In this document: piece by piece, positions 1-64,000 of the stretch
Layout of the letters: the number at the start of each line of letters is the position of its first letter
Position numbering within the stretch: the first letter of the stretch is position 1
Source: a virus
Strand: one strand, 5' to 3'
IMG/VR virus record: IMGVR_UViG_3300030333_002628
Location: 7,266-71,265 of that record
DNA: 64,000 nucleotides
Translations under genes and position numbers: made by a program
The notes under the pieces: model-generated
The model's input: the letters and a program-made list of their open reading frames with translations, nothing else
Told to the model about the DNA's origin: nothing
The model's database searches: none

Positions 1-12
1 CCCTCTCTTTGC

Positions 13-297
13 ATGGCGTTTAAGGGCGTGCTTCCCTCTGATTTATGGGATAGATATGACTGTGATACAGGATTCGATAGATTAATACTTGATTTAGAAG
101 TAGCCAACGAGATTAATACTAGAATAAACGAAGCAACAAATAGTGCTTCAAAATCTGGTAGTGGGCTTGCAGATTCAGCAAATGCAGTAGTAGCGCGAAG
201 AAATCAAAGGCGAAAAGAATATTTAAGCAACACCAATGATTTCTTTAGTGCCGTAGAGAAAGCAGGGATGCCTGAAAGGAAGCGAGAGGATGGTTAG
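13..297 (+). CDS. Small protein upstream of tape measure gene; probable tail assembly chaperone (possibly 5'-truncated)
   Basis: Ends 3 nt before the TMP start. The frame is open from position 1, so the real start may lie outside the window. Positional inference only. Confidence 0.4.
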   Translation: MAFKGVLPSDLWDRYDCDTGFDRLILDLEVANEINTRINEATNSASKSGSGLADSANAVVARRNQRRKEYLSNTNDFFSAVEKAGMPERKREDG

Positions 298-300
298 AGA

Positions 301-2976
301 ATGGCACGTATAGGCGCACCAAGGGTATTCTTTAACGTTGTTGGTAGTTTTCAAGCAGCGAAATTGCTAGATGATGCTGCATCCCAAATGACTGTCCTTA
401 ACTCTATTTTCATGGACGGTCTCGGTGGTATAGAGGATGCAGCCGTTTCTTTAGCAGAGCAAATGGAAATGGTAGTGCAAGCCACAGTTCCTTTAAGCGC
501 TGAAATAGAAAGAGCGACAATTGAGTTTGAGAAATTCCTAAGTGTTGGTGATGAAGTTAGTGGTAGGCTTGCTGGCGAAATCATGGGGATTGGTGCAGAG
601 GTTGGATTTACTGCTACCGAATCTTTAGATGCTGGTTCTAGGATGGCTCAACTTTCTGGTATATTCAATGATGAGGTTATCCCATCAGCAACAAAAATGG
701 CCCTAGCCTTCGGTCTTATCGGTGATATGGCCCCAGAAGATGCAATGATAAAACTTATCAACTTGCAACAGCAGACCAACTTCGTATTTGAGAATACTAA
801 CAGGGCGGCCTATGACTTAATGACTACACAGCAACAAAGATTACACGTTGAAAGGGAAATGGCAAGGGTTATCAACCAACTTAACTCGGTTGAGGACAAA
901 TCGGCTGCAACGATGAGTAAGATTATCCGTGTAATGAATGAGTTTGCATCGCAAGCAAGACTAACTGGAGAAGAAATATCCTTTATGGCTGCTATGTCTG
1001 CTACACTAATTGAGGCTGGTGAAGAGCAGGGTAAAGCAGGTAGAGCGCTTAGAATGATTTATGCACGTTTGGGTGCAGACACCAACGGGGCAGCCACAGC
1101 CCTAAATAACATAGGTATTGCTACTAAAGACTCTACTGGCGCTCTAAGGCCACTATCAGCCATTCTTGCAGACTTAGCCCCGCAATGGGAGACTATGGGG
1201 AACGCTCAAAAGCAACAGATAGCGCAAGCAGTAGCGGGTAATCTACACTATGTCCGTTTCCTAAAATTGGCAGAAGGTTTTGGGAGAGTTACAGACCTAC
1301 AAAGAGAAGCAGTCGGGCAGACTGGTGCTGTATTTAATGAGGCTGGAGAGGCTACTGGGTTCCTAAATGATATGATGGAATCTAATGCTAACCAACTTGA
1401 AAGAGCAAGAGCAGAGTTAGAGATGGCTAACGCAGAAATCGGTGATAAATTAATCCCAAATATTATTGAAGCCACGCAGTTTCAAACTCAATTCAATCTT
1501 GCTATTGCAGATACCATAGACAAAGCGGGGCCGCTTGGTGGTATTATGTCTGCTATGTTTGGCTTCCAGCAAAAGATGTCTACTACTTATGCGCCATTCT
1601 TCACTATGAACTTGAATATCAAGGCTCTGATGATTTCCCTTGCCACCATGAGGCAGATTTATAGGGCTATGGATGGAGAGATGTTGGCTAGGGATGGGGC
1701 TGAAAAAGCAGGCCACGCTAGAAGAATGAGTCAAGCAAATCAAATAAATCAGCAACATAGCAAACAAATCTTAGCGTATGAAAATGAGAAGACTGCTTTA
1801 CAAGAATTAAATATTACAAGAAACATGGCTATAGGAAAAACTCGCCAGATAGGTTCTATACAAGCGCAGATAGATAAAAGAAATGTTGCTTTCTATGAGC
1901 GCAAAGCAAAGTTTGAGAAGCATGGGATAGCACTACAAACCACTAACATAGATAAATTGAAACTTAGTAAGGCGGCTACCGGAGAACTCAAGGCTGCTAT
2001 TTTGGCTCAGGCAAACGCAGAGGATGAATTGTATGCCGCCATAGAAAGACGTATAGCGCAACTACCAAGACTAATTCAGGGGGAGAAAAAGTATCAGAAT
2101 ACTAAGAAAGATAACGCTATTTACATTTATGATGATGCAGATGCTATCAGAGAAAGCACAGAGAGACACGAAGAAAGAAGCATGGCTTTATCTGACGAAA
2201 CCCTTGCCAATGCAGCACTTAGCAATTCATTTATGAAAGTAGGTGCTGGTGTAATGGTTACTGATATGTTAGTCATGGGTCTTAGTAGCCAAATAGATAA
2301 ATTCGCTGGTAAGGGAACAGCAGCAAGAATAAGCATGGTTCTAACTGGGGCGCAGATGGTTATCATGGCTGGTGAGACTATGATTACCGCATTTGCTATC
2401 CATGAATTGTCAAAACAACAAATAAAACAGAAGGGAACTTCAGATGCGGGGACGGTTTCTAATACTGCTTATGCTGGTAGTTTAGGTAGAGTAAGTGCTG
2501 CTGCCGCTACAGCAGGCAAAGCATTCATGCGCTGGCTTCCGATAATAGCAGCAGTCGGTCTGGTTCTCTACGCAGTCCAAAAGAGATACAAGATATTTGG
2601 TGACACAAGCAAGAAAGCCACCAAAGAAGTAGAGAACTTAAACGATTCGATGAACGACTTAGAATCTCTGGGAACTAAGGTAAAACTCACTAGCGCTGTA
2701 GATACTGACGCTATCTCTGCCGCCGCAGGTGACATACAGGAGTTTGCTGGCGCAAGAGAGGAGATGTTCTTCGGCTTCAAGGCCGGACAGGTTACAGGAG
2801 ATTTAGTAAAGCAAGTATCTATGGGCGGGGTAGAAAACTTCGTAGCAAACACGGAAGTCGTAATGACTAACAACTTCAATGGTATGACTACAGAAGAAGT
2901 AGCCCAACAAATACTAAATGAGATAGAGAGAGGCGCAAAGGCAAGAGATATAAATCTCTCAGGCGTAAGAATGTAG
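301..2976 (+). CDS. Tail tape measure protein
   Basis: 891 aa, Ala/Gln/Met-rich and helical. TP901-type core motif (GEEQGKAGRALRMIYARL...LNNIGIATKDSTGALRPLSAILADL). Hydrophobic segments near the C-terminus. Confidence 0.9.
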   Translation: MARIGAPRVFFNVVGSFQAAKLLDDAASQMTVLNSIFMDGLGGIEDAAVSLAEQMEMVVQATVPLSAEIERATIEFEKFLSVGDEVSGRLAGEIMGIGAEVGFTATESLDAGSRMAQLSGIFNDEVIPSATKMALAFGLIGDMAPEDAMIKLINLQQQTNFVFENTNRAAYDLMTTQQQRLHVEREMARVINQLNSVEDKSAATMSKIIRVMNEFASQARLTGEEISFMAAMSATLIEAGEEQGKAGRALRMIYARLGADTNGAATALNNIGIATKDSTGALRPLSAILADLAPQWETMGNAQKQQIAQAVAGNLHYVRFLKLAEGFGRVTDLQREAVGQTGAVFNEAGEATGFLNDMMESNANQLERARAELEMANAEIGDKLIPNIIEATQFQTQFNLAIADTIDKAGPLGGIMSAMFGFQQKMSTTYAPFFTMNLNIKALMISLATMRQIYRAMDGEMLARDGAEKAGHARRMSQANQINQQHSKQILAYENEKTALQELNITRNMAIGKTRQIGSIQAQIDKRNVAFYERKAKFEKHGIALQTTNIDKLKLSKAATGELKAAILAQANAEDELYAAIERRIAQLPRLIQGEKKYQNTKKDNAIYIYDDADAIRESTERHEERSMALSDETLANAALSNSFMKVGAGVMVTDMLVMGLSSQIDKFAGKGTAARISMVLTGAQMVIMAGETMITAFAIHELSKQQIKQKGTSDAGTVSNTAYAGSLGRVSAAAATAGKAFMRWLPIIAAVGLVLYAVQKRYKIFGDTSKKATKEVENLNDSMNDLESLGTKVKLTSAVDTDAISAAAGDIQEFAGAREEMFFGFKAGQVTGDLVKQVSMGGVENFVANTEVVMTNNFNGMTTEEVAQQILNEIERGAKARDINLSGVRM

Positions 2977-2983
2977 TGATAAA

Positions 2984-5900
2984 ATGCGTAAATTTGATAC
3001 TAAATATGGGGTATGGCTTGCGGGCTATTACGATGATTTTACAGGGGCTAGAGCAATCGCTAATGACTTTAATCAACCCAGCGTAAACGATGATTACAAT
3101 CATTCACTTTCACATCACGGTAATGCCTTAAATGGTGAAGCCACTTTAAATCCCCGTTTTAGGTGGGCGTTTGTTGATAGAAAGAGGACTTCTGGTAGTA
3201 ACTTCTTCTCACAAGCAACTAATAAATTCCTAAAGAATAACGGTTCTTTTGAATGGTTGGGCTTTGATGGAATAAGAATGAAGCCCTCTACTTGGCATGG
3301 TAGAGCGCAATTACAATACCCAGATGGAAACACTAACGCTAACAGGTATCAATTCGATGGAGATAATACAGAAAAAAGTTACCAGATGTTTACTAATGGA
3401 TATAAAACTTCTGACTTTTACCTGATACCTACTGGTAATATGGATGCTTCATTTGCTAGAACTGCAATTAAAAATTATTCTACAACTAATATGGGAACTT
3501 TCAAAGCAGGTCATCCTACTACTACTAAAGCCCCAACTGATGGTTTTATGAGAACAGCACACTTAACTGGTGTTTGGATGGGAGAAGCATTAGATGTTAG
3601 TAACACTACTAATGACACACCATTGAATCTTTTTGCGCCCCTGAAGTCTGCTAGTGGAAAACCCTTTTTATGTATCAGAAGTATGTGTGCGCAAAATAGT
3701 GACATAGGTAACGTTCCCACTATTTACTATGAAGGTTCTCTGAATAGCGCATCTGATAATGATGTTTTTAGCACCAGAGTAGCAGTTAGGTCTCATAGGG
3801 GGACTAACAGAGTTTCAAGCCTTGCGTCATTAAATGGAGATGGTAAAGGAGTAGAGTGGCCCACATTACAATTCCACATAGGTTACAGTAAACCTACTAC
3901 AAATCTAACTAATAATAGAAGAATAAATAAGAATGGATTTGAAGGCACACCTGCTATAAATTATACTATAGATTTCTATAATCATTCCTTGTTTACTTAC
4001 GATGCTTACGGTGCAGAATACGTGGGCGGTGTGAAACAAACCTATGTAAATGACGACTCTTGGTTGGATATAGATTTCGTTATTAACTATACTACTGGTA
4101 AGTATAGAGTTTTTATTAATGGTAAAGAAGATACTACGCATGGTGGAACTGGTTTTAATCTTGCTGGTAGTCCTACTGCCGCCAATATGTATGGTTGGGA
4201 AATGACACTTAAACCAAGAAATTTTACTGCTGAGGAAACTGGAGGTAACGCACATACTCCAGTAAATAACATACAATACTTAATGATAGATAGAGTGGGT
4301 CTTTTCCATTATATCTCAGATGCTTTGCATTTCTCTTCCGATGAAACCCCACTTAAACAACTACAGATAGATATGAATGCTGGTGGTTTGTCTAACGGAA
4401 GTATTACTCTATATGATGACCCAGCCTATGAAGAGGGAACTAATAACTATGGTTTATTAGATTCAAGTTATCATCATAAATTAACAAATATAGTAAAAAA
4501 TTCAAACGATTGGAATATCCTGATATTTGGTAACGAAGATGTGAATAGAAGAGATAGACCTATTTTCAAAGGTTTGATTAGTAATTATCAAATCAAGCAA
4601 CAAAGAAATACAAGACAAATAAAAATTGATTTCGATGAGCCTTCTGCTTACCTAGAAACACAACTACCCCTTTGGGAAGTGGGGCAAAAGGCCGTAACTG
4701 ATGATAGCGATTCTACTCCTTATTGGTTGTTTGATGCACAGGGCTTTAAACATTTGATGAATTTAGGGGAGAGTAAACTAAAACTACTAAACCCAACGTT
4801 AGGGTTTGATGTTGATGATGGCTATACCGAAAGAAGCGACCAAAGAATGCAGTTAAATAGTTCACACCCAATACAGATGTATAATAATGAAGACGAGTTT
4901 GGGCCAAATGACTTAGAAATATACTACGAAGGCGCAAGAATAAAGGGTATTTTTGAAGAGACGATTAGTAGCACTACCTATACTGTAATTAAACTGGGAG
5001 GTAATCACGGTTTAAGTTCCGGTGATAGTATAACAATTACAGGAAGTATGAATTATGATGGGACATATACTACTGCGGCCAATACTTCTGGTAACAAATT
5101 ATACTTTGCTCAAGGAGATATGCCTTATGTCCCAGATGCACCAAAAATATTCTATGGTGGTAGGCACGTGGGCGCTAAACTTACATACGATAACTGGGTT
5201 CCTCCTAATGGTAGCGCACTTGAAACATGGGGCTGGCCTCTACCATACCCTAATCTAACAGAGGCGCAATGGAATCATGGGGTATTTCTAAAGTTATTTG
5301 TTGATGCAGACCCCGGATTAAAAGCCGGAGATATATTAACAATTAATAAAAACGACCAAGGAAATTGGTATGATGGTGAAACCATAGAGGTTACAAGTGT
5401 AGAGGGGCCATTTAGACAGTATATGCCTTCGGCAACCGCAATTTATCCTTTCCAATTAAATAAGGGATTATACGATACTCTTGCTAAAATGTGGATAATT
5501 AATACAAACTATAGATTACCATATCTCAGTAACAGTAGTTCTCTGACGACTGGTGAACTAGGAGTCTATTGTAAAGGTGTAGTATTTAATGGTAATACGA
5601 CACAAAACGAGCCAGAAGTTACAAACGCTAGTGTAAATCTTATCTCATCAGGGGTTAGAGAAGGTTGGAGGATTGAAAACATAGATGGTGTTTCTAATGG
5701 CCTACCAGAAGAAGGAGACCCCTGGGTAATTACAGACGTTGCCGCAAACACCTTAGAATACGATAATTTTAATTGGGCAAACACTACTGGGCAACAGCAT
5801 TTCGTTCAGGGAGACGGGGCGCTGCTGTATTGGGATGGTAGCGCTACCGTTGATAATAGAATAAGATACTGTAGTGATACCAAAGGAGTAGTAACTTCCT

Positions 5901-8900
5901 CTTCTTTCCCACAGGGCTTTAAACATAAAGCACTTCACGCAAAATGGATGCGAGACTTGCCTCTCTCTTTGTGGTTCAAATATCATTTTGGTAGCATTCA
6001 AAACGTCCCAATATCTACAGGTCATCTAATATCAGCAGTAACACCTTCCTCTACAGAAGTTAGAATTACGTCAGAAATGTATTGGCAATTGAAAAACGCC
6101 GGGGAAGAAAGTGGTATAGGCGAGTTAGTAAGTGCCTCATCTAGCGGGGATAAAGTTTCTCATTTCATATACAGGGGATTGAAATTTGCCTCTCCATTAT
6201 CTACAGATAATAGATATTATTTGACAGGGGTTAAATTTATTAGCAAGGATTTTGCGGGTGGTGCTGCAACTAAAGTAAATATATGCAGAATTTATAATGA
6301 TTACAAACACCTATGGATTCTCTGGGCAGATATGAGAAATAACGGGGATGCTGATGCAGACGGAGGGTATAGAAAAGATAGTTTTGGACTTAAATACCCC
6401 ACCACAGAAAACTATGATGTTTCTTTATTCTTTACAGATAGTGTAACAGAACAAGGAAAACCAACAAAGTTTACTGATTTGAAAATAGGAGAAGATATAG
6501 ATATTTGGGAAGTAGATGCCACTAATGACCCCTCTACTGGTGTTGCTTTCTCCAAACCCATAGATTATGACAATTCTCTTCTTGTAGAGCATGGTAAGGG
6601 AACTGATGATATAGATAACAACGGTGGTTTTACTAGAATAACTAAGAACGGTCACGGTCTATCTCAAGGAGATTATGTATACGTCTGGGATATAAAAGAG
6701 GGCGGAAGCCTAGACACTAGTGGGCGATACAAGGTAACTAATGTAAGTGGAGACGCATTTACCATTGGTCTTGCTTGGGGATTAGGGCAGAATGGGACTA
6801 CTTTTGGTAATGATATTTACCCTTCAATTTGGTTTGCTAAAACCGTTGGCTCGTCAATAGCAGATGCTAAATACCAAGATTGGGAAAACAAGGGTGGTGC
6901 GTTTGTAATAATAGACTCTTCTAAATTCTTTAACCTAAACACTATCGCAAACGGCGGTAGGACTGGGCAAGACGCGGGTGGGCAAACAAGATTAGAAGAG
7001 TTTGTAGCATCTACCAGAGGACACCCAGCGCTTATTGATAATTACTACCAAGAGGCAATAAGTCACGGAAAAAATGTAGAGGGGCTTTTTGATACTCACC
7101 CTAATTCAGATAAACTACTTTTCGACTCTACTTATTTAACTTCTAATGTAGGGATGAGACATTCTGCTATATTTGTAAATGATGTATCTCAATTTCCTGA
7201 AACTGGAATGGGTAAATTAAATGTTATTAAAAATACTGGTGGCACTAGGGTAGATGACTCCATAAAATATTATGTGGTTTGGGGAGGGAAACATTCTACT
7301 AAATTACAAGGAACTGTGACTGGGTTTAACGCAGCCTTTGGGTCTACAAGCCCTACTATAGAAATCATAGATATAAATACTGATGTAACTCCAGTAAAAA
7401 ACGGAATGATAGTAACGCATGACAAAAATGGTAGGAAATACAGAGTTATTAATAATGGGACTGCTGCTGGTGGTGGTTCAGGCTCTAACGTATTTACATT
7501 ACACCCTTACGATTTAGATGATAATTTACGCATTAACAGCGCTAATGATACCGCATGGCAAGTAGGGGACAGTTACACAGTCGATACTCAACTATACAAG
7601 ACCATGATTATTTCTCCTTCGGAAGTGTTTTTGAGACCGGAAAGCATTTTTTATGAGGCAGGTTATGGTAGAGCAACAGGAGAGTTAATTTTTGATAACG
7701 CACCCACTACTTCTTCTTCTACTACTGATATAAGCACTACTAACGGGGCTACAATAACAATTAGGTCATGGTTTAAAAACCCAAAACCTTGGCCGACAGA
7801 AGACAGCCCTAGAAATGTAAGAATGGGAGAACCTATAACATACATCTTTAGAAGCGGGCTAGGTGCATTCGGCCAAACTACCACTACAGAAAACTTTAAC
7901 GGGGCTATACACAGTAGCCTAGACATTACTGACGCTTCTGATTTCCCAAATACTGGTAAGGCTTGGTTATATTTTAGTGGTGATAACTATAATGATGGTG
8001 GGTGGAAACTAATTACTTATACTGGTAAATCGGGCAATAAACTAACTGGCATTACTGGAACATATTTTACTTATCCTTCTGGAACTTCGATTCATGCCAG
8101 CAGAAAAGACCCTACACACCCACAGTATGTCAGGGTTAATGGAACAGGAAATACAACCGCTATAGCGACAGATTTAATGGCTGCAATAAACAGCGTAGAC
8201 GGTAATAATGATGGTGTTGTTGATTCCAAAATTAGGGTAGTTCAAGATACCAATAGATTATCTTTTGAGCAAACAACAATAGGCTCTGGTGGAAATAGTG
8301 AAATTATAGTAACAAAATATGGCAACCAATCAGACTTTACTTCACAGAGGGGTATGCAAGGTGGGGCAGATTTAGAATCAATAGCAACTATACAGAATGA
8401 ATCTACTTTACCAAGAGAACTAAGTAGACTATACGAGTTACACATTAGTAACGACAGGTCTTACAACGTTCCCATAGACCTAAGCCAAGATTCTGCGGTG
8501 ATTAGTAATTCACTTTCTCCTCAATATGCTCTGCGAATGATGATGCAGATAGAAGGAAGCGTTAGGAATAAAAACGCTGGAACTTATTTCGACAACGATA
8601 AATTTAGAACTTTATGGCAAGCAGCGTCAATGAATACTTGGCTTCCCCCAACTAATATCAACGTCCCTATGGATATTAACAACGTTCCCATTACTACTAT
8701 GATGGCTTACGATGGTGGCGCTACTAATAAAAATGATTTTGGCTCTACTGTAGACAGTAGAAATAAAACTCTAGGTGCAACTATAGCAGCAGTCAAAAAG
8801 ACTAGCGGTTACAGCGATGAAGGAAACTATATGCCTTTCACAAAAGTTATGGGTCGGGATGGGAGATTAGATTTTAGACCTAAGTTCAATAGTGGTATAG

Positions 8901-11062
8901 CATTAGATAGAACAAGCGTTAGACTAAGTAATATTGAAGGTGGAGTAGTCTCTAAGATAAGTAATGTAAGAGTTTACTATGATGATGGTGCTTCCTTTGT
9001 GGATTACCCCTCTACTAGTGTGCAAGATACTAGTAAGTGGAAAGTATTTCAATATCCAAAAATCAAGAGTTCTTTAGAGGCACTAAAATTAGCAAAGAGA
9101 CAATATTCTACACTAAAGGATTCCCCACTACAAATAAAATTATCACCTATTCTACAAGGTAATGTAGATAGAATGATGTTACAAAGTGGAAGGTTTGGGT
9201 ATATCGCAGACCCCTATAGAATAAGTCAAATTGCTGATGGTGCGACTGGTGCTAATGAAGGAGTTCAGTATTGGAGTAGGGTTGGAACTGGAGGGTGCTT
9301 ATTCCCCGGACAAGTAAACGCTATGGATGGAAATTTAGGAAAGCAAACTACCCTTGCAGGGTCAAAGAATAGACAAGGACGAAGCGACCAAAAACACGCA
9401 ACTAATGATTTAGATTACTTTAGTCAATATTTTTACTATGGGGCTAACAGCCTAGCGTATGCAGCACAGGTAGTTCATATACCTAATAATACACCGTTTG
9501 TTAGTAACACAAGTGGTAATGAGTTAAGAGTTTTTATCTCCCTAAAGAATGGGCAAACTGGGTCAGATATAGATACTGCTAAGTTTGTAGTCTGGTTAGT
9601 GGATTATAATTTTACTGATAACCACCTAAAGAACGTAGATAGTGTGGCGGGACACTCCAGCAAAAACATATACGGTAGCGGTTTTTATGAGATTCCAATA
9701 CCAGATTCTTATGATGGTGGGGGAGGCAATAATAAAATTGTTTTATCTGTTAACGTAGAATATCTAAAGAGTCTTCTACGACATAGGTGTGGAGAAGGAA
9801 CTACGCACTTGTTGAAAAACGCACACGTTTTAGAAGATGGTAGTAGCACCACAGCCTTAAGTAGTATTTCTACCCATGCGGACGCAAGCACTTCCATCTT
9901 CCCTCTAGGCGGAAGGCAATGGTCTACTGTTCTACCCAACAAAGGATTTTTCCAACAAAGAACCTCTTGGTATGCACCAAGAATAAATGTTACCAGAGAT
10001 ATGTCTTATTGGCCCGGCACTTACATTACCTATACAGACAAAGGTATTGACTTGGATAATGAAGTTTTGACTATACAGGAAATTAGATGGCAATTTGACA
10101 ATCAACAGAAAGAAAAACTTGCTATGACTCTTGAGAGGGATATTAGTTTTGCATCCCAAAGTGTTAGTGCCTATCTATTCCCTTCGTTCCCACATAATAC
10201 TCCAGTAACCCACGATTCCCCTACTGAGTATGTTCCTCCTTCCTTCCCTCAAACTGTAGGTTCTGGGACGCAGACAATTGATTCAGATGATTGGATTGCA
10301 CAAAATCCAGCAGACCAAGGAAATCAAACAGGTATCTATGATAACACAGGCAATGCCTTTACTGAGTATAGACAAAGCCAATCTACTTTTAACCAGATAG
10401 GTAGCGGTGCTTGGGCAGACATTAGAGGCTTTGGCTCTATGACTCAAGACCTCATGGGTTCAAGGGGTCAGTTTGGAATTTTGGGACAAGAAAGACCCCC
10501 TAAAATATCTGCTAGTGTGCGTGGTATAGATGTTGAACTAGAATTTACCCCATCAGAAGGAACAGTTACTAAAGCAAAAGAGGGCTATGCTTTCCCCGGT
10601 AATACTCTACCGGGTGGGGAGACAGGCTACGTTGCTAAGAATTCTATGGAAGCAGAGTTTTCTGTGCCTAAAGATATTTTATCAGACCAGATGGAAATTT
10701 CTGCGGCAATCTCTCATGGTGAGGGAGACCTCTCCATAGAAAGAAGTAACAATCTACTTGGAAGAGAATCGAAAGCACTAATGACTACCAAGATAGAAAA
10801 CATTACTAAAGGAACTACTTTTTCTTCGGAGACTCAAGTGAATAAAGGAATGAGTAATGCTAGAACATATCTTTTCCCAACGCAAAGAGTTACGGGTATG
10901 TCTGCTGGAGATAGAATAAGAGTAACTATAACACGTGACCCAAATAACTCTAGTGATACATCTAACTATTCAGCAGTCACACTACATGGAATAAATGTTG
11001 GTCTACAGAGAGCGAACAACACCAGTTTTGGGACTACGAGTTCTCTTACTCCTTATGAGTGA
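2984..11062 (+). CDS. Very large tail/baseplate structural protein (2692 aa)
   Basis: Directly follows TMP. Gly/Thr/Asn/Ser-rich beta-type composition with modules typical of marine virus tail proteins (HGLSSGDSITITG, HGLSQGDYVYV, ITYTGKSGNKLTG). Confidence 0.7.
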   Translation: MRKFDTKYGVWLAGYYDDFTGARAIANDFNQPSVNDDYNHSLSHHGNALNGEATLNPRFRWAFVDRKRTSGSNFFSQATNKFLKNNGSFEWLGFDGIRMKPSTWHGRAQLQYPDGNTNANRYQFDGDNTEKSYQMFTNGYKTSDFYLIPTGNMDASFARTAIKNYSTTNMGTFKAGHPTTTKAPTDGFMRTAHLTGVWMGEALDVSNTTNDTPLNLFAPLKSASGKPFLCIRSMCAQNSDIGNVPTIYYEGSLNSASDNDVFSTRVAVRSHRGTNRVSSLASLNGDGKGVEWPTLQFHIGYSKPTTNLTNNRRINKNGFEGTPAINYTIDFYNHSLFTYDAYGAEYVGGVKQTYVNDDSWLDIDFVINYTTGKYRVFINGKEDTTHGGTGFNLAGSPTAANMYGWEMTLKPRNFTAEETGGNAHTPVNNIQYLMIDRVGLFHYISDALHFSSDETPLKQLQIDMNAGGLSNGSITLYDDPAYEEGTNNYGLLDSSYHHKLTNIVKNSNDWNILIFGNEDVNRRDRPIFKGLISNYQIKQQRNTRQIKIDFDEPSAYLETQLPLWEVGQKAVTDDSDSTPYWLFDAQGFKHLMNLGESKLKLLNPTLGFDVDDGYTERSDQRMQLNSSHPIQMYNNEDEFGPNDLEIYYEGARIKGIFEETISSTTYTVIKLGGNHGLSSGDSITITGSMNYDGTYTTAANTSGNKLYFAQGDMPYVPDAPKIFYGGRHVGAKLTYDNWVPPNGSALETWGWPLPYPNLTEAQWNHGVFLKLFVDADPGLKAGDILTINKNDQGNWYDGETIEVTSVEGPFRQYMPSATAIYPFQLNKGLYDTLAKMWIINTNYRLPYLSNSSSLTTGELGVYCKGVVFNGNTTQNEPEVTNASVNLISSGVREGWRIENIDGVSNGLPEEGDPWVITDVAANTLEYDNFNWANTTGQQHFVQGDGALLYWDGSATVDNRIRYCSDTKGVVTSSSFPQGFKHKALHAKWMRDLPLSLWFKYHFGSIQNVPISTGHLISAVTPSSTEVRITSEMYWQLKNAGEESGIGELVSASSSGDKVSHFIYRGLKFASPLSTDNRYYLTGVKFISKDFAGGAATKVNICRIYNDYKHLWILWADMRNNGDADADGGYRKDSFGLKYPTTENYDVSLFFTDSVTEQGKPTKFTDLKIGEDIDIWEVDATNDPSTGVAFSKPIDYDNSLLVEHGKGTDDIDNNGGFTRITKNGHGLSQGDYVYVWDIKEGGSLDTSGRYKVTNVSGDAFTIGLAWGLGQNGTTFGNDIYPSIWFAKTVGSSIADAKYQDWENKGGAFVIIDSSKFFNLNTIANGGRTGQDAGGQTRLEEFVASTRGHPALIDNYYQEAISHGKNVEGLFDTHPNSDKLLFDSTYLTSNVGMRHSAIFVNDVSQFPETGMGKLNVIKNTGGTRVDDSIKYYVVWGGKHSTKLQGTVTGFNAAFGSTSPTIEIIDINTDVTPVKNGMIVTHDKNGRKYRVINNGTAAGGGSGSNVFTLHPYDLDDNLRINSANDTAWQVGDSYTVDTQLYKTMIISPSEVFLRPESIFYEAGYGRATGELIFDNAPTTSSSTTDISTTNGATITIRSWFKNPKPWPTEDSPRNVRMGEPITYIFRSGLGAFGQTTTTENFNGAIHSSLDITDASDFPNTGKAWLYFSGDNYNDGGWKLITYTGKSGNKLTGITGTYFTYPSGTSIHASRKDPTHPQYVRVNGTGNTTAIATDLMAAINSVDGNNDGVVDSKIRVVQDTNRLSFEQTTIGSGGNSEIIVTKYGNQSDFTSQRGMQGGADLESIATIQNESTLPRELSRLYELHISNDRSYNVPIDLSQDSAVISNSLSPQYALRMMMQIEGSVRNKNAGTYFDNDKFRTLWQAASMNTWLPPTNINVPMDINNVPITTMMAYDGGATNKNDFGSTVDSRNKTLGATIAAVKKTSGYSDEGNYMPFTKVMGRDGRLDFRPKFNSGIALDRTSVRLSNIEGGVVSKISNVRVYYDDGASFVDYPSTSVQDTSKWKVFQYPKIKSSLEALKLAKRQYSTLKDSPLQIKLSPILQGNVDRMMLQSGRFGYIADPYRISQIADGATGANEGVQYWSRVGTGGCLFPGQVNAMDGNLGKQTTLAGSKNRQGRSDQKHATNDLDYFSQYFYYGANSLAYAAQVVHIPNNTPFVSNTSGNELRVFISLKNGQTGSDIDTAKFVVWLVDYNFTDNHLKNVDSVAGHSSKNIYGSGFYEIPIPDSYDGGGGNNKIVLSVNVEYLKSLLRHRCGEGTTHLLKNAHVLEDGSSTTALSSISTHADASTSIFPLGGRQWSTVLPNKGFFQQRTSWYAPRINVTRDMSYWPGTYITYTDKGIDLDNEVLTIQEIRWQFDNQQKEKLAMTLERDISFASQSVSAYLFPSFPHNTPVTHDSPTEYVPPSFPQTVGSGTQTIDSDDWIAQNPADQGNQTGIYDNTGNAFTEYRQSQSTFNQIGSGAWADIRGFGSMTQDLMGSRGQFGILGQERPPKISASVRGIDVELEFTPSEGTVTKAKEGYAFPGNTLPGGETGYVAKNSMEAEFSVPKDILSDQMEISAAISHGEGDLSIERSNNLLGRESKALMTTKIENITKGTTFSSETQVNKGMSNARTYLFPTQRVTGMSAGDRIRVTITRDPNNSSDTSNYSAVTLHGINVGLQRANNTSFGTTSSLTPYE

Positions 11063-11777
11063 ATGAGTCTCTTAGGGCTAATATTTTTTTGGCTTTGTCC
11101 CTACCAATGCCCTTTATTTCCATCAAATCTTTTTGAGTTCTTCTGCTGTGTAGAATTTTGGGGACGCTACCAAATTTTTGTAATAAATCTATGGCTATTT
11201 GCGGCGTAATACCCGGTATTGCGACTAACATAGAAACCCGATTATCGTAGGTAGGGGCCGTTGCTGCCTTCTTTACGAAATCAGGCAGTCTATTTATCCC
11301 ACCCTCTCCATCTAACATCATCTGCGTGTGATTTATGATTAACCAATTAATAAATTCCTCCATACTTGCAAGTTCCATGTATCGTATCTTAGGAAATCTT
11401 TGGTAGAAGGTTTGCTTGAATCTCTCTATCGCCTTTTGCATACGACTTATTTCAATTGCTGTTTTTTGTCTGCTACTATAACCTTTAACGTATGGTTTTA
11501 GTTTAGTTCCATAGACCACTAGGAAAGGATGCTCAAAGTTATTTTGCAAGTCTATTAACTGGTCTACTATAGTTCTTGTTCTACCTATACCTAGAATACT
11601 TCTGTAAAGGTCATTTATTTCCTTTGCCTCTACTCCCCATTGGCCTATAGCATAGTCAGCAGTCATTAATCTCTTTACCCTTGCTTGTCCGCTTGCGTTA
11701 TCGAGAGAAGAGTCACCCATCCTCATTAGTAAGGAATTGATAATCTTCTGGTTTTCCCTGTCATCTATTAGAAGCAT
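11046..11777 (-). CDS. ERCC4/XPF (Hef-like) structure-specific nuclease with C-terminal HhH motifs
   Basis: IDDRE, TADY and VEAKEINDL (variant of ERKxxxD) motifs; two HhH motifs (IPGITPQIA, IKGIGRDKA). Start moved to MLLIDDRE, about 30 nt below a TATA-like box. Confidence 0.85.
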   Translation of the reverse strand: MLLIDDRENQKIINSLLMRMGDSSLDNASGQARVKRLMTADYAIGQWGVEAKEINDLYRSILGIGRTRTIVDQLIDLQNNFEHPFLVVYGTKLKPYVKGYSSRQKTAIEISRMQKAIERFKQTFYQRFPKIRYMELASMEEFINWLIINHTQMMLDGEGGINRLPDFVKKAATAPTYDNRVSMLVAIPGITPQIAIDLLQKFGSVPKILHSRRTQKDLMEIKGIGRDKAKKILALRDSFTHKE

Positions 11778-11812
11778 AACCATACCAAGAGTAAAAGGTA
11801 TATGAAATGATT

Positions 11813-11947
11813 CTAAATGATGCAAGCGCCATCGCCGCAGCAAGATGCGATTTTATTCTTACAGTTAAGACAAACTGACGAGCCATGTAATTCCATGAAT
11901 CCTCTATCGCTTCTACAAATAGGACATAATTGTTTAAGTTCAGCCAT
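11813..11947 (-). CDS. Small Zn-ribbon protein (44 aa, not in ORF track)
   Basis: Manual translation MAELKQLCPICRSDRGFMELHGSSVCLNCKNKIASCCGDGACII; GGAGG SD upstream. Confidence 0.6.
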   Translation of the reverse strand: MAELKQLCPICRSDRGFMELHGSSVCLNCKNKIASCCGDGACII

Positions 11948-11962
11948 TATTCTACCTCCTTT

Positions 11963-12964
11963 TTAATCGTGTAACCAGCATGGGCCAGAGCAAAGATTCC
12001 TTGTTCTGAACCAATCAGTCGAAGGAATGTGAGCGTATTTTAGAAGAGATAACACTTGACTTTTAGTTATTTGCCTATTGAAATCTCTCCAACCTAGAGT
12101 CTCTATGAAAGATGTTATTTCTTCTGCCATATCATAAGTTTCTCTAGCATTAAAATTCTCTGGGGGCGCAAACCACCTGAGACTATCCGCTAGATACTGA
12201 ACTAGTGCAACCCTTACTTCATGTCTTGGGTTCTCATGTCTCATTAATTTATTGAGACATGGTGGGATAGGAACTTCCCCCATACACCCGATTTCACCTT
12301 CAAAATCTTCTAAAGAAACCACGTTTCTTTCGTGCTTAACTGGGTTCTCTGAAACCCATTTAACTATGTTAAAATTAGATGCCGTTTCCGCGCCTCTGAA
12401 GGGGTCAGAGTCCCTAAGTTTTTCGTCAGGGCGGGAGGGTATCACGTAGCCGAAAGGGTCGCCTTTAAACGCATCTAAATCTATGTTAACAGCCCATCTC
12501 TGGCGGGTCACGTTATACGTCCCCGGAACCCTTGTTAATTTCTGTGGATTTCCTACCCCATCTAGGGTCTTTAGACCAGATGCAATCTTGTTCTGATAGC
12601 GTATAATATGTGGTGCTATAGACTGACCTTTAACTGGTTTCTCAAACAATTGATGCACATGAAAACCACGCCCAGTAGCAACGACTCTTACATCACCACT
12701 TAGTCTACCAATTAAAGTATGCACATCTTTCTTGACATCATCTATTGTAGTATCAGCCGTAGTATCAAAATCAAACCAAGCCCTATCCATCACTACTGAA
12801 TCTGGGTCATACTTCCAAGGCTTGGTAGGGTGTGGTCTTTCAAAGTGGAATAAAGATGTGTAGATATTTGCTTTACCATTTAGATTATGCACATAAGTAT
12901 TGAATTCCTTACGTGTATTACAGGGTCTACGCCTTAAGCCAATCTCTCTAGGGAAAGAAAACAT
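11963..12964 (-). CDS. Archaeo-eukaryotic primase: PriS catalytic domain fused to a PriL-like C-terminal domain
   Basis: AEP motifs WFDFD, TGRGFHV and D...QKLTRVPGTYN. C-terminal PPC...HEVRVALVQYL...CSGPC resembles the PriL Fe-S domain. Confidence 0.85.
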   Translation of the reverse strand: MFSFPREIGLRRRPCNTRKEFNTYVHNLNGKANIYTSLFHFERPHPTKPWKYDPDSVVMDRAWFDFDTTADTTIDDVKKDVHTLIGRLSGDVRVVATGRGFHVHQLFEKPVKGQSIAPHIIRYQNKIASGLKTLDGVGNPQKLTRVPGTYNVTRQRWAVNIDLDAFKGDPFGYVIPSRPDEKLRDSDPFRGAETASNFNIVKWVSENPVKHERNVVSLEDFEGEIGCMGEVPIPPCLNKLMRHENPRHEVRVALVQYLADSLRWFAPPENFNARETYDMAEEITSFIETLGWRDFNRQITKSQVLSLLKYAHIPSTDWFRTRNLCSGPCWLHD

Positions 12965-12972
12965 AATCCCAC

Positions 12973-13095
12973 CTAAGCCTTGTAAAGAATGAAAGCAGCG
13001 CCGAACAATACAAGCCCTTGAAATATAATTAGTGGTGCTGCGTCAGACCAAGACACAGTAATGTCATCAATCCAATCTAGTCTAATCTCTATCAT
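12973..13095 (-). CDS. Small membrane protein (40 aa, not in ORF track)
   Basis: Manual translation MIEIRLDWIDDITVSWSDAAPLIIFQGLVLFGAAFILYKA; ATGA overlap with the upstream gene. Confidence 0.5.
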   Translation of the reverse strand: MIEIRLDWIDDITVSWSDAAPLIIFQGLVLFGAAFILYKA

Positions 13096-13229
13096 AGCAT
13101 CACCTTTTGCTCATGGCTACAAGAACATCTTCCAATGGTTTGCATTTCGGATTCCCCCTCCGGTGTTAGTATTGACGCATCCTCAAACCCTTCCCAATCG
13201 TCATCCTTGTCACAAATGTCACACTTCAT
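13092..13229 (-). CDS. Small Zn-ribbon protein, paralog 2 (45 aa)
   Basis: Manual translation MKCDICDKDDDWEGFEDASILTPEGESEMQTIGRCSCSHEQKVML; ATGA-coupled on both sides. Confidence 0.65.
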   Translation of the reverse strand: MKCDICDKDDDWEGFEDASILTPEGESEMQTIGRCSCSHEQKVML

Positions 13230-13387
13230 TCTAAAGCAACCTCCTGTTGGTTGCCACAATCGCAAGCAGCGATAGTAACCTTCTGGGGCTTGTCACCTTC
13301 GCGTCCGGTAACTCTAACCATGTCCTCAAATCCTTCCCACATATCATCTGCCCCGCACGCCGCGCATATTAAATCTTCTACGTCCAT
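13226..13387 (-). CDS. Small Zn-ribbon protein, paralog 1 (53 aa)
   Basis: Manual translation MDVEDLICAACGADDMWEGFEDMVRVTGREGDKPQKVTIAACDCGNQQEVALE. Confidence 0.65.
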   Translation of the reverse strand: MDVEDLICAACGADDMWEGFEDMVRVTGREGDKPQKVTIAACDCGNQQEVALE

Positions 13388-14244
13388 TCTTCCATACTTC
13401 CCGTTAATTCCGTCTCGCAGTTTAGGTGAAAATCACACCACAAAGGGCAGAAATATTCATTCCAATTCATTTCATACTGCTGGGAATTGAGTGAATCTAT
13501 GGTGTGATATAAATTGTTCTCAAAGGCATTAATAGACCTATTCATAACAGGCTCTAAAAGAGCGAAGCCGTTGTTTTCTCCCACCCACATAGTCTTACCG
13601 CGCTTTTTATATTCCTGTAATAGTTTATCGTTAGGGTCAACATTCTCATAGTCTGGGCTAAGATAAAGGAAATGTGAAACCTCATCATAGCCTAACTGTG
13701 AAAGCATCCTATTATAGAATACCAGTTCTTTTCGGGTGCGTCCGAGTTTACCCATATTCATTTTACCAGTCTTAAGTTCTACTAAAATTAATCCTCCCTG
13801 CGGATGCCTCAAGACTCCATCTATCATACCGACCCACACTATAGGTAAAGTAGTATGAGGATGCAATTCTAATTCTTCGTATACTTCATGCTTGACTTCT
13901 GCTTCAACAACATCAAACATAGTAAGGTCGCTCGCTATCTGAAACAGTAGAGACTTGAGTGCTACTGCACCACTATCTTCCTCCATCCCCTCTGCGATAA
14001 GAAAACGTTCCATGTCTTCTGGTTCACCTAAGATGCCATGTTCCATAGCGGCGTGAATAATACTACCTCTAATCGCCTCTTCCGTAGGTGGCGCTTGGGG
14101 GACATCAGCCACATATCTCCAATAGAATTGTCTGGGACACATCTTGTAGGTCATATAGGATGATTTGCTACAGCGAAGAATCTCTCCGCCCGGTTTATAG
14201 GAGGATGCTTGGGACTGTTCTTGTGTAGCACGCACAAGAATCAC
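13378..14244 (-). CDS. Cas4/RecB-like PD-(D/E)XK exonuclease with Fe-S cysteines
   Basis: SKSSYMTYKMCPRQFYW, GMIDGV, VELKTG, and C-terminal CPLWCDFHLNC. Confidence 0.85.
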   Translation of the reverse strand: MILVRATQEQSQASSYKPGGEILRCSKSSYMTYKMCPRQFYWRYVADVPQAPPTEEAIRGSIIHAAMEHGILGEPEDMERFLIAEGMEEDSGAVALKSLLFQIASDLTMFDVVEAEVKHEVYEELELHPHTTLPIVWVGMIDGVLRHPQGGLILVELKTGKMNMGKLGRTRKELVFYNRMLSQLGYDEVSHFLYLSPDYENVDPNDKLLQEYKKRGKTMWVGENNGFALLEPVMNRSINAFENNLYHTIDSLNSQQYEMNWNEYFCPLWCDFHLNCETELTGSMEEWT

Positions 14245-14567
14245 TCCTCTTCTTTATTAGTTACTCCGTTGTCCCAATCTTCTATGCGACTTTGCATGGG
14301 GTCTAGTGGCTTATTACAAGCAGGGCAAGTATCTTGTGGTGGTAGAGCCTTTAGTAGAGGCTGAACAACCCTTTGGCCGCAATGCTCACACTCTATCTCT
14401 TTTATTAATTCAAAATGGTCTAGTATACCAAATATGAGACCATTAACTCTGGCTAAATCTGCACCAACAGCCTCTATCAATTGCTTAACTGTAGCATCTA
14501 TTTCAGATATAGCACGCTCATTCTGTTTAGCAGTAGGCTTACCTGTAAACTTCCTACTTCTACCCAT
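14241..14567 (-). CDS. Zn-finger protein
   Basis: CEHC...CPAC after a helical N-terminus; starts 29 nt below a TTTATATGCGG box. Confidence 0.6.
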   Translation of the reverse strand: MGRSRKFTGKPTAKQNERAISEIDATVKQLIEAVGADLARVNGLIFGILDHFELIKEIECEHCGQRVVQPLLKALPPQDTCPACNKPLDPMQSRIEDWDNGVTNKEEE

Positions 14568-14585
14568 AATATCTCCTCACCTTTT

Positions 14586-14596
14586 CCGCATATAAA
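14586..14596 (-). promoter_or_regulatory. Archaeal TATA promoter, class TTTATATGCGG
   Basis: Identical 11-mer at 14586, 19082, 22086, 23508 and 30328; here 29 nt above the ATG at 14567. Confidence 0.8.
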
Positions 14597-16822
14597 CTAT
14601 AGCCAAGTAACGTTGCCTAACCCCTGCATTGCATTCTCCAATGGTTGTGACGACCAACCTACTAGGCTGTAGTAGGGGGTTATCTTATCCAAAATAAAAC
14701 GCTGACATATAATCTTGTAACCTACTTTAACAAATGAAATATCTTCTTCATTATCAAACGCAATATACTTTCCTTTATCATTTAAAGTAACCTTGAAGAA
14801 AGAACCCTTACCGTAACCCTTACCTAGAAATTCGTTAGACCAAGAAGCAGCAGCAGCATTACCTGACAAGACTTTGTATTCACTTAGATTCTTCTCAAGT
14901 TTACCCTTCATACTAAGCCTATCAATATCCATAGTTCCATTTACTGTAGACTCTATGATTTGGTTTAACTGTTGTGTTACTTCTTCTTCCTCTTTATTGG
15001 CAAGTATTCCGCCGATAACTTCACCCATTGCTTCCTTCATCACCGGAGGCATTCGGGATTGCTTCATCTCTATCCCTTTGACATAGAGTTTAGGTTCGTG
15101 CCACTCTCCGTCAGTCCATACCACGTTCCCAGCATATCTATTCTTTGCCATGAGCAACATACGGTCACAATATCTTTCATACTCTACCTCAATGGGGTGC
15201 ATATAGCCATTGATAATCCTAAGTTTCTCAAACCATTCTCCTGTTAAACCTTTATCTTCATCCACCACGAAGATACTGTCCGTGTGCCCATAGATAGTTT
15301 CCCAACCTACTCTTTGCGCTGCGCTTCTTAGCCTCTTGAGCGTTTGTCTTGAAGTATATGTTATTGCGCCCGCCACTTCTGGGTGATACATACCAAACTT
15401 AGAATCACCAGCAACACCATACATAGAGGCTACAAGAGACTTACAAGCAAATTGCATAGCATCCCAAGTCTCTGCATTTACAGGGTCATCTTGCTTTAAC
15501 TGTTTGTATTTGTTCCTCATCTTAGTCATCTTATCCATCTGAACTACAAGCATACCTTTGCCTTCTTTCAAAAATTTAGAGCCGTTGCCACAATCCTCTC
15601 CTTCTTCATCGTTTAGTTTCTCCCAAGAGATATTATACATAGCAGCGTTGCTGTGATACATCGCTTTGATGTCTAAAATACCTACGTTGTCATACACGCT
15701 GGGGTCTACTTCCATGATGTCTGCGCCTTCGTATGGAACATACTCAAACTGTGGCTTGGTGGGAATTCTCTTAGCGAACCAATCCATATCTTGTAATACT
15801 AGACAAGTAAACATCTTGGTAATAAATGGCGTAGTCTTTAGGTCACATTGCACTAGATGTTGCAGAGAAATATAGTGGTTGATTGCATTTACTTTAGCGT
15901 CTAACTTAGGTAGCAGCCTTACGTCTTGTCGGCAGTAGTGAACGTAAAGTGGTAAGTTAGTATAATAGGTATCGTGTCCGTCAGGTAACTCTACTTTCTT
16001 TTCTCCTAGAACTAATTCAGCAACGTCATCTAGTTTATAGCCCGACAGTTTACCGTTCTTTAACTCCCATAACTTAGAGAAAGCAATCATCAAATCAATA
16101 CAGTTCCTTCCTACAATTGGTTGTTCCCAATCCTTGTAACTGTAAACCAATCTATTATAGGGTGACATATATGACGCATGAAGACCTCTTGCCCTGCATC
16201 TTTCAATAATTGTTTTTATATCTGCGCCGACCACATACCAACCAGTAATAATATCGGGGTCTTGTTTCCTCATGTGCTTTAGGAAATGAGTCAGCATTTC
16301 TTTCTCGCTAGGGAAGGCTTTGGCTGGAATATCATAAGTGTAGTCACCAAATTTAGTTAGGTCTTTACTTTCCTTTAAGGACTTGTCTACAAACCACACG
16401 TATTCCTTCTCGGTGTAAGAATCATATACTACAATAACAGTTAGATGATTGGTGGTAGGATTCCATTCACAATCCAGATACCAAACCCTGTGTTCGTAGT
16501 TAGGAATTGGCTCATGTCCCGCTAGTAGTCTTTCAGACAAGACTCTATTAGTAACTGGTATGTTAGCCTCCCATGTTGGTATATTTGGGTGTGCCTGCTT
16601 GAAGTCATAAATGTCGTTTGGGTGTGAGACTATTATCTTAGTCAGTTCTTCCCCATACAACCCCACGTGACCTCTTTGTTTGTGGCGTGCATCAATGAGA
16701 TAGGAGTCTTGGTTCTGAACAAAGAAGTAAGAGTCGTAGGTAGTAGCGCTAATGCTACATCTCTCACGGTTCTCATCACGATACCGTATGTCAATACCTT
16801 TCTTAGTCCTAGTTACTATCAC
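14597..16822 (-). CDS. polB: Family B DNA polymerase with 3'-5' exonuclease
   Basis: ExoI YLDCE, ExoII-like GWYVVGADI, ExoIII YCRQD; polymerase motifs DIKAMYHS, KSLVASMYG, YGHTDS and KNRY. Confidence 0.97.
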   Translation of the reverse strand: MIVTRTKKGIDIRYRDENRERCSISATTYDSYFFVQNQDSYLIDARHKQRGHVGLYGEELTKIIVSHPNDIYDFKQAHPNIPTWEANIPVTNRVLSERLLAGHEPIPNYEHRVWYLDCEWNPTTNHLTVIVVYDSYTEKEYVWFVDKSLKESKDLTKFGDYTYDIPAKAFPSEKEMLTHFLKHMRKQDPDIITGWYVVGADIKTIIERCRARGLHASYMSPYNRLVYSYKDWEQPIVGRNCIDLMIAFSKLWELKNGKLSGYKLDDVAELVLGEKKVELPDGHDTYYTNLPLYVHYCRQDVRLLPKLDAKVNAINHYISLQHLVQCDLKTTPFITKMFTCLVLQDMDWFAKRIPTKPQFEYVPYEGADIMEVDPSVYDNVGILDIKAMYHSNAAMYNISWEKLNDEEGEDCGNGSKFLKEGKGMLVVQMDKMTKMRNKYKQLKQDDPVNAETWDAMQFACKSLVASMYGVAGDSKFGMYHPEVAGAITYTSRQTLKRLRSAAQRVGWETIYGHTDSIFVVDEDKGLTGEWFEKLRIINGYMHPIEVEYERYCDRMLLMAKNRYAGNVVWTDGEWHEPKLYVKGIEMKQSRMPPVMKEAMGEVIGGILANKEEEEVTQQLNQIIESTVNGTMDIDRLSMKGKLEKNLSEYKVLSGNAAAASWSNEFLGKGYGKGSFFKVTLNDKGKYIAFDNEEDISFVKVGYKIICQRFILDKITPYYSLVGWSSQPLENAMQGLGNVTWL

Positions 16823-17117
16823 CTAAATCACGTTCCTTGTGCCCACGTGACCTTGTAGGTATATTATGTTTGTTCAGCCATTGGTTTACTGCTGCTGGCG
16901 TGATTCCAAACTCCTGTGCAATATCAGCCATAGTCCTTCCACTAAGGTAGTTATCTCTCAACCATACAGGGTCTCTATAGTGCTTGGGTTTTGTTTTATC
17001 AATTAAAACAAACCTTACTTCATACTGGCTATCGCTGGCTATTCCCTCTCCTTCTACGCCATGCGTTATCATACCATTTATTGTATCTCTTACGTCTTCT
17101 GCTATCATACTATTCAC
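16809..17117 (-). CDS. HTH DNA-binding protein
   Basis: YRDPVWLRDNYLSGRTMADIAQEFGITPAAVNQWLNKHNIPTR is a classical HTH. Confidence 0.8.
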   Translation of the reverse strand: MNSMIAEDVRDTINGMITHGVEGEGIASDSQYEVRFVLIDKTKPKHYRDPVWLRDNYLSGRTMADIAQEFGITPAAVNQWLNKHNIPTRSRGHKERDLGDSN

Positions 17118-18105
17118 TCCTTATTGCTGTTTGTAGAACAAAACTATTGTTGTTAAATGTGAACATTATCTTGTAACCCTGATTAGCCCTAGTAAAATCA
17201 AAGAGATTGATTGATACATCTCCGTGTATCTTAGAAAAGAACTGCTCAAGTCCTCCCGCTAATGTCACTTCTTTATCCCATAGGTCTAAGTCTGGATGGA
17301 AATACATCTCCTCTATGGTAGCATTGCGGGCAAACGCCTCTTGTGCCTCATTCACTTCGTTTTTAGTTAGAGGGAGAGTGCTTACAGTCTTCCCCTTGTT
17401 TGCCTTACCAGTAACTACTTCTAAATGGTATGAACCATCGTGTCTCAAAAAGAAGCATAATGTGTATAGGTTCATCTTCTGTTGATTCATAGAATCACAT
17501 CTAAGTGCCTCATACAAATCAGTAGCATCTACAGTCCCCAGTAGGTAGGAATGATACTCGTCTCCGGCTAAGGTTTCATAGATATAACGCCCGTCTCTCT
17601 TGACAGATATTCTTTTCATTACTGACTGCGCTTCCCTTTCCCATTCCCTTAACGACTTGGGATTATTGGGATAAGCAGTAGCATCTGGATTAGCCTCTAA
17701 AGTAGTTTGCTTGTTACTTGATTTAACTCTTAACTTATTACCGTCTTGAGTTAGATTAACTGTTGCACCATGATACTTCAAAGCACCTAAAAGTTTAGAA
17801 ATATCAGTAATGTAAATGGGATTCTTAGAAAAGTATGCTGCTGTCGAAGGACTCAAATGCTCTGGGTTAACTGTGCTTAGGTGAGTAAGAGAAGAAACAC
17901 CATCCTTTGACAAGGCAGTAATGCTCATTACTGTGTCTATAGAACCTATCCCAGTAGAGTTTGTCTTAGTTCGCAAAACGCAAGAATGCACTTGGTCTTG
18001 TAGTTTACCGCTTATCATTTGCGGGCGCTGTATTTGCTTTAACAGCAGAGACAGAGTATCATTCTTGGTCTTTAGCGTCTCCGTCATTTGACTCATCTTC
18101 CTCAC
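17110..18105 (-). CDS. Probable divergent sliding clamp (PCNA-like)
   Basis: Lies between PolB and RFC in the replication operon. Alternating alpha/beta pattern (IYITDISKLLGALKYHGATVNLTQDGNKLRVKS). Not confirmed by a diagnostic motif. Confidence 0.5.
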   Translation of the reverse strand: MRKMSQMTETLKTKNDTLSLLLKQIQRPQMISGKLQDQVHSCVLRTKTNSTGIGSIDTVMSITALSKDGVSSLTHLSTVNPEHLSPSTAAYFSKNPIYITDISKLLGALKYHGATVNLTQDGNKLRVKSSNKQTTLEANPDATAYPNNPKSLREWEREAQSVMKRISVKRDGRYIYETLAGDEYHSYLLGTVDATDLYEALRCDSMNQQKMNLYTLCFFLRHDGSYHLEVVTGKANKGKTVSTLPLTKNEVNEAQEAFARNATIEEMYFHPDLDLWDKEVTLAGGLEQFFSKIHGDVSINLFDFTRANQGYKIMFTFNNNSFVLQTAIRSE

Positions 18106-19063
18106 TCTTTTCTTCTACTACTAAGAAAGGAAGACCAGCCCATGAAACTTCTCCCCCCTTTACTCTGAGTATGTCGTGGGTAGTCCCAACAAACTCCATG
18201 TTCCTACCCTTCATCTCTTCGATAGTCGCTCTGATAACCCACTCATCATCCGAAAGTGACTTATCGCCTTTGACCCCTGCTGCTGGGTCTGCCTTCTTCA
18301 TGTAGCGCCCCAAGAATATCTGTTGAGAAAATCGGCGCATTGTCCCCTTCTCCCAGTCTGGCCTTTCGCCTACTGACATGAGAACCTTCTTACCGCTTCC
18401 GTCATCCATGTATTCTTGTATGGCCTTCAAATGGAAGGTGTTGAATATCATTGGAACGGGTAGGGCGTGTAGCCTATCAAGAACGTCACGGTTCATTCGG
18501 TTGCGCTCTCTCCATTCCTTCTGGTTGAAGGAGTCGTCTTCATTCTCTATGATTCCCTTGTCAAGAAGGGACTGCCTCATAGCAAACTCGCACCACTTTA
18601 GGAAAGTAGAGCCACCATCGAAAACAATACCAGCAATAGAATTAGGATTCTCCTCCAAGTCCTCTGCTAGTAGGTTGATGAACCACTTAGTCTTGTTAAT
18701 GAGAGCGTTGTGATTAACCGAGTTATCGTCATGGTAGATAGAGTCGTCAAACTCATCTAGTAGTGGGATAACTACTATGTTATCTCTGTCTGGGTAGATA
18801 TGGTCTACTGTGGACTTAGCAGAGTTATCGACATCGAGAATTACCACCTTCTTACCAGCAAGTATAGCAGGTTCCATCAGAGATAGAGCCAAGCCAGTCT
18901 TAGCCGTATTCTCATGGCCCACAAGAGCGCCACGATATGTTACCTTCTCTTGTCTGCGTGTATCAAGAAGATTCCTGTAGTATTCTCTATCGTAAAGAGT
19001 CTGTGGCGCTTTAGCCGCCTCCTTCTTCTTTACATCGTTTCCTGTCGTTACCCAACTGCTCAT
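18059..19063 (-). CDS. RecA/RadA/Sak4-like P-loop recombination ATPase
   Basis: Walker A variant GHENTAKT, VVILDVD, Walker B IVFDGGST, FNTFH. Confidence 0.75.
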   Translation of the reverse strand: MSSWVTTGNDVKKKEAAKAPQTLYDREYYRNLLDTRRQEKVTYRGALVGHENTAKTGLALSLMEPAILAGKKVVILDVDNSAKSTVDHIYPDRDNIVVIPLLDEFDDSIYHDDNSVNHNALINKTKWFINLLAEDLEENPNSIAGIVFDGGSTFLKWCEFAMRQSLLDKGIIENEDDSFNQKEWRERNRMNRDVLDRLHALPVPMIFNTFHLKAIQEYMDDGSGKKVLMSVGERPDWEKGTMRRFSQQIFLGRYMKKADPAAGVKGDKSLSDDEWVIRATIEEMKGRNMEFVGTTHDILRVKGGEVSWAGLPFLVVEEKSEEDESNDGDAKDQE

Positions 19064-19081
19064 ATTTACTCCTCACACTCT

Positions 19082-19092
19082 CCGCATATAAA
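19082..19092 (-). promoter_or_regulatory. Archaeal TATA promoter, class TTTATATGCGG
   Basis: 29 nt above the ATG at 19063. Confidence 0.8.
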
Positions 19093-19094
19093 GG

Positions 19095-20588
19095 CTAGGT
19101 TCTCAACGGTATTAGGCAATTACTTCCTAGCACCAGAGAAGCAATCGAAACTGCACTTCTAATTGAACTAATAGTTACATCAAGAGGGTCTATGATACCA
19201 GCCTCAACAAAGTTAACTGTTTTACCAGTCTTAGCATCAATCCCGTATGTAGTATCAAAGGATGCGACTTCTTCAAAGCCTGCATTATCTAGGATTAAGA
19301 ACTTAGGCATCATAAATGCTCGCTGAATAATCAAATCATTATCTGGTTGACTACCAAAATAGTTCAGCAGAAGACCACCACCCGCAATAACACCATTACG
19401 CATAGCGGCTTTAACAGCATTAACAGCGTCATCTACTCGTTCCTTTGTCTCAAGTAGTTCTACTTCTGTATAGCCACCTACTTCAATAGAAGCAATACCG
19501 TTCTCTAGTCTACCTATTCTTCTAAGTAGTATTTCTTCTTCCCACTTGTTATCATCCTTCTTGACGTATTGTAACTCTTGATACAAAGTGTCAAGGTGTG
19601 CATCACAAACAGGTTGACTTACTTTAACAATTGTATTGTCTCGCTTAGACTCCATGCTTAGAATATGACCCATGCCGTGTTCCTCTACATTCGTTATGTC
19701 TCTATCCCAGAACTTACCATATAGTGGGCCTCCAACCATCGCTTGAATATCCTCTAGCCAATCTTCTTGTGACTTACCCATCTCTGGAGTCTTTAGCATG
19801 GCAGCGTTTACTTTCCCCTGCATTACATTGATTAGTAGGTTAGGTAGAATGCGTGGATTAATCTCGTTACAAATTATCAGAAGACCTCTGTTCTGTTTGA
19901 TACTCAATTCTAACGCTGGTAATAATTGGTCGAAAGATTGAATCTGGTCTGATACCAGAAGAACGTTAGACTCGTCCATATTACGTGGGAAGTGTGGGCT
20001 TAATTGTCCTGAATGAATCTCAAACCCGTTACACATCTTATAGGTAGTATCAAAGCCACTTCCTACTTCAACAGATACAACACCATCCTTACCTACTTTA
20101 CCCATTACTTCTGCTATCAAAGAGCCTAACTCTGGGTCGTTGTTGGCTGCGATAGTAGCAACATCAACCAATTGAGACTCATCTTCTATACTGATTGCCT
20201 GTTCCTTTATCTTCTCAATGATTGCCTCTGATTGAGACTTGATTTGATTAACTACAACATCAGGACGAACCCCTTCTGATATTCTCTCAAAGCCCAAATT
20301 ACAAAAAGCCTGTGCTAGAACTGTTGCTGTAGTAGTCCCATCACCACTAATAGTCTGCGCTTGTTCCGCTACTTGTTGTATTAATTCAATCCCCATCTGC
20401 ACATAGGGGTCGTTGTCGTGAACTGCTTTAGCAACAGAGACACCATCATTTAGAACAACAGGAGGCTTATCTCCTTCCCTCTGAATAATAACGGTCTTAG
20501 CAGCAGGGCCGATAGTTCCTTTAACTGCTGTTGCAACCTTGTTAACTCCTTGTAGAAGTTTCTCTCTCGCTTCTTCATCAGTTATCAT
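19095..20588 (-). CDS. groL: Group I chaperonin GroEL-like
   Basis: GVNKVATAVKGTIGP, NDGVSVAK, GDGTTTATVLA, VATIAANND, KERVDDAVNA, GVIAGGG and GIIDP motifs. Confidence 0.95.
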   Translation of the reverse strand: MITDEEAREKLLQGVNKVATAVKGTIGPAAKTVIIQREGDKPPVVLNDGVSVAKAVHDNDPYVQMGIELIQQVAEQAQTISGDGTTTATVLAQAFCNLGFERISEGVRPDVVVNQIKSQSEAIIEKIKEQAISIEDESQLVDVATIAANNDPELGSLIAEVMGKVGKDGVVSVEVGSGFDTTYKMCNGFEIHSGQLSPHFPRNMDESNVLLVSDQIQSFDQLLPALELSIKQNRGLLIICNEINPRILPNLLINVMQGKVNAAMLKTPEMGKSQEDWLEDIQAMVGGPLYGKFWDRDITNVEEHGMGHILSMESKRDNTIVKVSQPVCDAHLDTLYQELQYVKKDDNKWEEEILLRRIGRLENGIASIEVGGYTEVELLETKERVDDAVNAVKAAMRNGVIAGGGLLLNYFGSQPDNDLIIQRAFMMPKFLILDNAGFEEVASFDTTYGIDAKTGKTVNFVEAGIIDPLDVTISSIRSAVSIASLVLGSNCLIPLRT

Positions 20589-20597
20589 ACTAAACCC

Positions 20598-20840
20598 TCA
20601 ATCAATAATACAAATTAGATTATCTATTATAGTAGCGAAAAGCCCTTCTTCTATCTTAATAAGTAAATCATTCTCATCTGCGAGTATCACTATGTCACCT
20701 ACTTTAACTGTTGCAGATTCGTCAGCAACGCTGACAACCCGATACTGCTGTAATCCTCGCTGGATAATCAAACCAGACTGCGTCTGTTCGTTCTTGTTAG
20801 CACAGGGCCATAGTAGAATATAGTTACCTAAAGCCTGCAT
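20598..20840 (-). CDS. groS: Co-chaperonin GroES-like
   Basis: MQALGNYILL...TQSGLII mobile loop, VKVGDIV; directly upstream of groEL. Confidence 0.85.
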   Translation of the reverse strand: MQALGNYILLWPCANKNEQTQSGLIIQRGLQQYRVVSVADESATVKVGDIVILADENDLLIKIEEGLFATIIDNLICIID

Positions 20841-22052
20841 CTACCATTCACCCAGTTCGCCATCATCCATTACATCTTCGGACTCAAGCGAAACGGTAGA
20901 TACTTCATCAAAAGGCCACCAACCGGACACGCCCATGCGCTGTTCACCCGTCTGCTTATCCTTCCAAGTGCTGCCAACAAGTAGAATCTTAGTGCCTACA
21001 CCGAAATCAATCACCCTCTCTGCTGGCGAGTAAACCTCCACCACAGAAGCAGATGAATTAACATCAAGGTCAGCGCAGATTAGCGTAGACGCACCGTTAT
21101 TGCGTGGGTCTATGTGGATAATCTCTGCCTGAACAGCCGCCACAGCGTCCCATCTCTTGGGGTTATCAGCCATGTCTTCCGACCACTTAGGCAAATCCAT
21201 CATACTCTCCATCAAGGAGAGTGGGGCAACCTCTTGTTCTGCCATGCGCTCATCCGATAGAACAGCCATTGGCCCATCTGGGAACATACTGGCTATGCTG
21301 TCATCTGGTGTGAAGTCTAGTAACTTAGCCTTGAGATAACCAACGCCCTTGTTCTGACCGATGCCTACGGCTAGTGAACCGCAAGTAAAGGTAGGCCATT
21401 GAACGTCAGCAGCACCACCGGAACCTCTGATAGCCATAACTCTCCAGTCACCAGTCTTATCCTCTGAACCAACAAAGAGAGAAACCCTCTCTCTGTCGTC
21501 CTGTGGTCTTGGCTGTCCGAACTTGAAGTTATTGTTACCGTTAGCAAACGTTGGGTTGCTCTTATCCCACACGCAGTAGAAGTGAGTATCACCATCTAGC
21601 CTCATACTGTGGCGTGGTAACTCGGTAACAGTAGTCTCCTCTGCACCAAAGAAGTCCTCACGTGCGTAGCGGGTAAAGGAACCGTCAGCATTCTCCTTGA
21701 GAAGAACGACTGCACCCATGTCAACCTTAGCCATGCGAGTTCCCTCATCAGCAGAAAGAAGTTCGTTCTTGTTCTTGTTGTAGATGTTCTTACCCCATTG
21801 CTTGGCTCTTGGCACGCTGATAAACATACCGTGTATCTGCGTAGCACCAGAATTCCTAAGCGCTCTAGTCTCATTCCTAATCTGCACACCAGCAATCTTG
21901 AGGCAAGCCGCGTAAGCCTCCTCATCAGACTTACCGCCTGCTCTTAGTGCTGCCCCTTGTGCCTCATAGACAACATCTGCCTTCGCCTTAAGCGTATCAA
22001 CATCTGTCTCTAAAGTCTTGGCTGTCCTCTCTATAACTTTGTCGTCAATCAT
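20841..22052 (-). CDS. Probable OB-fold ssDNA-binding protein (RPA-like)
   Basis: In the replication cluster. Helical N-terminus, beta-rich C-terminus (DFGVGTKILLVG), acidic tail ending in W. Start moved to MIDDK, which has a GGTGA SD. Confidence 0.5.
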   Translation of the reverse strand: MIDDKVIERTAKTLETDVDTLKAKADVVYEAQGAALRAGGKSDEEAYAACLKIAGVQIRNETRALRNSGATQIHGMFISVPRAKQWGKNIYNKNKNELLSADEGTRMAKVDMGAVVLLKENADGSFTRYAREDFFGAEETTVTELPRHSMRLDGDTHFYCVWDKSNPTFANGNNNFKFGQPRPQDDRERVSLFVGSEDKTGDWRVMAIRGSGGAADVQWPTFTCGSLAVGIGQNKGVGYLKAKLLDFTPDDSIASMFPDGPMAVLSDERMAEQEVAPLSLMESMMDLPKWSEDMADNPKRWDAVAAVQAEIIHIDPRNNGASTLICADLDVNSSASVVEVYSPAERVIDFGVGTKILLVGSTWKDKQTGEQRMGVSGWWPFDEVSTVSLESEDVMDDGELGEW

Positions 22053-22085
22053 CTCATTCACCTTGTAATTTGTCCGCCACCTTTT

Positions 22086-22096
22086 CCGCATATAAA
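22086..22096 (-). promoter_or_regulatory. Archaeal TATA promoter, class TTTATATGCGG
   Basis: Upstream of the SSB-like gene; shares TTTATATGCGGAAAAGGTG with the 14586 copy. Confidence 0.75.
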
Positions 22097-22098
22097 TA

Positions 22099-22992
22099 TT
22101 AGCACAGTTCTCTAATGAAGTTATAGACAACCGCCCTTTCCTCTACAGCCAACGCAAAATCCCTCTCTGCATTGATTGTTGCTTCTACTACTCTCATCTT
22201 ATTCGCGGGCGTAGCAGTAGCAGAATCCATAGCAAAATCGAAGATGCTTAGGATAGCCTCACGCCTCTGCTTGGTCTTCCATAGCAATTCAGAAGCCTCC
22301 TCAAAGTCCCTATCTCGGAAGCAGAGTTCTAAAATTCTCTTACTAAAATTTATCTGGGGCATCGTTGCTGTCATATCTGACAGAAATCCATCGCTGTCAT
22401 CTACTGACGCATAAGCCTGTAAGAAATTAATAGCAGCACGCAAATCTCCCTTGTGTATCTTAGCAATTAATCCAAGATTGTTTGCAGAAATCTCTACCCC
22501 CTCCTTACCTGCTATAACCGCTAATCTATCTACCATAGCCTCTTGACTAATAGGGTTAAATTCCAAAACCCTACATCTTGACTTGAGATAAGGGGTAATC
22601 TTACTCAGGTTGTTGCAAGTGAGAATGAAATATCCGTGTGCGTTCTCAATCACACCCTTCAATGCCGACTGTGCAGCAGGTGTCAATTGGTCTGCCTCAT
22701 CTAGCAGAAAAATCTTACTATAATACCCATTACTAGCCATAGGAATTATCTCGTTCTCGATAAATTCAATTCCTCTCTCAAACTTACTACTAGCATTGTA
22801 GGTCTCAACCACGCAATTCCACTCATTACCCAATGCGTATGCCAAACTTGTCTTACCTGTTCCAGCACCACTACTGTATAGGATAAGGTGTTGCGCCTCA
22901 CTACCCTGTAGAATATCTGTTATATGTTCTTGACCTACAATACCTTCTAAGGTATCTGGCCGATGCTTGATGGCCCAAACATTACGGCTCAT
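22099..22992 (-). CDS. rfcS: Clamp loader, RFC small subunit-like AAA+ ATPase
   Basis: WAIKHRP..L..IVGQ, GAGTGKTS, NASS, LLDEADQLT..AQ.AL, FILTCN, LKSRC, GDLRAAIN. Confidence 0.93.
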   Translation of the reverse strand: MSRNVWAIKHRPDTLEGIVGQEHITDILQGSEAQHLILYSSGAGTGKTSLAYALGNEWNCVVETYNASSKFERGIEFIENEIIPMASNGYYSKIFLLDEADQLTPAAQSALKGVIENAHGYFILTCNNLSKITPYLKSRCRVLEFNPISQEAMVDRLAVIAGKEGVEISANNLGLIAKIHKGDLRAAINFLQAYASVDDSDGFLSDMTATMPQINFSKRILELCFRDRDFEEASELLWKTKQRREAILSIFDFAMDSATATPANKMRVVEATINAERDFALAVEERAVVYNFIRELC

Positions 22993-23309
22993 TGTAATAA
23001 CTCCGAATTCTCTCTTACCATCCATAACTTAGGGGCTTTAATGTAGTCACCATCAGACCCAGCCACGAAGAAATCATGTCTCATCTTCATTACGTTAGCC
23101 AGAGTTCCAGTAGAACTAAAGGTGTTTAGACACTTACCGTTCTTGAACTTGGCGTTATAGAATATCTCCTTGACTGTGCTTGGGCCATTATCTTGTAAGT
23201 ATCTAGCGCACGCACGCATAATGTAACTATTCTTCTTAGTCTTACCAATCCTAATGGGTCTAGTCCTAGTGTTAGGAGAATGAGAACCGAAGCCGCCACT
23301 CATTCCCAT
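22989..23309 (-). CDS. Small basic wHTH-like protein
   Basis: YLQDNGPSTVKEIF...TLANVMK pattern. Confidence 0.45.
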   Translation of the reverse strand: MGMSGGFGSHSPNTRTRPIRIGKTKKNSYIMRACARYLQDNGPSTVKEIFYNAKFKNGKCLNTFSSTGTLANVMKMRHDFFVAGSDGDYIKAPKLWMVRENSELLQ

Positions 23310-23470
23310 AACTCCTCATATCTACCTTCCTCTCTCTGGGTTGTGATACAGTCGGAACAAATACCATCCCCTTCCGCATACCCACACGCTATACAAGGCA
23401 TAGGCTTTAGGTGTAGAAGGCGGTGGAGGAACGATACTATGATGGAAGGGAACCACGACTTCAAACTCAT
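23300..23470 (-). CDS. Small Zn-finger protein (56 aa, not in ORF track)
   Basis: Manual translation MSLKSWFPS...CIACG...CSDC...ELWE; GGAGG SD; promoter box upstream at 23508-23518. Confidence 0.5.
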   Translation of the reverse strand: MSLKSWFPSIIVSFLHRLLHLKPMPCIACGYAEGDGICSDCITTQREEGRYEELWE

Positions 23471-23507
23471 TGTATCAACCGCCTCCTACACATAGCGGTT
23501 ATCTGCC

Positions 23508-23518
23508 CCGCATATAAA
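23508..23518 (-). promoter_or_regulatory. Archaeal TATA promoter, class TTTATATGCGG
   Basis: Intergenic copy upstream of the 23470 micro-ORF and the RFC unit. Confidence 0.7.
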
Positions 23519-23520
23519 GA

Positions 23521-23859
23521 CTATCTCTCAACACTATTCTCTATTGTTAATGCTTCTAGTAATCTAAACAGGTCTGCTGCTTCCCCGTCATGCGATATTA
23601 GGGCAATTAGAATACCATTCAAAAGCCCTCTAGTATAATCGTTAGACCAATCGTAGCCAGCGCTCAAAACAGTCTGGGCCATAGCCTCCAGTTCTGATTC
23701 TGGCTTTGGTGGTTCTGGGTCAGAGCAGAAGTAAATCATATTCTTTATCATCTCACCATGCTTGACATTCTCTTCGGTTATAATATCTGTTAACGTAGGG
23801 TCAACGCCCGCACTTAGTATATTCTCTATCATACCCATCATTACCCGAAAGTCGTCCAT
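23521..23859 (-). CDS. Hypothetical protein
   Basis: 3' part of the 211-aa ORF. Start set at MDDFRV because the upstream part overlaps another ORF. Confidence 0.5.
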   Translation of the reverse strand: MDDFRVMMGMIENILSAGVDPTLTDIITEENVKHGEMIKNMIYFCSDPEPPKPESELEAMAQTVLSAGYDWSNDYTRGLLNGILIALISHDGEAADLFRLLEALTIENSVER

Positions 23860-23884
23860 GTTACTACATAGGAACAATGATTTA

Positions 23885-24103
23885 TTATTGCTTCCTCTTC
23901 CCCCTCTTCTTTCCTTTATCACTTCTTGTCTTACGCCTCTTCCTCTTGGGGATTTGAGCAATGCAATATTTACACAAACTCCTAACAAAACCGTCTGTAT
24001 ACAGGGTGTTAGGCATAATTCTCTTACACTTTCTACATTGCACCTTCTTAGGTGCGTTTGGTAATAGTTTCTTGAGATAACTAAAGTCCCTGTCCTCTCC
24101 CAT
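23885..24103 (-). CDS. Zn-finger protein with basic tail
   Basis: CRKC...CKYC followed by RKTRSDKGKKR. Confidence 0.55.
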   Translation of the reverse strand: MGEDRDFSYLKKLLPNAPKKVQCRKCKRIMPNTLYTDGFVRSLCKYCIAQIPKRKRRKTRSDKGKKRGKRKQ

Positions 24104-24128
24104 AGTGGTGCGGGAACATAGCGGGATA

Positions 24129-24527
24129 TTAACTTTCTCTTATGCAATGCAGACAAACATTACTATTATCTGGGAAAACTCTTATTCTACCACACTCACA
24201 CTTCTGCGCCTTCTCCTTCTCAGAGGGAGTCATTACTGTTAAACTACGTGTGTGAGTAATATCGTCCTTGCTTTGTATTAACTCTCTATTTATGTCGTAA
24301 ACAAGGTGGGTTGCTTTAGCACCTACAGCATTCTCTACTTGTTCTTTCCCAACGACTACTATCTGGGAGTTCTTAGCCATAAGTGCCGACAAACTGTGGG
24401 GTGAGGGAACAGTTCTAACAGACTTCTTCTTAGATAGAATAGCGGCCATTCCTTCTTTCGTCATCTTGCCATGTTCGTATAACAGTTCCACTATGATGCG
24501 CCGGATGCGCCGATTGTTCGCACTCAT
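24129..24527 (-). CDS. wHTH-like protein with C-terminal Zn ribbon
   Basis: IVELLYEHGKMTKE...SPHSLSALM; CECG...CLHC. Confidence 0.55.
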   Translation of the reverse strand: MSANNRRIRRIIVELLYEHGKMTKEGMAAILSKKKSVRTVPSPHSLSALMAKNSQIVVVGKEQVENAVGAKATHLVYDINRELIQSKDDITHTRSLTVMTPSEKEKAQKCECGRIRVFPDNSNVCLHCIRES

Positions 24528-24565
24528 ATAACAATGGTGACTCTTAAGTGTATATGAGACCTTTA

Positions 24566-24763
24566 TCAGTCTTTTAGTTTACCGTAGAATAATTCCATCG
24601 CTTCCGGCCTTTCTAATTGTAAAAGTTCTTCTGGCTCTGGCGCTTGAGAATAAATCTTATTACCATAGTATGGCGCAGCATTTATTATCTCATCAGACTT
24701 ATGTTTACAAAATACTAGAAACAAAGCAAGACCTAAGATAATTATTACTGTTATCAAATCCAT
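24566..24763 (-). CDS. Small membrane protein
   Basis: N-terminal TM helix LITVIIILGLALFLVF. Confidence 0.55.
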   Translation of the reverse strand: MDLITVIIILGLALFLVFCKHKSDEIINAAPYYGNKIYSQAPEPEELLQLERPEAMELFYGKLKD

Positions 24764-25434
24764 TCTGTCACCTGCTCAGAAGTCTTACGCACACCTTTAG
24801 GTAGCGTATCGCCTCTGGCTCGCAGGTCGTTGGTCGCGGGTATAAAGTTTGTCACTATCTCTCTCCAATATAGGTCACTTTGACGGAAAGGAAAGGGGGC
24901 CATGTCTTCTGCCTTCTTCTTCTTAGGCCACTTTACCTTACTTCTCTTACCTGTTATTCCATAAGCAAAAATAGACCTTACTATATCATCACTCATTTGC
25001 ATATTAGCCTTAGCAACCAAGCGCCAGAAATCTATGTCATCTACATTCTCACGAAGAAAGGCAAGAGCATAAGGTATGGGCATCCCCTTTTGACTAACCC
25101 AAACCCTTCTTCTATCGGGCCATTGTAGGATAGCATTTATCCCAACCAAGAGAGAGTCTTTATCTCCTGTCAACGATGGATGAATGATAACATAGGGCTT
25201 TTCATTAGCACTTATCGTAGGCTTCTTACTTGTAACAACAATTAATCTATTGCCTATATGTGGTAGCCACTCCTTCACATCTTTATTCTTGAACTTGTCA
25301 CTATATAGAATAAATGTTGTATCTGGGTCAGTCATGGGCGAGTCTATTTCATTACGCATGATGACAACGTTGCCATGCAGTATGTTCCAGTCTTCTTGGA
25401 AGGTCTCATCTCTGGTAAAAATTACTATTCCCAT
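24754..25434 (-). CDS. Hypothetical protein
   Basis: 226-aa ORF co-oriented in the operon. Confidence 0.6.
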   Translation of the reverse strand: MGIVIFTRDETFQEDWNILHGNVVIMRNEIDSPMTDPDTTFILYSDKFKNKDVKEWLPHIGNRLIVVTSKKPTISANEKPYVIIHPSLTGDKDSLLVGINAILQWPDRRRVWVSQKGMPIPYALAFLRENVDDIDFWRLVAKANMQMSDDIVRSIFAYGITGKRSKVKWPKKKKAEDMAPFPFRQSDLYWREIVTNFIPATNDLRARGDTLPKGVRKTSEQVTEWI

Positions 25435-25485
25435 ATAACCCGCCCAAAATTTTTCTTGTCGTATTTTAGATACGCACTTTATAAA

Positions 25486-25728
25486 TTACCAACCTTTACT
25501 ATAAACGTAGTTCTGTAGGCTACGCATCTGACTCTTGGATAACCCCCAAGCCTCACCTACTGATTTACCTGTTAAACTATAACCACCAACAGACCAATCT
25601 ATCCCAGTAGATAGAATAACTGCTACTACTCCATCATCTTTCATTGCTTCTACTAACTTGGGCCATTCGTCCTTGTTTATCGCACGCGCATTAATGGTGT
25701 TCCTATGCCCACTTCTCCACCGCTTCAT
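25486..25728 (-). CDS. Hypothetical protein
   Basis: 80-aa ORF with ATGA overlap to the upstream gene. Confidence 0.55.
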   Translation of the reverse strand: MKRWRSGHRNTINARAINKDEWPKLVEAMKDDGVVAVILSTGIDWSVGGYSLTGKSVGEAWGLSKSQMRSLQNYVYSKGW

Positions 25729-26393
25729 GTTGCTGCCCCCTTTGGGTATGATTCTACGGGATAGCGCAGACTCTTTAATGCTTTCTTTCTGAATCTCTTG
25801 TTTCCGCAGAGAAAAATATACCTATGTTTTCTAGGTCTCTCTTGCATATAGAATCTGTCACCATACTTCTCTCGGATTAACTTACCTCTGTTTTCATGCC
25901 CCCTAAATTCATCCGCTATTGTTTGGCTGTGTAGGTGTTCTAGTCCCTTTATCTTCCAATCAGTTCTCTTTGCACTTAAACCAGTATAGAGAAAATTCGT
26001 GGCTTGGTAGACAATACCTAGATGTTCTTGTGAAGTATCAGCATAAGAAATAACTATTGCGTCTTGTTCTTCCTTCAATAACCGCAAACTTGCACCGACA
26101 AGAATGCTGGCTTCATTATGTAGATTATTCTTTAAACAAAGTCGGTTTAATTCTAACACTTGATGTTGGTAATCTTCCCCAGCCACGCCCTTCCTCAAGG
26201 TAGCGCTGAAAGGAGTTCCGTAAGTTACTACACCTACTAATTCTAATGTGTCTAGTTTGATTAAACCGTAAGCGTAAGTAACACTAGGCCATCTCTTAGC
26301 ATAATGGATATTTAATATGAAGTCTTCGCAATCACTTCTTTTAACAGGTATTACATCGTATTCTTCACGCATCATCCACAACCTCAAAATCAA
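25725..26393 (-). CDS. Mom-like GNAT-fold DNA modification protein
   Basis: HYAKRWPS, GVVTYG, LELNRLCL, VISYADTSQEHLGIVYQATNFLYTG and KHRY match my recollection of phage Mom-like adenine-modification proteins. Confidence 0.7.
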   Translation of the reverse strand: MILRLWMMREEYDVIPVKRSDCEDFILNIHYAKRWPSVTYAYGLIKLDTLELVGVVTYGTPFSATLRKGVAGEDYQHQVLELNRLCLKNNLHNEASILVGASLRLLKEEQDAIVISYADTSQEHLGIVYQATNFLYTGLSAKRTDWKIKGLEHLHSQTIADEFRGHENRGKLIREKYGDRFYMQERPRKHRYIFLCGNKRFRKKALKSLRYPVESYPKGAAT

Positions 26394-26994
26394 CGTCTTC
26401 TACTCTGGGCGCTCTCAAAGCCTGCATCCTGAATTCTACCTCATCTAACAATTGCGGGTTGTCTTTCAGAACATCAACAAGGACATGATTCATGTTGTTC
26501 ATGTGAGTTTGTGCCAATAGGAATTGAGAGTCAACACCAATCTCTTTCTTTAACTGTGCGATTAACTTAATAGATGAGTTTGCTTGTCCTATTAATCTAG
26601 TCGCATCAGATACAAAGTCAGGGGTTATCATTCCATCATTCTCCTTCCTTTCCTCCAGTTCATTCAAATAACCTTCAATCCTACGCACTATTCCTTCGGC
26701 GCTTGTCAAAGTATCAATCGACCTTTCTCTTGCCTCCTCTACCTCTGCTGCATCTCTTGGGTTGTATTCTAAATGTGCCTCCATGTGATTCATAACTGTG
26801 CCTTCGGGCCAGCCATGCTTCGCCTCAAGATAATCTGGAGTGACTTCTTCTGCTACTAATTGCCTCTCATAGTCAGCCCTATCCTTATGGTCGCAGAAGG
26901 GGCAACCACCATCTAAGACCCAACGGAGAACATCTATAACAAACATATCGTTCTCATTGTGTAACCGTTGTTCTATCTCAATTCTCGATTTCAT
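26365..26994 (-). CDS. Zn-binding/HTH protein with coiled coil (possible terminase small subunit-like)
   Basis: CPFCDH...V.NH...H followed by long helices and a DVDFEVV tail; function uncertain. Confidence 0.35.
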   Translation of the reverse strand: MKSRIEIEQRLHNENDMFVIDVLRWVLDGGCPFCDHKDRADYERQLVAEEVTPDYLEAKHGWPEGTVMNHMEAHLEYNPRDAAEVEEARERSIDTLTSAEGIVRRIEGYLNELEERKENDGMITPDFVSDATRLIGQANSSIKLIAQLKKEIGVDSQFLLAQTHMNNMNHVLVDVLKDNPQLLDEVEFRMQALRAPRVEDVDFEVVDDA

Positions 26995-27325
26995 AGTTCT
27001 CCTCCAGATAATATTCTCTAGCCCCCTTAGTGGGTTGATGGAATGGAATCTTACGCACCCTAAAGACGTAGGCTACGTCTCTGGGTTGAGGACAAATGCG
27101 GGAAGCGCACAAAGAATAATGTCTCTTCTTAGTGCCGTTACTATCTCTTCCGTGTCGCTTAGTCTTCGCTTCTGCTATAATTGTTTTAATAGGCTTGGGG
27201 TTATCAAAACTCGCGTTCTCTTTCAGATAATCTATGACAGCAGGCCACCATGCGGGATGCTTTCTCTGTGATTTCTTCCAGCCTTTAGCCATATTATTTA
27301 CTCCTCTAAAGTGCAGTCGTGACAA
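26978..27325 (-). CDS. Basic wHTH-like protein
   Basis: AVIDYLKENA...PIKTIIAE...VAYVFR. Confidence 0.45.
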   Translation of the reverse strand: MSRLHFRGVNNMAKGWKKSQRKHPAWWPAVIDYLKENASFDNPKPIKTIIAEAKTKRHGRDSNGTKKRHYSLCASRICPQPRDVAYVFRVRKIPFHQPTKGAREYYLEENYEIEN

Positions 27326-27663
27326 TAAGTATGTCCGTCTATATCGGTTCTCATCTCATCCATGTCACAGGCTACACATCTTTTAATATCACAATGCCAG
27401 CACTCATGGACATCTTTATGTGAACCACAGGAATGACATCTATCTGGCTCGTTCTCCTCCTCTTCTATAAGTCGCTCAAGATATACGCAGAAATCCATAG
27501 CCTCTTCTTGGGCGTGCTTTAACCATTCAAGTTTAGACAAGTCTTCACGTTCCATAGTAGTGCCATACTTTGCTTTACCCTTTAATGCACGTGCGGCTAT
27601 TTTAGCCATTACTCTTTTCTCTATTCTACTCACGCAAACTCTCTCCTTGGTGGGGGCAACCAC
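27298..27663 (-). CDS. All-alpha NTP pyrophosphohydrolase-like (MazG-type) small protein with Zn-finger tail
   Basis: GKAKYGTTMEREDLS..EWL.HAQEEAMDFCVYLERL; C-terminal CxxC repeats. Confidence 0.55.
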   Translation of the reverse strand: MVAPTKERVCVSRIEKRVMAKIAARALKGKAKYGTTMEREDLSKLEWLKHAQEEAMDFCVYLERLIEEEENEPDRCHSCGSHKDVHECWHCDIKRCVACDMDEMRTDIDGHTYCHDCTLEE

Positions 27664-27753
27664 ACTTTAGAATAAATGCTACGCCACCTTCTGCTTCGTA
27701 ACTTGTAACCCTCTTCTTACAATGGAAGCATCTTAATTGAAAGGGCGGGGTCA

Positions 27754-29049
27754 TCAGTCTTCCTCCGTTAGCGGGCCTATCCTACATAGTAGTCCTTTCC
27801 TACCTCTCCTATTAGTGTTTGGTTCAAATTCTTTATACCATCCCTGTCCTTCTAAGTTCTCGATAACCCAGCGCTTGGCGCTTTGGTAATCTCCTTGTGT
27901 TATCATACGCGAAACTTCCTTTAACAGTTGTGACTTCGGTAGGTCTTGTTTCCAGAATGTGCTACGAATCAGTTCAAGGTCTGCGTCCATCACACGCCTC
28001 CTCTGCTCAAGCGACTGGGCAAGAATCTTCTCAAGAGTATCATCCATAGTAATGAGCAAAGGAACACCACCATGCCACTCCTCTTTCATCATGTGATACC
28101 CAATAGAAAGCCTGCGAAATAGGTCAGCCTCAAAAGACCTAACATCAGGTCTGTTAATCCATTCACCTATGTCATCATCGAAGATAACACCAGTAGGTGG
28201 ATTCGCTAGAGCGTCTTGCATCCTCTGTCTTAACCAATGTTTTATCTCAAATGCTTGGTTAGCCAAGTGTGTGCGCTCTTCAATTGTCATGTTGGATTGC
28301 TTGTGCTGGGCCTTCTTGTATAATAACTCTTTTTCTGGACTCATCTCGATGTCTATAATAAAGAATCTTCTATCTAATCCAGAGTCTAACTCAAATCTCG
28401 CTGGTTGAGTCCCAGCCCACACAGTATAACGGGTAGTGTATCTAACCCATCCATTGCGAAGCGCTTTCTGAACTCTCCCGTTGTCAAGAGAAGTGAGCAA
28501 TTGGTTCTTCATATCCATGCTGTGGTCTTTCTTGGAGGCATCGGACATTGAGGAGAATTCCTCAAAGCCAAGAAACCCACCGCATAGACTCCTAGCCAAC
28601 GGCTGCCCTACGATTTCACCCTCTTCATCTACTGAACCGAACATACCAGCCTCAGTTACGGAGTTTGGCCCCATCATAGTGTTGAAGCCCTGCCCCATAT
28701 CTACATACTGACTGTGTAGTAGCCCTGTTCCCTCTGCTAAGAACATCATTATCATTACCGACTTACCGCTACCCTTTGGCCCCCTTAGCATCAGGTGTAT
28801 GCGCGTATCAGGTAATTGAGACATCGGTGTATAGAATGGCATATTGTTGTGACGTAGGGGACAATTCTCAATGACGAAATCACCCTCTTCTATGTAAGGA
28901 GAATTAGGGTCGAAGTCACACCTACTACACTTGTTAATGCAGTTAAATATGTGACTGCCTATCGAACATAGAAAAATAGGTATCTTATCTTCCACATCAA
29001 CGTAGTGATTCCCTCTAGCAAAGGAAGTAATCTCATCAAAAACTTTCAT
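27754..29049 (-). CDS. mcm: MCM-like replicative helicase (short)
   Basis: HLMLRGPKGSGKS, SVTEAGMFGSV, GGFLGFEEF and arginine finger SGLDRRF. Confidence 0.85.
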   Translation of the reverse strand: MKVFDEITSFARGNHYVDVEDKIPIFLCSIGSHIFNCINKCSRCDFDPNSPYIEEGDFVIENCPLRHNNMPFYTPMSQLPDTRIHLMLRGPKGSGKSVMIMMFLAEGTGLLHSQYVDMGQGFNTMMGPNSVTEAGMFGSVDEEGEIVGQPLARSLCGGFLGFEEFSSMSDASKKDHSMDMKNQLLTSLDNGRVQKALRNGWVRYTTRYTVWAGTQPARFELDSGLDRRFFIIDIEMSPEKELLYKKAQHKQSNMTIEERTHLANQAFEIKHWLRQRMQDALANPPTGVIFDDDIGEWINRPDVRSFEADLFRRLSIGYHMMKEEWHGGVPLLITMDDTLEKILAQSLEQRRRVMDADLELIRSTFWKQDLPKSQLLKEVSRMITQGDYQSAKRWVIENLEGQGWYKEFEPNTNRRGRKGLLCRIGPLTEED

Positions 29050-29903
29050 TCCTCAAACCCCGTCATATCAAACTCATCTTGTTCGTCCTCTAAGTCAATT
29101 CTTACGAATCGCTCATCTGCTAGATGCTTTAGCGCCTGTGTCATTTCTCTTAAGGCTTGCGGGTCATACGGTAATTTATAGTGTGTTTGAAGGTGATTTA
29201 GTAGGCTATCGGCGCAGTCTACGTCTAGTAATACAGGGGATGGACTGCCTAGTAAAACTTCCGCTAGTCTAGCCTCATGCTCAAAGCAGAAGTTACAGAA
29301 AAGGTCACACCAAATCCATACATTAGGTGCTAAAGCAAACTCTGGTTGCATCAGTAGAGTTTCATCTATACCAAAGGCAGTTTTTATCTCATCCTCCGCA
29401 CTAGCAAAATCGAAAGTGGCGACATGGCCCGCTTCAAGTTTTGTGGTGTGCTGGAAGTCTGGGTGCATAGCGAACAGGTTACTTGTCATATATGTTAATT
29501 TATTTACACCGTAATGATTTAGAATAAGAATTATATCTCTAACGATAGGATAAGTATACAACCAGTTCACATTGCTTTGGGCTGGGTTTGGTGAAATCGT
29601 CACAGGATGCAGTTTAGGGATTCTTAGCACCCAAAACCTATCTCCGTTGGTTGAACGGGTTTCGTATAATCTGTAACCTACCCACGCTGGCGTAGGGATG
29701 AAGTTTATCTGTGGGACTTCCATTAACTTACCGTATAAACAGGCTATTGGTTGCGCGTCACCAATAATTGCTTTACCTGTTAGAGCAGTAGCGCTACCAT
29801 GTTCTTCTTGATGGTAAACTATCAAGTGGGTTGGCTCTACTTCTGGCTTCTGCACAGTCCAGATGCAATCAACGTCCATCCGTGATTCATGTATCTTCGC
29901 CAA
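29046..29903 (-). CDS. Hypothetical protein, possibly PAC2-like (proteasome assembly chaperone fold)
   Basis: YPIVRDIILILNHYGVNKLTYM and C-terminal DCADSLLNHL...YDPQALREM resemble the PAC2/PbaB pattern; weak. Confidence 0.35.
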   Translation of the reverse strand: MAKIHESRMDVDCIWTVQKPEVEPTHLIVYHQEEHGSATALTGKAIIGDAQPIACLYGKLMEVPQINFIPTPAWVGYRLYETRSTNGDRFWVLRIPKLHPVTISPNPAQSNVNWLYTYPIVRDIILILNHYGVNKLTYMTSNLFAMHPDFQHTTKLEAGHVATFDFASAEDEIKTAFGIDETLLMQPEFALAPNVWIWCDLFCNFCFEHEARLAEVLLGSPSPVLLDVDCADSLLNHLQTHYKLPYDPQALREMTQALKHLADERFVRIDLEDEQDEFDMTGFEE

Positions 29904-30309
29904 GTAATTCCCTCCTTCTTTTTCTGTATAAGTCTATGGCGAAAGACGGCAGCGTTTTTTCGTAGTTCTGCTGCGTGTGTCTCTTACCAGCAATCTTCTC
30001 TATGACATCATTGATAGGCACGACCTCATAGAGCGACACGACACGCTTTGAGCCAGTCATCCCTACCTCTCTACGTTCCCCCACCTTATTGAAGAAGTGG
30101 GACACCTTAAGGGTCTGCGCTATCTGATTCATAGTCCACGACCTGCGACTCCTCCATCTCGGTTCCTTTCTATTATTATGACCCACCTTGTAGTCTGTCA
30201 TTTGATTATTCATCCAGTCGTAAATCTCAAAGGTAGACATCGAACCCTCCTCTGCTAACTTGGGATAGAGAACTTCATGCAGCGCTTTGCTACCAGTATT
30301 ACGCGCCAT
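29887..30309 (-). CDS. wHTH-like DNA-binding protein
   Basis: LAEEGSMSTFEIYDWM...WTMNQIAQTLK...FNKVG; starts 29 nt below a TTTATATGCGG box. Confidence 0.6.
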   Translation of the reverse strand: MARNTGSKALHEVLYPKLAEEGSMSTFEIYDWMNNQMTDYKVGHNNRKEPRWRSRRSWTMNQIAQTLKVSHFFNKVGERREVGMTGSKRVVSLYEVVPINDVIEKIAGKRHTQQNYEKTLPSFAIDLYRKRRRELLGEDT

Positions 30310-30327
30310 GTATTATCCCCTCCCTAT

Positions 30328-30338
30328 CCGCATATAAA
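30328..30338 (-). promoter_or_regulatory. Archaeal TATA promoter, class TTTATATGCGG
   Basis: 29 nt above the ATG at 30309; abuts element A. Confidence 0.8.
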
Positions 30339-30343
30339 TATTA

Positions 30344-30515
30344 CATTCTTTTTTTACATTCTCATTAATTCAGAATTAAAAAACCGTGATACTGCGCCCC
30401 TATTCTTTATTTGTTTTATTTCTTCAAAGGTATTTTAGATAGACTCCTTATTATATCTCTAAAATACTATTGAATTAATTGAAGAATTACAGAAAGTGGT
30501 ATACTGCGAGCCTCT
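30344..30515. repeat. Element A: AT-rich quasi-palindromic intergenic element, inverted homolog of 46622-46794
   Basis: GTATTTTAGA(30430-39)-18 nt-TCTAAAATAC(30458-67) inside TTCTTCAA...TTGAAGAA arms; two AAA.....ATACTGCG boxes. Confidence 0.8.
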
Positions 30516-30525
30516 TTTTTTGTTT

Positions 30526-31446
30526 TCACCCCTCAACCTTTCTGAAAGAATTGAGAAACCAAAGATGCTGTATCTTGTCCCACTCTTGGTCTGTCATTTT
30601 TCCTCTCTTCTTGTATCTTACATTAGATGTTATTCTTCTATACTCACTTGTCATATCTGTTATTACAGCATCTAAATTAGCGTATAGAATATCTCTCTGT
30701 AAGTTAGTGAGATTCCTGACGAATCTTTTTAACGGTCTCATCTGGACTAATCCATCATCCACTTCCTTGAACAATCTTATCTCCACCTTGTTTGGTTTAT
30801 GCCTTCCTTTCTTAGTAAGTTTATCCGTTATCTCAACAAACATATCATCATGTATTATTCTAAGAACGCTACTTCTGTGCTTTCTTGGCGTAGTGCCAGC
30901 AGATACTTTAACAGATTTACCAATCTTGATGAAACTCTCCCAAGAGTCAACCCTAATCTTACCTTTAAAGTAGCGCACTATCTCCTCATGCGCTAGGTCT
31001 TGTATTTCTGTGGTGTGCTGCACACCTACAATAACACTTTCTTTAGAGTTACTTTTTTGCACCCAGACTCCAAGAGTTCTATCGTTGTAGTCTAACAGGT
31101 AATCTTCCACTATCTTATAGACGCTAAAGTAGTCTAACATTTCTAGGAAGGTTCGGTAATCTATCTCTGGGTCGAAGTTTCTAATCAAATCCCATAGAAC
31201 TCTTCTATCAATTATAGTAAGTGTCTCCTTCTTGTATGAAATAATTATTATCGGTTGTTTCAGTAAGATAGAATAACGCTTGTTATGTTCCTCATCTCTC
31301 CTATACTCGTAGCGAAATGCCTGCGCCTCTTGTATTTCCATGTGCTTGACAAATAACTCTCGGTAGCGTGGCGTGCCATCGAACCCAACGAAATGCCCGT
31401 CATCGTTGAATAGCGAAGTGCTAGAAGTATAACCCGACTGTGGCAT
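30526..31446 (-). CDS. Hypothetical basic protein (306 aa)
   Basis: Long co-oriented ORF ending next to element A. Confidence 0.65.
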   Translation of the reverse strand: MPQSGYTSSTSLFNDDGHFVGFDGTPRYRELFVKHMEIQEAQAFRYEYRRDEEHNKRYSILLKQPIIIISYKKETLTIIDRRVLWDLIRNFDPEIDYRTFLEMLDYFSVYKIVEDYLLDYNDRTLGVWVQKSNSKESVIVGVQHTTEIQDLAHEEIVRYFKGKIRVDSWESFIKIGKSVKVSAGTTPRKHRSSVLRIIHDDMFVEITDKLTKKGRHKPNKVEIRLFKEVDDGLVQMRPLKRFVRNLTNLQRDILYANLDAVITDMTSEYRRITSNVRYKKRGKMTDQEWDKIQHLWFLNSFRKVEG

Positions 31447-31663
31447 TCCATTCCTCCCACCATTCGGCGTTTTCTTCCTTGTCCCTTCTAATCCACAGGC
31501 TGAAAGCCTTCATGGTAAGGCCGAAGTCATCACGTGTCTTATGCGTGTATTTCTTTGGCCCGTCTACTCCGAACCACTTGTAGGCTCTCCTCAGTAGTTC
31601 TTCTGGGTTATCCGCTAAGGTCTCCACTTCTTCCTCTGTGATTGGCCCTGTGTTTTCCCGCAT
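31421..31663 (-). CDS. Hypothetical protein
   Basis: 80-aa ORF with coupled overlaps. Confidence 0.55.
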   Translation of the reverse strand: MRENTGPITEEEVETLADNPEELLRRAYKWFGVDGPKKYTHKTRDDFGLTMKAFSLWIRRDKEENAEWWEEWNATVGLYF

Positions 31664-31983
31664 TATCTTCTCCTCCTCTTACTTTCTACCCAAGTTACAA
31701 ATCTTTCTTTATCTGTTACTTTAAATGCCTTCACCTGATTGTGATTGAATTCTCGTCCTCTGTTTAGAGTAGATGTCTCGACTCCTTGTGCGCCTCTTAG
31801 TAATTGCGAAATAGAATTGTTAGAGTAACCTGCGTTACGATAACGTCTAGTCTTTCTGTATTGAGTTTTTGCCTCACCGAGTTTGGTGTTGATTTGCTCT
31901 GCACTTAGCGGCTCAGGAGAGTTCAGCAGAACTTGACTTATCTGCTTCCTAATCTGGTAGCGTCCCTTACGTCCGTTTGGCAT
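31663..31983 (-). CDS. wHTH-like DNA-binding protein
   Basis: ISQVLLNSPEPLSAEQINTKL...YSNNSISQLLRG. Confidence 0.6.
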   Translation of the reverse strand: MPNGRKGRYQIRKQISQVLLNSPEPLSAEQINTKLGEAKTQYRKTRRYRNAGYSNNSISQLLRGAQGVETSTLNRGREFNHNQVKAFKVTDKERFVTWVESKRRRR

Positions 31984-31986
31984 AGT

Positions 31987-33589
31987 CTACCCACTCCTAG
32001 TCCGTTTATAGACCTTTTTATTCCTCTCAGTATAGCGTTTTTTTGCTGCAAAATATTCTTCCCATGTCTGGCTCATCAAATCACCCCGAATACTTTTATT
32101 GTTATCATAGCCGCTAGAATAAGATTTACACCACCCATCACAGTTCTCCAAAAAGCCATGACTCCCATGTGGTCGAGATACCATTTTTCACTCATCTTGT
32201 TTTCCTCTCCTATGCGCTGCGCTTCAAATAAGTCGCCCCAGTAACCCATTTACTCACTTAACTCCAAAGTTCCATTGTAATACTTACCGTCTATTTTTAC
32301 TCTTATTCTATAATCAATACCAGAGAATTCATCGTATGCAGAATCGCACTTTACCAGTCTTATTATGTGCGCGTCACCATTTGGTATAACAGGTAATTCT
32401 TCGGTCAATCTAACAACCCCAAATCAAAGTGATGCTTCCAAAATTGTATTGCTTCTTTTTTACAGGAGGGGCAGATAAGCACCCCAGTCACGCCGATGGT
32501 CTCCAACATGACCCCGTTTGGGTCTCCGGTAGTTCTACAGAAATAGCACATCATACTTACTCCTTCCTTTGTTCTAAGTAGCCAAGCGCTGTATCTCTAA
32601 TCTCTTCCAGTTCTTCTAACAGGTCTTCTATCTGCTCTCGACTCATATATTGAATCCTATCTATGTTTTTTGTTAAAGAAAAAGTCATAATTATATCTCC
32701 TAACAGCAAATCTCCCATGAGCAATCTTCTTCAATCTCTCTATCACATTCTCTGCAATGTAGTTTAACGGTTACGTGAACGGTGTTATCCGAAACATCAA
32801 CGTCCATATCTACTCCGTAGCCTATGAATTCAAACTGGCATTTTGCGAATTGCCCAGAATCGGAATCTCTACACATCAGTAAATAGCCCCCTCAACATAA
32901 ACTATCTTACCACACTCTCTGCACTTGATTTCAAACGACACGCACTCTGAGCCACCAACCCACACCTTATCAACCTTTTCTACATCGGTGTCCCATTCTT
33001 CATGGTCGCAGGCGGCCTGCTTTTCCTCTACGAACCTTTCCCACTTTGCGTCCGTATCTTCATCTTCGTATCTATGTTCATCCACCATGAATCACTTCCT
33101 TTATCTCGTCCTCATCATCTAAGTAATCAGTTATTATATCATCACCATCATAATGTGCTTTCATCCTTAAAACACAATGCCACCTTTCTCTATCTGTCAT
33201 AATTCGTGGGTCTCTCGCATTTGGGTTTACTTCATCCCATACTTGGTAGAACTCCGCTTCGTTCATGCAGTCATTCAGGAAGAATATGTCGCCAAACGCT
33301 ACGTCTCCTGTGTTGCAGAAGAAGCACCAGCGCTTGAATCTCCCGTTGTGGGTTTCATTTTTCATCACTTCCCAGCCCATCAGTTTTCCCCCGTCTTTGC
33401 ATTAACAAACCATTCAAAGATGTCCTTGTCTGCTTCATCAGTTATTGTAAAGATGCTACCAGACCTTAGATGAACTTCTATTATAACTTCCTCGTATGGA
33501 ACCTTTACAATAGCGGCTATCTCATCTATCCTGATTGTCGATATTCCAGAGTTTGTCTTAACCGTTACCCATTCTTTCGCGTCACTCAT
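31987..33589 (-). other. Cluster of tightly packed micro-ORFs (small TM, CxxC Zn-ribbon and acidic proteins)
   Basis: ORFs 32876-33088, 33078-33380 and 33380-33589, plus several <60-aa ORFs with CxxC motifs and coupled stop/start codons. Confidence 0.55.
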
Positions 33590-33590
33590 A

Positions 33591-34043
33591 TTACCAGTCC
33601 TCCGTTGCTATGTTCTTAATCTTTATCTTTCGGGCGCTGTTGCCAGTCCACATACAGTCGATGCCGTGTGCGTTCAAGGTCTCGATTATCTCAAGCCCTA
33701 TCCTGTCGAAGTCTGCGTCCTCTGAATCAGCGCCCCAGCCCAAGTAGCATTCGCCTCTTGATACTAGGTTCTCGTTATTTTGATTGTGAAAGTAAACATA
33801 CTTCGTTGCCTCATCTGGGATAGCAGCACAAGCACAAGACATACAGCACCAGAAATTCATGCGAGCAAAGAAACCCTTTCTTCTAAGTTCCACAAATGCT
33901 TTTCTCAAGTCTTCTCTTGTAATAGTTCTTTCAAGTAGGTTGAGTCCCTTGAACATTTTTTCTATCTCTTGTCCTTCATCATCATAACGAATACGAGAGG
34001 CCCAAAGTGAGTCTTCTTCTGTAATTACCCAAGGGTCTGTCAT
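33591..34043 (-). CDS. Conserved hypothetical protein (DUF6891-like)
   Basis: AFVELRRKGFFARMNFWCCMSC...YVYFHNQ...YLGWG...WTGN pattern; family name from recollection. Confidence 0.5.
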   Translation of the reverse strand: MTDPWVITEEDSLWASRIRYDDEGQEIEKMFKGLNLLERTITREDLRKAFVELRRKGFFARMNFWCCMSCACAAIPDEATKYVYFHNQNNENLVSRGECYLGWGADSEDADFDRIGLEIIETLNAHGIDCMWTGNSARKIKIKNIATEDW

Positions 34044-34147
34044 TATCTAGCCTCCGGTATTTTTTCTAGTATAATCTCTACTATATCGCTGCGTCCGTTT
34101 TTGTTTAACATGAATAATACATCATCTAAGTCCATTTTGTATGCCAT

Positions 34148-34486
34148 TTATTCTTCCTCCGTCTTCATTTTTACTGTAATGCCTCTCGCATCTGCTTTGC
34201 CTGTTGCGATATTATAACCTGTAATGTTCATACCTAGCCCCTTAAGTAACGTGTAATCTACCCAATGTTGGCGCTCAGTCGGAACATACCAGTCTTTGGT
34301 TTTTGTATCTTTGTCTTCACCCCTAAAGATATGACCTCCTGTATCAGTTATCTCATGTGATACAATAGTTATTATCCTATGGTTATGTCGGTTTTGGTAT
34401 AAGTGTCCGACTATGAATGTTGTTGCTGCGCTCATACTAACAAGTCTCCCACCATTCATCATCTGAAACAAAGTGTAACACTTCAT
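34148..34486 (-). CDS. Hypothetical protein
   Basis: Co-oriented ORF; the true start is probably MSAATT. Confidence 0.5.
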   Translation of the reverse strand: MKCYTLFQMMNGGRLVSMSAATTFIVGHLYQNRHNHRIITIVSHEITDTGGHIFRGEDKDTKTKDWYVPTERQHWVDYTLLKGLGMNITGYNIATGKADARGITVKMKTEEE

Positions 34487-34919
34487 CGTATGGAATCTTC
34501 ACACCGTTGATTATCAACCATTCTATCTCATTTCCTCTAATGATTATCTTATAGTTAAAAGCCTGTGAGTCATCGTGACTGGTAATGTAAATCCCGCCCA
34601 TCTTACAGGGAGTCTCAAAGTTTCCGTCCTTGGTGTAGTGGTAATTTGTCTGCCTATCCTTGAACCAGCCTATCATTTGAGCCGCTAAACAGCCCGCACC
34701 ATTGGCCCTTCTTTGTCCCATGTCGAAATCTTCCGGTAATGGGAAAACTAAACCGCCATGCTTGAGTGAAACTAACTTTAGGAATTCAAGTATCTCATTT
34801 CCATGAACCGTAGGATAACCGTCAAACTGTCTGTAGAAAGTCACGATAGGAACTTCTACTTCATTTCCGTCCCAGTCTTCTTGTATCTCTACAATCTGTG
34901 TTGTGCTTCTTGTGCCCAT
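34437..34919 (-). CDS. Conserved phage protein, MGTRS...YRQFDGYP family
   Basis: N-terminal GTRS and DGYP..HG motifs are common in phage accessory genes; own promoter upstream. Confidence 0.65.
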   Translation of the reverse strand: MGTRSTTQIVEIQEDWDGNEVEVPIVTFYRQFDGYPTVHGNEILEFLKLVSLKHGGLVFPLPEDFDMGQRRANGAGCLAAQMIGWFKDRQTNYHYTKDGNFETPCKMGGIYITSHDDSQAFNYKIIIRGNEIEWLIINGVKIPYDEVLHFVSDDEWWETC

Positions 34920-34933
34920 GTTTTACCGCACCC

Positions 34934-34949
34934 CATACCCCTTAATAAA
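34934..34949 (-). promoter_or_regulatory. Promoter class TTTATTAAGGGGTATG
   Basis: Identical at 35998-36013 and near-identical at 46554-46568; each is 29-31 nt above an ATG. Confidence 0.75.
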
Positions 34950-35156
34950 GTCTTCCATTTTTCACACAGCCCCCGCCAGATTTGCTATAGCCGCAGCCGC
35001 CGAGAGGCAAGTTGACCCCCAAGCATTTTCTACATTACCAATTCTTCTTAATACCTTGATATAAGTGTCAAAATTGGGTCGCTCGCTAATATCGTAGGGG
35101 TTGCCGTCTGAATCGTATTCTATCATTTAATCTACTCCTGTATTTTAACCGCCATT

Positions 35157-35483
35157 TTAGAATGCTCTGATGATATATCCGCCTGTAGCCTTGATTGGAA
35201 TAACTGTCGTTCTATCCTGTAGGTCTCGCATAGTTTCAATGTTATCGTAGTCTTGCTGTATCTGTTGAAATGACAGGTATTCTACGAATTCAGAATCAAT
35301 TGCTATAACATCTAATTCAAGATGCTCTCCCATATCTTGAGATAGGTCGTAGAGATAGTGGAACAGTTCTTCTAGGCCAAAAGTAGTCCAGCCAGCCATC
35401 CTACCGCGCTCTTGAAAAGCGTTGACGAAACCGTAAACGCCGATAGTTTCTATAATTGCTATACTACCACCCTCCGTTATCAA
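35157..35483 (-). CDS. Acidic conserved phage protein (possible DNA-mimic/anti-restriction type)
   Basis: F.NAF...GR...T..GLEELFHYL......LELDVIAIDSEFVEY; function is inference. Confidence 0.5.
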   Translation of the reverse strand: MITEGGSIAIIETIGVYGFVNAFQERGRMAGWTTFGLEELFHYLYDLSQDMGEHLELDVIAIDSEFVEYLSFQQIQQDYDNIETMRDLQDRTTVIPIKATGGYIIRAF

Positions 35484-35763
35484 TTATTGTATGTGCGTAT
35501 CTGTGCAAGTCTTCCCATGATTCTAAATCACCTGCTTTAATGGTGAAATCATCTAGGTCGGCCTCTGGTTCAAAGATAATGGTTAAACTTACACCGAAAG
35601 AATGAGACTCAGGGGTTTCACTCTCGCCACCGTCCGCCGCTATCTCGTAAGCCACGCCGTTATGAATTCCTTCCCATCTCACGCGGTCTCCTCCTTGTTT
35701 ATCGTGTGCGTTGGGTCGGTGCTTATCTCCCAGCCTGACGGGGTATCGTAGGTCTTGGGGCAA
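35464..35763 (-). CDS. Hypothetical acidic protein
   Basis: Co-oriented ORF; start uncertain. Confidence 0.45.
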   Translation of the reverse strand: MPQDLRYPVRLGDKHRPNAHDKQGGDRVRWEGIHNGVAYEIAADGGESETPESHSFGVSLTIIFEPEADLDDFTIKAGDLESWEDLHRYAHTIIDNGGW

Positions 35764-35984
35764 GGCTCAATCTCCGTGTTCATTGGGCGCATCCAGTCGC
35801 GGTAGAACTTCCCGCCCTCTAGGGGGGATGGGTTCAGCCATGTCTTCATCTGGTGGTTGCTCGTCTTGTTATAGTAAGCCACTAGTGCCTCATCTATAAC
35901 CTGCGCCACTTCTGCCGTTCTTTCTTTAGTCATGTGGTGAAATGCAATACGCATTCTCCATAATTGGGGTTCTTGTTCCGCCAT
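35679..35984 (-). CDS. Hypothetical protein, first gene of the leftward transcription unit
   Basis: ATG 29 nt below TTTATTAAGGGGTATG. Confidence 0.6.
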   Translation of the reverse strand: MAEQEPQLWRMRIAFHHMTKERTAEVAQVIDEALVAYYNKTSNHQMKTWLNPSPLEGGKFYRDWMRPMNTEIEPCPKTYDTPSGWEISTDPTHTINKEETA

Positions 35985-35997
35985 AAATCCCAGACAG

Positions 35998-36013
35998 CAT
36001 ACCCCTTAATAAA
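35998..36013 (-). promoter_or_regulatory. Promoter class TTTATTAAGGGGTATG
   Basis: 29 nt above the ATG at 35984. Confidence 0.75.
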
Positions 36014-36135
36014 CCCACCGATTTACCTAGTGTAGAAAGTAAACCAGCATTATTTAAAGTATGTATTATTCTAAGTCTTAGGATAGCGGGTAAAGTAGAT
36101 TTGCTTTAGCGGATAAAGTAGGTCGGCGGAGGCGC

Positions 36136-36354
36136 TACCTACAAATTTCTTATCTACAAACCTTATCTACAAATGAAGTTATCTACAAATCACGTGGGTA
36201 TAAGTAGTTTGCTAAGGGTTTATGTAGTGGTTTTCTTATCTACAAAGAAAAATCCATTGCGTGCGTTCTAAGGCCGGAAAACGAAATCCAGGTCTCAAGG
36301 TAGCATCGCCGGGTAGTTCGCGCTCAGATTGCACGCCAGACGATTTGTAGATAA
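36136..36354. repeat. TTTGTAGATA repeat cluster 1
   Basis: 4 reverse copies (TTATCTACAAA) and 1 forward copy, plus degenerate copies. Confidence 0.95.
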
Positions 36355-36600
36355 CACCTATAAACAAATTTGTTGATAGGTAAGTGTAGATTCTGCACTA
36401 ATGGTTATTTTTGTAACCTAATGTAATGTATACAGCAGGTGTATTTTGCCACACTTAGTAACTTTTTAGTATTTAATGTTATTTTTGCACGAACTTTACC
36501 TTTTACACCAATTTTAATTTCAGATACCTAGTGCCTCTATCACATCAGGTAATTTTTCCTACATCTGGTGTTATAATTACACCGCCTCACTCGGCCCATG

Positions 36601-36746
36601 TATCTACAAAGTTGTAGATAATAAACTTAGCGGTTTACTTTTTGCACTAACTGTGGGCGCGAAGCGCAAGTGTGATTTCCAACACCTAGTGTAATTTTTG
36701 CACCGCCCCCAGGCGCGTAGCGCCTACCTACAAATTTGTAGATAAG
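36601..36746. repeat. TTTGTAGATA repeat cluster 2 (two palindromic pairs)
   Basis: TATCTACAAAGTTGTAGATA at 36601-36620; TACCTACAAATTTGTAGATAAG at 36725-36746. Confidence 0.95.
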
Positions 36747-36788
36747 GGGGGCGTGGGGTTAATATAGTAGGGGTGCGTAGGGTGAGAC

Positions 36789-37196
36789 ATGGCAATTGGC
36801 GGACATGGAACCATCAACCACTATACTGACGGTGAAACTAGAATAGTCATTAGACCACAACCTGTATTATACACGTTAAAGGAAGTGGTGGTAGGTATGT
36901 GGGACATTGACAAGACGACTGACTGGGATGACGAAGGTAATCAAACTGTTAAACTACACGAAACCCTGTGGCAAGGGACGATGGAGAGATACGGTAACAG
37001 GAAGGGTATGGTAGAATACCTATTAATTCACGTTTACGAGAATGCTATCAGGAACCCAGATTGGTGTCCTACAATAAATACTAACTCAAGATATGACGAA
37101 ATCCCCGATGGGTGCAGAGGTAGAATAGAAGACTTCGTTCTTAGAATAATGCCTACTCTACGTGGAGACAAGCACCCTCACAGGGAGGACGGCTGA
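36789..37196 (+). CDS. Hypothetical protein (island cassette 1)
   Basis: ATG 30 nt below TTAATATA; followed by a T-rich tract. Confidence 0.7.
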   Translation: MAIGGHGTINHYTDGETRIVIRPQPVLYTLKEVVVGMWDIDKTTDWDDEGNQTVKLHETLWQGTMERYGNRKGMVEYLLIHVYENAIRNPDWCPTINTNSRYDEIPDGCRGRIEDFVLRIMPTLRGDKHPHREDG

Positions 37197-37276
37197 AGCG
37201 ACTCACCAGAGACGGAGGTATTTTGACAGTTATTTTATTTTTCTATTTTATTTTTTATTTTTCACAGATATTTTTC

Positions 37277-37336
37277 TTTGTAGATAACCTATAACCAAAT
37301 TTGTAGATAAGGGCTTATCCACAAATTTGTAGATAA
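37277..37336 (+). repeat. TTTGTAGATA repeat cluster 3
   Basis: 3 forward copies plus a degenerate reverse copy, then a TTCATAAC box at 37350. Confidence 0.95.
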
Positions 37337-37378
37337 CCTGGCCGATGGGTTCATAACCTGGTAGGGGGTAGCGGTGGT

Positions 37379-37588
37379 ATGAGTGGCGAAGTAGACTGTC
37401 ATGCAATACCAGAAGAACTAACTTGTGTCCTCTGTGGTTTACCGATTAAAACAGACTGGGCGGGATGGAAGTATGGGCATAATGCGTTACCTGTTAAAGT
37501 AGGTCGAGCCTGTGATGATTGTCAGATTACTGTTATTCTACCTGCGAGAATAGGTATGATAATAGATACAGTAGGGGAGGAAGAATAA
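37379..37588 (+). CDS. Small Zn-finger protein (island cassette 2)
   Basis: CVLCG...YGHNALPV..GRACDDC...VILPAR; ATG 29 nt below TTCATAAC. Confidence 0.7.
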   Translation: MSGEVDCHAIPEELTCVLCGLPIKTDWAGWKYGHNALPVKVGRACDDCQITVILPARIGMIIDTVGEEE

Positions 37589-37590
37589 CC

Positions 37591-37767
37591 ATGATTCCAC
37601 ATCAGGTTGTATGTGATGGGTGCGGGGAGACTCACTTCCTAGATACTATAACAGAAGTAGTAGAATGGATGAGTGCCCACTACGATGCCTGTGATGACCC
37701 GAAGGTATACAAGAAACTCATAGTTAATCTAAAAGATAAACTAGAATACGAAGGGAGGTTAGAATAA
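37591..37767 (+). CDS. Small C2H2-like Zn-finger protein
   Basis: MIPHQVVCDGCG...WMSAHYDAC; GGAGG SD. Confidence 0.6.
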   Translation: MIPHQVVCDGCGETHFLDTITEVVEWMSAHYDACDDPKVYKKLIVNLKDKLEYEGRLE

Positions 37768-37769
37768 CC

Positions 37770-37919
37770 ATGAAATCATGTGAAGTAGACATTGATGACG
37801 ATTGCGTTGGTGAGGCAGAATATCTGGTCTTGGGCTTGCACACACGAAGATATTGCTGTGGCCCTTGCCTAGAACACGCGCCGGGCGATGTAGATATTGT
37901 TAACATTAAAGTAATGTAG
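37770..37919 (+). CDS. Small Cys-rich protein (49 aa, not in ORF track)
   Basis: Manual translation MKSCEVDIDDDCVGEAEYLVLGLHTRRYCCGPCLEHAPGDVDIVNIKVM; GGAGG SD. Confidence 0.6.
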   Translation: MKSCEVDIDDDCVGEAEYLVLGLHTRRYCCGPCLEHAPGDVDIVNIKVM

Positions 37920-37995
37920 TCAAAAAAACAGTTAAACTAGGTCAGATATTTTAATTTTTATTTTATTTTTCATTTTTTCACTCAAAAGGGGCGAA

Positions 37996-38064
37996 ATTTG
38001 TAGATAAGCCCCCAATATACCCAAATTTGTAGATAAGAGCGCTATATACAAATTTGTAGATAAG
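37996..38064 (+). repeat. TTTGTAGATA repeat cluster 4
   Basis: 3 forward AAATTTGTAGATAAG copies about 27-29 nt apart, then TTCATAAG at 38076. Confidence 0.95.
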
Positions 38065-38104
38065 AGAGCGACAGGTTCATAAGGTGGAGGGTGGTGGTGG
38101 TGTC

Positions 38105-38356
38105 ATGGCGAACTACCCAAGAGGGAAAAACACCGATACAATAAACCTAACACCAAGTCCTAGCGGATTCTTCGATATGCTATGGCTCATTGCTACTTCA
38201 AGTGAAAATGTAGGAGACAGGGAGTATGCTAGAAGAACGCTTAAAGCAGGTTACATACGTGGTTTAGCAAGTATACCAGATGACCTAGAAGGTAGTATAA
38301 CAGAAATGACAAGCGGGGAACCAATCGAAGATATGATTCCTGACGAGAGGGAGTAA
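38105..38356 (+). CDS. Hypothetical protein (island cassette 3)
   Basis: Start set at MANYPRG, 29 nt below TTCATAAG. Confidence 0.65.
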   Translation: MANYPRGKNTDTINLTPSPSGFFDMLWLIATSSENVGDREYARRTLKAGYIRGLASIPDDLEGSITEMTSGEPIEDMIPDERE

Positions 38357-38357
38357 A

Positions 38358-38525
38358 ATGGCACTATCAAGAAAGCACTTCAGAGAAATGGCGAAGGCTT
38401 GCGCTCGCCTCCCTGATGATGATAACAAAACAGTTATTGTAAACACGCTCGCTAAAATAAATGCTAACGCAAACCCCAGATTCCAGAGGGGGAGATTCCT
38501 AGCCGCTTGCTATAGGAAGGAGTGA
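38358..38525 (+). CDS. Small conserved phage protein (55 aa; SRKHF...NPRF...RFL.AC)
   Basis: Manual translation MALSRKHFREMAKACARLPDDDNKTVIVNTLAKINANANPRFQRGRFLAACYRKE. Confidence 0.65.
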   Translation: MALSRKHFREMAKACARLPDDDNKTVIVNTLAKINANANPRFQRGRFLAACYRKE

Positions 38526-38606
38526 CCGTTAAAGTAACTGGGATCGAAATAGTTTACCTAGTATTTTATATTTTTATTTTACTTTTTATTTTTATTTTTT
38601 CTTTTT

Positions 38607-38798
38607 ATTTGTAGATAATTTTTTATTTGTAGATAACGGCTATCTACAAATTTGTAGATAGGAGGATGCTGCGATTCTTATCTACAAATATTACCTGGCG
38701 GCTTATCTACAAATTATTATCTACAAATCTGAGCCTGCCGCTTATCTACAAATATTCATCCCTGCTTATCTACAAATGGATTCACACTATCTACAAAT
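38607..38798. repeat. TTTGTAGATA repeat cluster 5 with orientation switch
   Basis: 2 forward copies, the perfect 20-bp palindrome TATCTACAAATTTGTAGATA (38641-38660), then 6 reverse copies. Confidence 0.95.
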
Positions 38799-38865
38799 GG
38801 CTCGGAAGGCCCAAAAATGGCCTAAAATAACGGTGACTATAAGTAGCGGTGGCCTCTCACAGCAC

Positions 38866-39000
38866 CTGCCGACTTGTCGGCCTACCGAAATCTGGCTGGG
38901 AACAGTCAGAAGAACCCGCGCATCCTGATGCGTTTACAGCCCTGACAAAAAGGGGCTGAGGGGGACTTGACGCAGAAAGACGAGTCGGCGCTCTAAGGAG
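38866..39000 (+). ncRNA. Candidate structured 5' leader / cis-regulatory RNA
   Basis: Starts about 30 nt below ACTATAAG (38836). 11-bp closing stem 38868-78/38979-89 encloses three hairpins, one with a GGAA tetraloop. Ends at the AAGGAGG SD. Confidence 0.55.
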
Positions 39001-39009
39001 GAAAAACGA

Positions 39010-40551
39010 ATGGAAAACAGATATGTAGCCATGCGAACCATCCTACTAACCGCCCTGCTTCTCGCAGGGGCCGGAGTAGCGTCTGCCACAGATGACTCTG
39101 TGGTGGTCGAGAAGAACGCCGACATTGGGGGCAACCTAGATGCCTGCTCAGAAGATCGAGTGGTTATCACTCAGGCAGCCCTCAGACTGACCGATGAGCC
39201 GACTGTGTGCCATCCTAACGCGGACTGGAAAGCCCGTAAGAGGAGGCGCACTCTGGCCGCCAACAGTAAGGCACAGAAGGGGGCGCGAGTCCCCAAGAGC
39301 CACAAGCGGAACGGAGAATACCCCATCCGCAAAAACCTGTTGAATCGGCCCGCCGCCATGTCTGTCGCTGGCATTCAGCCAGAGTCAGGGATGAACGCGG
39401 AACAAGTGATTGAAGTCACCGGACTCGGAGACTGGCATTGCGAGAAGACCACGCAATATGCCCGAACCGGAGAAGTGTTGACGCTATACAATCAAACGTC
39501 TGAGGGACAGTTTGAGGCTGTTGAAATCCCCCAATATGAAGAAGTGGTGAACACCAAAGGCAACCTGCAAAGGCTGACCCGCAGAAGTGACACAAGGGTT
39601 CAATTCGGGCCTGTTGGAGACAATTACACCGTCCTCCAGCACTCCGATGCAATCCGAATGGTGCATGATGTGGTTGATGCCCTTGAACTGGACTGGGAGT
39701 ATGTTGGGACTGTTGATAATGGTCGCAAAATGCACGCAGCCCTACTCATGCCTGATGATGCTGCCTTCGCCCTGCCCGACTTCAATGACGGACAGGAGAA
39801 GTTACAGCAATACATCGGTATCACGAACCAGCATGACGGGAAGGGGGCATTCTCCTTCTCGCAGTTCGTGATGAGGATATGGTGCTGGAATCAGTTCGTA
39901 GCCACATTGGGCGCAGTCGGGAACAAGGGTAAGTCAGCCAACGCTGATGTGTCCTTCCGAAAGACGTTCAGGCACAATCAGCACATGGAAGCGAACATCG
40001 CAAAGTGGTCGCAGGTCATGGCGCTGACAACCCAGCATAACAGGGCTTACATCGAACTGGTGGAAGAACTGCTGGATGTGCCGATGGATATGTCTGAGCG
40101 CATTAACTTCTACGTGAACCACTTGGGCCTCAAGGGGCATCAGAAGCGCGTAGAGGCGGACGGAACTAACCCTTACGGGCTATCCACCAAGGGCCAGATA
40201 AAACTAGACACGCTGCTAGACTTGGAGACACAGGAACAGAACCAAGTCGGGCGCATGGATGGGACTGTCTGGCAGGCTGTTCAGGTGCTTCTTGACTACT
40301 ACGACCACGAATACCTCTACGATAAGCAGGGGGACGTTTCCTTGGCACGTGCAAAGGATTCGCTACAAGGTCGGGTGGCAAAGAGGAAGGTGCTAATCCA
40401 GAAGTGCGGATTGATGTCCATTCAGGACGAATCAGCATGGAAAGAGCAGGTGTCCTTCCACGCGCACCTAGTCGAGAAGGATGATGACCCAGAGGACGAC
40501 CCAGAAGCAGAGGAGAACGCGCTTCTGGATGCGGCCCTAGAACTGGCCTAG
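39010..40551 (+). CDS. DUF932 / TIGR03299-like phage-plasmid protein with N-terminal signal-peptide-like extension
   Basis: GLGDWHCEK, RRSDT....GPVGDNYTVLQH, GTVDNGRK, ITNQHDGKGA, MRIWCWNQ, RHNQ, GTVWQAVQ..DYYDH; AAGGAGG SD. Confidence 0.8.
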   Translation: MENRYVAMRTILLTALLLAGAGVASATDDSVVVEKNADIGGNLDACSEDRVVITQAALRLTDEPTVCHPNADWKARKRRRTLAANSKAQKGARVPKSHKRNGEYPIRKNLLNRPAAMSVAGIQPESGMNAEQVIEVTGLGDWHCEKTTQYARTGEVLTLYNQTSEGQFEAVEIPQYEEVVNTKGNLQRLTRRSDTRVQFGPVGDNYTVLQHSDAIRMVHDVVDALELDWEYVGTVDNGRKMHAALLMPDDAAFALPDFNDGQEKLQQYIGITNQHDGKGAFSFSQFVMRIWCWNQFVATLGAVGNKGKSANADVSFRKTFRHNQHMEANIAKWSQVMALTTQHNRAYIELVEELLDVPMDMSERINFYVNHLGLKGHQKRVEADGTNPYGLSTKGQIKLDTLLDLETQEQNQVGRMDGTVWQAVQVLLDYYDHEYLYDKQGDVSLARAKDSLQGRVAKRKVLIQKCGLMSIQDESAWKEQVSFHAHLVEKDDDPEDDPEAEENALLDAALELA

Positions 40552-40586
40552 CCCGGATCGAGTGAGTCCACTTCGGAACAACATAA

Positions 40587-40657
40587 GTCAGCAGGGGGGG
40601 CAGAGAATCGCCGCCCCTGTTGACCCACTTTCTGCGCGGTTTTTTTTCGGTTTTTTC
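40587..40657 (+). terminator. GC-rich hairpin followed by T-tracts
   Basis: GTCAGCAGGGG...CCCCTGTTGAC stem, then TTTTTTTT. Confidence 0.65.
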
Positions 40658-40659
40658 GC

Positions 40660-40986
40660 ATTTGTAGATAAGAAAATCCCATTTGTAGATAAGGATTTTG
40701 ATTTTATTTGTAGATAAGATTTTTATTTGTAGATAAGATTTTGATTTTATTTGTAGATAAAAATTTGTAGATAAGAGGAATTTTTATTTGTAGATAATTT
40801 TTTGGGAAATTTGTAGATAAGAAAATTTGTGTATAAAAATTTGTAGATAAGAATTTGTATGTAATAATTTGTAGATAAAAATTTGTAGATAAGATGGCGT
40901 AGCCTAAATTTGTAGATAAGGCTAGTGCTGTAAATTTGTAGATAAGAAGCCAGGTGAAAATTTGTAGATAGCCCGCTTATCTACAA
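40660..40986 (+). repeat. TTTGTAGATA repeat cluster 6 (densest)
   Basis: 14 exact forward copies, 2 degenerate copies and a final reverse copy, with spacers of 1-15 nt. Confidence 0.97.
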
Positions 40987-41021
40987 TTATTGCTTATAGG
41001 CAGATACCCATTCCGCTATTC

Positions 41022-41144
41022 ATGGCAAACGGAAACAAGCCTACGAAGCACAGCCAGAAACCGCCCAGAGTTACCTTCCTGATGGAAGTGACCTTCGATG
41101 AGCAGGGTTGCACCCTGCAAATCTTCGATGTGAGGAGGGTCTGA
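41022..41144 (+). CDS. Small hypothetical protein (40 aa)
   Basis: Manual translation MANGNKPTKHSQKPPRVTFLMEVTFDEQGCTLQIFDVRRV; ATG about 28 nt below TTATAGG. Confidence 0.55.
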   Translation: MANGNKPTKHSQKPPRVTFLMEVTFDEQGCTLQIFDVRRV

Positions 41145-41145
41145 A

Positions 41146-41583
41146 ATGGATAAGGACGCGCCGATATTCCGAGGAGAGAAGATCGAAATTCCTCAGCACA
41201 TGGTCGAAGACTACCTTCACATTCTGGAACTTGGCTACGGCAACCCCCACAGCCGAAACCCAGATGATACCGAGAAAATAGACGCTCTACGCATCCTCTT
41301 GGGCAGAATGACAATCCAAGAAGAGGCAATTCAAGAACTCTGCTCGGAAGTATTCGACAACCCCAACAGACACCCGAAACTCTACGAGAATGAGGAGGAT
41401 ATGAGGCACTACGACCTTAAGCCATTCACCGACCTATGGCTAATGTATGCGAGTGATTCCAAACTCTACGCATCACAGGGAACCCTAACAGACGCAGCAC
41501 TTGAGGCAGTTAAGGAATACGAGCCAGAGAGCGACATTGAGGCCCGATTTGCCGCAATGGTTCAGAGGGGAGGGGGTTATTGA
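41146..41583 (+). CDS. Acidic hypothetical protein
   Basis: 145 aa; GAGGAGG SD. Confidence 0.7.
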   Translation: MDKDAPIFRGEKIEIPQHMVEDYLHILELGYGNPHSRNPDDTEKIDALRILLGRMTIQEEAIQELCSEVFDNPNRHPKLYENEEDMRHYDLKPFTDLWLMYASDSKLYASQGTLTDAALEAVKEYEPESDIEARFAAMVQRGGGY

Positions 41584-41760
41584 ATGACGGAATTGAGAAT
41601 TGGTCTAATTACTTCCCGCTACCGAGTTTCCCATCCTCAGATTCGACATGACCCAGAGATGGCGGAGAGGGTCAAGAAATTCTTGGCAGAGAAGCAGAAG
41701 GAAGACCGAGATCGAATGTGGGCCAGATTCGCAGAGGAGTTAGACGGACTATTATCTTAG
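41584..41760 (+). CDS. Small hypothetical protein (58 aa)
   Basis: Manual translation MTELRIGLITSRYRVSHPQIRHDPEMAERVKKFLAEKQKEDRDRMWARFAEELDGLLS. Confidence 0.55.
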   Translation: MTELRIGLITSRYRVSHPQIRHDPEMAERVKKFLAEKQKEDRDRMWARFAEELDGLLS

Positions 41761-41769
41761 AAATTCTAC

Positions 41770-41816
41770 GGTGGCGGGGGTGTTTCCGTTCAATTTTCCC
41801 CCGCTACCAAATTTTT
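41770..41816 (+). terminator. GC-rich hairpin followed by T-tract
   Basis: GGTGGCGGGGG...CCCCCGCTACC 11-bp stem right after a stop codon. Confidence 0.6.
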
Positions 41817-41826
41817 CCAGGCTACG

Positions 41827-42040
41827 ATTTGTAGATAATTTTTGAGGCTACGATTTGTAGATAAGGCCAGAATTTGTAGATAAGAATTTGTAGATAAGAA
41901 TTTTAATTTGTAGATAATTTTTTCTTTTTTTATTTGTAGATAGGCGAAAATTTGTAGATAGGGGGCCAGGCCAGGATCGGCGGCCAAAATCGGAAAAAAA
42001 TCCTGCCTGGAAAATCGGCTGAATCCGTCCTTTGTAGATA
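41827..42040 (+). repeat. TTTGTAGATA repeat cluster 7
   Basis: 8 forward copies; the last is just upstream of TTCATAAG (42047). Confidence 0.95.
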
Positions 42041-42075
42041 GGACTATTCATAAGGGGCAACACTATCCCAGAGCC

Positions 42076-42807
42076 ATGCAATCCGGCAATGGAATGTTAG
42101 AAGTAGTAAAATTGAACGCAAAAATAGGGGCTGAAACGGCAGCCTTCCTCAGAGAGAACGGCATGGTGCTAACTAGGGCACAGAACGCCATTCTAGTGCC
42201 AGAGGAGGCCGCCCACATGATGCTCTCGATTGAGGGGCAGATTCAGGCCGTAAACTGGGCCAGAGAGACCCAGAAGAACGGCCTAACGCCAGCAGAGAGG
42301 CCCGACTGCGAATGCGGGGGACACCTGAACGCAGATTACGGCCTATCGGACAGAATTCCGACCTGCTCGCGCTGCCAGACCCCCAGATTCGCGGGGACTC
42401 GCTCAATCAGGGAGAAGGTCAGCCAGACCTACGAGCCAAGCCTGTCAGACCACGTAGACGGGTTCACCTTGGTGATTAGGGACGAGCCAAAGAGAAGGGC
42501 GCTCAAGAAGACCCAGAGCGAAAGGGGCGGCCCTTGGGAGACCCAGACCCTATTCTGTGGGGCAGCAGTCCGACTAAGGGGCTTCGGGGAACAACTGTGG
42601 GCCTTCACAGACAGCACAGGCCGCTATTGCGGTGAGGGGCTTCTATGGGCCTTCGGCGTGTCCCCTAGTGGCATAACGGGCATTGTGGCAATCCACCCAG
42701 CCCAGACCGCGCAGTTCGTAGGCAGGGTTCAGATGACAGCCGACCCCTTCGACCTACTAACCACAGTAGACGCACCCAGCGCACTAATCCGCACCTACTG
42801 GGGCTAG
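42076..42807 (+). CDS. Hypothetical Zn-ribbon-containing protein
   Basis: CECGG...CSRC; ATG 29 nt below TTCATAAG; GC-rich. Confidence 0.7.
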   Translation: MQSGNGMLEVVKLNAKIGAETAAFLRENGMVLTRAQNAILVPEEAAHMMLSIEGQIQAVNWARETQKNGLTPAERPDCECGGHLNADYGLSDRIPTCSRCQTPRFAGTRSIREKVSQTYEPSLSDHVDGFTLVIRDEPKRRALKKTQSERGGPWETQTLFCGAAVRLRGFGEQLWAFTDSTGRYCGEGLLWAFGVSPSGITGIVAIHPAQTAQFVGRVQMTADPFDLLTTVDAPSALIRTYWG

Positions 42808-42843
42808 TCAAGCCAAGATCGAAAGGCTAGAGGAAAACGTAAG

Positions 42844-42918
42844 GTCTGGGGGGGCAGAAGTCCCCCCAGACTGGGCAGATTTTCGCAGGGTCGCCACCCT
42901 GATTTTTTTGATTTTTTT
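42844..42918 (+). terminator. GC-rich hairpin followed by T-tracts
   Basis: GTCTGGGGGG...CCCCCCAGAC 10-bp stem between convergent genes. Confidence 0.65.
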
Positions 42919-42976
42919 CCCAAAAATTTTCATTACTACGACTTACCCTGGGGCTACCGGGTCGAAAAATTTTTTA

Positions 42977-43363
42977 CTAAATTTTTGAAATGGGCTTTAT
43001 TAACTTCCAATGCTTGATGTTATTCTTTTTGGTTGTCAGAACTTCGCCGTTTTTCTCACATATACGCATGAATGCACCTACGGAATACCCATTCAATTGA
43101 GTCCACTTCGGAGGAACCTTCTTGTTGGCGGCTTCGGCAATTTGTGATGATGTCAACCACTCGCCTTCTGCGAAATAAGAAGACAAAGCCCACTCTATTG
43201 CTTCCGCAAATACCGTTCTCTTATTGTTGGGGCCGTGTTTTCTAACCTTGCGGTCTTGTAACTCAAACTTCTTACCAGTTCTCCTATTGCGAGTCTGGCG
43301 CTTATTACGCCCACCGTATGGCCCCTTACCCCACTTACCTGCCACGTATAACCCTCCCGCCAA
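42977..43363 (-). CDS. Basic wHTH-like protein
   Basis: EWLTSSQIAEAAN...LNGYSVGAFMR...HWKL. Confidence 0.55.
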   Translation of the reverse strand: MAGGLYVAGKWGKGPYGGRNKRQTRNRRTGKKFELQDRKVRKHGPNNKRTVFAEAIEWALSSYFAEGEWLTSSQIAEAANKKVPPKWTQLNGYSVGAFMRICEKNGEVLTTKKNNIKHWKLIKPISKI

Positions 43364-44831
43364 GAGCAGACTCCTTTCTATTTATCTTGTAACTTCCTCC
43401 CTGCCATTCCCCCTTCTTCATGGTCTTGAATACGGATGGCATATCTGGAGTCTTATACGAGAACAAATCAATTGCGTGTGCTAGAGCCATAGCACAGTCG
43501 TTATGCTTACCCAAATCTATTATCTCTCCATCGCGCCACGCATGACTCTCTAGTTCTTCTAGCACCATATTAACCATTTTCCTTGTTTCATCGTCACCAT
43601 AGGGAAAACATACTAGTTTACGCTCAAACCAAACCCTCATGCGGTTCAAAAGACCCTGCTTAAGCGTTTTATTACTCACTTTACTCTCTCTATAATCTAA
43701 TACTGCGCCCTTTTGAGAGATAAGGGGGTCATAAAGGTGCTGAAACCCTGCTGCTTCGACAGCAAAGGGGGGAGTCTTGTATTTCTTACTCCACTCAATC
43801 ATCATATCGGCCTGTCTGTCTGGAGGGAAGTCATTCCTACGCCACATATCTACGAAGTGAATATATCCTTCATCGTCTTGCGCTAAACATATCATAACGC
43901 TGTAGTCTTGTCCCAATCCATGTGCTGGGTCGAACCCAATACCGTATTTTAGACCATCTAACTTCTTAGGAGTCAGAACCGCATCCAGATTTAGGTTGCA
44001 TCTAGTTAAACTTCTTGGGAATACGCTCGCTTCGTCATCAATGACCTTACACATATACTCTTGAATAAAAGATAACTCTCCCATAGCCTCTTTCTGCTCT
44101 AACAGGAAATCTATAGGTCTAAATTCAGGCCATAACTCAATAGCAGTCACATTTTCGGGGTCAGCCTTGTATTCGTCCCAATTCTTGACCGCAGACCAAG
44201 ACCCACTCTTCCAAGTGTCGTTTTCTAACATCTCAGTATGATACAAGTCATTCATAGACATCGGAGTGCCTACACAATAGATAGAAGTGCCTGGAGAGAG
44301 CATAGGAGTGACCTTTTTCCTAAACCAATTCCTCAAACCGTCATAATTCATGTCACCAGTATCGTCTAATACGTCATCGAAGGCAATACAGGCCGGATGC
44401 TCACCACGAATCGCAGAACCAACAGATGTAGCCCGAATCCAAGCGCCATTAGTGAATCTTAACTCAAGTTTGTTGCCTCTACGGGTATCTAGGTATTTAC
44501 TTAACTGAGGGTGTCTTTTCATGTCATCTCTAATCTCTTCAAGCCTTCTAATTGCCAAATCTTTGCTCGCTGAGAATAGCCAGCACGAAAAGGGCTTATC
44601 GCGCCACTTTTCAAAGAGACATTGATGTAATAGTTTCACTCTGAGGGTAGTAGACTTACTGTGGTCTCTCGGTGCAATGACACAAACCCTATGGACTTGT
44701 TTCCCGTCTCTTTCACCATACATTTCCATCCATTCGCCAATATGTTCTCCCCACGTATAACCAAGCCACTTGTAAAAGTATTCTACGTCAGTTCTCGACC
44801 TAGCCATAGAGAAATCAGTTCCAAAAGTCAT
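43335..44831 (-). CDS. terL: Terminase large subunit
   Basis: Walker A APRDHSKST, IRGEHP, Walker B IAFDD, VGTP, FIQEY, RNase H GFDPA and HNDCAMALA. Confidence 0.95.
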   Translation of the reverse strand: MTFGTDFSMARSRTDVEYFYKWLGYTWGEHIGEWMEMYGERDGKQVHRVCVIAPRDHSKSTTLRVKLLHQCLFEKWRDKPFSCWLFSASKDLAIRRLEEIRDDMKRHPQLSKYLDTRRGNKLELRFTNGAWIRATSVGSAIRGEHPACIAFDDVLDDTGDMNYDGLRNWFRKKVTPMLSPGTSIYCVGTPMSMNDLYHTEMLENDTWKSGSWSAVKNWDEYKADPENVTAIELWPEFRPIDFLLEQKEAMGELSFIQEYMCKVIDDEASVFPRSLTRCNLNLDAVLTPKKLDGLKYGIGFDPAHGLGQDYSVMICLAQDDEGYIHFVDMWRRNDFPPDRQADMMIEWSKKYKTPPFAVEAAGFQHLYDPLISQKGAVLDYRESKVSNKTLKQGLLNRMRVWFERKLVCFPYGDDETRKMVNMVLEELESHAWRDGEIIDLGKHNDCAMALAHAIDLFSYKTPDMPSVFKTMKKGEWQGGSYKINRKESALGGRVIRGR

Positions 44832-45098
44832 TATCGTGGCCTCAATTCTTCTTCTCCGCAATAAGGACATTTGCGACCCTGTATTTTAGCAGTTAGCATA
44901 CTTTTAGCCATCCAACCGCAAGCATTACATTTGGCAGAAGTCCACATATTACTCATGCCCATACTTGTCATAAATCATTTCATTGCAACGAAGACACACT
45001 CTAATTTTACTTATAGGGAAAAGAACTGTCCCGCTTTCTGTTGGGAAAATCTTCTTACATACCGAACATTGAATCAGGTAGTCGTAGTGATGCACCAT
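44831..45098 (-). other. Two coupled small Zn-ribbon ORFs (44949-45098 and about 44831-44956)
   Basis: Manual translations: MVHHYDYLIQCSVC...CLRC and MSNMWTSAKCNACG...CPYCG; TAATG coupling at both ends. Confidence 0.55.
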
Positions 45099-46537
45099 TA
45101 TTCCACCGGGGCAAACAGATTCCCTATTACTCCTAATTCTTTGTCTACCAAGTGCGCCATCAGACCAGCCCTATTTAGAGTGAAGCCTTTTCTATAGTGC
45201 CATTTATCGTGGCCCGCAAGACTAGGTAATTGGATTACCATACAGCCCGCCTTTTCAGTTTGTTTAATGTGATGCAGATGTCCGTGAAACCAAGTATGAT
45301 GCTCGCAAGCGCCCCACTCACTTCTTGCTTCATGCGACATTAGAGCAGGTAAATCTGCGCCCCTTACTCCGTCACCATGAGTAAACCCTAATAGATTATT
45401 ACCATAGGTTGTGTATTGTCTTAGTTTCAAGTCGTCTGTAATAGTAACTCTATCACTATTCTCATAAACGGCCTGTAGATAAATCATTAAAGCAAGACTG
45501 GAATGCCTATCGTGATTACCACGCATAAAGACTACTTCTACGGGCGCGACCTTAGCAAGCATCTCTATGTGCTGTCTAGCCAGATAAGCGCCATCTCTCA
45601 ATATTAGGGCGGGGCTACCCGCAGTATCTTGTGGTGTGCCTTTAGTGGTAGTTCCCATATCATTATCGACATGGAACCAATCACTACCAGTTCCTATGAT
45701 TATCTTTTCTGGTCTACCTGGTAGCCTATCTATTAGATTCTGGGTTTGTTCCATCAGCCTTTGCTGCGCTGTCTCAAGATTGTAAGTTTCGCCAGTTTCA
45801 TCTTCCCAAGCATCCTTACCATAGTGGAAATCAGTAGGGCTGATAACTACAGCGTATGGGTTTGTATCTTTATCGACATATTGGGCGGTTTTCATCTTTT
45901 CTAGTTTAGGGGCTTTGTAAGGCTCTATAGCCAGTTCACTAAACTCGTTCAATAGTGTTTCTCTGAGAAGTCTGTATTTGTCCGCATCTCTTTCAATAGT
46001 GCGCCAATACTTTCTCTTAGCCTCTTGTAGAACATTTCTTCTCTTTTCTACTACTGCTTCATCTACTAAATCGGCAATACTCTTAATAGAAATCTCCTCA
46101 TCAGTAAAAATGTCCATCCCATGAGTCCAACCGTTGACTCGGATATAATTCTGAACCCAGTCTTCAGGAAGAGCGAATTCACGCGCTAACTCATGCGCCT
46201 TCATGTTCAAACCTTCTGCCGAGTAAGCACGCTTCATCTTCCTGTGCGTGTCACCATCTACGGCCATAAGTTCGTTACTACCAGCAATTACAGAAATATA
46301 GCAATCGCTCGTCTTATCGTAGTATACTTCCATAGAACGCACTACTTTAGGAGAGTCTATCTTCATCTCTCCGCCAGTTTTCTTACGCCAGCGCATTATC
46401 TTCAAGCGCCATGCTTCGGAACTTCTACTTGGGTCTATTTCATGTAGAAATCGACCAAACTCAGAAACACTAGTAAAACTCTTAGTGTTAGCATACTTCT
46501 CTATTAGGCTGTCTCCACCGCTACGGTAAGTCCCCAT
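45098..46537 (-). CDS. Calcineurin-like metallophosphoesterase with N-terminal extension
   Basis: TDFHYG, GSDWFH, GNHD, THGD and GHLH motifs. Confidence 0.85.
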   Translation of the reverse strand: MGTYRSGGDSLIEKYANTKSFTSVSEFGRFLHEIDPSRSSEAWRLKIMRWRKKTGGEMKIDSPKVVRSMEVYYDKTSDCYISVIAGSNELMAVDGDTHRKMKRAYSAEGLNMKAHELAREFALPEDWVQNYIRVNGWTHGMDIFTDEEISIKSIADLVDEAVVEKRRNVLQEAKRKYWRTIERDADKYRLLRETLLNEFSELAIEPYKAPKLEKMKTAQYVDKDTNPYAVVISPTDFHYGKDAWEDETGETYNLETAQQRLMEQTQNLIDRLPGRPEKIIIGTGSDWFHVDNDMGTTTKGTPQDTAGSPALILRDGAYLARQHIEMLAKVAPVEVVFMRGNHDRHSSLALMIYLQAVYENSDRVTITDDLKLRQYTTYGNNLLGFTHGDGVRGADLPALMSHEARSEWGACEHHTWFHGHLHHIKQTEKAGCMVIQLPSLAGHDKWHYRKGFTLNRAGLMAHLVDKELGVIGNLFAPVE

Positions 46538-46621
46538 TGAACAAAGGGTGTTTCATACCCCTTATTAACATTCGCACGAATTGTAATTCTTTCAGTATGT
46601 TCCGTATTTAGTAACAAAATT

Positions 46622-46794
46622 ACAGGCTTGCAGTATAACGGTTTTTTTATTTCTTCAATTATTTCATAAGAGGTTTTAGTTAGGGAACCCTTACTATCTC
46701 TAAACTACCTTTGAAGAAATTAAAAAAATTAGCAAAAATAGAGCAATATAACGGTTTTAAACTGAAAAAAAGCCGAAAAAATACAAAAAGAATG
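46622..46794. repeat. Element B: inverted homolog of element A, between divergent genes
   Basis: Reverse complement aligns with 30344-30515 (AAAACCGT.ATA.TGC; ATTTCTTCAAAGGTA.TTTAGA; TAATTGAAGAA; TATACTGC.AGCC). Confidence 0.8.
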
Positions 46795-46834
46795 AATACG
46801 AAGGTTAAAGAAACAAAGGAAACGTGGATTAGAC

Positions 46835-48223
46835 ATGGCAGAGCGTAGCATCTTGGATAAAATGCTTGGTCGAAACAAAGAACAGACCGTAGCGGCACGA
46901 ATTCCAACAAATAAGACGTTTCAGGTGGCGGCTGGTATACCTGATATAGTTAGAGATACAGAAAGGCTGAACAAAGACTCAAATTACGACAGCGAATTTG
47001 ATATGTATGATTTAATGCTTAAACTAGACCCAGAACTAAACGGGGCAGTTAGAGCAGTTAGCCTAACAGCAAATAACTTTGAGATTAATTACGACAAAGG
47101 ACGTAACGCACGCATAAGGAATGCGGTTCGTGATTTAGTAGAAGAAACTCTTGATTTCGATGACATACTAATTAACGCTATGAGAAATCTCATGGTTTAC
47201 GGTAACGACATCAACAAGATAGTAGGGAAGCAAGGAGTAGGCGTTACAGACCTACAAAATCTCCCCATTATGCAAATAAACATTGTAGATGAGAGGGGCG
47301 GTCTTGGTTCGTATTTCGTAGCAGATAAAGATAATCCAGTAGTTAAGCCAGTAACCTATATGCTTAGGGAGGCTACATCTTACGAGAAGGCCATACCCGC
47401 AGAGGAGATAATGCACATTAAAATTGACTACAGAAGCAATTGGTTTGTAGATAAGAAGGGGCGAAAGACCTACGGCGTTTGGGGTGCGTCCCGATTCTCG
47501 GCGCTTAAGCAGGCTATACGCATGAAGTATAACTCTCTGAATAACAGGTTGTCCCTAGAGGATAGTATGACAAAGCAATATATCACAATTGACAAGTCAG
47601 CCATAGAGCATATCCAAGACCCTGCCGAGCAGTATGACAGGCTTAATACTATAATGAATGATGTAATATCTCTGTTTGAGGGGCTTAGGGGAGACCAGAT
47701 TCCAGTATTGCCCCACTATGTAGAATTACATCACGTAGACTTAGGTAATTCTCTTCCTAACAGCGCAGACTTTTTAGACAGCATAAATGCTGACATTGCT
47801 GCCGTTCTTCAAGTCCCACGTGTAGCAGCAGGGCAAGAAAGAGGAAGCACATTCGCTGCCACTTACAATGCTAATATGTGGGCAGTCCAAGCCATCAGCA
47901 GAATGCACAAAGTTTTACAGCAGGCTTGCCGTGATTTGTTTTCCATGCACTTGACACTACTAGGCATAGAGCATAAAAAGTCAGAATTGCCGACCATAGA
48001 ATTTGATGCTATGGATAGCGAAACACCGCTTAATATTATGCAAAGGGCAAGCATGGGCTATGACTCAGGCATTTTAACACTCAATCAGGCACTTGAAATT
48101 CTGGATTTGCCAGCCGCAAAGAAAGAAGATGGGGAAAAGAGGAAAGAAGCGCCAGACCCCACGATAAACGAGTTACCACCTGAGAATTCGCAACCGGGGG
48201 CAGAGAATGAGCGACCAGAGTGA
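46835..48223 (+). CDS. Portal protein
   Basis: 462 aa, first gene of the head module. DPELNGAV, LMVYGND, EEIMHIK, YGVWGAS, IAAVLQVP, GILTLNQA. Confidence 0.88.
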   Translation: MAERSILDKMLGRNKEQTVAARIPTNKTFQVAAGIPDIVRDTERLNKDSNYDSEFDMYDLMLKLDPELNGAVRAVSLTANNFEINYDKGRNARIRNAVRDLVEETLDFDDILINAMRNLMVYGNDINKIVGKQGVGVTDLQNLPIMQINIVDERGGLGSYFVADKDNPVVKPVTYMLREATSYEKAIPAEEIMHIKIDYRSNWFVDKKGRKTYGVWGASRFSALKQAIRMKYNSLNNRLSLEDSMTKQYITIDKSAIEHIQDPAEQYDRLNTIMNDVISLFEGLRGDQIPVLPHYVELHHVDLGNSLPNSADFLDSINADIAAVLQVPRVAAGQERGSTFAATYNANMWAVQAISRMHKVLQQACRDLFSMHLTLLGIEHKKSELPTIEFDAMDSETPLNIMQRASMGYDSGILTLNQALEILDLPAAKKEDGEKRKEAPDPTINELPPENSQPGAENERPE

Positions 48224-49130
48224 GCAGAACATTATCCAAGAGTTAAATGCTCGATTCCAAGAATTGCGTGCCTTAATGATTACAATAGGCTCAGTTATAG
48301 CCATGCTTCTAGCCGGATTAAATGAAGTAGGGTTTATACAGTTTGCCGTAGATAGTCTTGTAGACTGGGCCGAAGACGACCCAGATAGAAATCCTTACAT
48401 TGATTCTTGTGAAGAAGATTGGGAAATGGTAGCAGACCACTACATAATAGAGACAAACGTTCTGTTTTCCATACATCTACTAGATTACGCTTGGTGCAAT
48501 TCTATACACACTATAAATTATAATGTTAGTATGGACGGTAAATCAAAGGCTGGAGAAAGCGCCGAATTTAGGAATGAGCATCAGTTTGTAGTCACTATAG
48601 AAGACATTAGTGAAGGAACGCATCGTGCGTATATAGAAGTATGGAACGGCTCAGTCTCCTTATTTGAAAGTAAAACAATAGACTTTGAGTATGATTATAT
48701 GGAAATGGAGAGTGCAGTATATGGTTGCACTAACACCACAGCATTAAATTATAATGAGTCTGCAACCCATGATGACGGAACTTGCGAATACCCCCAAGAG
48801 GAAGAGGAAGTTACGGATGATTGCTATGCCTATTTCTACGATGTGTTTTCCTATTGGAATGAAACCAACGAATCGCTCTACAACGAGTTTGATGTAGACT
48901 TTTCTTGTATGGCTAATGTTACGGTGTTTGTGACAATAGACGCTTATGATTCCTTGAATGAAACTCTGTTATATCATGTAGAAGATAACTTTACAACCTA
49001 TCATCAAGAATGGGATTACCAATATCTTGATTTCTATGACAAGCCCTATGAAGCACCACTAAATACTCATTACCAAGTATATTATAATGAGACTCTACAA
49101 GATGAGGCTTGGTATAGGGTAGAGGCATGA
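48207..49130 (+). CDS. Membrane-anchored acidic surface-type protein
   Basis: N-terminal TM (LMITIGSVIAMLLAGL); YGCTNTTALNYNESATHDDGTCEYP motif; several N-x-S/T sequons. Confidence 0.7.
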   Translation: MSDQSEQNIIQELNARFQELRALMITIGSVIAMLLAGLNEVGFIQFAVDSLVDWAEDDPDRNPYIDSCEEDWEMVADHYIIETNVLFSIHLLDYAWCNSIHTINYNVSMDGKSKAGESAEFRNEHQFVVTIEDISEGTHRAYIEVWNGSVSLFESKTIDFEYDYMEMESAVYGCTNTTALNYNESATHDDGTCEYPQEEEEVTDDCYAYFYDVFSYWNETNESLYNEFDVDFSCMANVTVFVTIDAYDSLNETLLYHVEDNFTTYHQEWDYQYLDFYDKPYEAPLNTHYQVYYNETLQDEAWYRVEA

Positions 49131-49228
49131 GGAAAAGCACTTTGGTCTTTATCAAAGTAGGGTTTATTTGTCTTGGTTCTATGGTTGCTTTTTTCATTGC
49201 TGCTATGTTAACCACGAATAGTTCATAA
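49127..49228 (+). CDS. Small membrane peptide (33 aa)
   Basis: MRKSTLVFIKVGFICLGSMVAFFIAAMLTTNSS; ATGA overlap with the upstream gene. Confidence 0.4.
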   Translation: MRKSTLVFIKVGFICLGSMVAFFIAAMLTTNSS

Positions 49229-49251
49229 ATCACTTGCAAACTCAAGTGTTT

Positions 49252-50586
49252 ATGTCGTGCGGATGCGATTGTGAAACAGAAGCAGAAGCAAAAGAGTTTG
49301 TAGAAGAGGTTTCTGCCTTTACAACGTGTGAGGCTTGTGAAACAGAAGCAGGGTGCAAAGACGACAAATCTTGTTCCAAAGGTAGTTACAAAGCAGAAGA
49401 AGAATACGAACCCGTTATTTGTGAATCCTGTGAAGGCGCTTTTTTGAAATGCCCGCCAGGTGAAGAACTGGTAGAGGGAGAGTGCAGAAAGGTTGCTGTA
49501 ACTCTTGAACTAGATATTGATGAAGTAGAGGCAGTAGTAGAAGCCTCTACAGGTAATACTATTATAGAAATAAGGGGCGTGGCATTTCACGAAGGCGTAA
49601 ACAAAAACGGCTGGTCTTTGACTTCTGCTGGTGCTAAGTCTCTAATTCATCAGATGGAGGGTGCAGATGTCACTCTTAATCACCCAGAAGCCTCAGAGCA
49701 TGGTTCTGGGTTTACCCGTAACATGGATGGGGGCGTAGAAGAGGCAGTAGTAGGTTACATCAAGTCTGCTTCTTTCTTTACAACCCAAGATGGCTATGAG
49801 GTTAGATACGTGGCTCATGTAGTTAGGCATGAGTTATTTGGCAGTTTAGAGTCCGGCTTGTGGTCGAGAGACGACTATGGTGTGAGCATCGGCGGGTCGG
49901 GCATACCAATCGAAGCAGATGAAGAAGGTATAGTCTTTGGTGAAGATTTTACTTTCGACCATCTTGCCATTGTTCACAGGCCCGCTTACGAGCGTGCAAG
50001 TATAGAAAGTGTGCGTAGAATTGAAAAACCAGAGGAAATTCAAGCAACCTTTATATCTCATTCAAAAGGTGAGGAGGATAACCAAGAAGTGGTGAGCGCA
50101 ATGACAGAGACGGAAATTGTAGATAACACGAACTTAGAAGCAGAAATAGAGGCTCTAAAGGCTGACCTAGTTCTCGCATCGAGCAGGGTTGCCGAGTTTG
50201 AGGCAGCAGAAGACGCTCGCATCGAGTCAGAGAGGGTCGCTCTTGTAGAGCAGGCTTCCGAAATGGGTATGTCAGGTCACGATGACCTACAGGCAGACAC
50301 CATTCGCAGCCTGATTGCATCATGGGAGGCTTCCCATCCAGAGCCAGCCCCAGTAGTTATGGAAGAAGTTACCAGCGAGCCTTCTGTTGAAGAGACTCCA
50401 GTAGCAGCCTCCGAAACTCCAAGGTCAGTAGTAGCCAACTACCTAAACGGTAAGATTGTAGAGTCCGATGAGGGCATCTACGAGAGGGCATACAACGCTT
50501 GGGCAAAGGCATGGAACGGAACACTCGATAGGGACGAGGACGGATTGAGAGCCAGACCCTACTCAGAGATAAAGGAGATGATTTGA
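49252..50586 (+). CDS. Prohead protease / scaffold fusion with Cys-rich N-terminus
   Basis: GVNKNGW, VTLNH, GVSIG and HLAIVHRPAY motifs, then an acidic coiled coil. Start ATG is 30 nt below TTCATAAA. Confidence 0.8.
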   Translation: MSCGCDCETEAEAKEFVEEVSAFTTCEACETEAGCKDDKSCSKGSYKAEEEYEPVICESCEGAFLKCPPGEELVEGECRKVAVTLELDIDEVEAVVEASTGNTIIEIRGVAFHEGVNKNGWSLTSAGAKSLIHQMEGADVTLNHPEASEHGSGFTRNMDGGVEEAVVGYIKSASFFTTQDGYEVRYVAHVVRHELFGSLESGLWSRDDYGVSIGGSGIPIEADEEGIVFGEDFTFDHLAIVHRPAYERASIESVRRIEKPEEIQATFISHSKGEEDNQEVVSAMTETEIVDNTNLEAEIEALKADLVLASSRVAEFEAAEDARIESERVALVEQASEMGMSGHDDLQADTIRSLIASWEASHPEPAPVVMEEVTSEPSVEETPVAASETPRSVVANYLNGKIVESDEGIYERAYNAWAKAWNGTLDRDEDGLRARPYSEIKEMI

Positions 50587-50587
50587 A

Positions 50588-51001
50588 ATGGCAGCACTAA
50601 ATGAGACAAGGAATTGCGCAGACATACAGGAGACTTTTGACGGTCAGGGTTACTTGGTAAAGTATCACGCAAACGGCATTCTAAAGACGGCGGCTGTGGA
50701 TGACAACCCAATGGGAGTTACCGCAGCAGAGTCCTCAAGGGACGCATCAGGCTCTTTGGAGGCAGCAGGCACAGGAACAGTAGCAGTTTACCCACTATCT
50801 GGAATTGTTTACGTCAAGTGCATGGGAATTGCATCAAACGTCACAAAGTTCGGACTTCCTCTATACTGCGGAACTACAGACGGCTACGCAGATGATGATT
50901 CTTCCAACTCCGCTACCCTAATCGGCTACTACGCCGGAGAGGACGGATTGACGATAACGGCTGGCGATTTGGTTCCAGTCTTCGTGGTGGGGCACAACTG
51001 A
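50588..51001 (+). CDS. Capsid decoration/cement protein
   Basis: 137 aa, Gly/Ala-rich, between protease and MCP; AGDLVPV C-terminus. Confidence 0.6.
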   Translation: MAALNETRNCADIQETFDGQGYLVKYHANGILKTAAVDDNPMGVTAAESSRDASGSLEAAGTGTVAVYPLSGIVYVKCMGIASNVTKFGLPLYCGTTDGYADDDSSNSATLIGYYAGEDGLTITAGDLVPVFVVGHN

Positions 51002-51012
51002 GGTGATGATGA

Positions 51013-51933
51013 ATGGCAAATGATACACTAGATAAGATACTAAACGTAGAAGCAGCAGACGGGCCTTTTTCGGTTCCAGATGCAGTCCTTGAGCAGACTC
51101 TAAGAGACTTCATCCAACTACAGAGCAACACTATCGCAATAGCAACAGACTTGGTTGGCGTAAGGTCAGTCCCTTGGCTGGAGTTCACTTGGTATACCGG
51201 AGTTAACGGAACTTTCGACTACCCGCTAGACGATGTGGCCCTAACTGACCCAACCAAGGTCGGAACGGCTAACTACACGACCAAGTTAGAGAAGGGACAG
51301 GGTAGAGTCACCTTCCTAGACGCTGTAAGACTACGAGGCGAGACTTGGGAGAACATCGACAGGCAGCAATTGGCTATCGTCCGAGCAAGGGCAGACAAGA
51401 TTGACAACAAGATTCTAACCGACCTAATGGCTGGCGTTGGAAACACCGATGTCGCAACAGGTGGCGGAACTTCAAGGTGGGGCTTGAGTGCCGCAGACGA
51501 AGAAGGCAACGTCCTTACGGCTATGGATGCAATCTTCGCTAACGGAAAGGTTAGCGGTAACGAGCCTCTAGCCCTTGTCGCACCAGCAGACAAGAGAAGC
51601 GCACTTCTCAACACTACTCTTTACGGAAACGTTGTTGAGTCCCTAGCAGACCACTTGGCTAGAATCGCATCCCTGCGAATCTACTACACCAGAGACATTG
51701 GTGCTGGTAGCGCTATGGGTGACGATGCTCTTCTTATGGTTCCAGGCGCTGAGACGGCTGAGTTCTTTACCTACAACGGTGAGGGCTTCCAAGAGACTGA
51801 ACTTACCAGAATCCCCGGCCTTGGTTTCGACTGGATGCTAACTTCCTACATGGGAAGCGTTGTTCACGAACACCAAGACGGTGCAGCAGCAGGTAAGAAC
51901 AACCGCATGGTGAAGATTACGACTGTAAGGTGA
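51013..51933 (+). CDS. Major capsid protein (HK97 fold)
   Basis: Position, 306-aa size, GAGGTGA SD, RARADKIDNKIL spine-helix pattern. Confidence 0.82.
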   Translation: MANDTLDKILNVEAADGPFSVPDAVLEQTLRDFIQLQSNTIAIATDLVGVRSVPWLEFTWYTGVNGTFDYPLDDVALTDPTKVGTANYTTKLEKGQGRVTFLDAVRLRGETWENIDRQQLAIVRARADKIDNKILTDLMAGVGNTDVATGGGTSRWGLSAADEEGNVLTAMDAIFANGKVSGNEPLALVAPADKRSALLNTTLYGNVVESLADHLARIASLRIYYTRDIGAGSAMGDDALLMVPGAETAEFFTYNGEGFQETELTRIPGLGFDWMLTSYMGSVVHEHQDGAAAGKNNRMVKITTVR

Positions 51934-51937
51934 TTAA

Positions 51938-52348
51938 GTGGCCGCTAAGACGGCTAAGAAAGCCACAAAGAAGAAGGCGGCAGCAAAGCCAAAGTCCCCT
52001 TCTAAGGCTTCACTTGTAAAGTCGCTTAAGGAAAAAGGCATTGAAGTCCCAGAGGGCGCAGTCATAGCAGACCTACAGCACAGACTAAAGCATTGGACGG
52101 GCGATGCAGGTTACAATGTTAGGTTGCATAAAGGCGTAGGCCCAAAGTGGGAAGGGCATCCTCTTTCTCTTCTAAGTGATAGGAAGGCCATGTATTGGTT
52201 GCCTGCATCTGCTTTTGCTGATGAGATTATCCGCACACGTTTGGTTCTAGTAGTTAAAAGGGGTCTACCTTTAAACAACGCTCTTGTCATAGATGTGCCT
52301 GTAGACTACGGTGGAGATGATGGCAGTAACGACAGCGCAGATTCGTGA
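51938..52348 (+). CDS. Hypothetical protein with Lys/Ala-rich N-terminus
   Basis: AAKTAKKATKKKAAAK followed by a short helical motif; follows MCP. Confidence 0.55.
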   Translation: MAAKTAKKATKKKAAAKPKSPSKASLVKSLKEKGIEVPEGAVIADLQHRLKHWTGDAGYNVRLHKGVGPKWEGHPLSLLSDRKAMYWLPASAFADEIIRTRLVLVVKRGLPLNNALVIDVPVDYGGDDGSNDSADS

Positions 52349-52745
52349 TTTGCTCAATAGGCCCAGAGGACTTACAGAAGCGACTATTAGTGAATATATT
52401 ACTATTAGAACGGCAGAAGTCAATAAGAAGGCTCGCGGCATCAAGTATATTGATGCTACTAATGCAGTCACCGACACCCTCAAAGAATCTGCTATTAAGT
52501 TTTTAGTATGCACCGATTGTTTGAGGGTATTAGTAGATACAATTCATGCTATTGTTCCTGAGAAAGAAAAGGGCGCACAGGATATTAGATTTGCTGCTCA
52601 GTTAAAGTCTATGGAAAAGCAGGCACTAGAAGCAATTAGAGCGATAGAAGAGAAGGGTGGAACTGCGTTTAAGGTCAAGGCCACTACAACTAAGGTTGGT
52701 GGCACTACGAGTTCGCAGTTAAGCGGTAGTTTGCACACCCTATGA
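52320..52745 (+). CDS. Probable head-tail adaptor
   Basis: MAVTTAQIRDLL...ISEYI..; typical size and position. Confidence 0.55.
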   Translation: MAVTTAQIRDLLNRPRGLTEATISEYITIRTAEVNKKARGIKYIDATNAVTDTLKESAIKFLVCTDCLRVLVDTIHAIVPEKEKGAQDIRFAAQLKSMEKQALEAIRAIEEKGGTAFKVKATTTKVGGTTSSQLSGSLHTL

Positions 52746-52759
52746 ATTAGGGTGTAAAT

Positions 52760-55700
52760 ATGGCAGATTATTTTTGGAAAGCGGTAGGCTCTTCTACAGA
52801 CCCTACTGTTGCAGGTAACTGGGTAAACTCTAGCGGTGTAGCATACGGAAGCGAACCGGATAGCGATGATATTATCCATTTTACAAGCGGTGGTAATAAA
52901 CCCTGTAATTTTACTAATCTAACTAAAACTTATGCTGGTATGCAAATCCATAGTGATATAGATACTGGGACAGGCGTTACTCTTGATAATACAGATATTA
53001 CTTTATCTGGTGATTTGAAATTTTACGGAAGTAATATACTAACAGTAAAAAATGATTCTACTATAACATTTACAGGTAGTTTTGGGAATGCACCAAGAGT
53101 CTACTATCCAGAGGGTTCAGATTGGGAACCAAGAAACGGTGTGTTTACAAATTCTTCTTCAAGAAGTAACTTAACTATAATATTTAACGGAAGTGGTAGC
53201 ACTACCTTCGTGCATGGTATTTACCCTAACATCACATTTACTGGTGGTAATTTATCCCCTACTGCTCACACTTCTATTACAAATAATTACAGTAAGGCAT
53301 CTATCTTAGATTTTAACTTAGGTGCTAATTGTAATGTTCAACCTTATTCTTCTGGCGCTACAAGCGAAAATGATTTAGATTTACACTTTTCCATAGAAGG
53401 TGAATTAACTCTTACAGGAACTTCTTTCAAATGGGGTAAATGTATCTTTGAACTTGCACCATACGCAGCAAATAAACCATTTCCTTTTGATGGTAATATT
53501 GCTAACTTTGGTGGGGGAACGCCAAAGACGTTTAGAGCAGAATACTATGATTTGAGAATTATACCCAGAGGGGGAAGTAAAGAAGGATATTTTACTTTAC
53601 CTACTGGTGCTATTATCAACTGTAACTCTTTTTATTTGTTGGATAATGGTAGGATATATGGGTCATCTTCTGGTGGTGGCGCAGAAATACATTGTGTAAG
53701 AAAGCCGGATATTAAAGGAGACTGGAATTTCCAACAAATATCAAAAACAGTTTACAGAACAATAGGGGCAAAGCCCTTACTTGGAACTCCTTTCGGTGGG
53801 ACTGGATTAGGCGATATAGGAACTTCGGGACAAGTTCTTGCTGTTAAATCTAATGGAACTGAATTAGAGTGGTCTTCTACCGCAGGCGGTGGTGGCCTTA
53901 GCACATTAGATGTAGTAGCAACGGATAGTGGTTATACTTGGGGAACAAATGATATTACCACTATTACTAATCTAAAAGTAGTCGCTGGTGCGAATGTTAC
54001 TCTTGCGACTGATACTACGAATAAAGCATTAAGAATTACTTCTACTGATACAAATACTACTTATAGCGCTGCTTCTACTAGCGCTGCTGGTTTAGTCACC
54101 GCATTACCTAACCCACACGGAGGGAAATTTCTTAGAGGCGATAATACATGGGTTGTTCCCCCCGATACTGATACTACATACACGGCCTATGCGGGCGCAA
54201 CTTCGCCCGGAACCGCCGCTTTAGTCCCTGCAAGAGATAGCGGAAGCACTACTACCAAATATCTTAGAGAGGATGGAGATTGGGTAGTCCCTCCTGATAC
54301 TGATACTAACACTACCACTACTGCTGATGTTCTAGCAGCACTTAACGCAGATTGGGGGGCAAGCAAAACCTTTGGGACGCAATCAAATGATACCGCTACA
54401 TTTAGTGGCCCAATTACTTCTACTGAGGGGACAATTACAGGAATTCTTTTTGGCACATCAGCAGATAATAGAATAAGATTTGATGAGTCTAATGATAGAA
54501 TACATCTTGAAACAAATGCCACTACAAGAATGAGTTTTTACAATGATGGCACAGTAAGCATGACAGGGAAATTAAATGTAGACCAATTAGCCCTTGATGA
54601 TAAAAGTATAACGGTTCATCCCTCAAATCATAATACCGCCGGACAAATTCTCACAATAAGGTCTGGAGATACGACTGCCGGAACAACTGATAACATAGCG
54701 GGCGGAAATTTAGTTTTAGCGGGCGGTGCTGGTAAAGGAAATGCTGCGGGAGGAAAAATAGTTTTCAAGGTTGCAGATTCGGGAACAGCAGGCGTAAGTG
54801 GCTTTCCCCTAAACCCTAAAGCAACCGCTATGACAATTAACGCTAATAAAAGTATTACAATGGAGTCTCATTTGACAATAGATGGAAATCTTACTGTAAA
54901 TGGGACTGAAACTACAGTAGATACTGCTACTTTATCGGTGGAAGACCCCCTAATAATATTAGCAAGCGGTAATAGTTCTGCTGATAGTATTGATATTGGT
55001 TTTTATGGATTGTATAATGCAAGTTCAACTCTTAAGTGGGCAGGTCTTTTCCGTGATGCAAGTGATGGTAAATTCAGATTATTCAAAGATTTAGAAGCCG
55101 AACCTTCTACTACAGTAAATACTAGCGGGACAGGTTATGCCATAGCGACTTTAGTAGCAAATCTTGAGGGAACAGCCTCTAGTGCTACAACGGCCACTAC
55201 TGCTACAAATGTAGTTATTACAGATAACGAAAACACCGATGAAGATAACGCAGTAGTTTTCGTTGCGGGCGCAGACGTTGATGGCTCTACAAGTGCAGGT
55301 TTAGAGTCTGATGGAAACCTAACTTACAACCCATCCACAGGACAATTAAGTGCTACTAAATTTGCAGGTGATGGTTCAAGTCTGACTGGATTAAGTGGTA
55401 ATGCTACTACAAGTGCTGTGACTGTGCAAGCAAGCCCCGATGATGAATTCAACTTAATACCCTTTATCGCAGATGCCGCTACTGCTTCGGGCAACCATGC
55501 TTTAGAAATGGATGCAGGCTTAAAATATAATCCCTCTACTAATGATTTTTTAGTAACGGGAATGTCACAAAACTACTTTACGACTACTGATTCTTTGAGA
55601 AAAGGTTTTGATAGTAGGGTCACTCAAACAGGCACTTCATGGACGGGAAATTCATCGCTTACAGTAGGGGCGAGATTTAGGGCCATACAAAGTGGGGCTG

Positions 55701-58588
55701 TTGCATCGGGCGAAACTTCAACTATTAAAGGAATTGAAGTATTAGCGGAAGATGGTGTAGGCGCGACTAACGTTGGAGTTTGTAATGTTCTTGGTGGGAC
55801 TATAGAAGCCATAGGCACGCAAGACGGAAGTGGTGCTACAACTGCTACAGGATTAAAAATTACTACAAGTGGTGCAGATACCAACTATGGTTTGATTGTA
55901 GATGGTGGTAAGGTTGGGGTTGGTGTCTCAAACCCATACGCAAATCTAACAGTAGATGGAAACCTCTTAGTTTCCAGTTCGGGAGATACGGCAGACCCGA
56001 AGGTGGAAGGCATATTGCATCGCATCACAAACGCTTCCAATGACAACCCCGACATGGAGATATTCTTCGTTGAGAATCATGGTCTGGGTTATGGTTTCCG
56101 TATGCAGTATGACGGCACTAACAACCGCATGAGATTCTTTACTCACGACAATAATACAAGTGGTTCAGAAGTAATGAGGTTCAACAGGGCGGCGGCAGGT
56201 GATATTTGGTTAGGGCCAAGTGGTAGTAAGGTAATCATTGGTGCGACTACTTCGCCTGTATCTCTTTTACATCTTGAGAAGACTGCTTACGACTTCGACT
56301 CGTCACCCGAAGATGGCGATTTCCATCTCATGCTCAAAGCCACAGAAAGTAGCACCACCGGAGATGCACTTTCGATTGGATTCGCTCAAACGAGTGATGC
56401 TACGACAGTAGGTGCGAAGATAAGCCACCTTGTCTCCGGCTCATACTCAAGGGGTCATTTGATATTCTCAACCAACAATACGGCTTCCGGTGGAGATACA
56501 ACCGAAGAGAGAATGAGAATAACAGATGCGGGTAATGTCGGAATAGGCAATACAACTCCATCTGCACCACTTGTCATAACTGCTGATACAGACGGTGGAG
56601 ATACAGTAAGAATAGAAGGGTCTGATGCTAACGGAAACCTATCAACTCCCGATTTAGCCCTAGTTAGAACGAATGGCTCACCTGCCGGAAACACTTGGTT
56701 GGGGCACATACATTTCAAAGGTATGAATAACGCTTCGGGAACAAACGAAGAAATCACTTACGCTTCCATAGCGGGACAAGTAGACGCAGGCACAGATGGG
56801 TCTGAAAAAGGTAGGTTGAAATTCTTTACTATGGTTTCTGGGACACATACACAAGTATTGACAATTGATGAGAATAAAGTAGGTATAGGGACAGGCGACC
56901 CGGCATTTCCATTAGACGTAAGTGGTTGGATTTCTACTACAGATGGACTTGTGCATACTGGAGATACTAACAACACCATTCAATTTGATACTGATATTCA
57001 GAAATTTAACACCGGAGGGTCTACAAGACTGACAATAAATGATAAAGAAGTAAAGTCACACGTAGAATTGCGAGGAAATGATAACAGACAATGGACTCCT
57101 AACTCATACACATTAGGAGTCGCTAATGGAAGTAACGCAAACAAGTGGATTAAGGTTTGCGAGTGGGTTATGGATGGAACTAACTATGATTCATTCTCAT
57201 TCCATGCAAAGGTCACTCAAAGAGGAAATGCTACTGATTGGCATGAGTTAGTGATTCGTGGTGAGTTCGCTACTACTTGGTGGACTAAGGATTTCAACAT
57301 TCATGGGCCTTATGCTTCTGCTTCTCAAGATAACTACCTAATGGTATTCGACCATAGTAGCGGAGGTTCAAACCCGAAGGCAACCCTATACTATCGAAAT
57401 AGCAACGCTTGGAATAAGAAATATCTGCAAATCATACAAAATGTTAGACATGGGGATAACATTCCCGCTACTTCTTGGACTTGGTATAACACTACAACAA
57501 GTTCCACAAACACTCCTACAACAGATGGAGAGACTAACTCTAGCACACTTTCTCCTGACTATTACAGAACAATGGGGATGGGTATAGGCTCAGGCGCAAA
57601 TGATACACAATATAGAATATATGATGGGACTACTGCAACCCCACTATATCTTGATACGGGCGACCAAAGGGTAGGTATAGGAACGGGCGCAGATGTTAAA
57701 TCTCCTTTACACATACGCGATACGGGTGATGGTGCAGACCAATGGTCGGGTATTAGAATGTCCGGTGCTGGTAGCCAAACAAGTGAAACAGATTTGAATT
57801 CTTATCATAGAATCTTTGCTTTTAGAAAAAGTGGTTTGGCGGTAAGCGGTGGGCAAAGTGGCACTAGTGGGTCAAGGGCTATTATTACCTTCAATAATCA
57901 TGGTTTGCGCTTCTTTACAAATGCGGCTTCTGACACAGATGCGGCGGCTAACCTATCTACTATGAAAAGATTTGAAATCCCTCCGGGTAGCGGCCCTGCT
58001 GTCTTCTCCGTTCCTGTGGATATTACTACGGGTGCGGCAGGTAAATTACTAGAATTGAATGATGGCAATACTTCAGGAACATACATGGGGATTGCGGGAG
58101 ATAGAGCGCAAGTAGGTTATTCGTCAAACGGTGTGACTATACAGGGTGGCTTTTCTAAGGGAATTAACTTTGCTGTAAATAATGCGACATTTGGTAGTGG
58201 TATAGTAGCAACGTTTGATACTGCGGGAACATTCAATGTAGTAGGTGCAATAACCGCCGCCACTAAGGAGTTCGTAATACCACACCCCACTAAAAAAGAT
58301 ATGCAATTACATCACGGTTCTCTTGAAGGGCCGGAACACGCAGTATATGTGAGAGGACAGAATAATGCAAGCATAATTACCCTACCGGACTACTGGGAAG
58401 GGCTAGTAGACGAAGATACAATAACCGTTCAATTAACTCCTATTGGAGAACATCAAGAGTTATTCGTAAAACAGATTAAGAACGGTAAGGTAAGAGTAGC
58501 ATCTAAGAAAAGAAACCAAATGCTCAAATACTTTTACTTTATCCAAGGAGAACGTAAGGACGTAGAAAAACTGGAGGTTGAGGTATAA
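52760..58588 (+). CDS. Long mosaic tail/fibre protein (1942 aa)
   Basis: Repeated GNVGIG/ERMRI fibre modules; C-terminal KEFVIPHP...HGSLEGPE..VYVRG domain. Confidence 0.85.
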   Translation: MADYFWKAVGSSTDPTVAGNWVNSSGVAYGSEPDSDDIIHFTSGGNKPCNFTNLTKTYAGMQIHSDIDTGTGVTLDNTDITLSGDLKFYGSNILTVKNDSTITFTGSFGNAPRVYYPEGSDWEPRNGVFTNSSSRSNLTIIFNGSGSTTFVHGIYPNITFTGGNLSPTAHTSITNNYSKASILDFNLGANCNVQPYSSGATSENDLDLHFSIEGELTLTGTSFKWGKCIFELAPYAANKPFPFDGNIANFGGGTPKTFRAEYYDLRIIPRGGSKEGYFTLPTGAIINCNSFYLLDNGRIYGSSSGGGAEIHCVRKPDIKGDWNFQQISKTVYRTIGAKPLLGTPFGGTGLGDIGTSGQVLAVKSNGTELEWSSTAGGGGLSTLDVVATDSGYTWGTNDITTITNLKVVAGANVTLATDTTNKALRITSTDTNTTYSAASTSAAGLVTALPNPHGGKFLRGDNTWVVPPDTDTTYTAYAGATSPGTAALVPARDSGSTTTKYLREDGDWVVPPDTDTNTTTTADVLAALNADWGASKTFGTQSNDTATFSGPITSTEGTITGILFGTSADNRIRFDESNDRIHLETNATTRMSFYNDGTVSMTGKLNVDQLALDDKSITVHPSNHNTAGQILTIRSGDTTAGTTDNIAGGNLVLAGGAGKGNAAGGKIVFKVADSGTAGVSGFPLNPKATAMTINANKSITMESHLTIDGNLTVNGTETTVDTATLSVEDPLIILASGNSSADSIDIGFYGLYNASSTLKWAGLFRDASDGKFRLFKDLEAEPSTTVNTSGTGYAIATLVANLEGTASSATTATTATNVVITDNENTDEDNAVVFVAGADVDGSTSAGLESDGNLTYNPSTGQLSATKFAGDGSSLTGLSGNATTSAVTVQASPDDEFNLIPFIADAATASGNHALEMDAGLKYNPSTNDFLVTGMSQNYFTTTDSLRKGFDSRVTQTGTSWTGNSSLTVGARFRAIQSGAVASGETSTIKGIEVLAEDGVGATNVGVCNVLGGTIEAIGTQDGSGATTATGLKITTSGADTNYGLIVDGGKVGVGVSNPYANLTVDGNLLVSSSGDTADPKVEGILHRITNASNDNPDMEIFFVENHGLGYGFRMQYDGTNNRMRFFTHDNNTSGSEVMRFNRAAAGDIWLGPSGSKVIIGATTSPVSLLHLEKTAYDFDSSPEDGDFHLMLKATESSTTGDALSIGFAQTSDATTVGAKISHLVSGSYSRGHLIFSTNNTASGGDTTEERMRITDAGNVGIGNTTPSAPLVITADTDGGDTVRIEGSDANGNLSTPDLALVRTNGSPAGNTWLGHIHFKGMNNASGTNEEITYASIAGQVDAGTDGSEKGRLKFFTMVSGTHTQVLTIDENKVGIGTGDPAFPLDVSGWISTTDGLVHTGDTNNTIQFDTDIQKFNTGGSTRLTINDKEVKSHVELRGNDNRQWTPNSYTLGVANGSNANKWIKVCEWVMDGTNYDSFSFHAKVTQRGNATDWHELVIRGEFATTWWTKDFNIHGPYASASQDNYLMVFDHSSGGSNPKATLYYRNSNAWNKKYLQIIQNVRHGDNIPATSWTWYNTTTSSTNTPTTDGETNSSTLSPDYYRTMGMGIGSGANDTQYRIYDGTTATPLYLDTGDQRVGIGTGADVKSPLHIRDTGDGADQWSGIRMSGAGSQTSETDLNSYHRIFAFRKSGLAVSGGQSGTSGSRAIITFNNHGLRFFTNAASDTDAAANLSTMKRFEIPPGSGPAVFSVPVDITTGAAGKLLELNDGNTSGTYMGIAGDRAQVGYSSNGVTIQGGFSKGINFAVNNATFGSGIVATFDTAGTFNVVGAITAATKEFVIPHPTKKDMQLHHGSLEGPEHAVYVRGQNNASIITLPDYWEGLVDEDTITVQLTPIGEHQELFVKQIKNGKVRVASKKRNQMLKYFYFIQGERKDVEKLEVEV

Positions 58589-61272
58589 TGGCTGTAATAA
58601 CAAGCACGCAATCGGGAGATTTTGATGCGGGTAGCACTTGGGTAGGTGGGTCAGCACCTTCTGATGGCGACCAATTTGTTATAGCCACAGGCCACACGGT
58701 GACAATAGATAGTGCCAGCCACTCAGTAAGCGCCCCCACAAATGGTTTCCATGACTCTTCTGTTAATGGTATTCTGAAAATGATAGGGGCAAATGCTTCT
58801 AACAAGGCTCTACTACACATGAATGGTAAACTTACCATTACTACTAACGGCACGCTTTGGCAAAGGCCACACTCGGAAATTCTGATAAAGGGGACTAAAG
58901 GCAACAGGCATGGACTTGTTCTTAATAACTCAAGTGCGGCTTCTTGGATTGCGGAAGGTAGCGACCCAACGCCCACTACCACTACGTCTTCTGCTAAGGT
59001 AGTAAGGGACATGGTGCTTCCTGTAGCAGACGCTTCTGATTTTGCTGTGGGGGAATGGATTGCAGTATGGTATAATGGCGCGTGTGACGCAGGCGATACG
59101 GGTGACTCAAGCAAGACTAAGTGGCTTGATGAGGGAATGTGGATTCACGATATAAACGGCAACGATATTTATTTCCGTGAATTTGTTGGGCCGGAAGACA
59201 CAAGCATTACCTCAGTAAGTGGAAAGGTTCTTACTCTTTCAAATACTACACACGCAGATACAAAAATTGTATCTAAGGGCGCAAAAAAATTCCCTGTAGG
59301 ACAAAGAGTTATTTTCGGGACAGGCTCAAATAGAAACGCTACTTACGTTACAGCCCAAAGCGGTGATACTATAACAGTTAATGATACTATTAATGGTAGT
59401 GTTGTAGGGGAGAAAATATATTGGACTGGGTTAGACAGGGATAAACCAAGCGGAAGCCGAGTAAGAAAGATGGCTACTGTGACAACGGCGGCTACTAACG
59501 GTGGTAACAATACCATAACTGTTGCTGATGCAACAGGGATTATTGCAGGCGATGTTCTTAGTATAGAGGCTAGAGCAGAATGTGGTGCATCCGGCGGGAC
59601 TGCCGAAGTAAACGATGTAGAGGGTTGGCAGACAAGTCCCGATACATGGAGATACAATGATAGATACACAGTCCAAAGCGTAAGCAATAACGTAATTACG
59701 CTGACAGGCAACGTAGAATTTAACGTTGTCTTAGGTGCTTTAGTAGTTAAAGTAAATAGAGATGTTGTAGTAGGTGCAAGGACTTTTGGGACAGACTGCC
59801 CCTATGTTTACGCAGTAAGTTATACAAGTAACTTTACTAGAAAACTGATTCTCAAAGATGTTTGGTTTAAAGGTGTTGGTAATTCTACAACAAATACAGA
59901 ATCGGGCCTTGTATTTAGGGGTTATTTCTCTACCAATGATGGGGCTGACGGGGATGGTGGAGATGAGGACGGTTCTGATTGGACTCAAAATACGCAAGCC
60001 CTTCCTGTCACAGTTTCTATAGGCTACATAAAAGACGATAGAAGCCCCTACATAGAGGGTATTGTATACGATGGTGGAGATGCTTCTGTATCGTCAGCAG
60101 CAGGGGGTTCAGATGCGGGGGCGGCGCAAGACGACCACATACGCGACCATAGCGGTATTTGGTTATGGGATTCTTATAACACCCAAGTTAGATGCGGTGT
60201 TGTGAGAAGAAGTAATGATGGGCTACACCCCTATAACGACCCTAATGAGGCTTTCTTCAATTGTTATTCTGCTTGGAACAGATTCAGGGGAATAAGAGCA
60301 GACTATATGCAATTTAGATGTGAACTTGCTTATTGCTATCTATCGAGAAATGCAAGACCCCTGTATGTAAACCAAATCTACTCTATGTTCGGTATACATC
60401 ATATTATAGTAGATGCTGTAGAGCAATACGGTTTGTATGTCTACAAGTCTCCACACATGGGCGGTGGTCTATGGAATATCAAATGGAATGGAACTCGTTA
60501 CGGTTTGATAGAAGGCTACAGTCATTCAAAACTCGCAATACTTAGGTCTACCCATAGACAGGCTACTGCATACCATGACGCAAGCACTTCTGAGTTTAAC
60601 CAAGCAGGTAGTTATTGGGGTGGCTTCTTTGGTAGGAATGGAAATGAGCAATCTGTAATTAGTCTAATAGACAATAACTTTGAGGAAGGTGTGAACCAAC
60701 ATTGGTCTTACTATGCGCGTTGGACTTGGGATTCGTCAAAAAATGCTTGGCACTTTGAAAGAAGGTATAGTAATGACTATTATCCTATTATGGAAGATTC
60801 TATCTATGTCCCACCAAACACCACGCTAAAGGCTAGGTTTATCTTGAAAAAGAAAGAAAGCGATTATTACGGTGGTTTTCAAGGAAGTAATTACCCTAGA
60901 GCATATCTTAGCACATCACATACTAGGCAAAATTGGGGTAGTAGTAACAATGCTTCCGCTACAGAATGGATAAGCATGGGTGGTGGGGGACACGTTGTAA
61001 GCAATGCCATTGATATTAGCGGCGGAGATTGGGTGACAACCGACTTGACTGCGCCCGCAGTAGAGTTTGGTAGATTCATTAACGTTGGTGTTTGGTCTAA
61101 TAATAGAACAATGGCAGAAGGTTATTACGTTAAACCATTCCAAATAATACTAGACAGCAACGTTTCTTATGACACTCAACGTATACAACAACATAAGATA
61201 ACGTGGGGTAAACTGGCTATCAAATCGAGTTTAGACGACCAAGTGATACATTTAGGTGGGGGGATTAGTTAA
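58588..61272 (+). CDS. Tailspike-like protein (G8-like N-terminus, beta-helix-like C-terminus)
   Basis: STQSGDF...TWVGGSAPSDGD...IATGHTVT start; aromatic, Asn-rich C-terminal half. Confidence 0.65.
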   Translation: MAVITSTQSGDFDAGSTWVGGSAPSDGDQFVIATGHTVTIDSASHSVSAPTNGFHDSSVNGILKMIGANASNKALLHMNGKLTITTNGTLWQRPHSEILIKGTKGNRHGLVLNNSSAASWIAEGSDPTPTTTTSSAKVVRDMVLPVADASDFAVGEWIAVWYNGACDAGDTGDSSKTKWLDEGMWIHDINGNDIYFREFVGPEDTSITSVSGKVLTLSNTTHADTKIVSKGAKKFPVGQRVIFGTGSNRNATYVTAQSGDTITVNDTINGSVVGEKIYWTGLDRDKPSGSRVRKMATVTTAATNGGNNTITVADATGIIAGDVLSIEARAECGASGGTAEVNDVEGWQTSPDTWRYNDRYTVQSVSNNVITLTGNVEFNVVLGALVVKVNRDVVVGARTFGTDCPYVYAVSYTSNFTRKLILKDVWFKGVGNSTTNTESGLVFRGYFSTNDGADGDGGDEDGSDWTQNTQALPVTVSIGYIKDDRSPYIEGIVYDGGDASVSSAAGGSDAGAAQDDHIRDHSGIWLWDSYNTQVRCGVVRRSNDGLHPYNDPNEAFFNCYSAWNRFRGIRADYMQFRCELAYCYLSRNARPLYVNQIYSMFGIHHIIVDAVEQYGLYVYKSPHMGGGLWNIKWNGTRYGLIEGYSHSKLAILRSTHRQATAYHDASTSEFNQAGSYWGGFFGRNGNEQSVISLIDNNFEEGVNQHWSYYARWTWDSSKNAWHFERRYSNDYYPIMEDSIYVPPNTTLKARFILKKKESDYYGGFQGSNYPRAYLSTSHTRQNWGSSNNASATEWISMGGGGHVVSNAIDISGGDWVTTDLTAPAVEFGRFINVGVWSNNRTMAEGYYVKPFQIILDSNVSYDTQRIQQHKITWGKLAIKSSLDDQVIHLGGGIS

Positions 61273-63551
61273 TGGCAGATACAGTTAAGGTCACTCCCGC
61301 CTCTAAAAAGATTGAGTTTTTCGATGCAGACTCTACACCGTTTCAAGGTAAAATTTCATTAGATTCTAATGATAACTTGGTGCTTGAAAGCCCCAATGAT
61401 ATTTACTTAGGAGATTCTTCTGCTACACTCAGTATAGCAACAGATATGCTATTCAGCGCAAGCAAGAAGATTGCGGCTAGTGCTAACAACGTGGATATTA
61501 CTATAGGCGATACATCAAGTCTAACGGGTAATGATATTATTATAGATTCTCACTCTTGGTCGGTCACTTCGGGCGGTGCGGCTACTTTTACAGGCGGTAT
61601 TTTAGGGGGTATACTTAACGATACGGGCGCAATGACAACGCCTGCCGCCGCAAGCGGTGGGTATAAGCATATCCAATTAACTGCTAATAACAACCTGTAT
61701 GGAACTAATAGAAGTGCTACTTTCTCATTCCGCGCCCCTAATAGTGATTCACAGCCGCACATGATGGTGTATGGCTCAAATAGGGCGGCTATAGCAGTTA
61801 ATAATACACAAAGCAATTCCTCACCGAGTATATGGTTATTACATGATTATTACCAACCAATAGTAGACCAAACAGGCTACGGCGGAGAAGACTTTGGACT
61901 TGCTAATGCTTCTTCTATGGTTAGTAGTGGGCAAGGGACTGCTACCAACGACCCCGTTATTTTAACCCTTATTGATAGCGGCGATACCAATAGCGGTGAC
62001 GCAATAATGGCTTTGGGGACAGGGACAAGCGGTGGTGGCTCGTTAAATCAAATAGCAGATGGTAAATTATATTTCAAAATAGACGATAGCGGCGATGCTA
62101 TTTTTTACAAGAACGTAGGAATAGCAAACAAAGCCCCTGCCGCCGCCTTGCACGTTGAAGGTGACGGACTATTCACTAACACTATGGTTGAGACTACGCT
62201 TGACGGTGCTATTTCTGCGGGTGCTACTACTATTACACTAACAGACGCTAGTGGTTTTGTAGATGGGACAGGATATGGTGCTATAGATAACAGCGACCAA
62301 TTTTCTTGGACTGGTAAATCGGGAAATCAATTAACAGGGGTGACGGGTGTTGCTACAAGCCACGCTGATAACGTGGTTGTGACACATTCAACCGATGCTT
62401 CAATTCTGACGCTTAGATGTATTGGTGGCCCTGCTTCTTCCTTACAAAGCCAATTGAAATTAGAAGCAGACGATTACAGAGGCGCAGGTATTCGCTTTGA
62501 GTCTTCGGGAGATGACTCTACTTATAGTCCCTGGTTTGCAGGTAGGCCGTATGCTTCACAAGGATTTCAAATAGGTTATGACTCTTCAGACCCCAAACAG
62601 CCGGAGTATAAGGCCAATGCAGTTATATATTTGGAAACAAACGGTAAGGTAGGTATTGGTAATTCAGCCCCCGGACATTTGTTAGAAGTCACAGGTGATG
62701 GTGCTAATGGGGAAATCGTAGTAAATAGGGCGAGTGGTTCTGAGATTATACTACAAGCACAGGCTTCTCTTGGTAAATTAGGGACAAATACCAATCACGA
62801 TTTAGCATTGATGACTAATGGTTCTACGAGAATGCACATAGAGAATGGCGGTAATGTCGGAATAAACGATACTACCCCTTCCTATAAATTAGACGTAAAT
62901 GGAACGGGTCGCTTTACGGGAGACTTATTGGGGAACAGTAGGATTAGGTGTGACAAGGCTTCGGGAGAAGTAGAGTTTAACTCAACAGATGGTGTTTTCT
63001 TAATTACTGAATATGTCGCCACAGGTGGAACACCCGCTACACCTACAATATCAAACATAAACCAAGCCATTACTTCTGTCACTACATACGGAAACTGTGT
63101 TAGAGTAAGCGGGACAGGAGGCAACACTAACTTTGAGCCTACGGGGGCGGCGGGTAGTAAAGTCATGCTATTTGCTGTGGTGCTTCATGGTGACGGTAGT
63201 GTATTAGACCACTTCCAATCTTTCGACTGCACAGTATATGTTGGGGATGCCTCACATAATTACGTTCATAGAAAAACGATAAAGTGCGTATACGATGGGG
63301 CAAATACTAATTTGATTTATTCTTATGTTGATGAAATGGAAAACTTTACTACTGGTATGATAGATGTTAAAGTAGATTACAGTTTAGGGGACTCAACACT
63401 TGTTTCTATGACGCAGAATAACATTAAAGTAGCAAGGGTGTATATTGAATTTGGGAACCTTAGTGGATTAAGCCCTAATAAAATATCACAAGATACGTTG
63501 GATTGGTCGTGGGAATTTACAGGGTTGAAGGATGAGGCACACGTTGGTTAG
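61272..63551 (+). CDS. Tail fibre protein
   Basis: NVGIAN..P...LHV, GKVGIGNSAP..LLEV and GNVGINDTTPSYKLDVNG repeats. Confidence 0.8.
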   Translation: MADTVKVTPASKKIEFFDADSTPFQGKISLDSNDNLVLESPNDIYLGDSSATLSIATDMLFSASKKIAASANNVDITIGDTSSLTGNDIIIDSHSWSVTSGGAATFTGGILGGILNDTGAMTTPAAASGGYKHIQLTANNNLYGTNRSATFSFRAPNSDSQPHMMVYGSNRAAIAVNNTQSNSSPSIWLLHDYYQPIVDQTGYGGEDFGLANASSMVSSGQGTATNDPVILTLIDSGDTNSGDAIMALGTGTSGGGSLNQIADGKLYFKIDDSGDAIFYKNVGIANKAPAAALHVEGDGLFTNTMVETTLDGAISAGATTITLTDASGFVDGTGYGAIDNSDQFSWTGKSGNQLTGVTGVATSHADNVVVTHSTDASILTLRCIGGPASSLQSQLKLEADDYRGAGIRFESSGDDSTYSPWFAGRPYASQGFQIGYDSSDPKQPEYKANAVIYLETNGKVGIGNSAPGHLLEVTGDGANGEIVVNRASGSEIILQAQASLGKLGTNTNHDLALMTNGSTRMHIENGGNVGINDTTPSYKLDVNGTGRFTGDLLGNSRIRCDKASGEVEFNSTDGVFLITEYVATGGTPATPTISNINQAITSVTTYGNCVRVSGTGGNTNFEPTGAAGSKVMLFAVVLHGDGSVLDHFQSFDCTVYVGDASHNYVHRKTIKCVYDGANTNLIYSYVDEMENFTTGMIDVKVDYSLGDSTLVSMTQNNIKVARVYIEFGNLSGLSPNKISQDTLDWSWEFTGLKDEAHVG

Positions 63552-63559
63552 GTGAGAAT

Positions 63560-64000
63560 ATGGGAACGGAATTAGTAAAGAAAGACCAATTGGAAGCAAG
63601 TCAGTCACTTCATTTTCATGTTAATGGGAATGAAAGGCTTACTATCGCTAACAACGGTAATGCGTCCTTTACTGGAACAATAACTACAGATAATGGAAGC
63701 CACTATGTTAAGGAAAAGGCTAACGCCGCCGGAGACAGCGCAGGTTATGGGCAGTTATGGGTCAAGAATGCCACACCTAACGAACTCTATTTTACTACGG
63801 ATGCAGGTGACGATATTCAATTGACTTCGGGAACATCTACCGCAGGTGGTGGTGGTGGTAGTGTAGATGCCGATACTAACTTAGCAAACAATCCCGTATG
63901 GACTGTCACATCTACAAGCGGTATAGGACTCTATATTGTGAGAGATAAAGACGATGCAAACTCAGACAAAGAGGTTGTTCGCATCCGTGACGACAACGCT
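63560..64000 (+). CDS. Tail fibre-like protein, truncated by window end
   Basis: GGTGA SD; MGTELVKKD...ERLTIANNGN...GYGQLWVKNATPNELYFTTDAG; no stop seen. Confidence 0.7.
   Translation, partial: MGTELVKKDQLEASQSLHFHVNGNERLTIANNGNASFTGTITTDNGSHYVKEKANAAGDSAGYGQLWVKNATPNELYFTTDAGDDIQLTSGTSTAGGGGGSVDADTNLANNPVWTVTSTSGIGLYIVRDKDDANSDKEVVRIRDDNA

Follow-up and report, generated by a model that had tools for sequence, protein, structure and literature searches.

The repeated word and its arrays

Why does a marine archaeal virus keep about 50 copies of one 13-mer word, just upstream of promoters, in a single island of its genome? In the window (the whole stretch of 64,000 nucleotides analyzed, part of a 71,265-bp record), the exact 10-mer TTTGTAGATA occurs 46 times versus 0.27 expected, a number attained in none of 100 shuffles of the window. 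Forty-five of the exact copies are inside 36151-42040 and one is at 47444. The whole record contains 46 as well (34 forward and 12 reverse), and the control pattern (TTTGTAGATA read backwards) gives 0 and 0 matches there. With one mismatch permitted, 63 sites are found, 52 of them within 36100-42100. The full site is the 13-mer A-TTTGTAGATA-AG, which is frequently part of a 20-bp palindrome. All 45 island copies fall outside genes (12 gene calls) in an island that is 62% coding (P ~2e-19). An earlier sequence-only reading had described a repeat-coated island with about 47 copies, always between genes, in clusters of 5, 3, 3, 3, 10, 15, and 8; number and position are borne out, and the cluster sizes hold when one-mismatch copies are counted. 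Of the two strays that it listed, the one at 47444 is exact and the one at 50116 is a one-mismatch copy only. The spacers are irregular, as it had also stated, and do not make a simple tandem repeat: copies follow each other at 13-30 bp (start to start, with a single 57-bp gap), with AT-rich spacers in the 15-copy array and no helical phase seen in the island arrays. The arrays are not an artefact of assembly, a possibility raised at the outset, because contigs of run X2, from a separate study, match the entire stretch at 95-100% identity (99% or more in 9 of 12 pieces) and each array is crossed by single contigs.

The island lies between the replication module and the packaging module. Cluster 1 (36136-36246) has four exact and one one-mismatch copies of the 13-mer, all on the minus strand, 150-260 nt upstream of the leftward gene 35679-35984. 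Cluster 2 (36344-36744) has three exact and three one-mismatch copies in both orientations: singles at 36344 (+) and 36369 (+, one mismatch), and the palindromic pairs 36601(-)/36611(+, one mismatch) and 36725(-, one mismatch)/36735(+), the latter upstream of the promoter of gene 36789-37196. That gene is the first of six small leaderless genes on the plus strand (36789-37196, 37379-37588, 37591-37767, 37770-37919, 38105-38356, and 38358-38525), most of them without a relative even among close kin and several with CxxC pairs. Clusters 3 (37277-37335) and 4 (37997-38062) share one layout, with three exact co-oriented plus-strand copies that start 102, 79, and 53 nt before the ATG at 37379 and 108, 79, and 52 nt before the ATG at 38105, respectively. 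A reversed one-mismatch copy at 37316 makes the proximal site of cluster 3 palindromic, and cluster 4 has its extra reversed one-mismatch copy at 38043.

The two largest arrays stand on either side of a DUF932/TIGR03299-like gene (39010-40551, +, 513 aa, 52-53% G+C). Cluster 5 (38608-38797), upstream of it, contains 10 exact copies, in the order +, +, a -/+ palindrome, and six -; these six are directed away from the gene, 210-330 nt before its ATG, which speaks against a regulatory role. Cluster 6 (40661-40987, +), between the DUF932 gene and the promoter of 41022-41144, contains 14 exact direct copies, one reversed one-mismatch copy, and decayed copies. Arrays of 10-15 copies far exceed the need of known archaeal promoters, which also counts against such a role. 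Three small genes follow on the plus strand (41022-41144, 41146-41583, and 41584-41760), without relatives in the loci examined. Cluster 7 (41828-42040, +) has eight exact co-oriented copies upstream of a zinc-ribbon gene, ZnR-250 (42076-42807, +, 243 aa), the first gene of the exchangeable island module. Beyond it, immediately following the large terminase gene, is a winged-helix gene (42977-43363, -, 128 aa, N-terminal tail basic). The clusters had been called oriented; this stands for most copies, co-directional with the gene downstream, and does not stand for the six reversed copies before DUF932 nor for several head-to-head palindromes. Metatranscriptome contigs from one sample, which do not resolve transcription starts and may stem from carried-over DNA, cover DUF932 and part of ZnR-250, so that only a weak hint of expression of these island genes in nature is obtained.

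Position relative to promoters

Thirteen gene starts in the window have a TATA-like octamer 29-31 nt before the ATG, including five island promoters. These are TTAATATA at 36759-36766 (starting 30 nt before the ATG at 36789) and, each starting 29 nt before its ATG, TTCATAAC at 37350-37357 (ATG at 37379), TTCATAAG at 38076-38083 (ATG at 38105), CTTATAGG at 40993-41000 (ATG at 41022), and again TTCATAAG at 42047-42054 (ATG at 42076), all on the plus strand. In the island, motif copies occur 6-22 nt upstream of the TATA-like boxes of leaderless genes; the last motif core of cluster 7, for example, ends 6 nt upstream of the octamer at 42047-42054. From the start of the proximal co-oriented copy to the ATG there are 52, 53, and 54 nt at three island promoters. 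A T-rich block, flagged as a repeat and probably an oligo-T terminator, follows gene 36789-37196 at 37228-37263 (+), with matching blocks at 37945-37978 and 38561-38616. Each transcription unit is laid out as a T-rich block, 3-15 copies of the 13-mer, and a TATA-like box 29-30 nt before the ATG.

The same arrangement is seen across seven genomes, in which 41 candidate leaderless-type island promoters were collected with a loose TATA pattern applied to crude ORF calls, so that some of the 41 will be spurious. The local motif occurs within 160 nt upstream in 30 of them. Among these 30, no motif copy overlaps the interval from TATA to ATG, and in 28 there are 5-26 nt between the end of the nearest core and the TATA.

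Other words in related viruses

Relatives were gathered via the terminase. Two of them, L009 and L010, contain 33 and 34 exact copies of the same word, with flanking coding DNA about 75% identical. Cluster 6 has an orthologous array of 13 copies in L010; in the comparison of this large array the copies are intact, and spacers and copy number vary. This points to selection on the word. In other relatives equivalent arrays occupy the corresponding place in the genome; their words, of which there are at least eight, differ but have a TTTGTA-like half in common: ATTTGTTGGTAAG, AAATTTGTAGCATAG, AAATTTGTAGC.AAG, ATTTGTAGTAG, TTTTTTGTAGGACAG, GTTTTGTAACGG, ATTTGTTACC, and ACTTCGTAGGGCTAA. A word is made of a constant half, TTTGTA, and a variable half. 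The type-specific words occur in 18-73 copies per genome (in one relative, 50 copies versus 0.09 expected), and in four other records, whole or nearly so, the word of each stays within a single island of 3-10 kb. There are seven to about 20 clusters per genome, irregularly spaced; G001 has sites in about 14 intergenic promoter regions, and in G001, G004, and L023 sites are upstream of many small island genes. Relatives, then, have such arrays too, the words being altered. With the word exact between flanks about 75% identical, this upholds, strongly if indirectly, the initial proposal that the arrays are dense putative binding sites for one sequence-specific protein.

The word changes with the island and not with the terminase backbone, as two sequence comparisons indicate. 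L020 and L024 are 93% identical in DNA as far as the 3' end of the ZnR-250 gene, are unrelated beyond it, and have different words. Between L023 and L020, again with different words, the large terminase is 97% identical, the winged-helix protein 82%, and ZnR-250 only 28%. This bears on two other explanations. The repeats could be a packaging recognition (pac) region bound by the small terminase subunit, beside the large terminase gene. Pac sites of some phages do contain short repeats; the island adjoins the large terminase and winged-helix genes in every relative; and the ends of G004 overlap by 119 bp, which suggests terminal redundancy or circular permutation of the genome. However, the sites extend over 6-9 kb and are at promoters, and a terminase 97% identical between viruses with different words is hard to square with terminase-specific recognition, which leaves packaging a most improbable role. 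The sites might otherwise belong to a host protein, which would be a transcription factor that the virus uses or a DNA-binding protein that a decoy array soaks up. The viral binder is so far a candidate only, and the words end in ATAAG or TAAG, like the 3' part of the island TATA boxes (TTCATAAG). But host factors are hard to reconcile, unless hosts differ, with words that change between viruses with 93% identical backbone DNA and with at least eight variants in one virus clade, and we consider them improbable.

Candidate binding proteins

Viruses that hardly differ otherwise have swapped the word along with the island, so that an island gene most likely encodes the binder; the comparisons point to a binder whose target sequence changes from virus to virus. 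The best candidate is ZnR-250, a new zinc-ribbon protein of about 250 aa at the island edge (42076-42807). Its identity is at least 39% in same-word pairs and at most 39% in different-word pairs, the two ranges touching at 39%. Of 23 loci in which 3.5 kb or more can be seen past the terminase, 13 have arrays and ZnR-250, six have arrays without an HMM hit, and four have neither; by iterated HMM the family is therefore present in 13 of 19 observable loci passing the array threshold and never without arrays. At least six sites lie within 450 nt upstream in eight of 14 ZnR-250 genes, and none in L045. In the three viruses whose word is ACTTCGTAGG, the HMM gives no hit, and there is only an analogue by position. 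No family match for ZnR-250 is found in Pfam, NCBIfam, or PHROG, its AlphaFold model is poor (mean pLDDT 47), and its PDB profile matches, to zinc-ribbon proteins and MarR/MepR, are non-significant (E 0.02-0.8). The case is circumstantial because all island genes are swapped together with the word.

The DUF932-like and winged-helix proteins had been put forward as binders, and here the sequence-only reading gives way, its array for one protein being retained: neither tracks the motif type, as ZnR-250 does. The winged-helix protein, part of the conserved backbone, has an identical domain in L022 and L023, whose words differ; it is kept as a second, weaker candidate. It matters also for the view that the arrays are centromere-like or genome-organizing sites, where, much as in the parC/ParR, tubC/TubR, or AspA systems, a protein coat would segregate, anchor, or compact the viral genome. 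Ten to 15 short direct repeats are similar to the parC and tubC centromeres, and the winged-helix protein gives weak Foldseek matches to TubR (E 0.016-0.07) and AspA (E 0.09). These are found amid generic winged-helix matches, all with E >0.01, and the protein does not follow the word. Many small promoter-linked clusters are not expected of a centromere, and Pfam detects no ParA, ParM, or TubZ-type NTPase, nor an integrase, among 77 scanned ORFs of the record. Such a role appears very improbable.

Replication origin or promoter control

In iteron plasmids and in phage P1 oriR/incA, direct and inverted repeats of one site are found beside the gene of the binder, and in iteron plasmids the initiator binds as monomers to direct repeats and as dimers to palindromes for autoregulation. 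The arrays here could likewise be an iteron-type origin or copy-control arrays, with a virus-encoded initiator, possibly the zinc-ribbon protein: monomers on direct repeats would open the AT-rich arrays, dimers on palindromes would autoregulate, and diversification of the word would mean incompatibility, specificity types acting as incompatibility groups. Direct and inverted repeats of one site do occur together beside a candidate binder gene, and these, with the AT-rich spacers of the 15-copy array, suit the logic of an iteron origin, a point against a regulatory reading. A type-specific word with a co-varying neighbor protein would suit a Rep/iteron pair. The leftward replication genes diverge at the point where the island starts, and near 36000 the cumulative GC skew reaches a minimum; the skew, however, tracks the coding strand and has a second minimum at 46700, and is therefore uninformative on the origin. 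Iterons form one or two regular clusters at an origin, whereas here seven separate intergenic clusters extend over 6 kb (seven to about 20 per genome in the clade, in G001, G004, and L023 before many small genes), each at a fixed distance from a TATA box, with irregular spacing and without helical phase. No known Rep fold or family is detected here, and an origin could be placed with at least equal reason in the 340-bp non-coding stretch 36380-36720, which has a different repeat, ACCTAGTG, of wider conservation. An iteron role is thus unlikely, if less so than the roles weighed above. Among the four roles initially offered, the regulatory one (an activator array) is favored, because the sites are in seven intergenic clusters, upstream of TATA-like boxes and never between TATA and ATG; iteron origin and centromere fit worse.

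Comparison with known systems

Archaeal activators recruit TBP or TFB from sites directly upstream of BRE/TATA, as with Ptr2 of Methanocaldococcus or the TFB-RF1 site of Pyrococcus. The position is the same here. Those systems, however, have one or two sites and cellular regulators of known families (Lrp-type and others), whereas here there are arrays of up to 15 and a putative viral protein, with activation only slightly favored as the effect. SSV1 F55 and phi29 p4 are virus-encoded regulators acting on repeated sites at several viral promoters in a temporal program, which is similar; F55 sites are few per genome and lie over the TATA box or start site, whereas here they are strictly upstream of TATA and number dozens.

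According to PMC6550527, the repressor of Cluster A mycobacteriophages (L5 gp71 family) has stoperator/operator sites that, like the present ones, are many copies per genome of one short asymmetric site in short intergenic spaces, mostly in one orientation relative to transcription, with motif differences among related phages that correlate with how far the binders encoded by these phages have diverged. A monomeric two-domain protein reads the asymmetric site, according to PMC9283540. Stoperators are scattered genome-wide, mostly single, and block elongation in a temperate phage (PMC6550527). Here, by contrast, there is one island with arrays of up to 15 upstream of promoters and not inside transcription units, in an archaeal virus with no integrase detected, and the candidate binder is unrelated to that repressor family. 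In HF1/HF2-group haloarchaeal tailed viruses, according to PMC7230728, intergenic repeats (IRs) of class I and II are AT-rich and intergenic, strategic to transcripts, with functional promoter elements and many small CxxC proteins encoded nearby, as in our island. Those IRs are long units, each with a promoter, strongly conserved across the HF1 group, in contrast to a 13-mer repeated 3-15 times beside otherwise ordinary promoters and diversified between close relatives. The claim that no counterpart had been described agrees with the main text of the magrovirus papers searched, where none is found; a full-text literature search with the motif string gave no relevant paper among the matches listed.

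Proposed control of a hypervariable island

We give somewhat better than an even chance to the arrays being operators or upstream-activating sites through which a type-specific regulator, encoded by the virus, acts on a hypervariable island of accessory genes. Direct arrays would be read as single half-sites, with a closest packing of 13-14 bp, and the 20-bp head-to-head palindromes would be bound by dimers. Occupancy of sites beside BRE/TATA may then alter recruitment of the host TFB and TBP. As to the sign, we lean slightly to activation over repression, because the sites are always upstream of TATA and never over the interval from TATA to start. In a magrovirus-like archaeal virus, one virus-encoded, sequence-specific DNA-binding protein would in this way exert co-ordinate control over the promoters in a hypervariable island of 6-7 kb, whose small accessory genes probably act early or in host interaction.

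Distribution of the repeated word

The 10-mer core TTTGTAGATA occurs 46 times in the 64-kb window against 0.27 copies expected from dinucleotide-preserving shuffles, and 45 of the 46 exact copies lie within 36151–42040, the remaining one being at 47444. With its flanks, the site reads A-TTTGTAGATA-AG. The part of the record beyond the window adds no further TTTGTAGATA copy, and a control search with the pattern read backwards finds none. If one mismatch is tolerated, the number of sites rises to 63, 52 of them in the island. The sequence-only reading had put the number of core copies at about 47, close to the exact count, in clusters of 5, 3, 3, 3, 10, 15, and 8, which are reproduced once the one-mismatch copies are counted. 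The intergenic placement that it claimed holds for all 45 island copies: None overlaps a gene call, although the island is 62% coding.

Start-to-start distances between same-strand neighbors are irregular (13–30 bp, with a minimum of 13–14 bp and a single gap of 57 bp) and show no helical phase. The strand orientation is mixed at clusters 2 and 5. Five head-to-head pairs (36601/36611, 36725/36735, 37316/37326, 38043/38053, and 38641/38651, in the motif scan with one mismatch) give the palindrome TATCTACAAATTTGTAGATA, either exactly or with one mismatch. The arrays are AT-rich and, as first described, form no simple tandem repeat; the irregular spacing and the mixed strands rule out a CRISPR array as well. 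No Rfam family is present in the arrays (one match, E 0.37, under the gathering score), and no tRNA was found in the array stretch.

The arrays are real. Contigs from a study other than that of the probable source sample (run X2) cover the whole 7.9-kb stretch at 95%–100% identity (at least 99% in 9 of the 12 pieces), and each array is crossed by single contigs. These independent contigs, together with two other IMG/VR contigs that carry arrays, rule out an assembly artifact, a caveat attached to the first reading.

Genome setting

The island is bordered on one side by the leftward replication genes, which start at 35984, and on the other by the winged-helix and large terminase genes (42977–44870), and contains a dozen short genes and a 513-amino acid DUF932/TIGR03299-like gene (39010–40551, plus strand). 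A tailed-virus structural module (portal protein, cement protein, tape measure, tail tube, and large terminase) is recognizable by Pfam and PHROGs, as is, on the minus strand, an archaeal-type replication block with a family B polymerase, an RFC-like clamp loader, a Cpn60/TCP1 chaperonin, an ERCC4 nuclease, a PD-(D/E)XK nuclease, and a Mom-family protein. The last (25725–26393, Pfam E 6e-39) hints at DNA modification by the virus. An exonuclease/metallophosphatase gene adjoins the terminase gene. The gene set matches the magrovirus set of PMC5434244, in which an exonuclease beside the structural genes is a trait of group C. Since the phage collection contains no named relative (best terminase matches <24% identity), we infer from gene content that the virus would be a magrovirus, group C-like, with a Poseidoniales host.

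The window corresponds to bases 7266–71265 of the 71,265-bp IMG/VR record, which is rated complete by CheckV. The end of the record (window positions 63560–64000) lies inside one open frame and its start (genome positions 1–621, locus L307) inside another, with a tail-fiber chaperone domain; therefore, the contig is probably circularly permuted or a slightly incomplete assembly. In a relative, the record G004, there is an end overlap of 119 bp.

Sites and predicted promoters

A TATA-like box 29–31 nt before the ATG is the geometry of leaderless archaeal transcripts. In the window, a TATA-like octamer starts 29–31 nt before the ATG at many gene starts preceded by a noncoding gap. The form TTTATATGCGG occurs on replication genes (gene starts 14567, 19063, and 30309), TTTATTAAGGGGTATG on three other units (35984, 34919, and 46537), and the TTCATAAG type at island gene starts (36789, 37379, 38105, 41022, and 42076). 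The TTTATATGCGG and TTTATTAAGGGGTATG forms may represent temporal promoter classes.

The order in an island unit is a T-rich block, the motif copies, the TATA box, and the ATG. The T-rich blocks, similar to each other and about 35–55 nt long, lie directly 3′ of genes and before motif clusters (37228–37263, 37945–37978, and 38561–38616); they are likely oligo-T terminators. The same blocks were flagged as repeats when contigs were placed on the window. Genes 37379 and 38105 have almost duplicate promoters, in which the copies begin 102/108, 79, and 53/52 nt before the ATG; at three predicted promoters, the distance from the start of the proximal copy to the ATG is 52–54 nt. Across seven genomes, 41 candidate leaderless-type island promoters are predicted, some of them falsely, because the ORFs are crude and the TATA pattern is loose. 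A local motif is present at most 160 nt upstream in 30 of the 41; in none of these 30 does a copy fall between TATA and ATG, and in 28 the nearest core ends 5–26 nt before the TATA-like box. The motif position is constrained relative to the predicted core promoters, as in a promoter-linked operator or upstream activating sequence.

The main rival is an iteron-type replication origin, kept as such because direct and inverted repeats beside a co-varying protein fit iteron logic; the AT-rich arrays and the neighboring candidate binder that it calls for are also present. With seven clusters, an irregular 13–30 bp spacing, and each cluster coupled to a promoter, we regard an origin as improbable. 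GC skew, suggested with the first reading as an origin marker, follows the coding strand and is uninformative.

A second repeat, ACCTAGTG, has three exact copies in the window, at 36025, 36526, and 36684. The 340-bp noncoding stretch 36380–36720, situated between the diverging leftward replication genes and rightward island, carries ACCTAGTG and repeated wTTTTTGCAC words, and could be an alternative origin or a second operator. ACCTAGTG is shared more widely than the array word, and two related loci (L037 and L031) contain 7–9 clustered copies of ACACCTAGTG(TAAAAAA) in both orientations. In the window overall, ACCTAGTG is not enriched (42 sites with at most one mismatch vs. 52 expected), and only its local clustering stands out.

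Two G+C-rich stretches devoid of ORFs, 36200–36340 and 38800–39000, are downstream from TATAAGTAG-like boxes that follow reversed motif copies. Neither has an Rfam match; they could be long leaders or small RNAs.

Diversification of the word in relatives

The motif is conserved while its surroundings drift. The window and two other IMG/VR contigs with the same gene order (L009 and L010) carry 33–46 exact copies of the window's word (33 and 34 in the two relatives), and the coding flanks of those two contigs are only ~75% identical to the window. In the large array orthologous between the window and L010, the copies are intact; the spacers and the copy number (14 vs. 13) differ.

A terminase search yielded 44 related loci, in which words were found by de novo k-mer counts. 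The motif scan of relatives proposed in the sequence-only reading is answered positively, with altered words: Equivalent arrays are placed alike, downstream from the terminase and winged-helix genes, with words of at least eight types (ATTTGTTGGTAAG, AAATTTGTAGCATAG, AAATTTGTAGC.AAG, ATTTGTAGTAG, TTTTTTGTAGGACAG, GTTTTGTAACGG, ATTTGTTACC, and ACTTCGTAGGGCTAA), GCATAG and TTGGTAAG types being included. The word of one relative has 50 copies against 0.09 expected. In four other whole or near-whole records, the word (18–73 copies) is confined to a single island of 3–10 kb. A relative, G001 (L057), has a G+C-rich stretch of ~350 nt without ORF at ~6900–7250 (record positions 46900–47250), which adjoins a 13-copy array in the island and may be a noncoding RNA.

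The promoters of relatives take two forms: either a reversed half-site lies directly against an A-rich, BRE-like stretch and a CTTATAAGG box, or a palindrome lies 11–24 nt upstream of a GGTTCATAAGG box. Four related loci (L029–L032) are without TTTGTA-type arrays, and in front of each of their island genes stands a single, strongly conserved promoter word with TATATATA in it, which argues that the intergenic repeats are promoter elements.

The window and L010 share 89% identity in the large terminase, whereas island proteins are 35%–56% identical or without detectable relative; island proteins are hypervariable, and most form singleton clusters. Two related loci, L020 and L024, share 93% DNA identity across the terminase and winged-helix genes and as far as the 3′ end of the ZnR-250 gene (a zinc-ribbon protein gene, see below), and past that point the islands are unrelated and the words different. 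Given this sharp recombination boundary, the island behaves as a mosaic module, and the word belongs to an exchangeable module beginning with the ZnR-250 gene.

Scans of cellular genomes and metagenomes, with two copies within 3–30 nt, gave mostly chance pairs: Among the matches listed, 177 of 237 loci have only two copies, and the only true relative is L198, the same contig as L010. The only archaeal MAG match listed (L132) is a perfect 18-bp tandem repeat, unrelated, and has no protein similarity to the virus. These scans are uninformative on host genomes. Independently of them, that the words are binding sites of a host factor is a weaker reading than an origin, and seems to us quite unlikely.

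Candidate binding proteins

ZnR-250 is a family of ~250-amino acid proteins whose Cys pattern is invariant and typical of zinc ribbons; the window member has 243 amino acids (42076–42807, plus strand). An iterated HMM finds the family in 17 loci or records, and a collection of 5.8 billion proteins contains only 11 relatives, with no Pfam domain. Co-occurrence was judged in the 23 loci long enough for it. Arrays and ZnR-250 are present together in 13, arrays without HMM match in six, and neither in four; with the array threshold and the iterated HMM, ZnR-250 without arrays is found in none of the 23. Three of the six loci lacking a match have a positional analog of similar size, one has a longer protein, and two are of the TATATATA-promoter type.

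The identity of ZnR-250 is 39%–100% in same-word virus pairs and at most 39% in different-word pairs, including where identity reaches 97% in the large terminase and 82% in the winged-helix protein. A large terminase 97% identical between viruses with different words also speaks indirectly against the arrays as a pac/cos packaging site, a reading weaker than the origin one and in our view extremely unlikely. ZnR-250 is a candidate binder that co-varies with the word; the case is circumstantial because everything in the island is swapped together. At least six sites are present within 450 nt upstream in only 8 of 14 ZnR-250 genes. The AlphaFold model is poor (pLDDT 47), scores in the protein atlas are all <0.85, and the profile matches, non-significant only, are to zinc-ribbon proteins and MarR/MepR winged helices. 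Profile–profile comparison of ZnR-250 with the winged-helix family shows no relation.

The sequence-only reading had proposed as binders the DUF932-like protein and a winged-helix protein, but neither tracks the word. The winged-helix protein (128 amino acids, 42977–43363, minus strand, beside the large terminase gene) has a confident generic winged-helix fold (pLDDT 81.5) and a basic tail. Its domain is identical in two related loci with different words (L022 and L023) and diverges between L045 and the record G003, which share a word; in L031, the recognition helix is nearly that of the window, yet TTTGTA-type arrays are absent. As a specific binder, this protein is demoted and not excluded, because stoperator motifs are reported to differ between repressors whose HTH is the same (PMC6550527).

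The same protein bears on a partition centromere (parS/parC/tubC), in which the arrays would be held by a DNA-binding partner of an NTPase. Its fold matches, TubR among them (E 0.016), are generic and weak and it does not follow the word, and Pfam scans of the 77 ORFs contain no ParA, ParM, or TubZ. We consider a centromere, again weaker than an origin, very unlikely.

DUF932 proteins of same-word viruses share 35% identity with that of the window, and those of different-word viruses 30%–32%; the protein is also found in L029 and L030, both below the array threshold. Searches with exact peptide words found no DUF932 relatives in viral contigs, and relatives were reached instead by the terminase search; no function of DUF932 was found in the literature. 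The gene is 52%–53% G+C versus ~41% for the genome. The protein shares only 35% identity with its counterpart in the closest relatives, and its N terminus has a hydrophobic segment resembling a signal peptide, also present in L010. The gene appears to be fast-evolving and may have been acquired.

Metatranscriptome contigs (two runs of one sample) cover, in the island, the DUF932 gene (38962–40548) and 42156–42318 inside the ZnR-250 gene; DUF932 is the only island gene well covered, and parts of the island have no RNA contig. As starts, ends, and expression levels are not readable from such contigs and DNA carry-over is possible, this hints only weakly at transcription of these two conserved island genes in the sea.

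Proposed regulation of the island promoters

Four features agree with the arrays being binding sites for a regulator that the virus encodes and that acts on the island promoters: The sites are spread over many promoters, their upstream placement is fixed, the word is conserved while its flanks drift, and it changes by type along with the island. In archaea, activators bind upstream of BRE/TATA and repressors over or downstream from them. By this positional rule, the geometry leans toward activation; half-sites abutting the BRE could equally block TFB. The arrays of 10, 15, and 8 copies exceed promoter needs and may be high-avidity nucleation sites or titration sinks, or have a second role.

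The closest parallels in function include archaeal upstream activating sites, SSV1 F55, phi29 p4, and iteron plasmids. They also include the intergenic repeats with promoters in the haloviruses HF1/HF2 (PMC7230728), and the stoperators of Cluster A mycobacteriophages, where an asymmetric multicopy site with an orientation bias co-varies with its repressor (PMC6550527; PMC9283540). Stoperators are spread over the genome within transcription units, share one orientation, and stop elongation; here, 45 of 46 copies are in one 6-kb island, upstream of promoters and after T-rich blocks, with mixed orientation at clusters 2 and 5. The stoperator system also goes with a temperate life cycle and an HTH immunity repressor of its own family; Pfam finds no integrase and no such repressor in the 77 ORFs, though small or divergent proteins could escape. 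The arrays differ from the known parallels in their restriction to one island, with up to 15 copies per array strictly upstream of TATA boxes, and in a diversification of the word into eight or more types inside a single archaeal virus clade. The main texts of the magrovirus papers searched do not mention array repeats, promoters, iterons, or a replication origin, and full-text matches listed for the word include none on archaeal viruses or microbial DNA repeats; in the main texts searched we found no previous description of arrays of this kind.

Beyond a promoter-side regulator, we propose tentatively, and as a whole with considerable doubt, that the island is a specificity cassette swappable by recombination. 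ZnR-250 would be a new family of zinc-ribbon DNA-binding proteins reading a bipartite 13-mer, half of it constant (TTTGTA) and half variable; direct arrays would be bound by monomers and palindromes by dimers. Within one clade of abundant marine archaeal viruses, the regulator and its sites would have diversified into at least eight orthogonal types. Such a cassette would be the counterpart, in an apparently lytic archaeal virus, of lambdoid or Cluster A immunity regions, and would prevent relatives that infect the same cell from controlling one another's hypervariable genes for host takeover or anti-defense. The large arrays might additionally serve as an origin or a titration sink.

To our knowledge, marine group II archaeal viruses are abundant, virus and host are uncultured, and the timing of gene expression is not known. 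The arrays offer a testable handle on that timing, with a defined 13-bp site, two candidate binders, and predicted leaderless promoters, and the natural variants of the site (at least eight) with their matching protein variants could be used to derive recognition rules. They mark a hypervariable island, most likely the home of host-takeover or anti-defense genes, and the repeat signature alone is enough to find it in new metagenomic contigs. If orthogonal types of word and regulator are indeed exchanged by recombination, a diversification like that of immunity regions would operate in open-ocean archaeal tailed viruses.

Follow-up and report, generated by a model that had tools for sequence, protein, structure and literature searches.

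The genome analysed here (G000, 71,265 bp) contains the tetranucleotide GATC only seven times, and all seven copies form one word, RGATCGR, on the + strand of an island of accessory cassettes beside the terminase genes. The window, i.e. the whole 64-kb stretch of DNA under study, holds all seven between 38.5 and 42.8 kb, as the original prediction had stated for this part of the genome; the other 7,265 bp, which lie outside the window, have 0 further GATC. The sites are not unpurged leftovers, and we tentatively favour the view that the word is a strand-specific, cis-acting signal of cassette ends which would most likely act together with the terminator on transcript ends or read-through.

The genome is that of a magrovirus-like archaeal tailed virus of marine euryarchaea, an assignment set by gene content and the published description (PMC5434244, accessible text). 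Its family B DNA polymerase (PolB) finds its best matches in HF1/HF2-type haloviruses, and it also encodes an RFC-like clamp loader, an XPF/HhH nuclease, a terminase, a portal and a GroEL inside the replication cluster, so that an archaeal-type replication module and a chaperonin occur together with a halovirus-like morphogenetic module. Similar to magroviruses, which are assigned to Marine Group II (Poseidoniales), the virus is marine, ~70 kb in size and carries a halovirus-related PolB, the clamp loader and GroEL. The archaeo-eukaryotic primase, a conserved magrovirus gene in the accessible text of PMC5434244, was not identified in G000.

Loss of GATC, AGCT and GTAC across the genome

The seven GATC of the window compare with 214 ± 14 in dinucleotide-preserving shuffles, all 100 of which contained more than seven, and with ~227 expected for the whole genome. 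Neither AGCT nor GTAC occurs anywhere in the genome, and the island is no exception (0 vs 234 and 0 vs 258 expected); their absence had been missed by the first reading of the sequence. Both GATC and AGCT were at 0 in 4/4 complete relatives, and related loci without any GATC amounted to 37/41 in one count and 40/44 in the other. The purge of these two words extends almost everywhere across the family, and the further purged words are lineage-specific, with GTAC, CTAG, CGCG, ACGT, GGCC/CCGG and TCGA lost in some lineages only. The strong restriction or methylation avoidance proposed in the original prediction is therefore borne out by the k-mer count against shuffles and by relatives purged alike.

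In the accessible text of PMC8919816, modification of GATC is reported for nearly all marine archaeal genomes examined, that of AGCT for Ca. Poseidoniia and that of GTAC and CGCG for some Euryarchaeota. Archaeal tailed viruses without a Dam methyltransferase also lack GATC (PMC8651126, accessible text), and restriction-site avoidance has been described for the general case (PMC6286503, accessible text). Six-frame searches of G000 for D12, N6/N4 and C5 DNA methyltransferases (PF02086, PF01555 and PF00145) gave 0 matches with positive controls. Since the purge is genome-wide and family-wide, affects other 4-bp palindromes too, is accompanied by no viral methyltransferase and matches modification reported for marine archaeal genomes in PMC8919816, its explanation as ordinary restriction avoidance is well supported; by purging GATC, AGCT and GTAC the virus would escape type II restriction enzymes of its host. 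As in the restriction-site avoidance of phages and archaeal tailed viruses, the loss of 4-bp palindromes is near-total, is found in relatives too and goes without a cognate methyltransferase. It differs from the usual case in that three words are purged in one genome, with lineage-specific further sets in the family, and in that the exceptions have a fixed context and specific positions. The main texts of two magrovirus papers neither contain the term 'restriction' nor mention methyltransferases.

The island and its seven GATC sites

Table 1 Features of the island in G000 (positions in the window)
Feature	Position	Strand	Description
Repeat array	36151..42040		Seven blocks, 47 copies of TTGTAGATA, consensus ATTTGTAGATAAG
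Cassette A	38084..38525	+	90-aa and 55-aa ORFs
Site 1, GGATCGA	38541..38547	+	GATC at 38542; 17 nt past stop of 55-aa ORF (last of cassette A), then T-rich tract
Cassette B	39010..40551	+	513-aa DUF932 protein, signal-peptide-like N-terminus
Site 2, AGATCGA	39153..39159	+	GATC at 39154; within N-terminal extension of DUF932 ORF, codons GAA GAT CGA
Site 3, GGATCGA	40555..40561	+	GATC at 40556; 5 nt past DUF932 stop, ~30 nt upstream of terminator hairpin
G-run terminator-like hairpin after site 3	40589..40622	+	z = -2.2; then T-runs
Cassette C	41022..41760	+	40-aa, 145-aa and 58-aa ORFs
Site 4, AGATCGA	41180..41186	+	GATC at 41181; 35 nt into 145-aa ORF
Site 5, AGATCGA	41709..41715	+	GATC at 41710; 50 nt before stop of 58-aa ORF (last of cassette C), ~60 nt upstream of hairpin
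Hairpin after cassette C	41770..41808	+
Site 6, GGATCGG	41974..41980	+	GATC at 41975; intergenic, between repeat array and 243-aa gene
Cassette D	42076..42807	+	243-aa protein, CxC...CxxC motif
Site 7, AGATCGA	42816..42822	+	GATC at 42817; 10 nt past stop of 243-aa gene, ~20 nt upstream of strong hairpin; slot adjoining terS
G-run hairpin after site 7	42843..42872	+	z = -4.2; then second hairpin 42885-42901 and T-runs
terS-position ORF (128 aa) and large terminase	42977..44870	-	Directly adjoin island

The island consists of four cassettes separated by blocks of TTGTAGATA repeats, most copies of which are oriented with the downstream genes (Table 1); the relatives G001 and G002 have analogous arrays, in which the 3' half co-varies. 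At the end of every cassette stands a hairpin or a T-rich tract, in most cases with RGATCGR. The DUF932 protein shares 26-32% identity with its homologues in G001-G003 and the 243-aa protein 54% with 250-aa ORFs of the closer relatives L072 and L077, which also conserve the hairpin after site 3; relatives of the cassette C ORFs were found in the same strain only. The cassette order is common to G000 and L072 (small ORFs, DUF932, variable cargo, 243/250-aa gene, terS), with a different 87-aa cargo in L072 in the slot of cassette C, between DUF932 and the 243/250-aa gene.

The single context and polarity claimed in the original prediction hold for 7/7 sites: GATCGA occurs six times and GATCGG once on the + strand, with TCGA in 6/7. 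A dinucleotide model of the island gives 7/7 RGATCGR a probability of ~2e-8, for a motif chosen after seeing the data. The 9-mer GATCGAGTG is common to sites 2 and 3, and GATCGAAAT to sites 1 and 4 and the lone GATC of L020. Successive sites lie 612, 1402, 625, 529, 265 and 842 bp apart, over 4.3 kb. L066, a metagenome contig of independent origin with 99.57% identity over window positions 39882-44049, keeps the five sites that it covers, and all seven are spanned by contigs from a different study (run X2), which depart from the window at only three places, none of them a site; the sites are therefore not assembly errors. Site 6 was further confirmed in a contig of run X3.

The retained word in the purged island

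Ordinary GATC has been purged from the island as well. GATC without a CpG flank numbers 0 vs 12.2 expected (P = 5e-6), AGCT 0 vs 14 and GTAC 0 vs 13, while + strand GATCG is kept (7 vs 3.3 expected), so the seven sites are not leftovers. The complementary form CGATC is absent from the + strand (0 vs 3.4), and all CpG-flanked GATC classes together stand at 7 vs 6.7 expected. In the backbone RGATCGR is missing (0 vs 17.5), and G stands before none of its 131 ATCG. By itself the shared polarity reaches only weak significance (p ~0.01-0.05), since the coding strand is rich in purines and so biased ~1.8:1 towards the forward form.

These counts bear on two explanations in which the word itself has no role. 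The original prediction had suggested that bound proteins shield the sites; proteins on the 47 TTGTAGATA repeats, whose dense arrays flank every cassette, would coat the island and hide GATC from restriction. As AGCT, GTAC and ordinary GATC are purged there, the island is exposed to restriction, and shielding is therefore disfavoured and very improbable.

A tolerated context without function is a possible, if somewhat unlikely, explanation. Host enzymes would cut GATCG/CGATC poorly, or an overlapping modification (for example at CpG or TCGA) would protect it, and the sites would be neutral; they would lie only in the fastest-evolving, most exchanged region, the ancestral backbone having had zero GATC at the outset. 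The near-expected number of CpG-flanked GATC beside the loss of all others favours this explanation, as do the residual AGCT of other lineages, which carry at least one outer C/G flank in 19/22 cases vs 21/35 in AGCT-tolerant loci, and the purge of TCGA in L024 (0 vs 15 expected), which implies that TCGA-specific systems exist in the host range. However, it leaves the anchoring past stop codons and the purine flanks on both sides unexplained, and it is at odds with the missing CGATC of the island, the missing RGATCGR of the backbone, the lack of a viral methyltransferase and the GATC without a G flank present in L072, L077, L034 and a variant from run X9.

RGATCGR is found again in three other lineages. 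Among residual GATC, 13/16 distinct sites in purged genomes fit the word vs 23/112 in GATC-tolerant relatives (P ~3e-8; 5 of these 23 come from L066 and hence are the island itself). In the aligned sites, position -1 is R in 14/14 and position +1 is G in 12/14; the motif content is ~12 bits and the likeness stops at ~9 bp.

Cassette ends, strain turnover and comparison with known systems

In G000 and its closest relatives the sites cluster 5-31 nt past cassette-final stops, upstream of terminator hairpins or T-rich tracts, and strong hairpins lie 3' of sites. As originally noted, three G000 sites (1, 3 and 7) lie just past such stops. With a post-stop window of 35 nt, which spans ~3-4% of each region and was, like the motif, defined after seeing the data, the proportions are 3/7 in G000 (P = 1.7e-3), 4/4 in L072 (P = 1.9e-6) and 2/4 in L077 (P = 5e-3), in a subclade sample of three genomes and strain variants. 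L072 has a GATC 7 nt past its own DUF932 stop, and it shares GATC slots with G000 although the spacers are unalignable. The sole GATC within 10 kb of L020, GGATCGAAAT, also precedes a hairpin. In the GATC-free G001 and G002 the hairpin directly follows the stop, with no equivalent word. The purge of ordinary GATC from the island, the word in other lineages and its anchoring past stops thus uphold the retained polar signal of the original prediction.

We infer from this that selection keeps the word despite the cost of GATC. The seven GATC would be copies of a short strand-specific word, approximately A-R-GATC-G-A-R, on the sense strand of the accessory cassettes, with a preference for the short gap that separates the final stop of a cassette from the terminator hairpin or T-rich tract beyond it. 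A sequence-specific factor may recognise it on DNA or on the transcript, and word and terminator would most likely control where cassette transcripts end or read through. Mycobacteriophage stoperators, 13-bp asymmetric repressor sites in short intergenic gaps, are oriented with transcription and occur genome-wide. Like them, the word is short and asymmetric, keeps one orientation relative to transcription, sits at gene ends and occurs in many copies; in contrast to them, it measures ~7-9 bp, is confined to four cassettes and has no known binding protein. Against a cassette-end signal speak the near-neutral turnover, the 4/7 sites outside the post-stop window, the lack of an equivalent word in G001/G002, the low information and short likeness of the motif, one opposite-orientation copy (L072/L077) and the fact that no factor reading RGATCGR was identified.

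Turnover between close strains looks near-neutral, which also suits a tolerated context. In the X9 variant (~93-95%), site 1 is destroyed by A>G at 38543 and site 7 is changed to GATCA. L077 has the post-DUF932 site deleted and AGATCT in the site-7 slot, L072 and L077 differ in two of their GATC sites, and one motif copy common to both is in opposite orientation. Positions within a slot are not orthologous. The site-7 slot next to terS always holds GATC (L066, L072, L077 and the X9 variant), with differing flanks.

Such non-orthologous positions would be expected if cutting, nicking or joining of accessory cassettes took place at RGATCGR and GATC were recreated at each boundary, which we consider unlikely. 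The mechanism could be attC-like, a strand-specific nick, or a cut by the host GATC enzyme with subsequent religation or break-stimulated recombination. The four GATC of L072 split its region exactly into three hairpin-array-gene units without internal sites, GATC is found where cargo that is divergent or different gives way to the conserved modules of hairpin and array, G000 and L072 carry different cargo between DUF932 and the 243-aa gene, and a bare 4-bp core with variable flanks would be typical of restriction-type enzymes. However, the island yielded no integrase, transposase or dedicated nuclease, and the ORFs scanned with PHROGs or Pfam no recombinase family; three G000 sites (2, 4 and 5) lie inside ORFs, random religation does not predict constant flanks within G000, and no exchange event with a GATC breakpoint was directly observed. 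Known systems for comparison are the attC cassettes of integrons and the promoter/stem-loop-flanked mobile cassettes of T4-type phages. Like the island, both have accessory cassettes in tandem with hairpins at their ends, boundary elements that are conserved and a conserved slot in which the cargo varies. Unlike them, each G000 cassette has its own promoter-like repeat array; no tyrosine-recombinase integrase was found next to the cassettes, and their boundary core is a 4-bp palindrome forbidden in the rest of the genome.

The original prediction had further proposed a methylation-sensing switch analogous to the Dam-controlled P1 pac/ori. In P1, which encodes a Dam of its own, pac consists of Dam-regulated GATC hexamers that crowd into ~160 bp about the cut. 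Common to the two systems are seven words containing GATC, their preferred flank and their location near terminase genes. Nonetheless, the analogy fails because the sites are unclustered (265-1402 bp apart, never several GATC in ~100-250 bp as in P1/oriC), no viral Dam is present, and sites are lost or changed in their flanks between close strains (X9 variant; L072 vs L077). What is left is a switch driven by host Dam-like methylation, which would distinguish incoming from replicating DNA and control packaging, replication or cassette expression; we regard it as quite improbable. The mom gene of phage Mu is Dam-regulated, and a Mom-like enzyme was the only modification-type match in Pfam scans of the G000 ORFs, but its gene lies 12 kb from the island sites. 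A writer enzyme is probably present in the host, given the widespread GATC modification in marine archaea (PMC8919816, accessible text), and the constant GATC beside terS fits a switch; yet all other family members manage without any GATC.

To our knowledge, nothing is known experimentally about defence and counter-defence in these viruses, whose hosts are among the most abundant uncultured archaea of the surface ocean. The lineage-specific sets of purged words are a readout of the hosts' restriction enzymes and could serve to group viruses according to host population. Since exceptions of fixed context persist at cassette ends, a word forbidden elsewhere must have protection there or be required there. 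In the first case a widespread archaeal restriction system would have a blind spot that depends on the flanks; in the second, the word would be a new cis element of accessory-gene cassettes. Should RGATCGR instead, as seems unlikely, bound a virus-borne cassette system for swapping accessory, probably anti-defence genes, possibly via a host GATC enzyme that breaks only cassette ends, this would be an integron-like exchange without an integrase, built on a restriction site forbidden elsewhere in the genome.

Count, word and context of the GATC sites

GATC occurs seven times in the window, against 214 ± 14 in dinucleotide-preserving shuffles; the window spans bases 7266-71265 of a single 71,265-bp virus record, whose remaining 7.3 kb hold no further copy. 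All seven sites lie within the accessory cassette island, and on the + strand each reads RGATCGR (GATCGA six times, GATCGG once). The exact count thus reproduces the original prediction in its positions, in the absence of GATC elsewhere and in the uniform, polar context. Assembly errors are not responsible for the sites, because other contigs carry the same ones: the independent metagenome contig L066 (99.57% identity over window 39882-44049) retains the five sites within its span, and contigs from a different study (run X2) extend over the full set of seven and show only three differences from the window, all of them elsewhere. Among the contig pieces listed, sites 2-5 are uncovered in runs X3, X4 and X9, and X3 covers site 6 only.

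Other palindromes are purged from this genome as well. AGCT and GTAC are missing (0 vs 234 and 0 vs 258 expected), and CGCG (50 vs 136) and CTAG (193 vs 356) are low. The purge extends into the island itself (38070-42960), where AGCT (0 vs 14) and GTAC (0 vs 13) are likewise absent. Under an order-1 model, GATC without a CpG flank (DGATCH) should occur 12.2 times there and is never seen (P = 5e-6). The original prediction had also considered that bound protein shields the sites; such shielding is disfavoured and most improbable, since this very stretch has lost its AGCT, GTAC and ordinary GATC. The island has a GC content of 0.49, compared with about 0.41 over most other parts of the genome. 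A recent import from a GC-richer donor is unsupported, as the cassette regions of the complete relatives G001 and G002 are GC-elevated too and the island itself is purged; mere import of unpurged DNA does not explain the seven sites.

The same model expects 3.3 copies of + strand GATCG without a 5' C (DGATCG), where seven are seen, and 3.4 copies of + strand CGATC (CGATCH plus CGATCG), where none is found. It is conceivable, if rather unlikely, that RGATCGR is a tolerated context without function, either resistant to the host enzyme or protected by an overlapping modification. Summed over all CpG-flanked classes, the counts fit this explanation very well (7 seen vs 6.7 expected), but it accounts neither for the positions of the sites nor for their purine flanks. 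In the backbone, none of the 131 copies of ATCG is preceded by G, and RGATCGR is absent where 17.5 copies are expected.

Residual GATC fits RGATCGR on either strand at 13 of 16 distinct sites in purged genomes vs 23 of 112 in tolerant relatives, five of these 23 belonging to the island as represented by L066 (P about 3e-8); in the GATC-tolerant loci L035 and L036 the contexts are mixed. The aligned sites give the consensus A-R-GATC-G-A-R, with a purine at -1 in 14/14, G at +1 in 12/14 and a purine at +2 in 13/14; beyond this word of 7-9 bp they share no further similarity. By our own count, 11 of 12 independent copies are in sense orientation. Polarity on its own carries little weight (p about 0.01-0.05), since the forward form is already favoured 1.8:1 by purine loading. 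Two further candidates were rejected. No long repeated module ends at GATC (5.80 vs 5.98 matches per 20 nt, left vs right). The longer motif TCGA[AG][AT][GT] is polar where G000 (the present genome), G001 and G002 have their arrays (13 on + vs 2 on -), but was dropped for want of enrichment in the array regions of the relatives.

Architecture of the cassette island

The island adjoins a small ORF in the terS position and the large terminase. Its cassettes follow a common plan, in which a block of ATTTGTAGATAAG repeats precedes one to three + strand ORFs, a stop codon and a G-run hairpin or T-rich tract. The gap between the last repeat and the first start codon is about 30-60 nt in most cassettes and about 210 nt before the DUF932 gene. 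Arrays with the same ATTTGTAG core and another 3' half (CATAG in G001, C[CAG]A in G002) are present in two complete relatives, and the other two, G003 and G004, have about ten copies of the TATA-like AAGGTTTATAGGG in their place. The arrays have the look of promoter or regulator sites in many copies, perhaps co-evolving with a virus factor. Viral contigs were also scanned with a 14-mer of the repeat; among the matches listed, 80 loci were examined, none had three or more copies, and they were dismissed as chance.

Coordinates of features in the window and, where indicated, in relatives
Feature	Position	Strand	Observation
Very large ORF, 2692 aa	2984-11062		Nearly without family matches
Mom-like DNA-modification gene	25725-26393	-	PF25680, E = 6e-39
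13-bp ATTTGTAGATAAG repeats, dense arrays	36151-42040	mostly that of downstream genes	47 copies vs 0.95 expected
Array and leader upstream of DUF932	38609-39010	8/10 array copies on -	Array mostly inverted
N-terminal extension of DUF932 protein	39010-39340		About 110 aa, signal-peptide-like hydrophobic stretch at start
GATC sites 1-7	38542, 39154, 40556, 41181, 41710, 41975, 42817	+	RGATCGR
Segment resembling G002 terminal repeat	42878-42897		About 20 nt
Very large ORF, 1942 aa	52760-58588		Nearly without family matches
Array region of G001	45.8-53.0 kb of G001		ATTTGTAG core
Array region of G002	63.9-71.8 kb of G002		ATTTGTAG core
Direct terminal repeat of G002	1-119 of G002		119 bp
Palindrome past DUF932 stop in L072	5585-5596 of L072	+	CCGGGATCCCGG, perfect, 12 bp

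The cargo consists of a 90-aa and a 55-aa ORF, a 513-aa DUF932 protein, orphan ORFs of 40, 145 and 58 aa and a 243-aa protein with a CxC...CxxC motif. Members of the DUF932 family are generally regarded as cytoplasmic proteins carried by mobile elements, and the signal-peptide-like start of this one is therefore unexpected; its N-terminal extension is common to the 89%-identical homologue P0002. The GC-rich leader of about 210 nt that follows the inverted array contains no convincing ORF and has no Rfam match. Over 35.5-43.5 kb, the sole Rfam match was a sub-threshold, 27-nt chance one on the hairpin of site 7. A scan of viral contigs for DUF932 returned none, a scan for the 243-aa family only the two contigs already known, and the protein atlas gave no usable match for the 243- and 145-aa proteins. 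DUF932 was unmentioned in the literature retrieved with anti-restriction terms.

The opening word of the G002 terminal repeat resembles, by eye, a segment of the present genome just past site 7 and its hairpin; BLAST of the 119-bp repeat against this genome gave no match. Should the resemblance be genuine, the cassettes would lie beside terS at a physical end of the genome.

Sites past stop codons and their possible role

In terminase sequence the closest loci are L072 and L077 (89% identity); they are 94-95% identical to each other and carry four GATC each, all in the cassette region beside terS, whereas L015, which is the other part of the L077 contig, carries none. Their cassette order matches that of the present genome; the DUF932 protein has 533 aa there, and the 243-aa gene has a 250-aa homologue. 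In window orientation, the L072 sites lie 31, 7, 28 and 14 nt past the stops of cassette-final ORFs. Position was assessed with non-nested + strand ORFs of at least 50 aa and the 35 nt after each stop, which make up 3-4% of each region. With this window length, set after the data had been seen, it holds 4/4 sites in L072 (binomial P 1.9e-6), 3/7 in G000 (P 1.7e-3), the three that the original prediction had placed just after cassette-final stop codons, and 2/4 in L077 (P 5e-3), L072 and L077 being mutually non-independent. A third L077 site is the counterpart of an L072 post-stop site, with no ORF of at least 50 aa called before it. Between G000 and L072 the site-bearing spacers are unalignable and the GATC positions within the slot non-orthologous; the hairpin and array downstream are conserved. 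A more distant locus, L020, whose capsid-region protein is about 53% identical, has a single GATC in 10 kb (GGATCGAAAT), on the same strand and upstream of a hairpin. The underlying observation is correct, and the exceptions to the purge are real, non-random and common to a small subclade.

Three observations argue for a selected, strand-specific element: the purge reaches into the island, the word is fixed, and independent lineages have it anchored past stop codons. The best reading, though a tentative one, is a strand-specific signal at cassette ends, where RGATCGR would act together with the terminator. Against it, four of the seven sites in G000 lie outside the post-stop window, G001 and G002 have a hairpin directly past the stop and lack an equivalent word, and neither family scans nor a methyltransferase search in all frames found a protein able to read or write it. 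Turnover of the sites among close strains is almost neutral in character. In the variant of run X9 (about 93-95% identity; single low-depth contigs), site 1 is lost (GGTC) and site 7 has become GATCA; in L077 the post-DUF932 site is lost by deletion, the site-7 slot reads AGATCT and a new AGATCGA lies inside the DUF932 gene.

The four L072 sites split their region exactly into three hairpin-array-gene units, as joints of cassette exchange might; this alternative, attractive on that ground, is improbable, with neither an exchange event nor an enzyme seen. Also proposed was a methylation switch like that of P1 pac or an origin. The anatomy is unlike either, and what is left of the proposal, switching driven by the host, is quite improbable. 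One L072 site, 7 nt past the DUF932 stop, is at the centre of the palindrome CCGGGATCCCGG, a segment deleted in L077.

Palindrome purge across the virus family

PHROGs and Pfam searches identified structural and packaging genes (tape-measure protein, tail tube, portal, large terminase), replication and repair genes (family B polymerase, RFC-like clamp loader, PD-(D/E)XK and Mre11-like nucleases, XPF/ERCC4-HhH nuclease), a GroEL-type chaperonin and a Mom-like DNA-modification protein. Compared by description only, this gene set fits the magroviruses as characterized in the accessible part of their description (PMC5434244), notably in GroEL within an archaeal-type replication cluster. Among named phages, the top polymerase matches are haloarchaeal HF1/HF2-type viruses (about 25% identity), and the island-bearing runs are labelled as marine or seawater metagenomes. 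Megablast of 16 kb against a phage collection gave no match, and a tRNA search found none. Relatives match only parts of the two very large ORFs, at 28-37% identity, save for a 130-residue stretch at 65% in G003.

Among the relatives in IMG/VR (41 for the capsid-region protein and 44 for the terminase, some contigs being in both sets), GATC is zero in 37/41 and 40/44 loci, and AGCT in 35/41 and 39/44, respectively. All four complete relatives (68-74 kb) lack both words; three of them are also purged of GTAC, two of ACGT and one of CTAG. Other lineages lack CGCG, L037 lacks GGCC with CCGG low, and L024 lacks TCGA, so that the sets of purged 4-bp palindromes are lineage-specific on top of GATC and AGCT. 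The AGCT that survives in otherwise purged lineages (L020, L025, L026, L028, L035) is mostly (C)AGCTG. At least one outer C/G flank accompanies 19/22 distinct residual AGCT vs 21/35 in AGCT-tolerant loci, paralleling the G flank of residual GATC, and several such sites are conserved among related contigs.

Only G000, of the five complete genomes, has any GATC, and it also carries the Mom-like gene, for which tblastn found no homologue in the other four. The target rule of Mu Mom does not fit the adenine of GATC, and the enzyme is disfavoured as protector of the sites. Searches in all frames found no D12, N6/N4 or C5 methyltransferase in this genome.

According to the accessible part of PMC8651126, haloarchaeal tailed viruses without a Dam methyltransferase are also without GATC. 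In marine metagenome-assembled genomes, the accessible part of PMC8919816 describes GATC modification in nearly all archaeal ones, weak AGCT modification in Ca. Poseidoniia, GTAC modification in one euryarchaeon and CGCG modification in Euryarchaeota. The words marked in hosts are those lost from these viruses, genome-wide and family-wide; restriction avoidance, a known kind of phenomenon that the original prediction had invoked, is therefore well supported. The main text of the magrovirus papers searched mentions neither restriction nor methyltransferases. The lineage-specific sets of purged palindromes could act as barcodes of host restriction repertoires.

Follow-up and report, generated by a model that had tools for sequence, protein, structure and literature searches.

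Why should a short DNA word be repeated in two arrays that point outwards from one and the same gene of an archaeal virus, and which protein would read it? The window analysed here, a stretch of 64 kb from an uncultured marine archaeal tailed virus, contains a gene of the DUF932 family in this setting. The sequence-only reading of this locus had proposed that the DUF932 protein itself reads the repeats as part of a self-contained module. As outlined below, we tentatively prefer, at a little less than an even chance, to regard the sites as operator-like arrays of a virus-encoded regulator, for which a 243-aa protein is the best candidate, and DUF932 as a separate cassette that is insulated by the outward-pointing arrays. 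From the observed sites, their placement, orientation, conservation and co-variation, and the gene content, we infer binding, the identity of the reader, repression or activation, and insulation.

The virus and its repeat block

Magroviruses infect Marine Group II archaea, and a cultured host is lacking. By gene content, the source virus appears magrovirus-like, with Pfam matches in the window to DNA_pol_B, AAA/RFC lid, Cpn60_TCP1, ERCC4, portal and terminase, among others. PolB, an RFC-like clamp loader, a thermosome-like chaperonin and a tailed-virus morphogenesis module are the features named for magroviruses in PMC11706807 and, with all of these present, the window looks like that of a magrovirus-like virus of Poseidoniales. 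Such viruses are inferred to be lytic and to be devoid of an integrase (PMC11706807), and a Pfam scan of 85 ORFs here detected none either.

The block under study is located where both gene arms diverge, at the minimum of the cumulative GC skew. It is composed of short transcription units that end in a T-rich tract and start with a TATA-like box 29-30 nt before the ATG; these boxes presumably act as the unit promoters. The G-rich, Shine-Dalgarno-like runs found just before the ATGs of the small ORFs are awkward for a reading of these promoters as leaderless. Downstream of the arrays, the small ORFs of the block are lineage-specific. Searching positions 35500-43000 against Rfam (E<=1) gave nothing relevant, its single match being blv_FSE at 42841-42867 with an E of 0.35, under the gathering score; no tRNA was found.

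The repeat word is strongly enriched. Its 10-mer core TTTGTAGATA has 46 exact matches in the window versus 0.27 expected, with 2 in the richest shuffle, and ATTTGTAGATAA with at most one mismatch has 49 versus 0.68 expected. The consensus is the asymmetric 13-mer ATTTGTAGATAAG. Within 36151-42040 lie 45 of the 46 cores, all between ORFs and grouped in eight clusters, so that no intergenic gap of this interval is free of them; in the whole 71-kb genome, all 34 exact 12-mers fall inside the block, within 5.8 kb. The bracket around DUF932 thus belongs to a pattern that spans the entire region (Table 1). Repeat orientation tracks transcription, with the minus strand used left of 36250 and the plus strand right of it, except for the two halves of the palindrome and the copies that precede DUF932.

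Table 1. Repeat sites and associated features of the block in window coordinates.
Feature	Position	Strand	Context
Four reverse 13-mer copies	36150..36247	-	Upstream of leftward operon starting at 35984
Forward copies (36343, 36734), near-palindromic pair 36601/36610, imperfect palindrome	36343..36746	+	Upstream of promoter of ORF 36789-37196
Three forward copies and one reverse variant (ATTTGTGGATAA, 37315-37326)	37276..37336	+	Upstream of ORF 37379-37588
Three forward copies	37996..38064	+	Upstream of ORF 38105-38356
Two forward copies	38607..38636	+	Behind T-rich tract closing the preceding transcription unit
Perfect 22-bp palindrome, two half-sites head to head	38640..38661	.	Repeat orientation flips here
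Six reverse copies	38678..38798	-	Pointing away from DUF932 gene
Two TATA-like boxes, CTAAAATA (38822-38829) and CTATAAGT (38837-38844)	38822..38844	+	Block conserved in L116 and L023/L117
GC-rich leader with hairpins	38860..39009	+	Strong Shine-Dalgarno AAGGAGG at 38995-39001, 8 nt before ATG
DUF932 ORF, 513 aa	39010..40551	+	Pfam, PHROG
G+C-rich terminator hairpin, then two T-runs	40587..40656	+	Fold z
Fourteen exact forward copies and two degenerate ones	40660..40971	+	AT-rich spacers of 14-30 bp
One inverted variant copy closing the array	40977..40988	-	Just before TATA-like box of ORF 41022-41144
Seven forward copies	41827..41961	+	Upstream of 243-aa gene
Variant site CTTTGTAGATAGG, 4 nt, TATA-like box TTCATAAG	42030..42054	+	Box 29 nt before ATG at 42076
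243-aa Cys-rich ORF	42076..42807	+	Candidate reader of the 13-mer

The layout around DUF932 described in the sequence-only reading was borne out: the orientation flips at the perfect palindrome TATCTACAAATTTGTAGATA (38641-38660), which extends by one further base pair on either side, the unit is preceded by six reverse copies in addition to the palindrome's left half, and the array behind it contains fourteen exact forward copies, next to two degenerate ones that were identified by eye (near 40825 and 40853). Four promoters of the window share a common geometry, in which the core is followed after 13-14 nt (6 nt for the 243-aa gene) by TTMATAW and, after another 29-30 nt, by the ATG. An orthologous promoter with identical core/TTMATAW/ATG geometry is found in the relatives L117 and L023, and for the leftward operon, the distance from TTTATTAA to the ATG is 29 nt. 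Single or palindromic sites are placed 13-14 nt upstream of the TATA-like boxes, and longer direct-repeat arrays occupy the remaining space. Spacing within the arrays is irregular (14-40 bp) and the repeats are not contiguous. Arrays of 9-15 sites by far exceed the need of an operator and, with such irregular spacing, titration, an origin or partition would fit equally.

Other identities considered for the word were rejected. Its reverse complement TTATCTACA is one base off TTATCCACA, which we take to be the DnaA box, and the archaeal host argues against this assignment. The TCTAC...GTAGA stem of a Cas12a-repeat mimic is possible in the palindromes only. Against subterminal repeats of a transposon stand the synteny, which does not vary among the four array-bearing lineages, and the failure to find an empty site.

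The DUF932 cassette

Assignment of the central ORF to DUF932 is secure, with 83.9 bits against the Pfam model PF06067 (cut-off 23, E=1.9e-23, residues 200-447) and E=1.4e-31 against phrog_1221. A profile search (E<=1e-3) yields 4343 representatives of this large family, for which we know of no established function; judged by titles and the first lines of abstracts, no functional study of DUF932 was evident in the literature. The window protein consists of a signal-peptide-like N-terminus, a disordered linker that is first acidic and then basic, and a core of residues ~116-480. In an alignment of 123 family members, C292 and N294 (numbering of the window protein) are invariant and R192, Q210, H275, D276, G277, R289 and H322 are at least 90% conserved; the window protein has all of these residues. 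The conserved H-D-G, C-x-N and H suggest an enzyme site. A signal-peptide-like segment is present in three lineages, in which the N-terminus looks like an export signal. Structure comparison gave no match to the PDB at E<=1e-3 with Foldseek (top: the Whirly protein StWhy2, E 0.034) and no convincing match in a VIA-wide search (best Z 5.0), where the C-terminal domains of T4 MotA (Z 3.8) and TnsE (Z 3.7) were rejected as noise-level matches. A sequence-profile search of the PDB returned nothing, and Pfam finds DUF932 only and no Rep-type or winged-helix domain, a missing match being compatible with such a fold.

As had been noted from the sequence, the unit is GC-richer than its surroundings (0.54 in 39001-40000 versus about 0.40-0.44) and closes with a terminator hairpin (40587-40624, z=-2.6) that is followed by T-runs. 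It has its own conserved promoter block, for which the two TATA-like boxes are the likely elements, and a strong Shine-Dalgarno sequence. The proposed structured leader RNA fared less well. While the window's leader does stand out (z=-3.4 to -3.7), those of relatives reach only z -1.6 to -2.3, values also seen in coding tiles (-2.9 to +1.0), Rfam offers no match, and in an alignment of six leaders conservation is confined to the promoter-proximal block, so support for a structured RNA is weak. Metatranscriptome contigs with at least 99% identity, all from a single sample, span 38962-40548 and 42156-42318 of the 7 kb examined, which shows presence in an RNA library but gives neither expression rank nor transcript ends. 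That no contigs cover the small ORFs or arrays is uninformative, since contigs break at repeats.

Conservation and co-variation in related viruses

Four array-bearing lineages were compared, i.e. the window with L115; L116; G001, G002 and L117; and L030, L032 and L119, with all relatives being contig fragments. The bracket of reverse copies, DUF932 and forward copies is kept in all four, despite DUF932 proteins that are merely 30-37% identical and despite a change of the repeat word itself, so the flanking by inverted arrays is a recurrent trait. L116 has the word TTTTTGTAGATA, and in the L030 lineage AGA is replaced by TGG throughout: each of the 26-30 copies per locus reads ATTTGTTGGTAAG, and the layout is unchanged. 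Such a wholesale switch of the word inside a virus lineage speaks for a reader that co-evolves with it; as the motif change coincides with the deepest lineage split, co-variation cannot single out one protein. In G001, 33 cores are located within 4.5 kb of 26.6 kb, and those of G002 are likewise confined. Copy numbers (4-6 reverse, 6-15 forward) and spacings differ between lineages, which indicates that the arrays turn over by local events; in three of the lineages, the array behind DUF932 is the largest.

The more distant relative L038, with a TerL 73% identical, possesses DUF932 but no arrays, and none of six sampled DUF932 loci of unrelated phages, retrieved with tblastn from phage records, has arrays. 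In these phages, DUF932 resides among DNA-metabolism genes, including those for a sliding clamp, a dUTPase and a ParB-like nuclease. Conversely, no array-bearing genome without DUF932 was found among the four lineages, so that DUF932 and the arrays may be directly linked. A degenerate three-copy pattern retrieved 77 stretches from viral contigs, of which the four already known contigs are the only ones related to the window; the other stretches, as well as L006, have no protein in common with it.

A candidate reader of the repeats

Apart from DUF932, the only gene of the region common to all four array-bearing lineages is the 243-aa ORF, a Cys-rich protein with the motif RPDCxCGGHL...C..C and the highest GC3 of the window. 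No copy of it was detected in L038 or L033, two relatives without arrays, the former of which does have DUF932; this phyletic argument for its role as the reader comes from a single array-less lineage. Its identity falls from 53-61% in lineages with the same core to 27-30% in the lineage with the changed word, a steeper drop than that of TerL (89 to 82) or DUF932 (35 to 31). The TATA-like box of this gene is directly adjoined by a site in the window as well as in L117 and L119, an arrangement that looks like operator-on-promoter and would be suited to autoregulation.

No Pfam or PHROG match was obtained for the 243-aa protein, its structural model is poor (pLDDT 61), the fold search returned a single row at noise level (MCM N-terminal domain, Z 2.3), and an Atlas search gave no match above 0.82. 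A recognised DNA-binding domain is found in none of the proteins of the region, which counts against a regulator; the sole HTH-like ORF among the 85 scanned (16809-17117) stays below the Pfam cut-offs, and a divergent repressor could escape detection in this way. From gene content and promoter layout, the 243-aa protein is the best candidate reader of the 13-mer.

The preferred mechanism would operate as follows. The virus itself would encode a regulator that binds DNA sequence-specifically, with ATTTGTAGATAAG as its recognition half-site. This regulator, putatively the 243-aa protein, is possibly autoregulated. DUF932 would not be the reader but a conserved cassette with a separate promoter and a separate terminator. 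By analogy with orientation-dependent stoperators, bound regulator might halt transcription that runs out of the cassette on either side, and perhaps also silence the units next to it, while DUF932 stays free for expression. Such a polar-roadblock role towards archaeal RNA polymerase is inferred by borrowing from a bacterial system.

Alternative explanations

The original proposal, in which DUF932 binds the 13-mers and forms a self-contained replication, copy-control or partition unit with them, appears improbable to us. Its models are the iteron plasmids P1 (incC-repA-incA) and F (incB-repE-incC), where a gene is flanked by arrays of binding sites of its regulator and where dimers bind operators while monomers bind iterons. 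As in these replicons, direct-repeat arrays flank the gene and palindromic half-site pairs occur alongside; the persistence of the bracket across protein divergence and word change, the lack of arrays without DUF932 in the four lineages and the DNA-metabolism neighbours in phages also fit. Unlike in P1 and F, however, no Rep-type or winged-helix domain is recognised and no convincing fold match exists, arrays also occur at five other gaps, and DUF932 is array-less in L038 and all six phages. Moreover, DUF932 is the fastest-evolving of the genes compared, with 35% identity between the window and G001 versus 89% for TerL, while the word is identical. The export-signal-like N-terminus and the invariant H, D, C, N and H, which suggest an enzyme, likewise speak against a DNA reader, and 36235-36750 is a better candidate for an origin.

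With a similarly low probability, the arrays could act on DNA instead of transcription, as origin iterons (mini-ORB-like) or centromere-like sites of another viral or host binder, with DUF932 as a bystander. Dense, oriented short repeats in AT-rich DNA that flip on either side of a central segment, at the divergence of the gene arms and the GC-skew minimum, are what such sites could look like. A precedent is plasmid pSM19035, in which the 7-bp repeats read by the RHH ParB Omega form arrays of mixed orientation and at least four of them must be contiguous. These heptads, direct and inverted, lie upstream of several promoters, one protein being both repressor and centromere binder (PMC9499535). 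The block shares with these heptads a short word in direct and inverted arrays upstream of several promoters; yet the heptads are contiguous and require a ParA partner, whereas spacers here measure 1-27 bp and Pfam detects no ParA/ParM-type or Orc1/Cdc6-type protein among the 85 ORFs. The fixed distances from sites to TATA-like boxes and start codons are not required by an origin, and the lytic, integrase-free lifestyle inferred for Poseidoniales viruses also argues against this explanation. Conceivably, but again with little likelihood, the sites are functional and their mirror-image bracket is not: an old inversion may have flipped the upstream sub-array, the orientation then being kept by descent through local duplication and loss. 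Inverted copies at the array ends (40977-40988 and the palindrome at 38640-38661) could have mediated such an event, and the varying copy numbers and spacings agree with it. On the other hand, the reverse copies are intact in all four lineages and were switched together with the rest in the TGG lineage, which indicates selection on them as sites, and the largest array follows DUF932 in three of four lineages.

Relation to known systems and implications

Operator-like arrays of a viral regulator have several counterparts. Phage L5 has more than 20 asymmetric 13-mers that are bound by its repressor, and reversing a site abolishes repression; in Cluster A mycobacteriophages, such stoperators are situated in promoter regions and short intergenic spaces with an orientation that correlates with transcription (PMC9283540), and the evolution of immunity specificities is treated in PMC6550527. 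The 45 cores of the block resemble them as asymmetric sites of about 13 bp that are oriented with transcription except upstream of DUF932. Unlike L5-type stoperators, which are spread genome-wide and occur inside operons, they are densely arrayed in tandem, with up to 14-15 copies per array, occur in 6 kb only and lie upstream of promoters, in a virus of an archaeal host. Neither an HTH repressor nor an integrase turned up among the 85 ORFs scanned.

Among archaeal viruses, the RHH regulators F55 of SSV1 and AvtR of AFV6 bind tandem repeats at early promoters and at their own promoter and oligomerise along DNA, AvtR over about 100 nt from its high-affinity sites (PMC5569661). These regulators use one or two sites of two repeats per promoter, in contrast to arrays of 3-15 here, and Pfam detects no RHH domain in the window virus, in which a 101-aa ORF (35679-35984) is RHH-like by eye only. 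In halovirus HF2, virus-specific intergenic repeats mark transcription units, with positions conserved within the genus (PMC8707807). The block likewise has repeated intergenic sequences in an archaeal tailed virus, but those of HF2 are single units of 58 bp and 29 bp that contain the promoter, while here 13-mer arrays precede a separate TATA-like box.

As operator-like sites, the arrays would be a new form of viral operator/stoperator arrays, which are already known elsewhere. A full-text search found no literature on magrovirus promoters, 'repeats' refers to terminal repeats and assembly in PMC11706807, and we found no prior description of a repeat-array system in magroviruses. A more far-reaching scenario, which we consider rather unlikely though somewhat less so than the alternatives above, is that the 13-mer arrays, the orphan 243-aa protein and DUF932 are a three-part unit of a magrovirus subclade. 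Here, an orientation-dependent regulator would serve as a polar barrier, and the outward arrays would fence off a DUF932 enzyme that is constantly expressed, evolves fast and may be exported, while the surrounding variable early genes undergo switching.

The cis-element, which is conserved but differs between lineages, and its two conserved partner genes provide an entry point for in vitro work, and the two natural versions of the word (AGA and TGG) permit a specificity-swap test. The conspicuous setting apart of DUF932 may help to assign a role to this family. If the polar barrier holds true, orientation-dependent repressor sites would extend from mycobacteriophages to the archaeal transcription machinery; if the three-part unit does, an archaeal virus would for the first time be credited with stoperator-like polar control, and DUF932 would gain its first functional context.

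Repeat Arrays in the Window and in Related Contigs

The core of the short repeat, TTTGTAGATA, occurs 46 times in the window against 0.27 expected copies, a count matched by none of 100 shuffles, and, allowing up to one mismatch, the 12-mer has 49 matches where 0.68 are expected; including the flanks, the consensus is the 13-mer ATTTGTAGATAAG. Within the array block (see table), 45 of the 46 cores form eight clusters that leave no inter-ORF gap empty, and the exact 12-mer has no copy outside the block in the genome. As array spacing is irregular (14-30 bp in the window, 17-40 bp in the related contig L119), strict helical phasing is not required.

Positions of the features discussed (window coordinates unless a contig is named)
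Feature	Position	Strand	Remark
Array block	36151-42040		
Variant word	36368-36379		ATTTGTTGATAG, between the AGA word type of the window and the TGG type of L030/L032/L119
Variant word	37315-37326		ATTTGTGGATAA
Second repeat	36085-36125		two direct copies
ORF-free segment	36235-36750		
101-aa ORF	35679-35984	-	GC3 0.66
DUF932 ORF	39010-40551		GC3 0.65
N-terminal extension of DUF932	39010-39360		residues 1-117
243-aa ORF	42076-42807		GC3 0.69
Metatranscriptome match	38962-40548		at least 99% identity
Metatranscriptome match	42156-42318		at least 99% identity
Chaperonin, Cpn10-like and Mom-family entry	19095-20840 and 25725-26393	-	
GGA-variant copies in L116	4840-4900		six, some reversed directly upstream of the 243-aa gene promoter
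ACGCTTGCGACACA repeats in L038	6915-10333		six copies

The sequence-only reading had proposed a self-contained module of a structured RNA and a DUF932-like gene between inverted arrays. Its positions for the palindrome, the six reverse and 14 forward copies, the GC-richer ORF and the terminator hairpin with T-runs were reproduced, and the ORF is a DUF932 protein by Pfam and PHROG; the palindrome is present but spans 22 rather than 20 bp. Beyond that view lay the region-wide pattern of eight clusters, of which the bracket (reverse copies, DUF932 ORF, forward copies) is one part.

Scanning IMG/VR for two nearby copies of the word yielded the related contigs G001 (26.6 kb) and G002 (9.3 kb), in which the unchanged word is confined to about 4.5 kb and six copies one way, a DUF932 ORF of 533-555 aa and 12-13 copies the opposite way form the bracket. 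Their DUF932 proteins share only 35% identity with that of the window, compared with 89% for TerL, 88% for the portal, 79% for an Mre11-like nuclease and 53-62% for neighbouring genes. TerL relatives with wide flanks provided two more contigs (L030 and L032; TerL 82-83%) with 28-30 copies of a changed word, ATTTGTTGGTAAG, and a retained bracket of five reverse copies, a DUF932 protein of 321-337 aa and nine forward copies. One metagenome scan with the 243-aa protein family added L115 (a fragment 99% identical to the window), L117 (a further G001-type member; L118 is G002 itself), the TGG-type contig L119, and L116, a fourth lineage with the word TTTTTGTAGATA, four reverse copies, a 441-aa DUF932 protein and 15 forward copies. 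Since all four array-bearing lineages show it, the bracket is conserved in 4/4. The module reading is supported in part: its bracket holds up as conserved and co-varying by lineage, while its structured RNA and a role of DUF932 in reading the repeats gain no support.

The distant relatives L033, L037 and L038 (TerL 73%) are devoid of 13-mer arrays, and L038 still has a DUF932 gene, in a co-directional gene row. A different promoter-type repeat, ACGCTTGCGACACA, is found in the same region of L038, with all copies on the gene strand and about 40-50 nt upstream of start codons, including that of the DUF932 gene. A tblastn search returned 229 phage records with DUF932, of which six spread down the ranking were inspected (Abba, Pipefish, cr127_1, Jada, MenE and ctbg_1). 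In 6/6 the gene belongs to a tightly spaced operon, with no gap above about 150 bp, and no arrays were found near it, the commonest 10-mer occurring 2-5 times versus 35 in the equivalent window stretch. Judged from these comparisons, the arrays characterise a single virus subclade rather than the DUF932 protein family. The DUF932 gene of actinobacteriophages (Abba, Pipefish and several Arthrobacter phages) is encoded on the minus strand within 1-3 kb of the right-hand end of the genome, and that of crAss-like phages adjoins dUTPase or dNMP kinase genes.

Predicted Promoters and the Leader

Each small unit of the block follows the same order, with a long T-rich tract at its end, then 13-mers, then a TATA-like box. 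At four window promoters, TTMATAW follows the core end by 13-14 nt (6 nt for the 243-aa gene) and starts 29-30 nt upstream of the ATG; the geometry is equal at the promoter of a 135-aa orthologue in L117 and the relative L023, and in the leftward operon TTTATTAA lies 29 nt upstream of the ATG. Archaeal promoters have a TATA box centred near -26, and the box-to-ATG spacing therefore suggests leaderless or very short-leader mRNAs, although G-rich runs directly before the ATGs weaken this reading. Sites next to promoters are frequently imperfect palindromes, and perfect head-to-head pairs recur in relatives, which suggests that a protein may bind palindromes as a dimer and direct repeats as chains. 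A second repeat, TAGCGG(G/A)TAAAGTAG, separates the leftward operon's TATA-like box from a 13-mer cluster and may be a site for another factor.

Compared with shuffles, the window leader is predicted to form a more stable fold (z -3.4 to -3.7). It has no Rfam match, leader sequences of the different lineages cannot be aligned beyond the promoter block, and the z-scores of relatives fall inside the range of coding tiles; there is no evidence of a distinct RNA element. Metatranscriptome contigs matching the DUF932 unit occur in two runs of one sample, and one matching the 243-aa gene in one of these runs, which shows presence of the sequences in an RNA library and nothing more.

Proteins of the Array Block

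No function is known for the DUF932 family. The model of the window protein (mean pLDDT 74.6, pTM 0.70) has a confident core at residues ~116-480, preceded by an N-terminal helix and a disordered stretch (22-109), and PDB sequence-profile and fold searches revealed no convincing likeness to solved structures. In the family alignment (window-protein numbering), C292 and N294 are invariant and H275-D276-G277, R289, H322, R192 and Q210 nearly so, an enzyme-like pattern that looks like a putative active site. The N-terminal extension occurs in three lineages (represented by the window, L023, L116 and L117); neither the TGG lineage nor typical family members have it. It comprises a basic n-region, 13-16 hydrophobic residues, small residues and an acidic-then-basic disordered stretch with a conserved ARVPKS / NLLxRP motif, and by eye looks like a signal peptide, i.e. 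a putative export signal.

DUF932 and the 243-aa ORF are the region's sole genes common to all four lineages, the other small ORFs being lineage-specific. The 243-aa ORF is an orphan with seven database relatives, no Pfam or PHROG match and the conserved pattern RPDCxCGGHL...C..C; it was undetected in L038 and L033, and identity to the window protein is 53-61% in same-core lineages and 27-30% in the TGG lineage. In the window, L117 and L119, a variant site is located 1-5 nt away from the TATA-like box of the 243-aa gene; in L116, reversed variant copies occur upstream instead. The predicted structure of the protein is of low confidence (pLDDT 61), and nothing above noise came out of the fold search. 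This protein is the leading candidate for a reader of the 13-mer.

A second candidate is the 101-aa protein, encoded by the first gene of the leftward operon, which has no Pfam match at E<=0.001 and shares 39% identity with its G001 orthologue. By eye, its N-terminus reads as a strand followed by helices, resembling ribbon-helix-helix proteins. The 243-aa, 101-aa and DUF932 ORFs show the highest GC3 in the window, the other 51 ORFs (at least 80 aa) ranging from 0.28 to 0.60, and may share an origin or expression regime. All three border the array block.

Possible Functions of the Arrays

The simplest interpretation is a regulator encoded by the virus, with the 13-mer as half-site, which would act on its own promoter and those of a variable early block. 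The sequence-only reading had instead proposed that the DUF932 protein, perhaps with the RNA, recognises the repeats as a replication, partition or anti-defence module. Such a unit, iteron-like in layout, is improbable, as no protein of the defining kind was found here by Pfam, DUF932 occurs without arrays elsewhere, and the arrays fill all gaps of the block. It is just as doubtful that the arrays are origin iterons or centromere-like sites for another protein: the defining proteins were again not found among the 85 ORFs scanned, and the ORF-free segment provides a better origin candidate. This segment shares 69% DNA identity with its G001 counterpart over 564 nt, more than the flanking proteins (39-55% aa), and contains three TTTTTGCAC repeats and AT-rich tracts; it lies at the cumulative GC-skew minimum, with divergent 13-mer sites on either side. 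Besides a replication origin, a non-coding RNA is a candidate function for it.

For a regulator bound to 13-mers, phage L5 offers a precedent, as PMC9283540 describes asymmetric 13-mers that halt transcription in one orientation only. Both DUF932-flanking arrays would face transcription exiting the DUF932 unit, and none that entering or starting DUF932. Conceivably, by analogy with L5, these arrays have an outward-facing polar role.

The source record (71,265 bp, linear, rated complete by CheckV; the window covers bases 7266-71265) encodes tailed-virus morphogenesis proteins by Pfam and PHROG (minor tail protein, portal, large terminase, cement protein and tail tube) and a minus-strand set of archaeal/eukaryotic-type replication genes (family B polymerase, RFC-like AAA+ protein, thermosome-like Cpn60_TCP1 protein, ERCC4/XPF nuclease with HhH, PD-(D/E)XK nuclease and Mom-like protein). 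The chaperonin adjoins a weak Cpn10-like ORF (E 0.0027), and the Mom-family match (E 5.7e-39) suggests DNA modification. No integrase was found among 85 ORFs scanned with Pfam. Features of this gene set are named for magroviruses of Poseidoniales, and a lytic life style is inferred for such viruses, in PMC11706807. From gene content, we infer a magrovirus-like virus. In a group whose regulatory elements are so far undescribed in the literature searched, the 13-mer arrays would form a new variation on already known viral regulator-site arrays.
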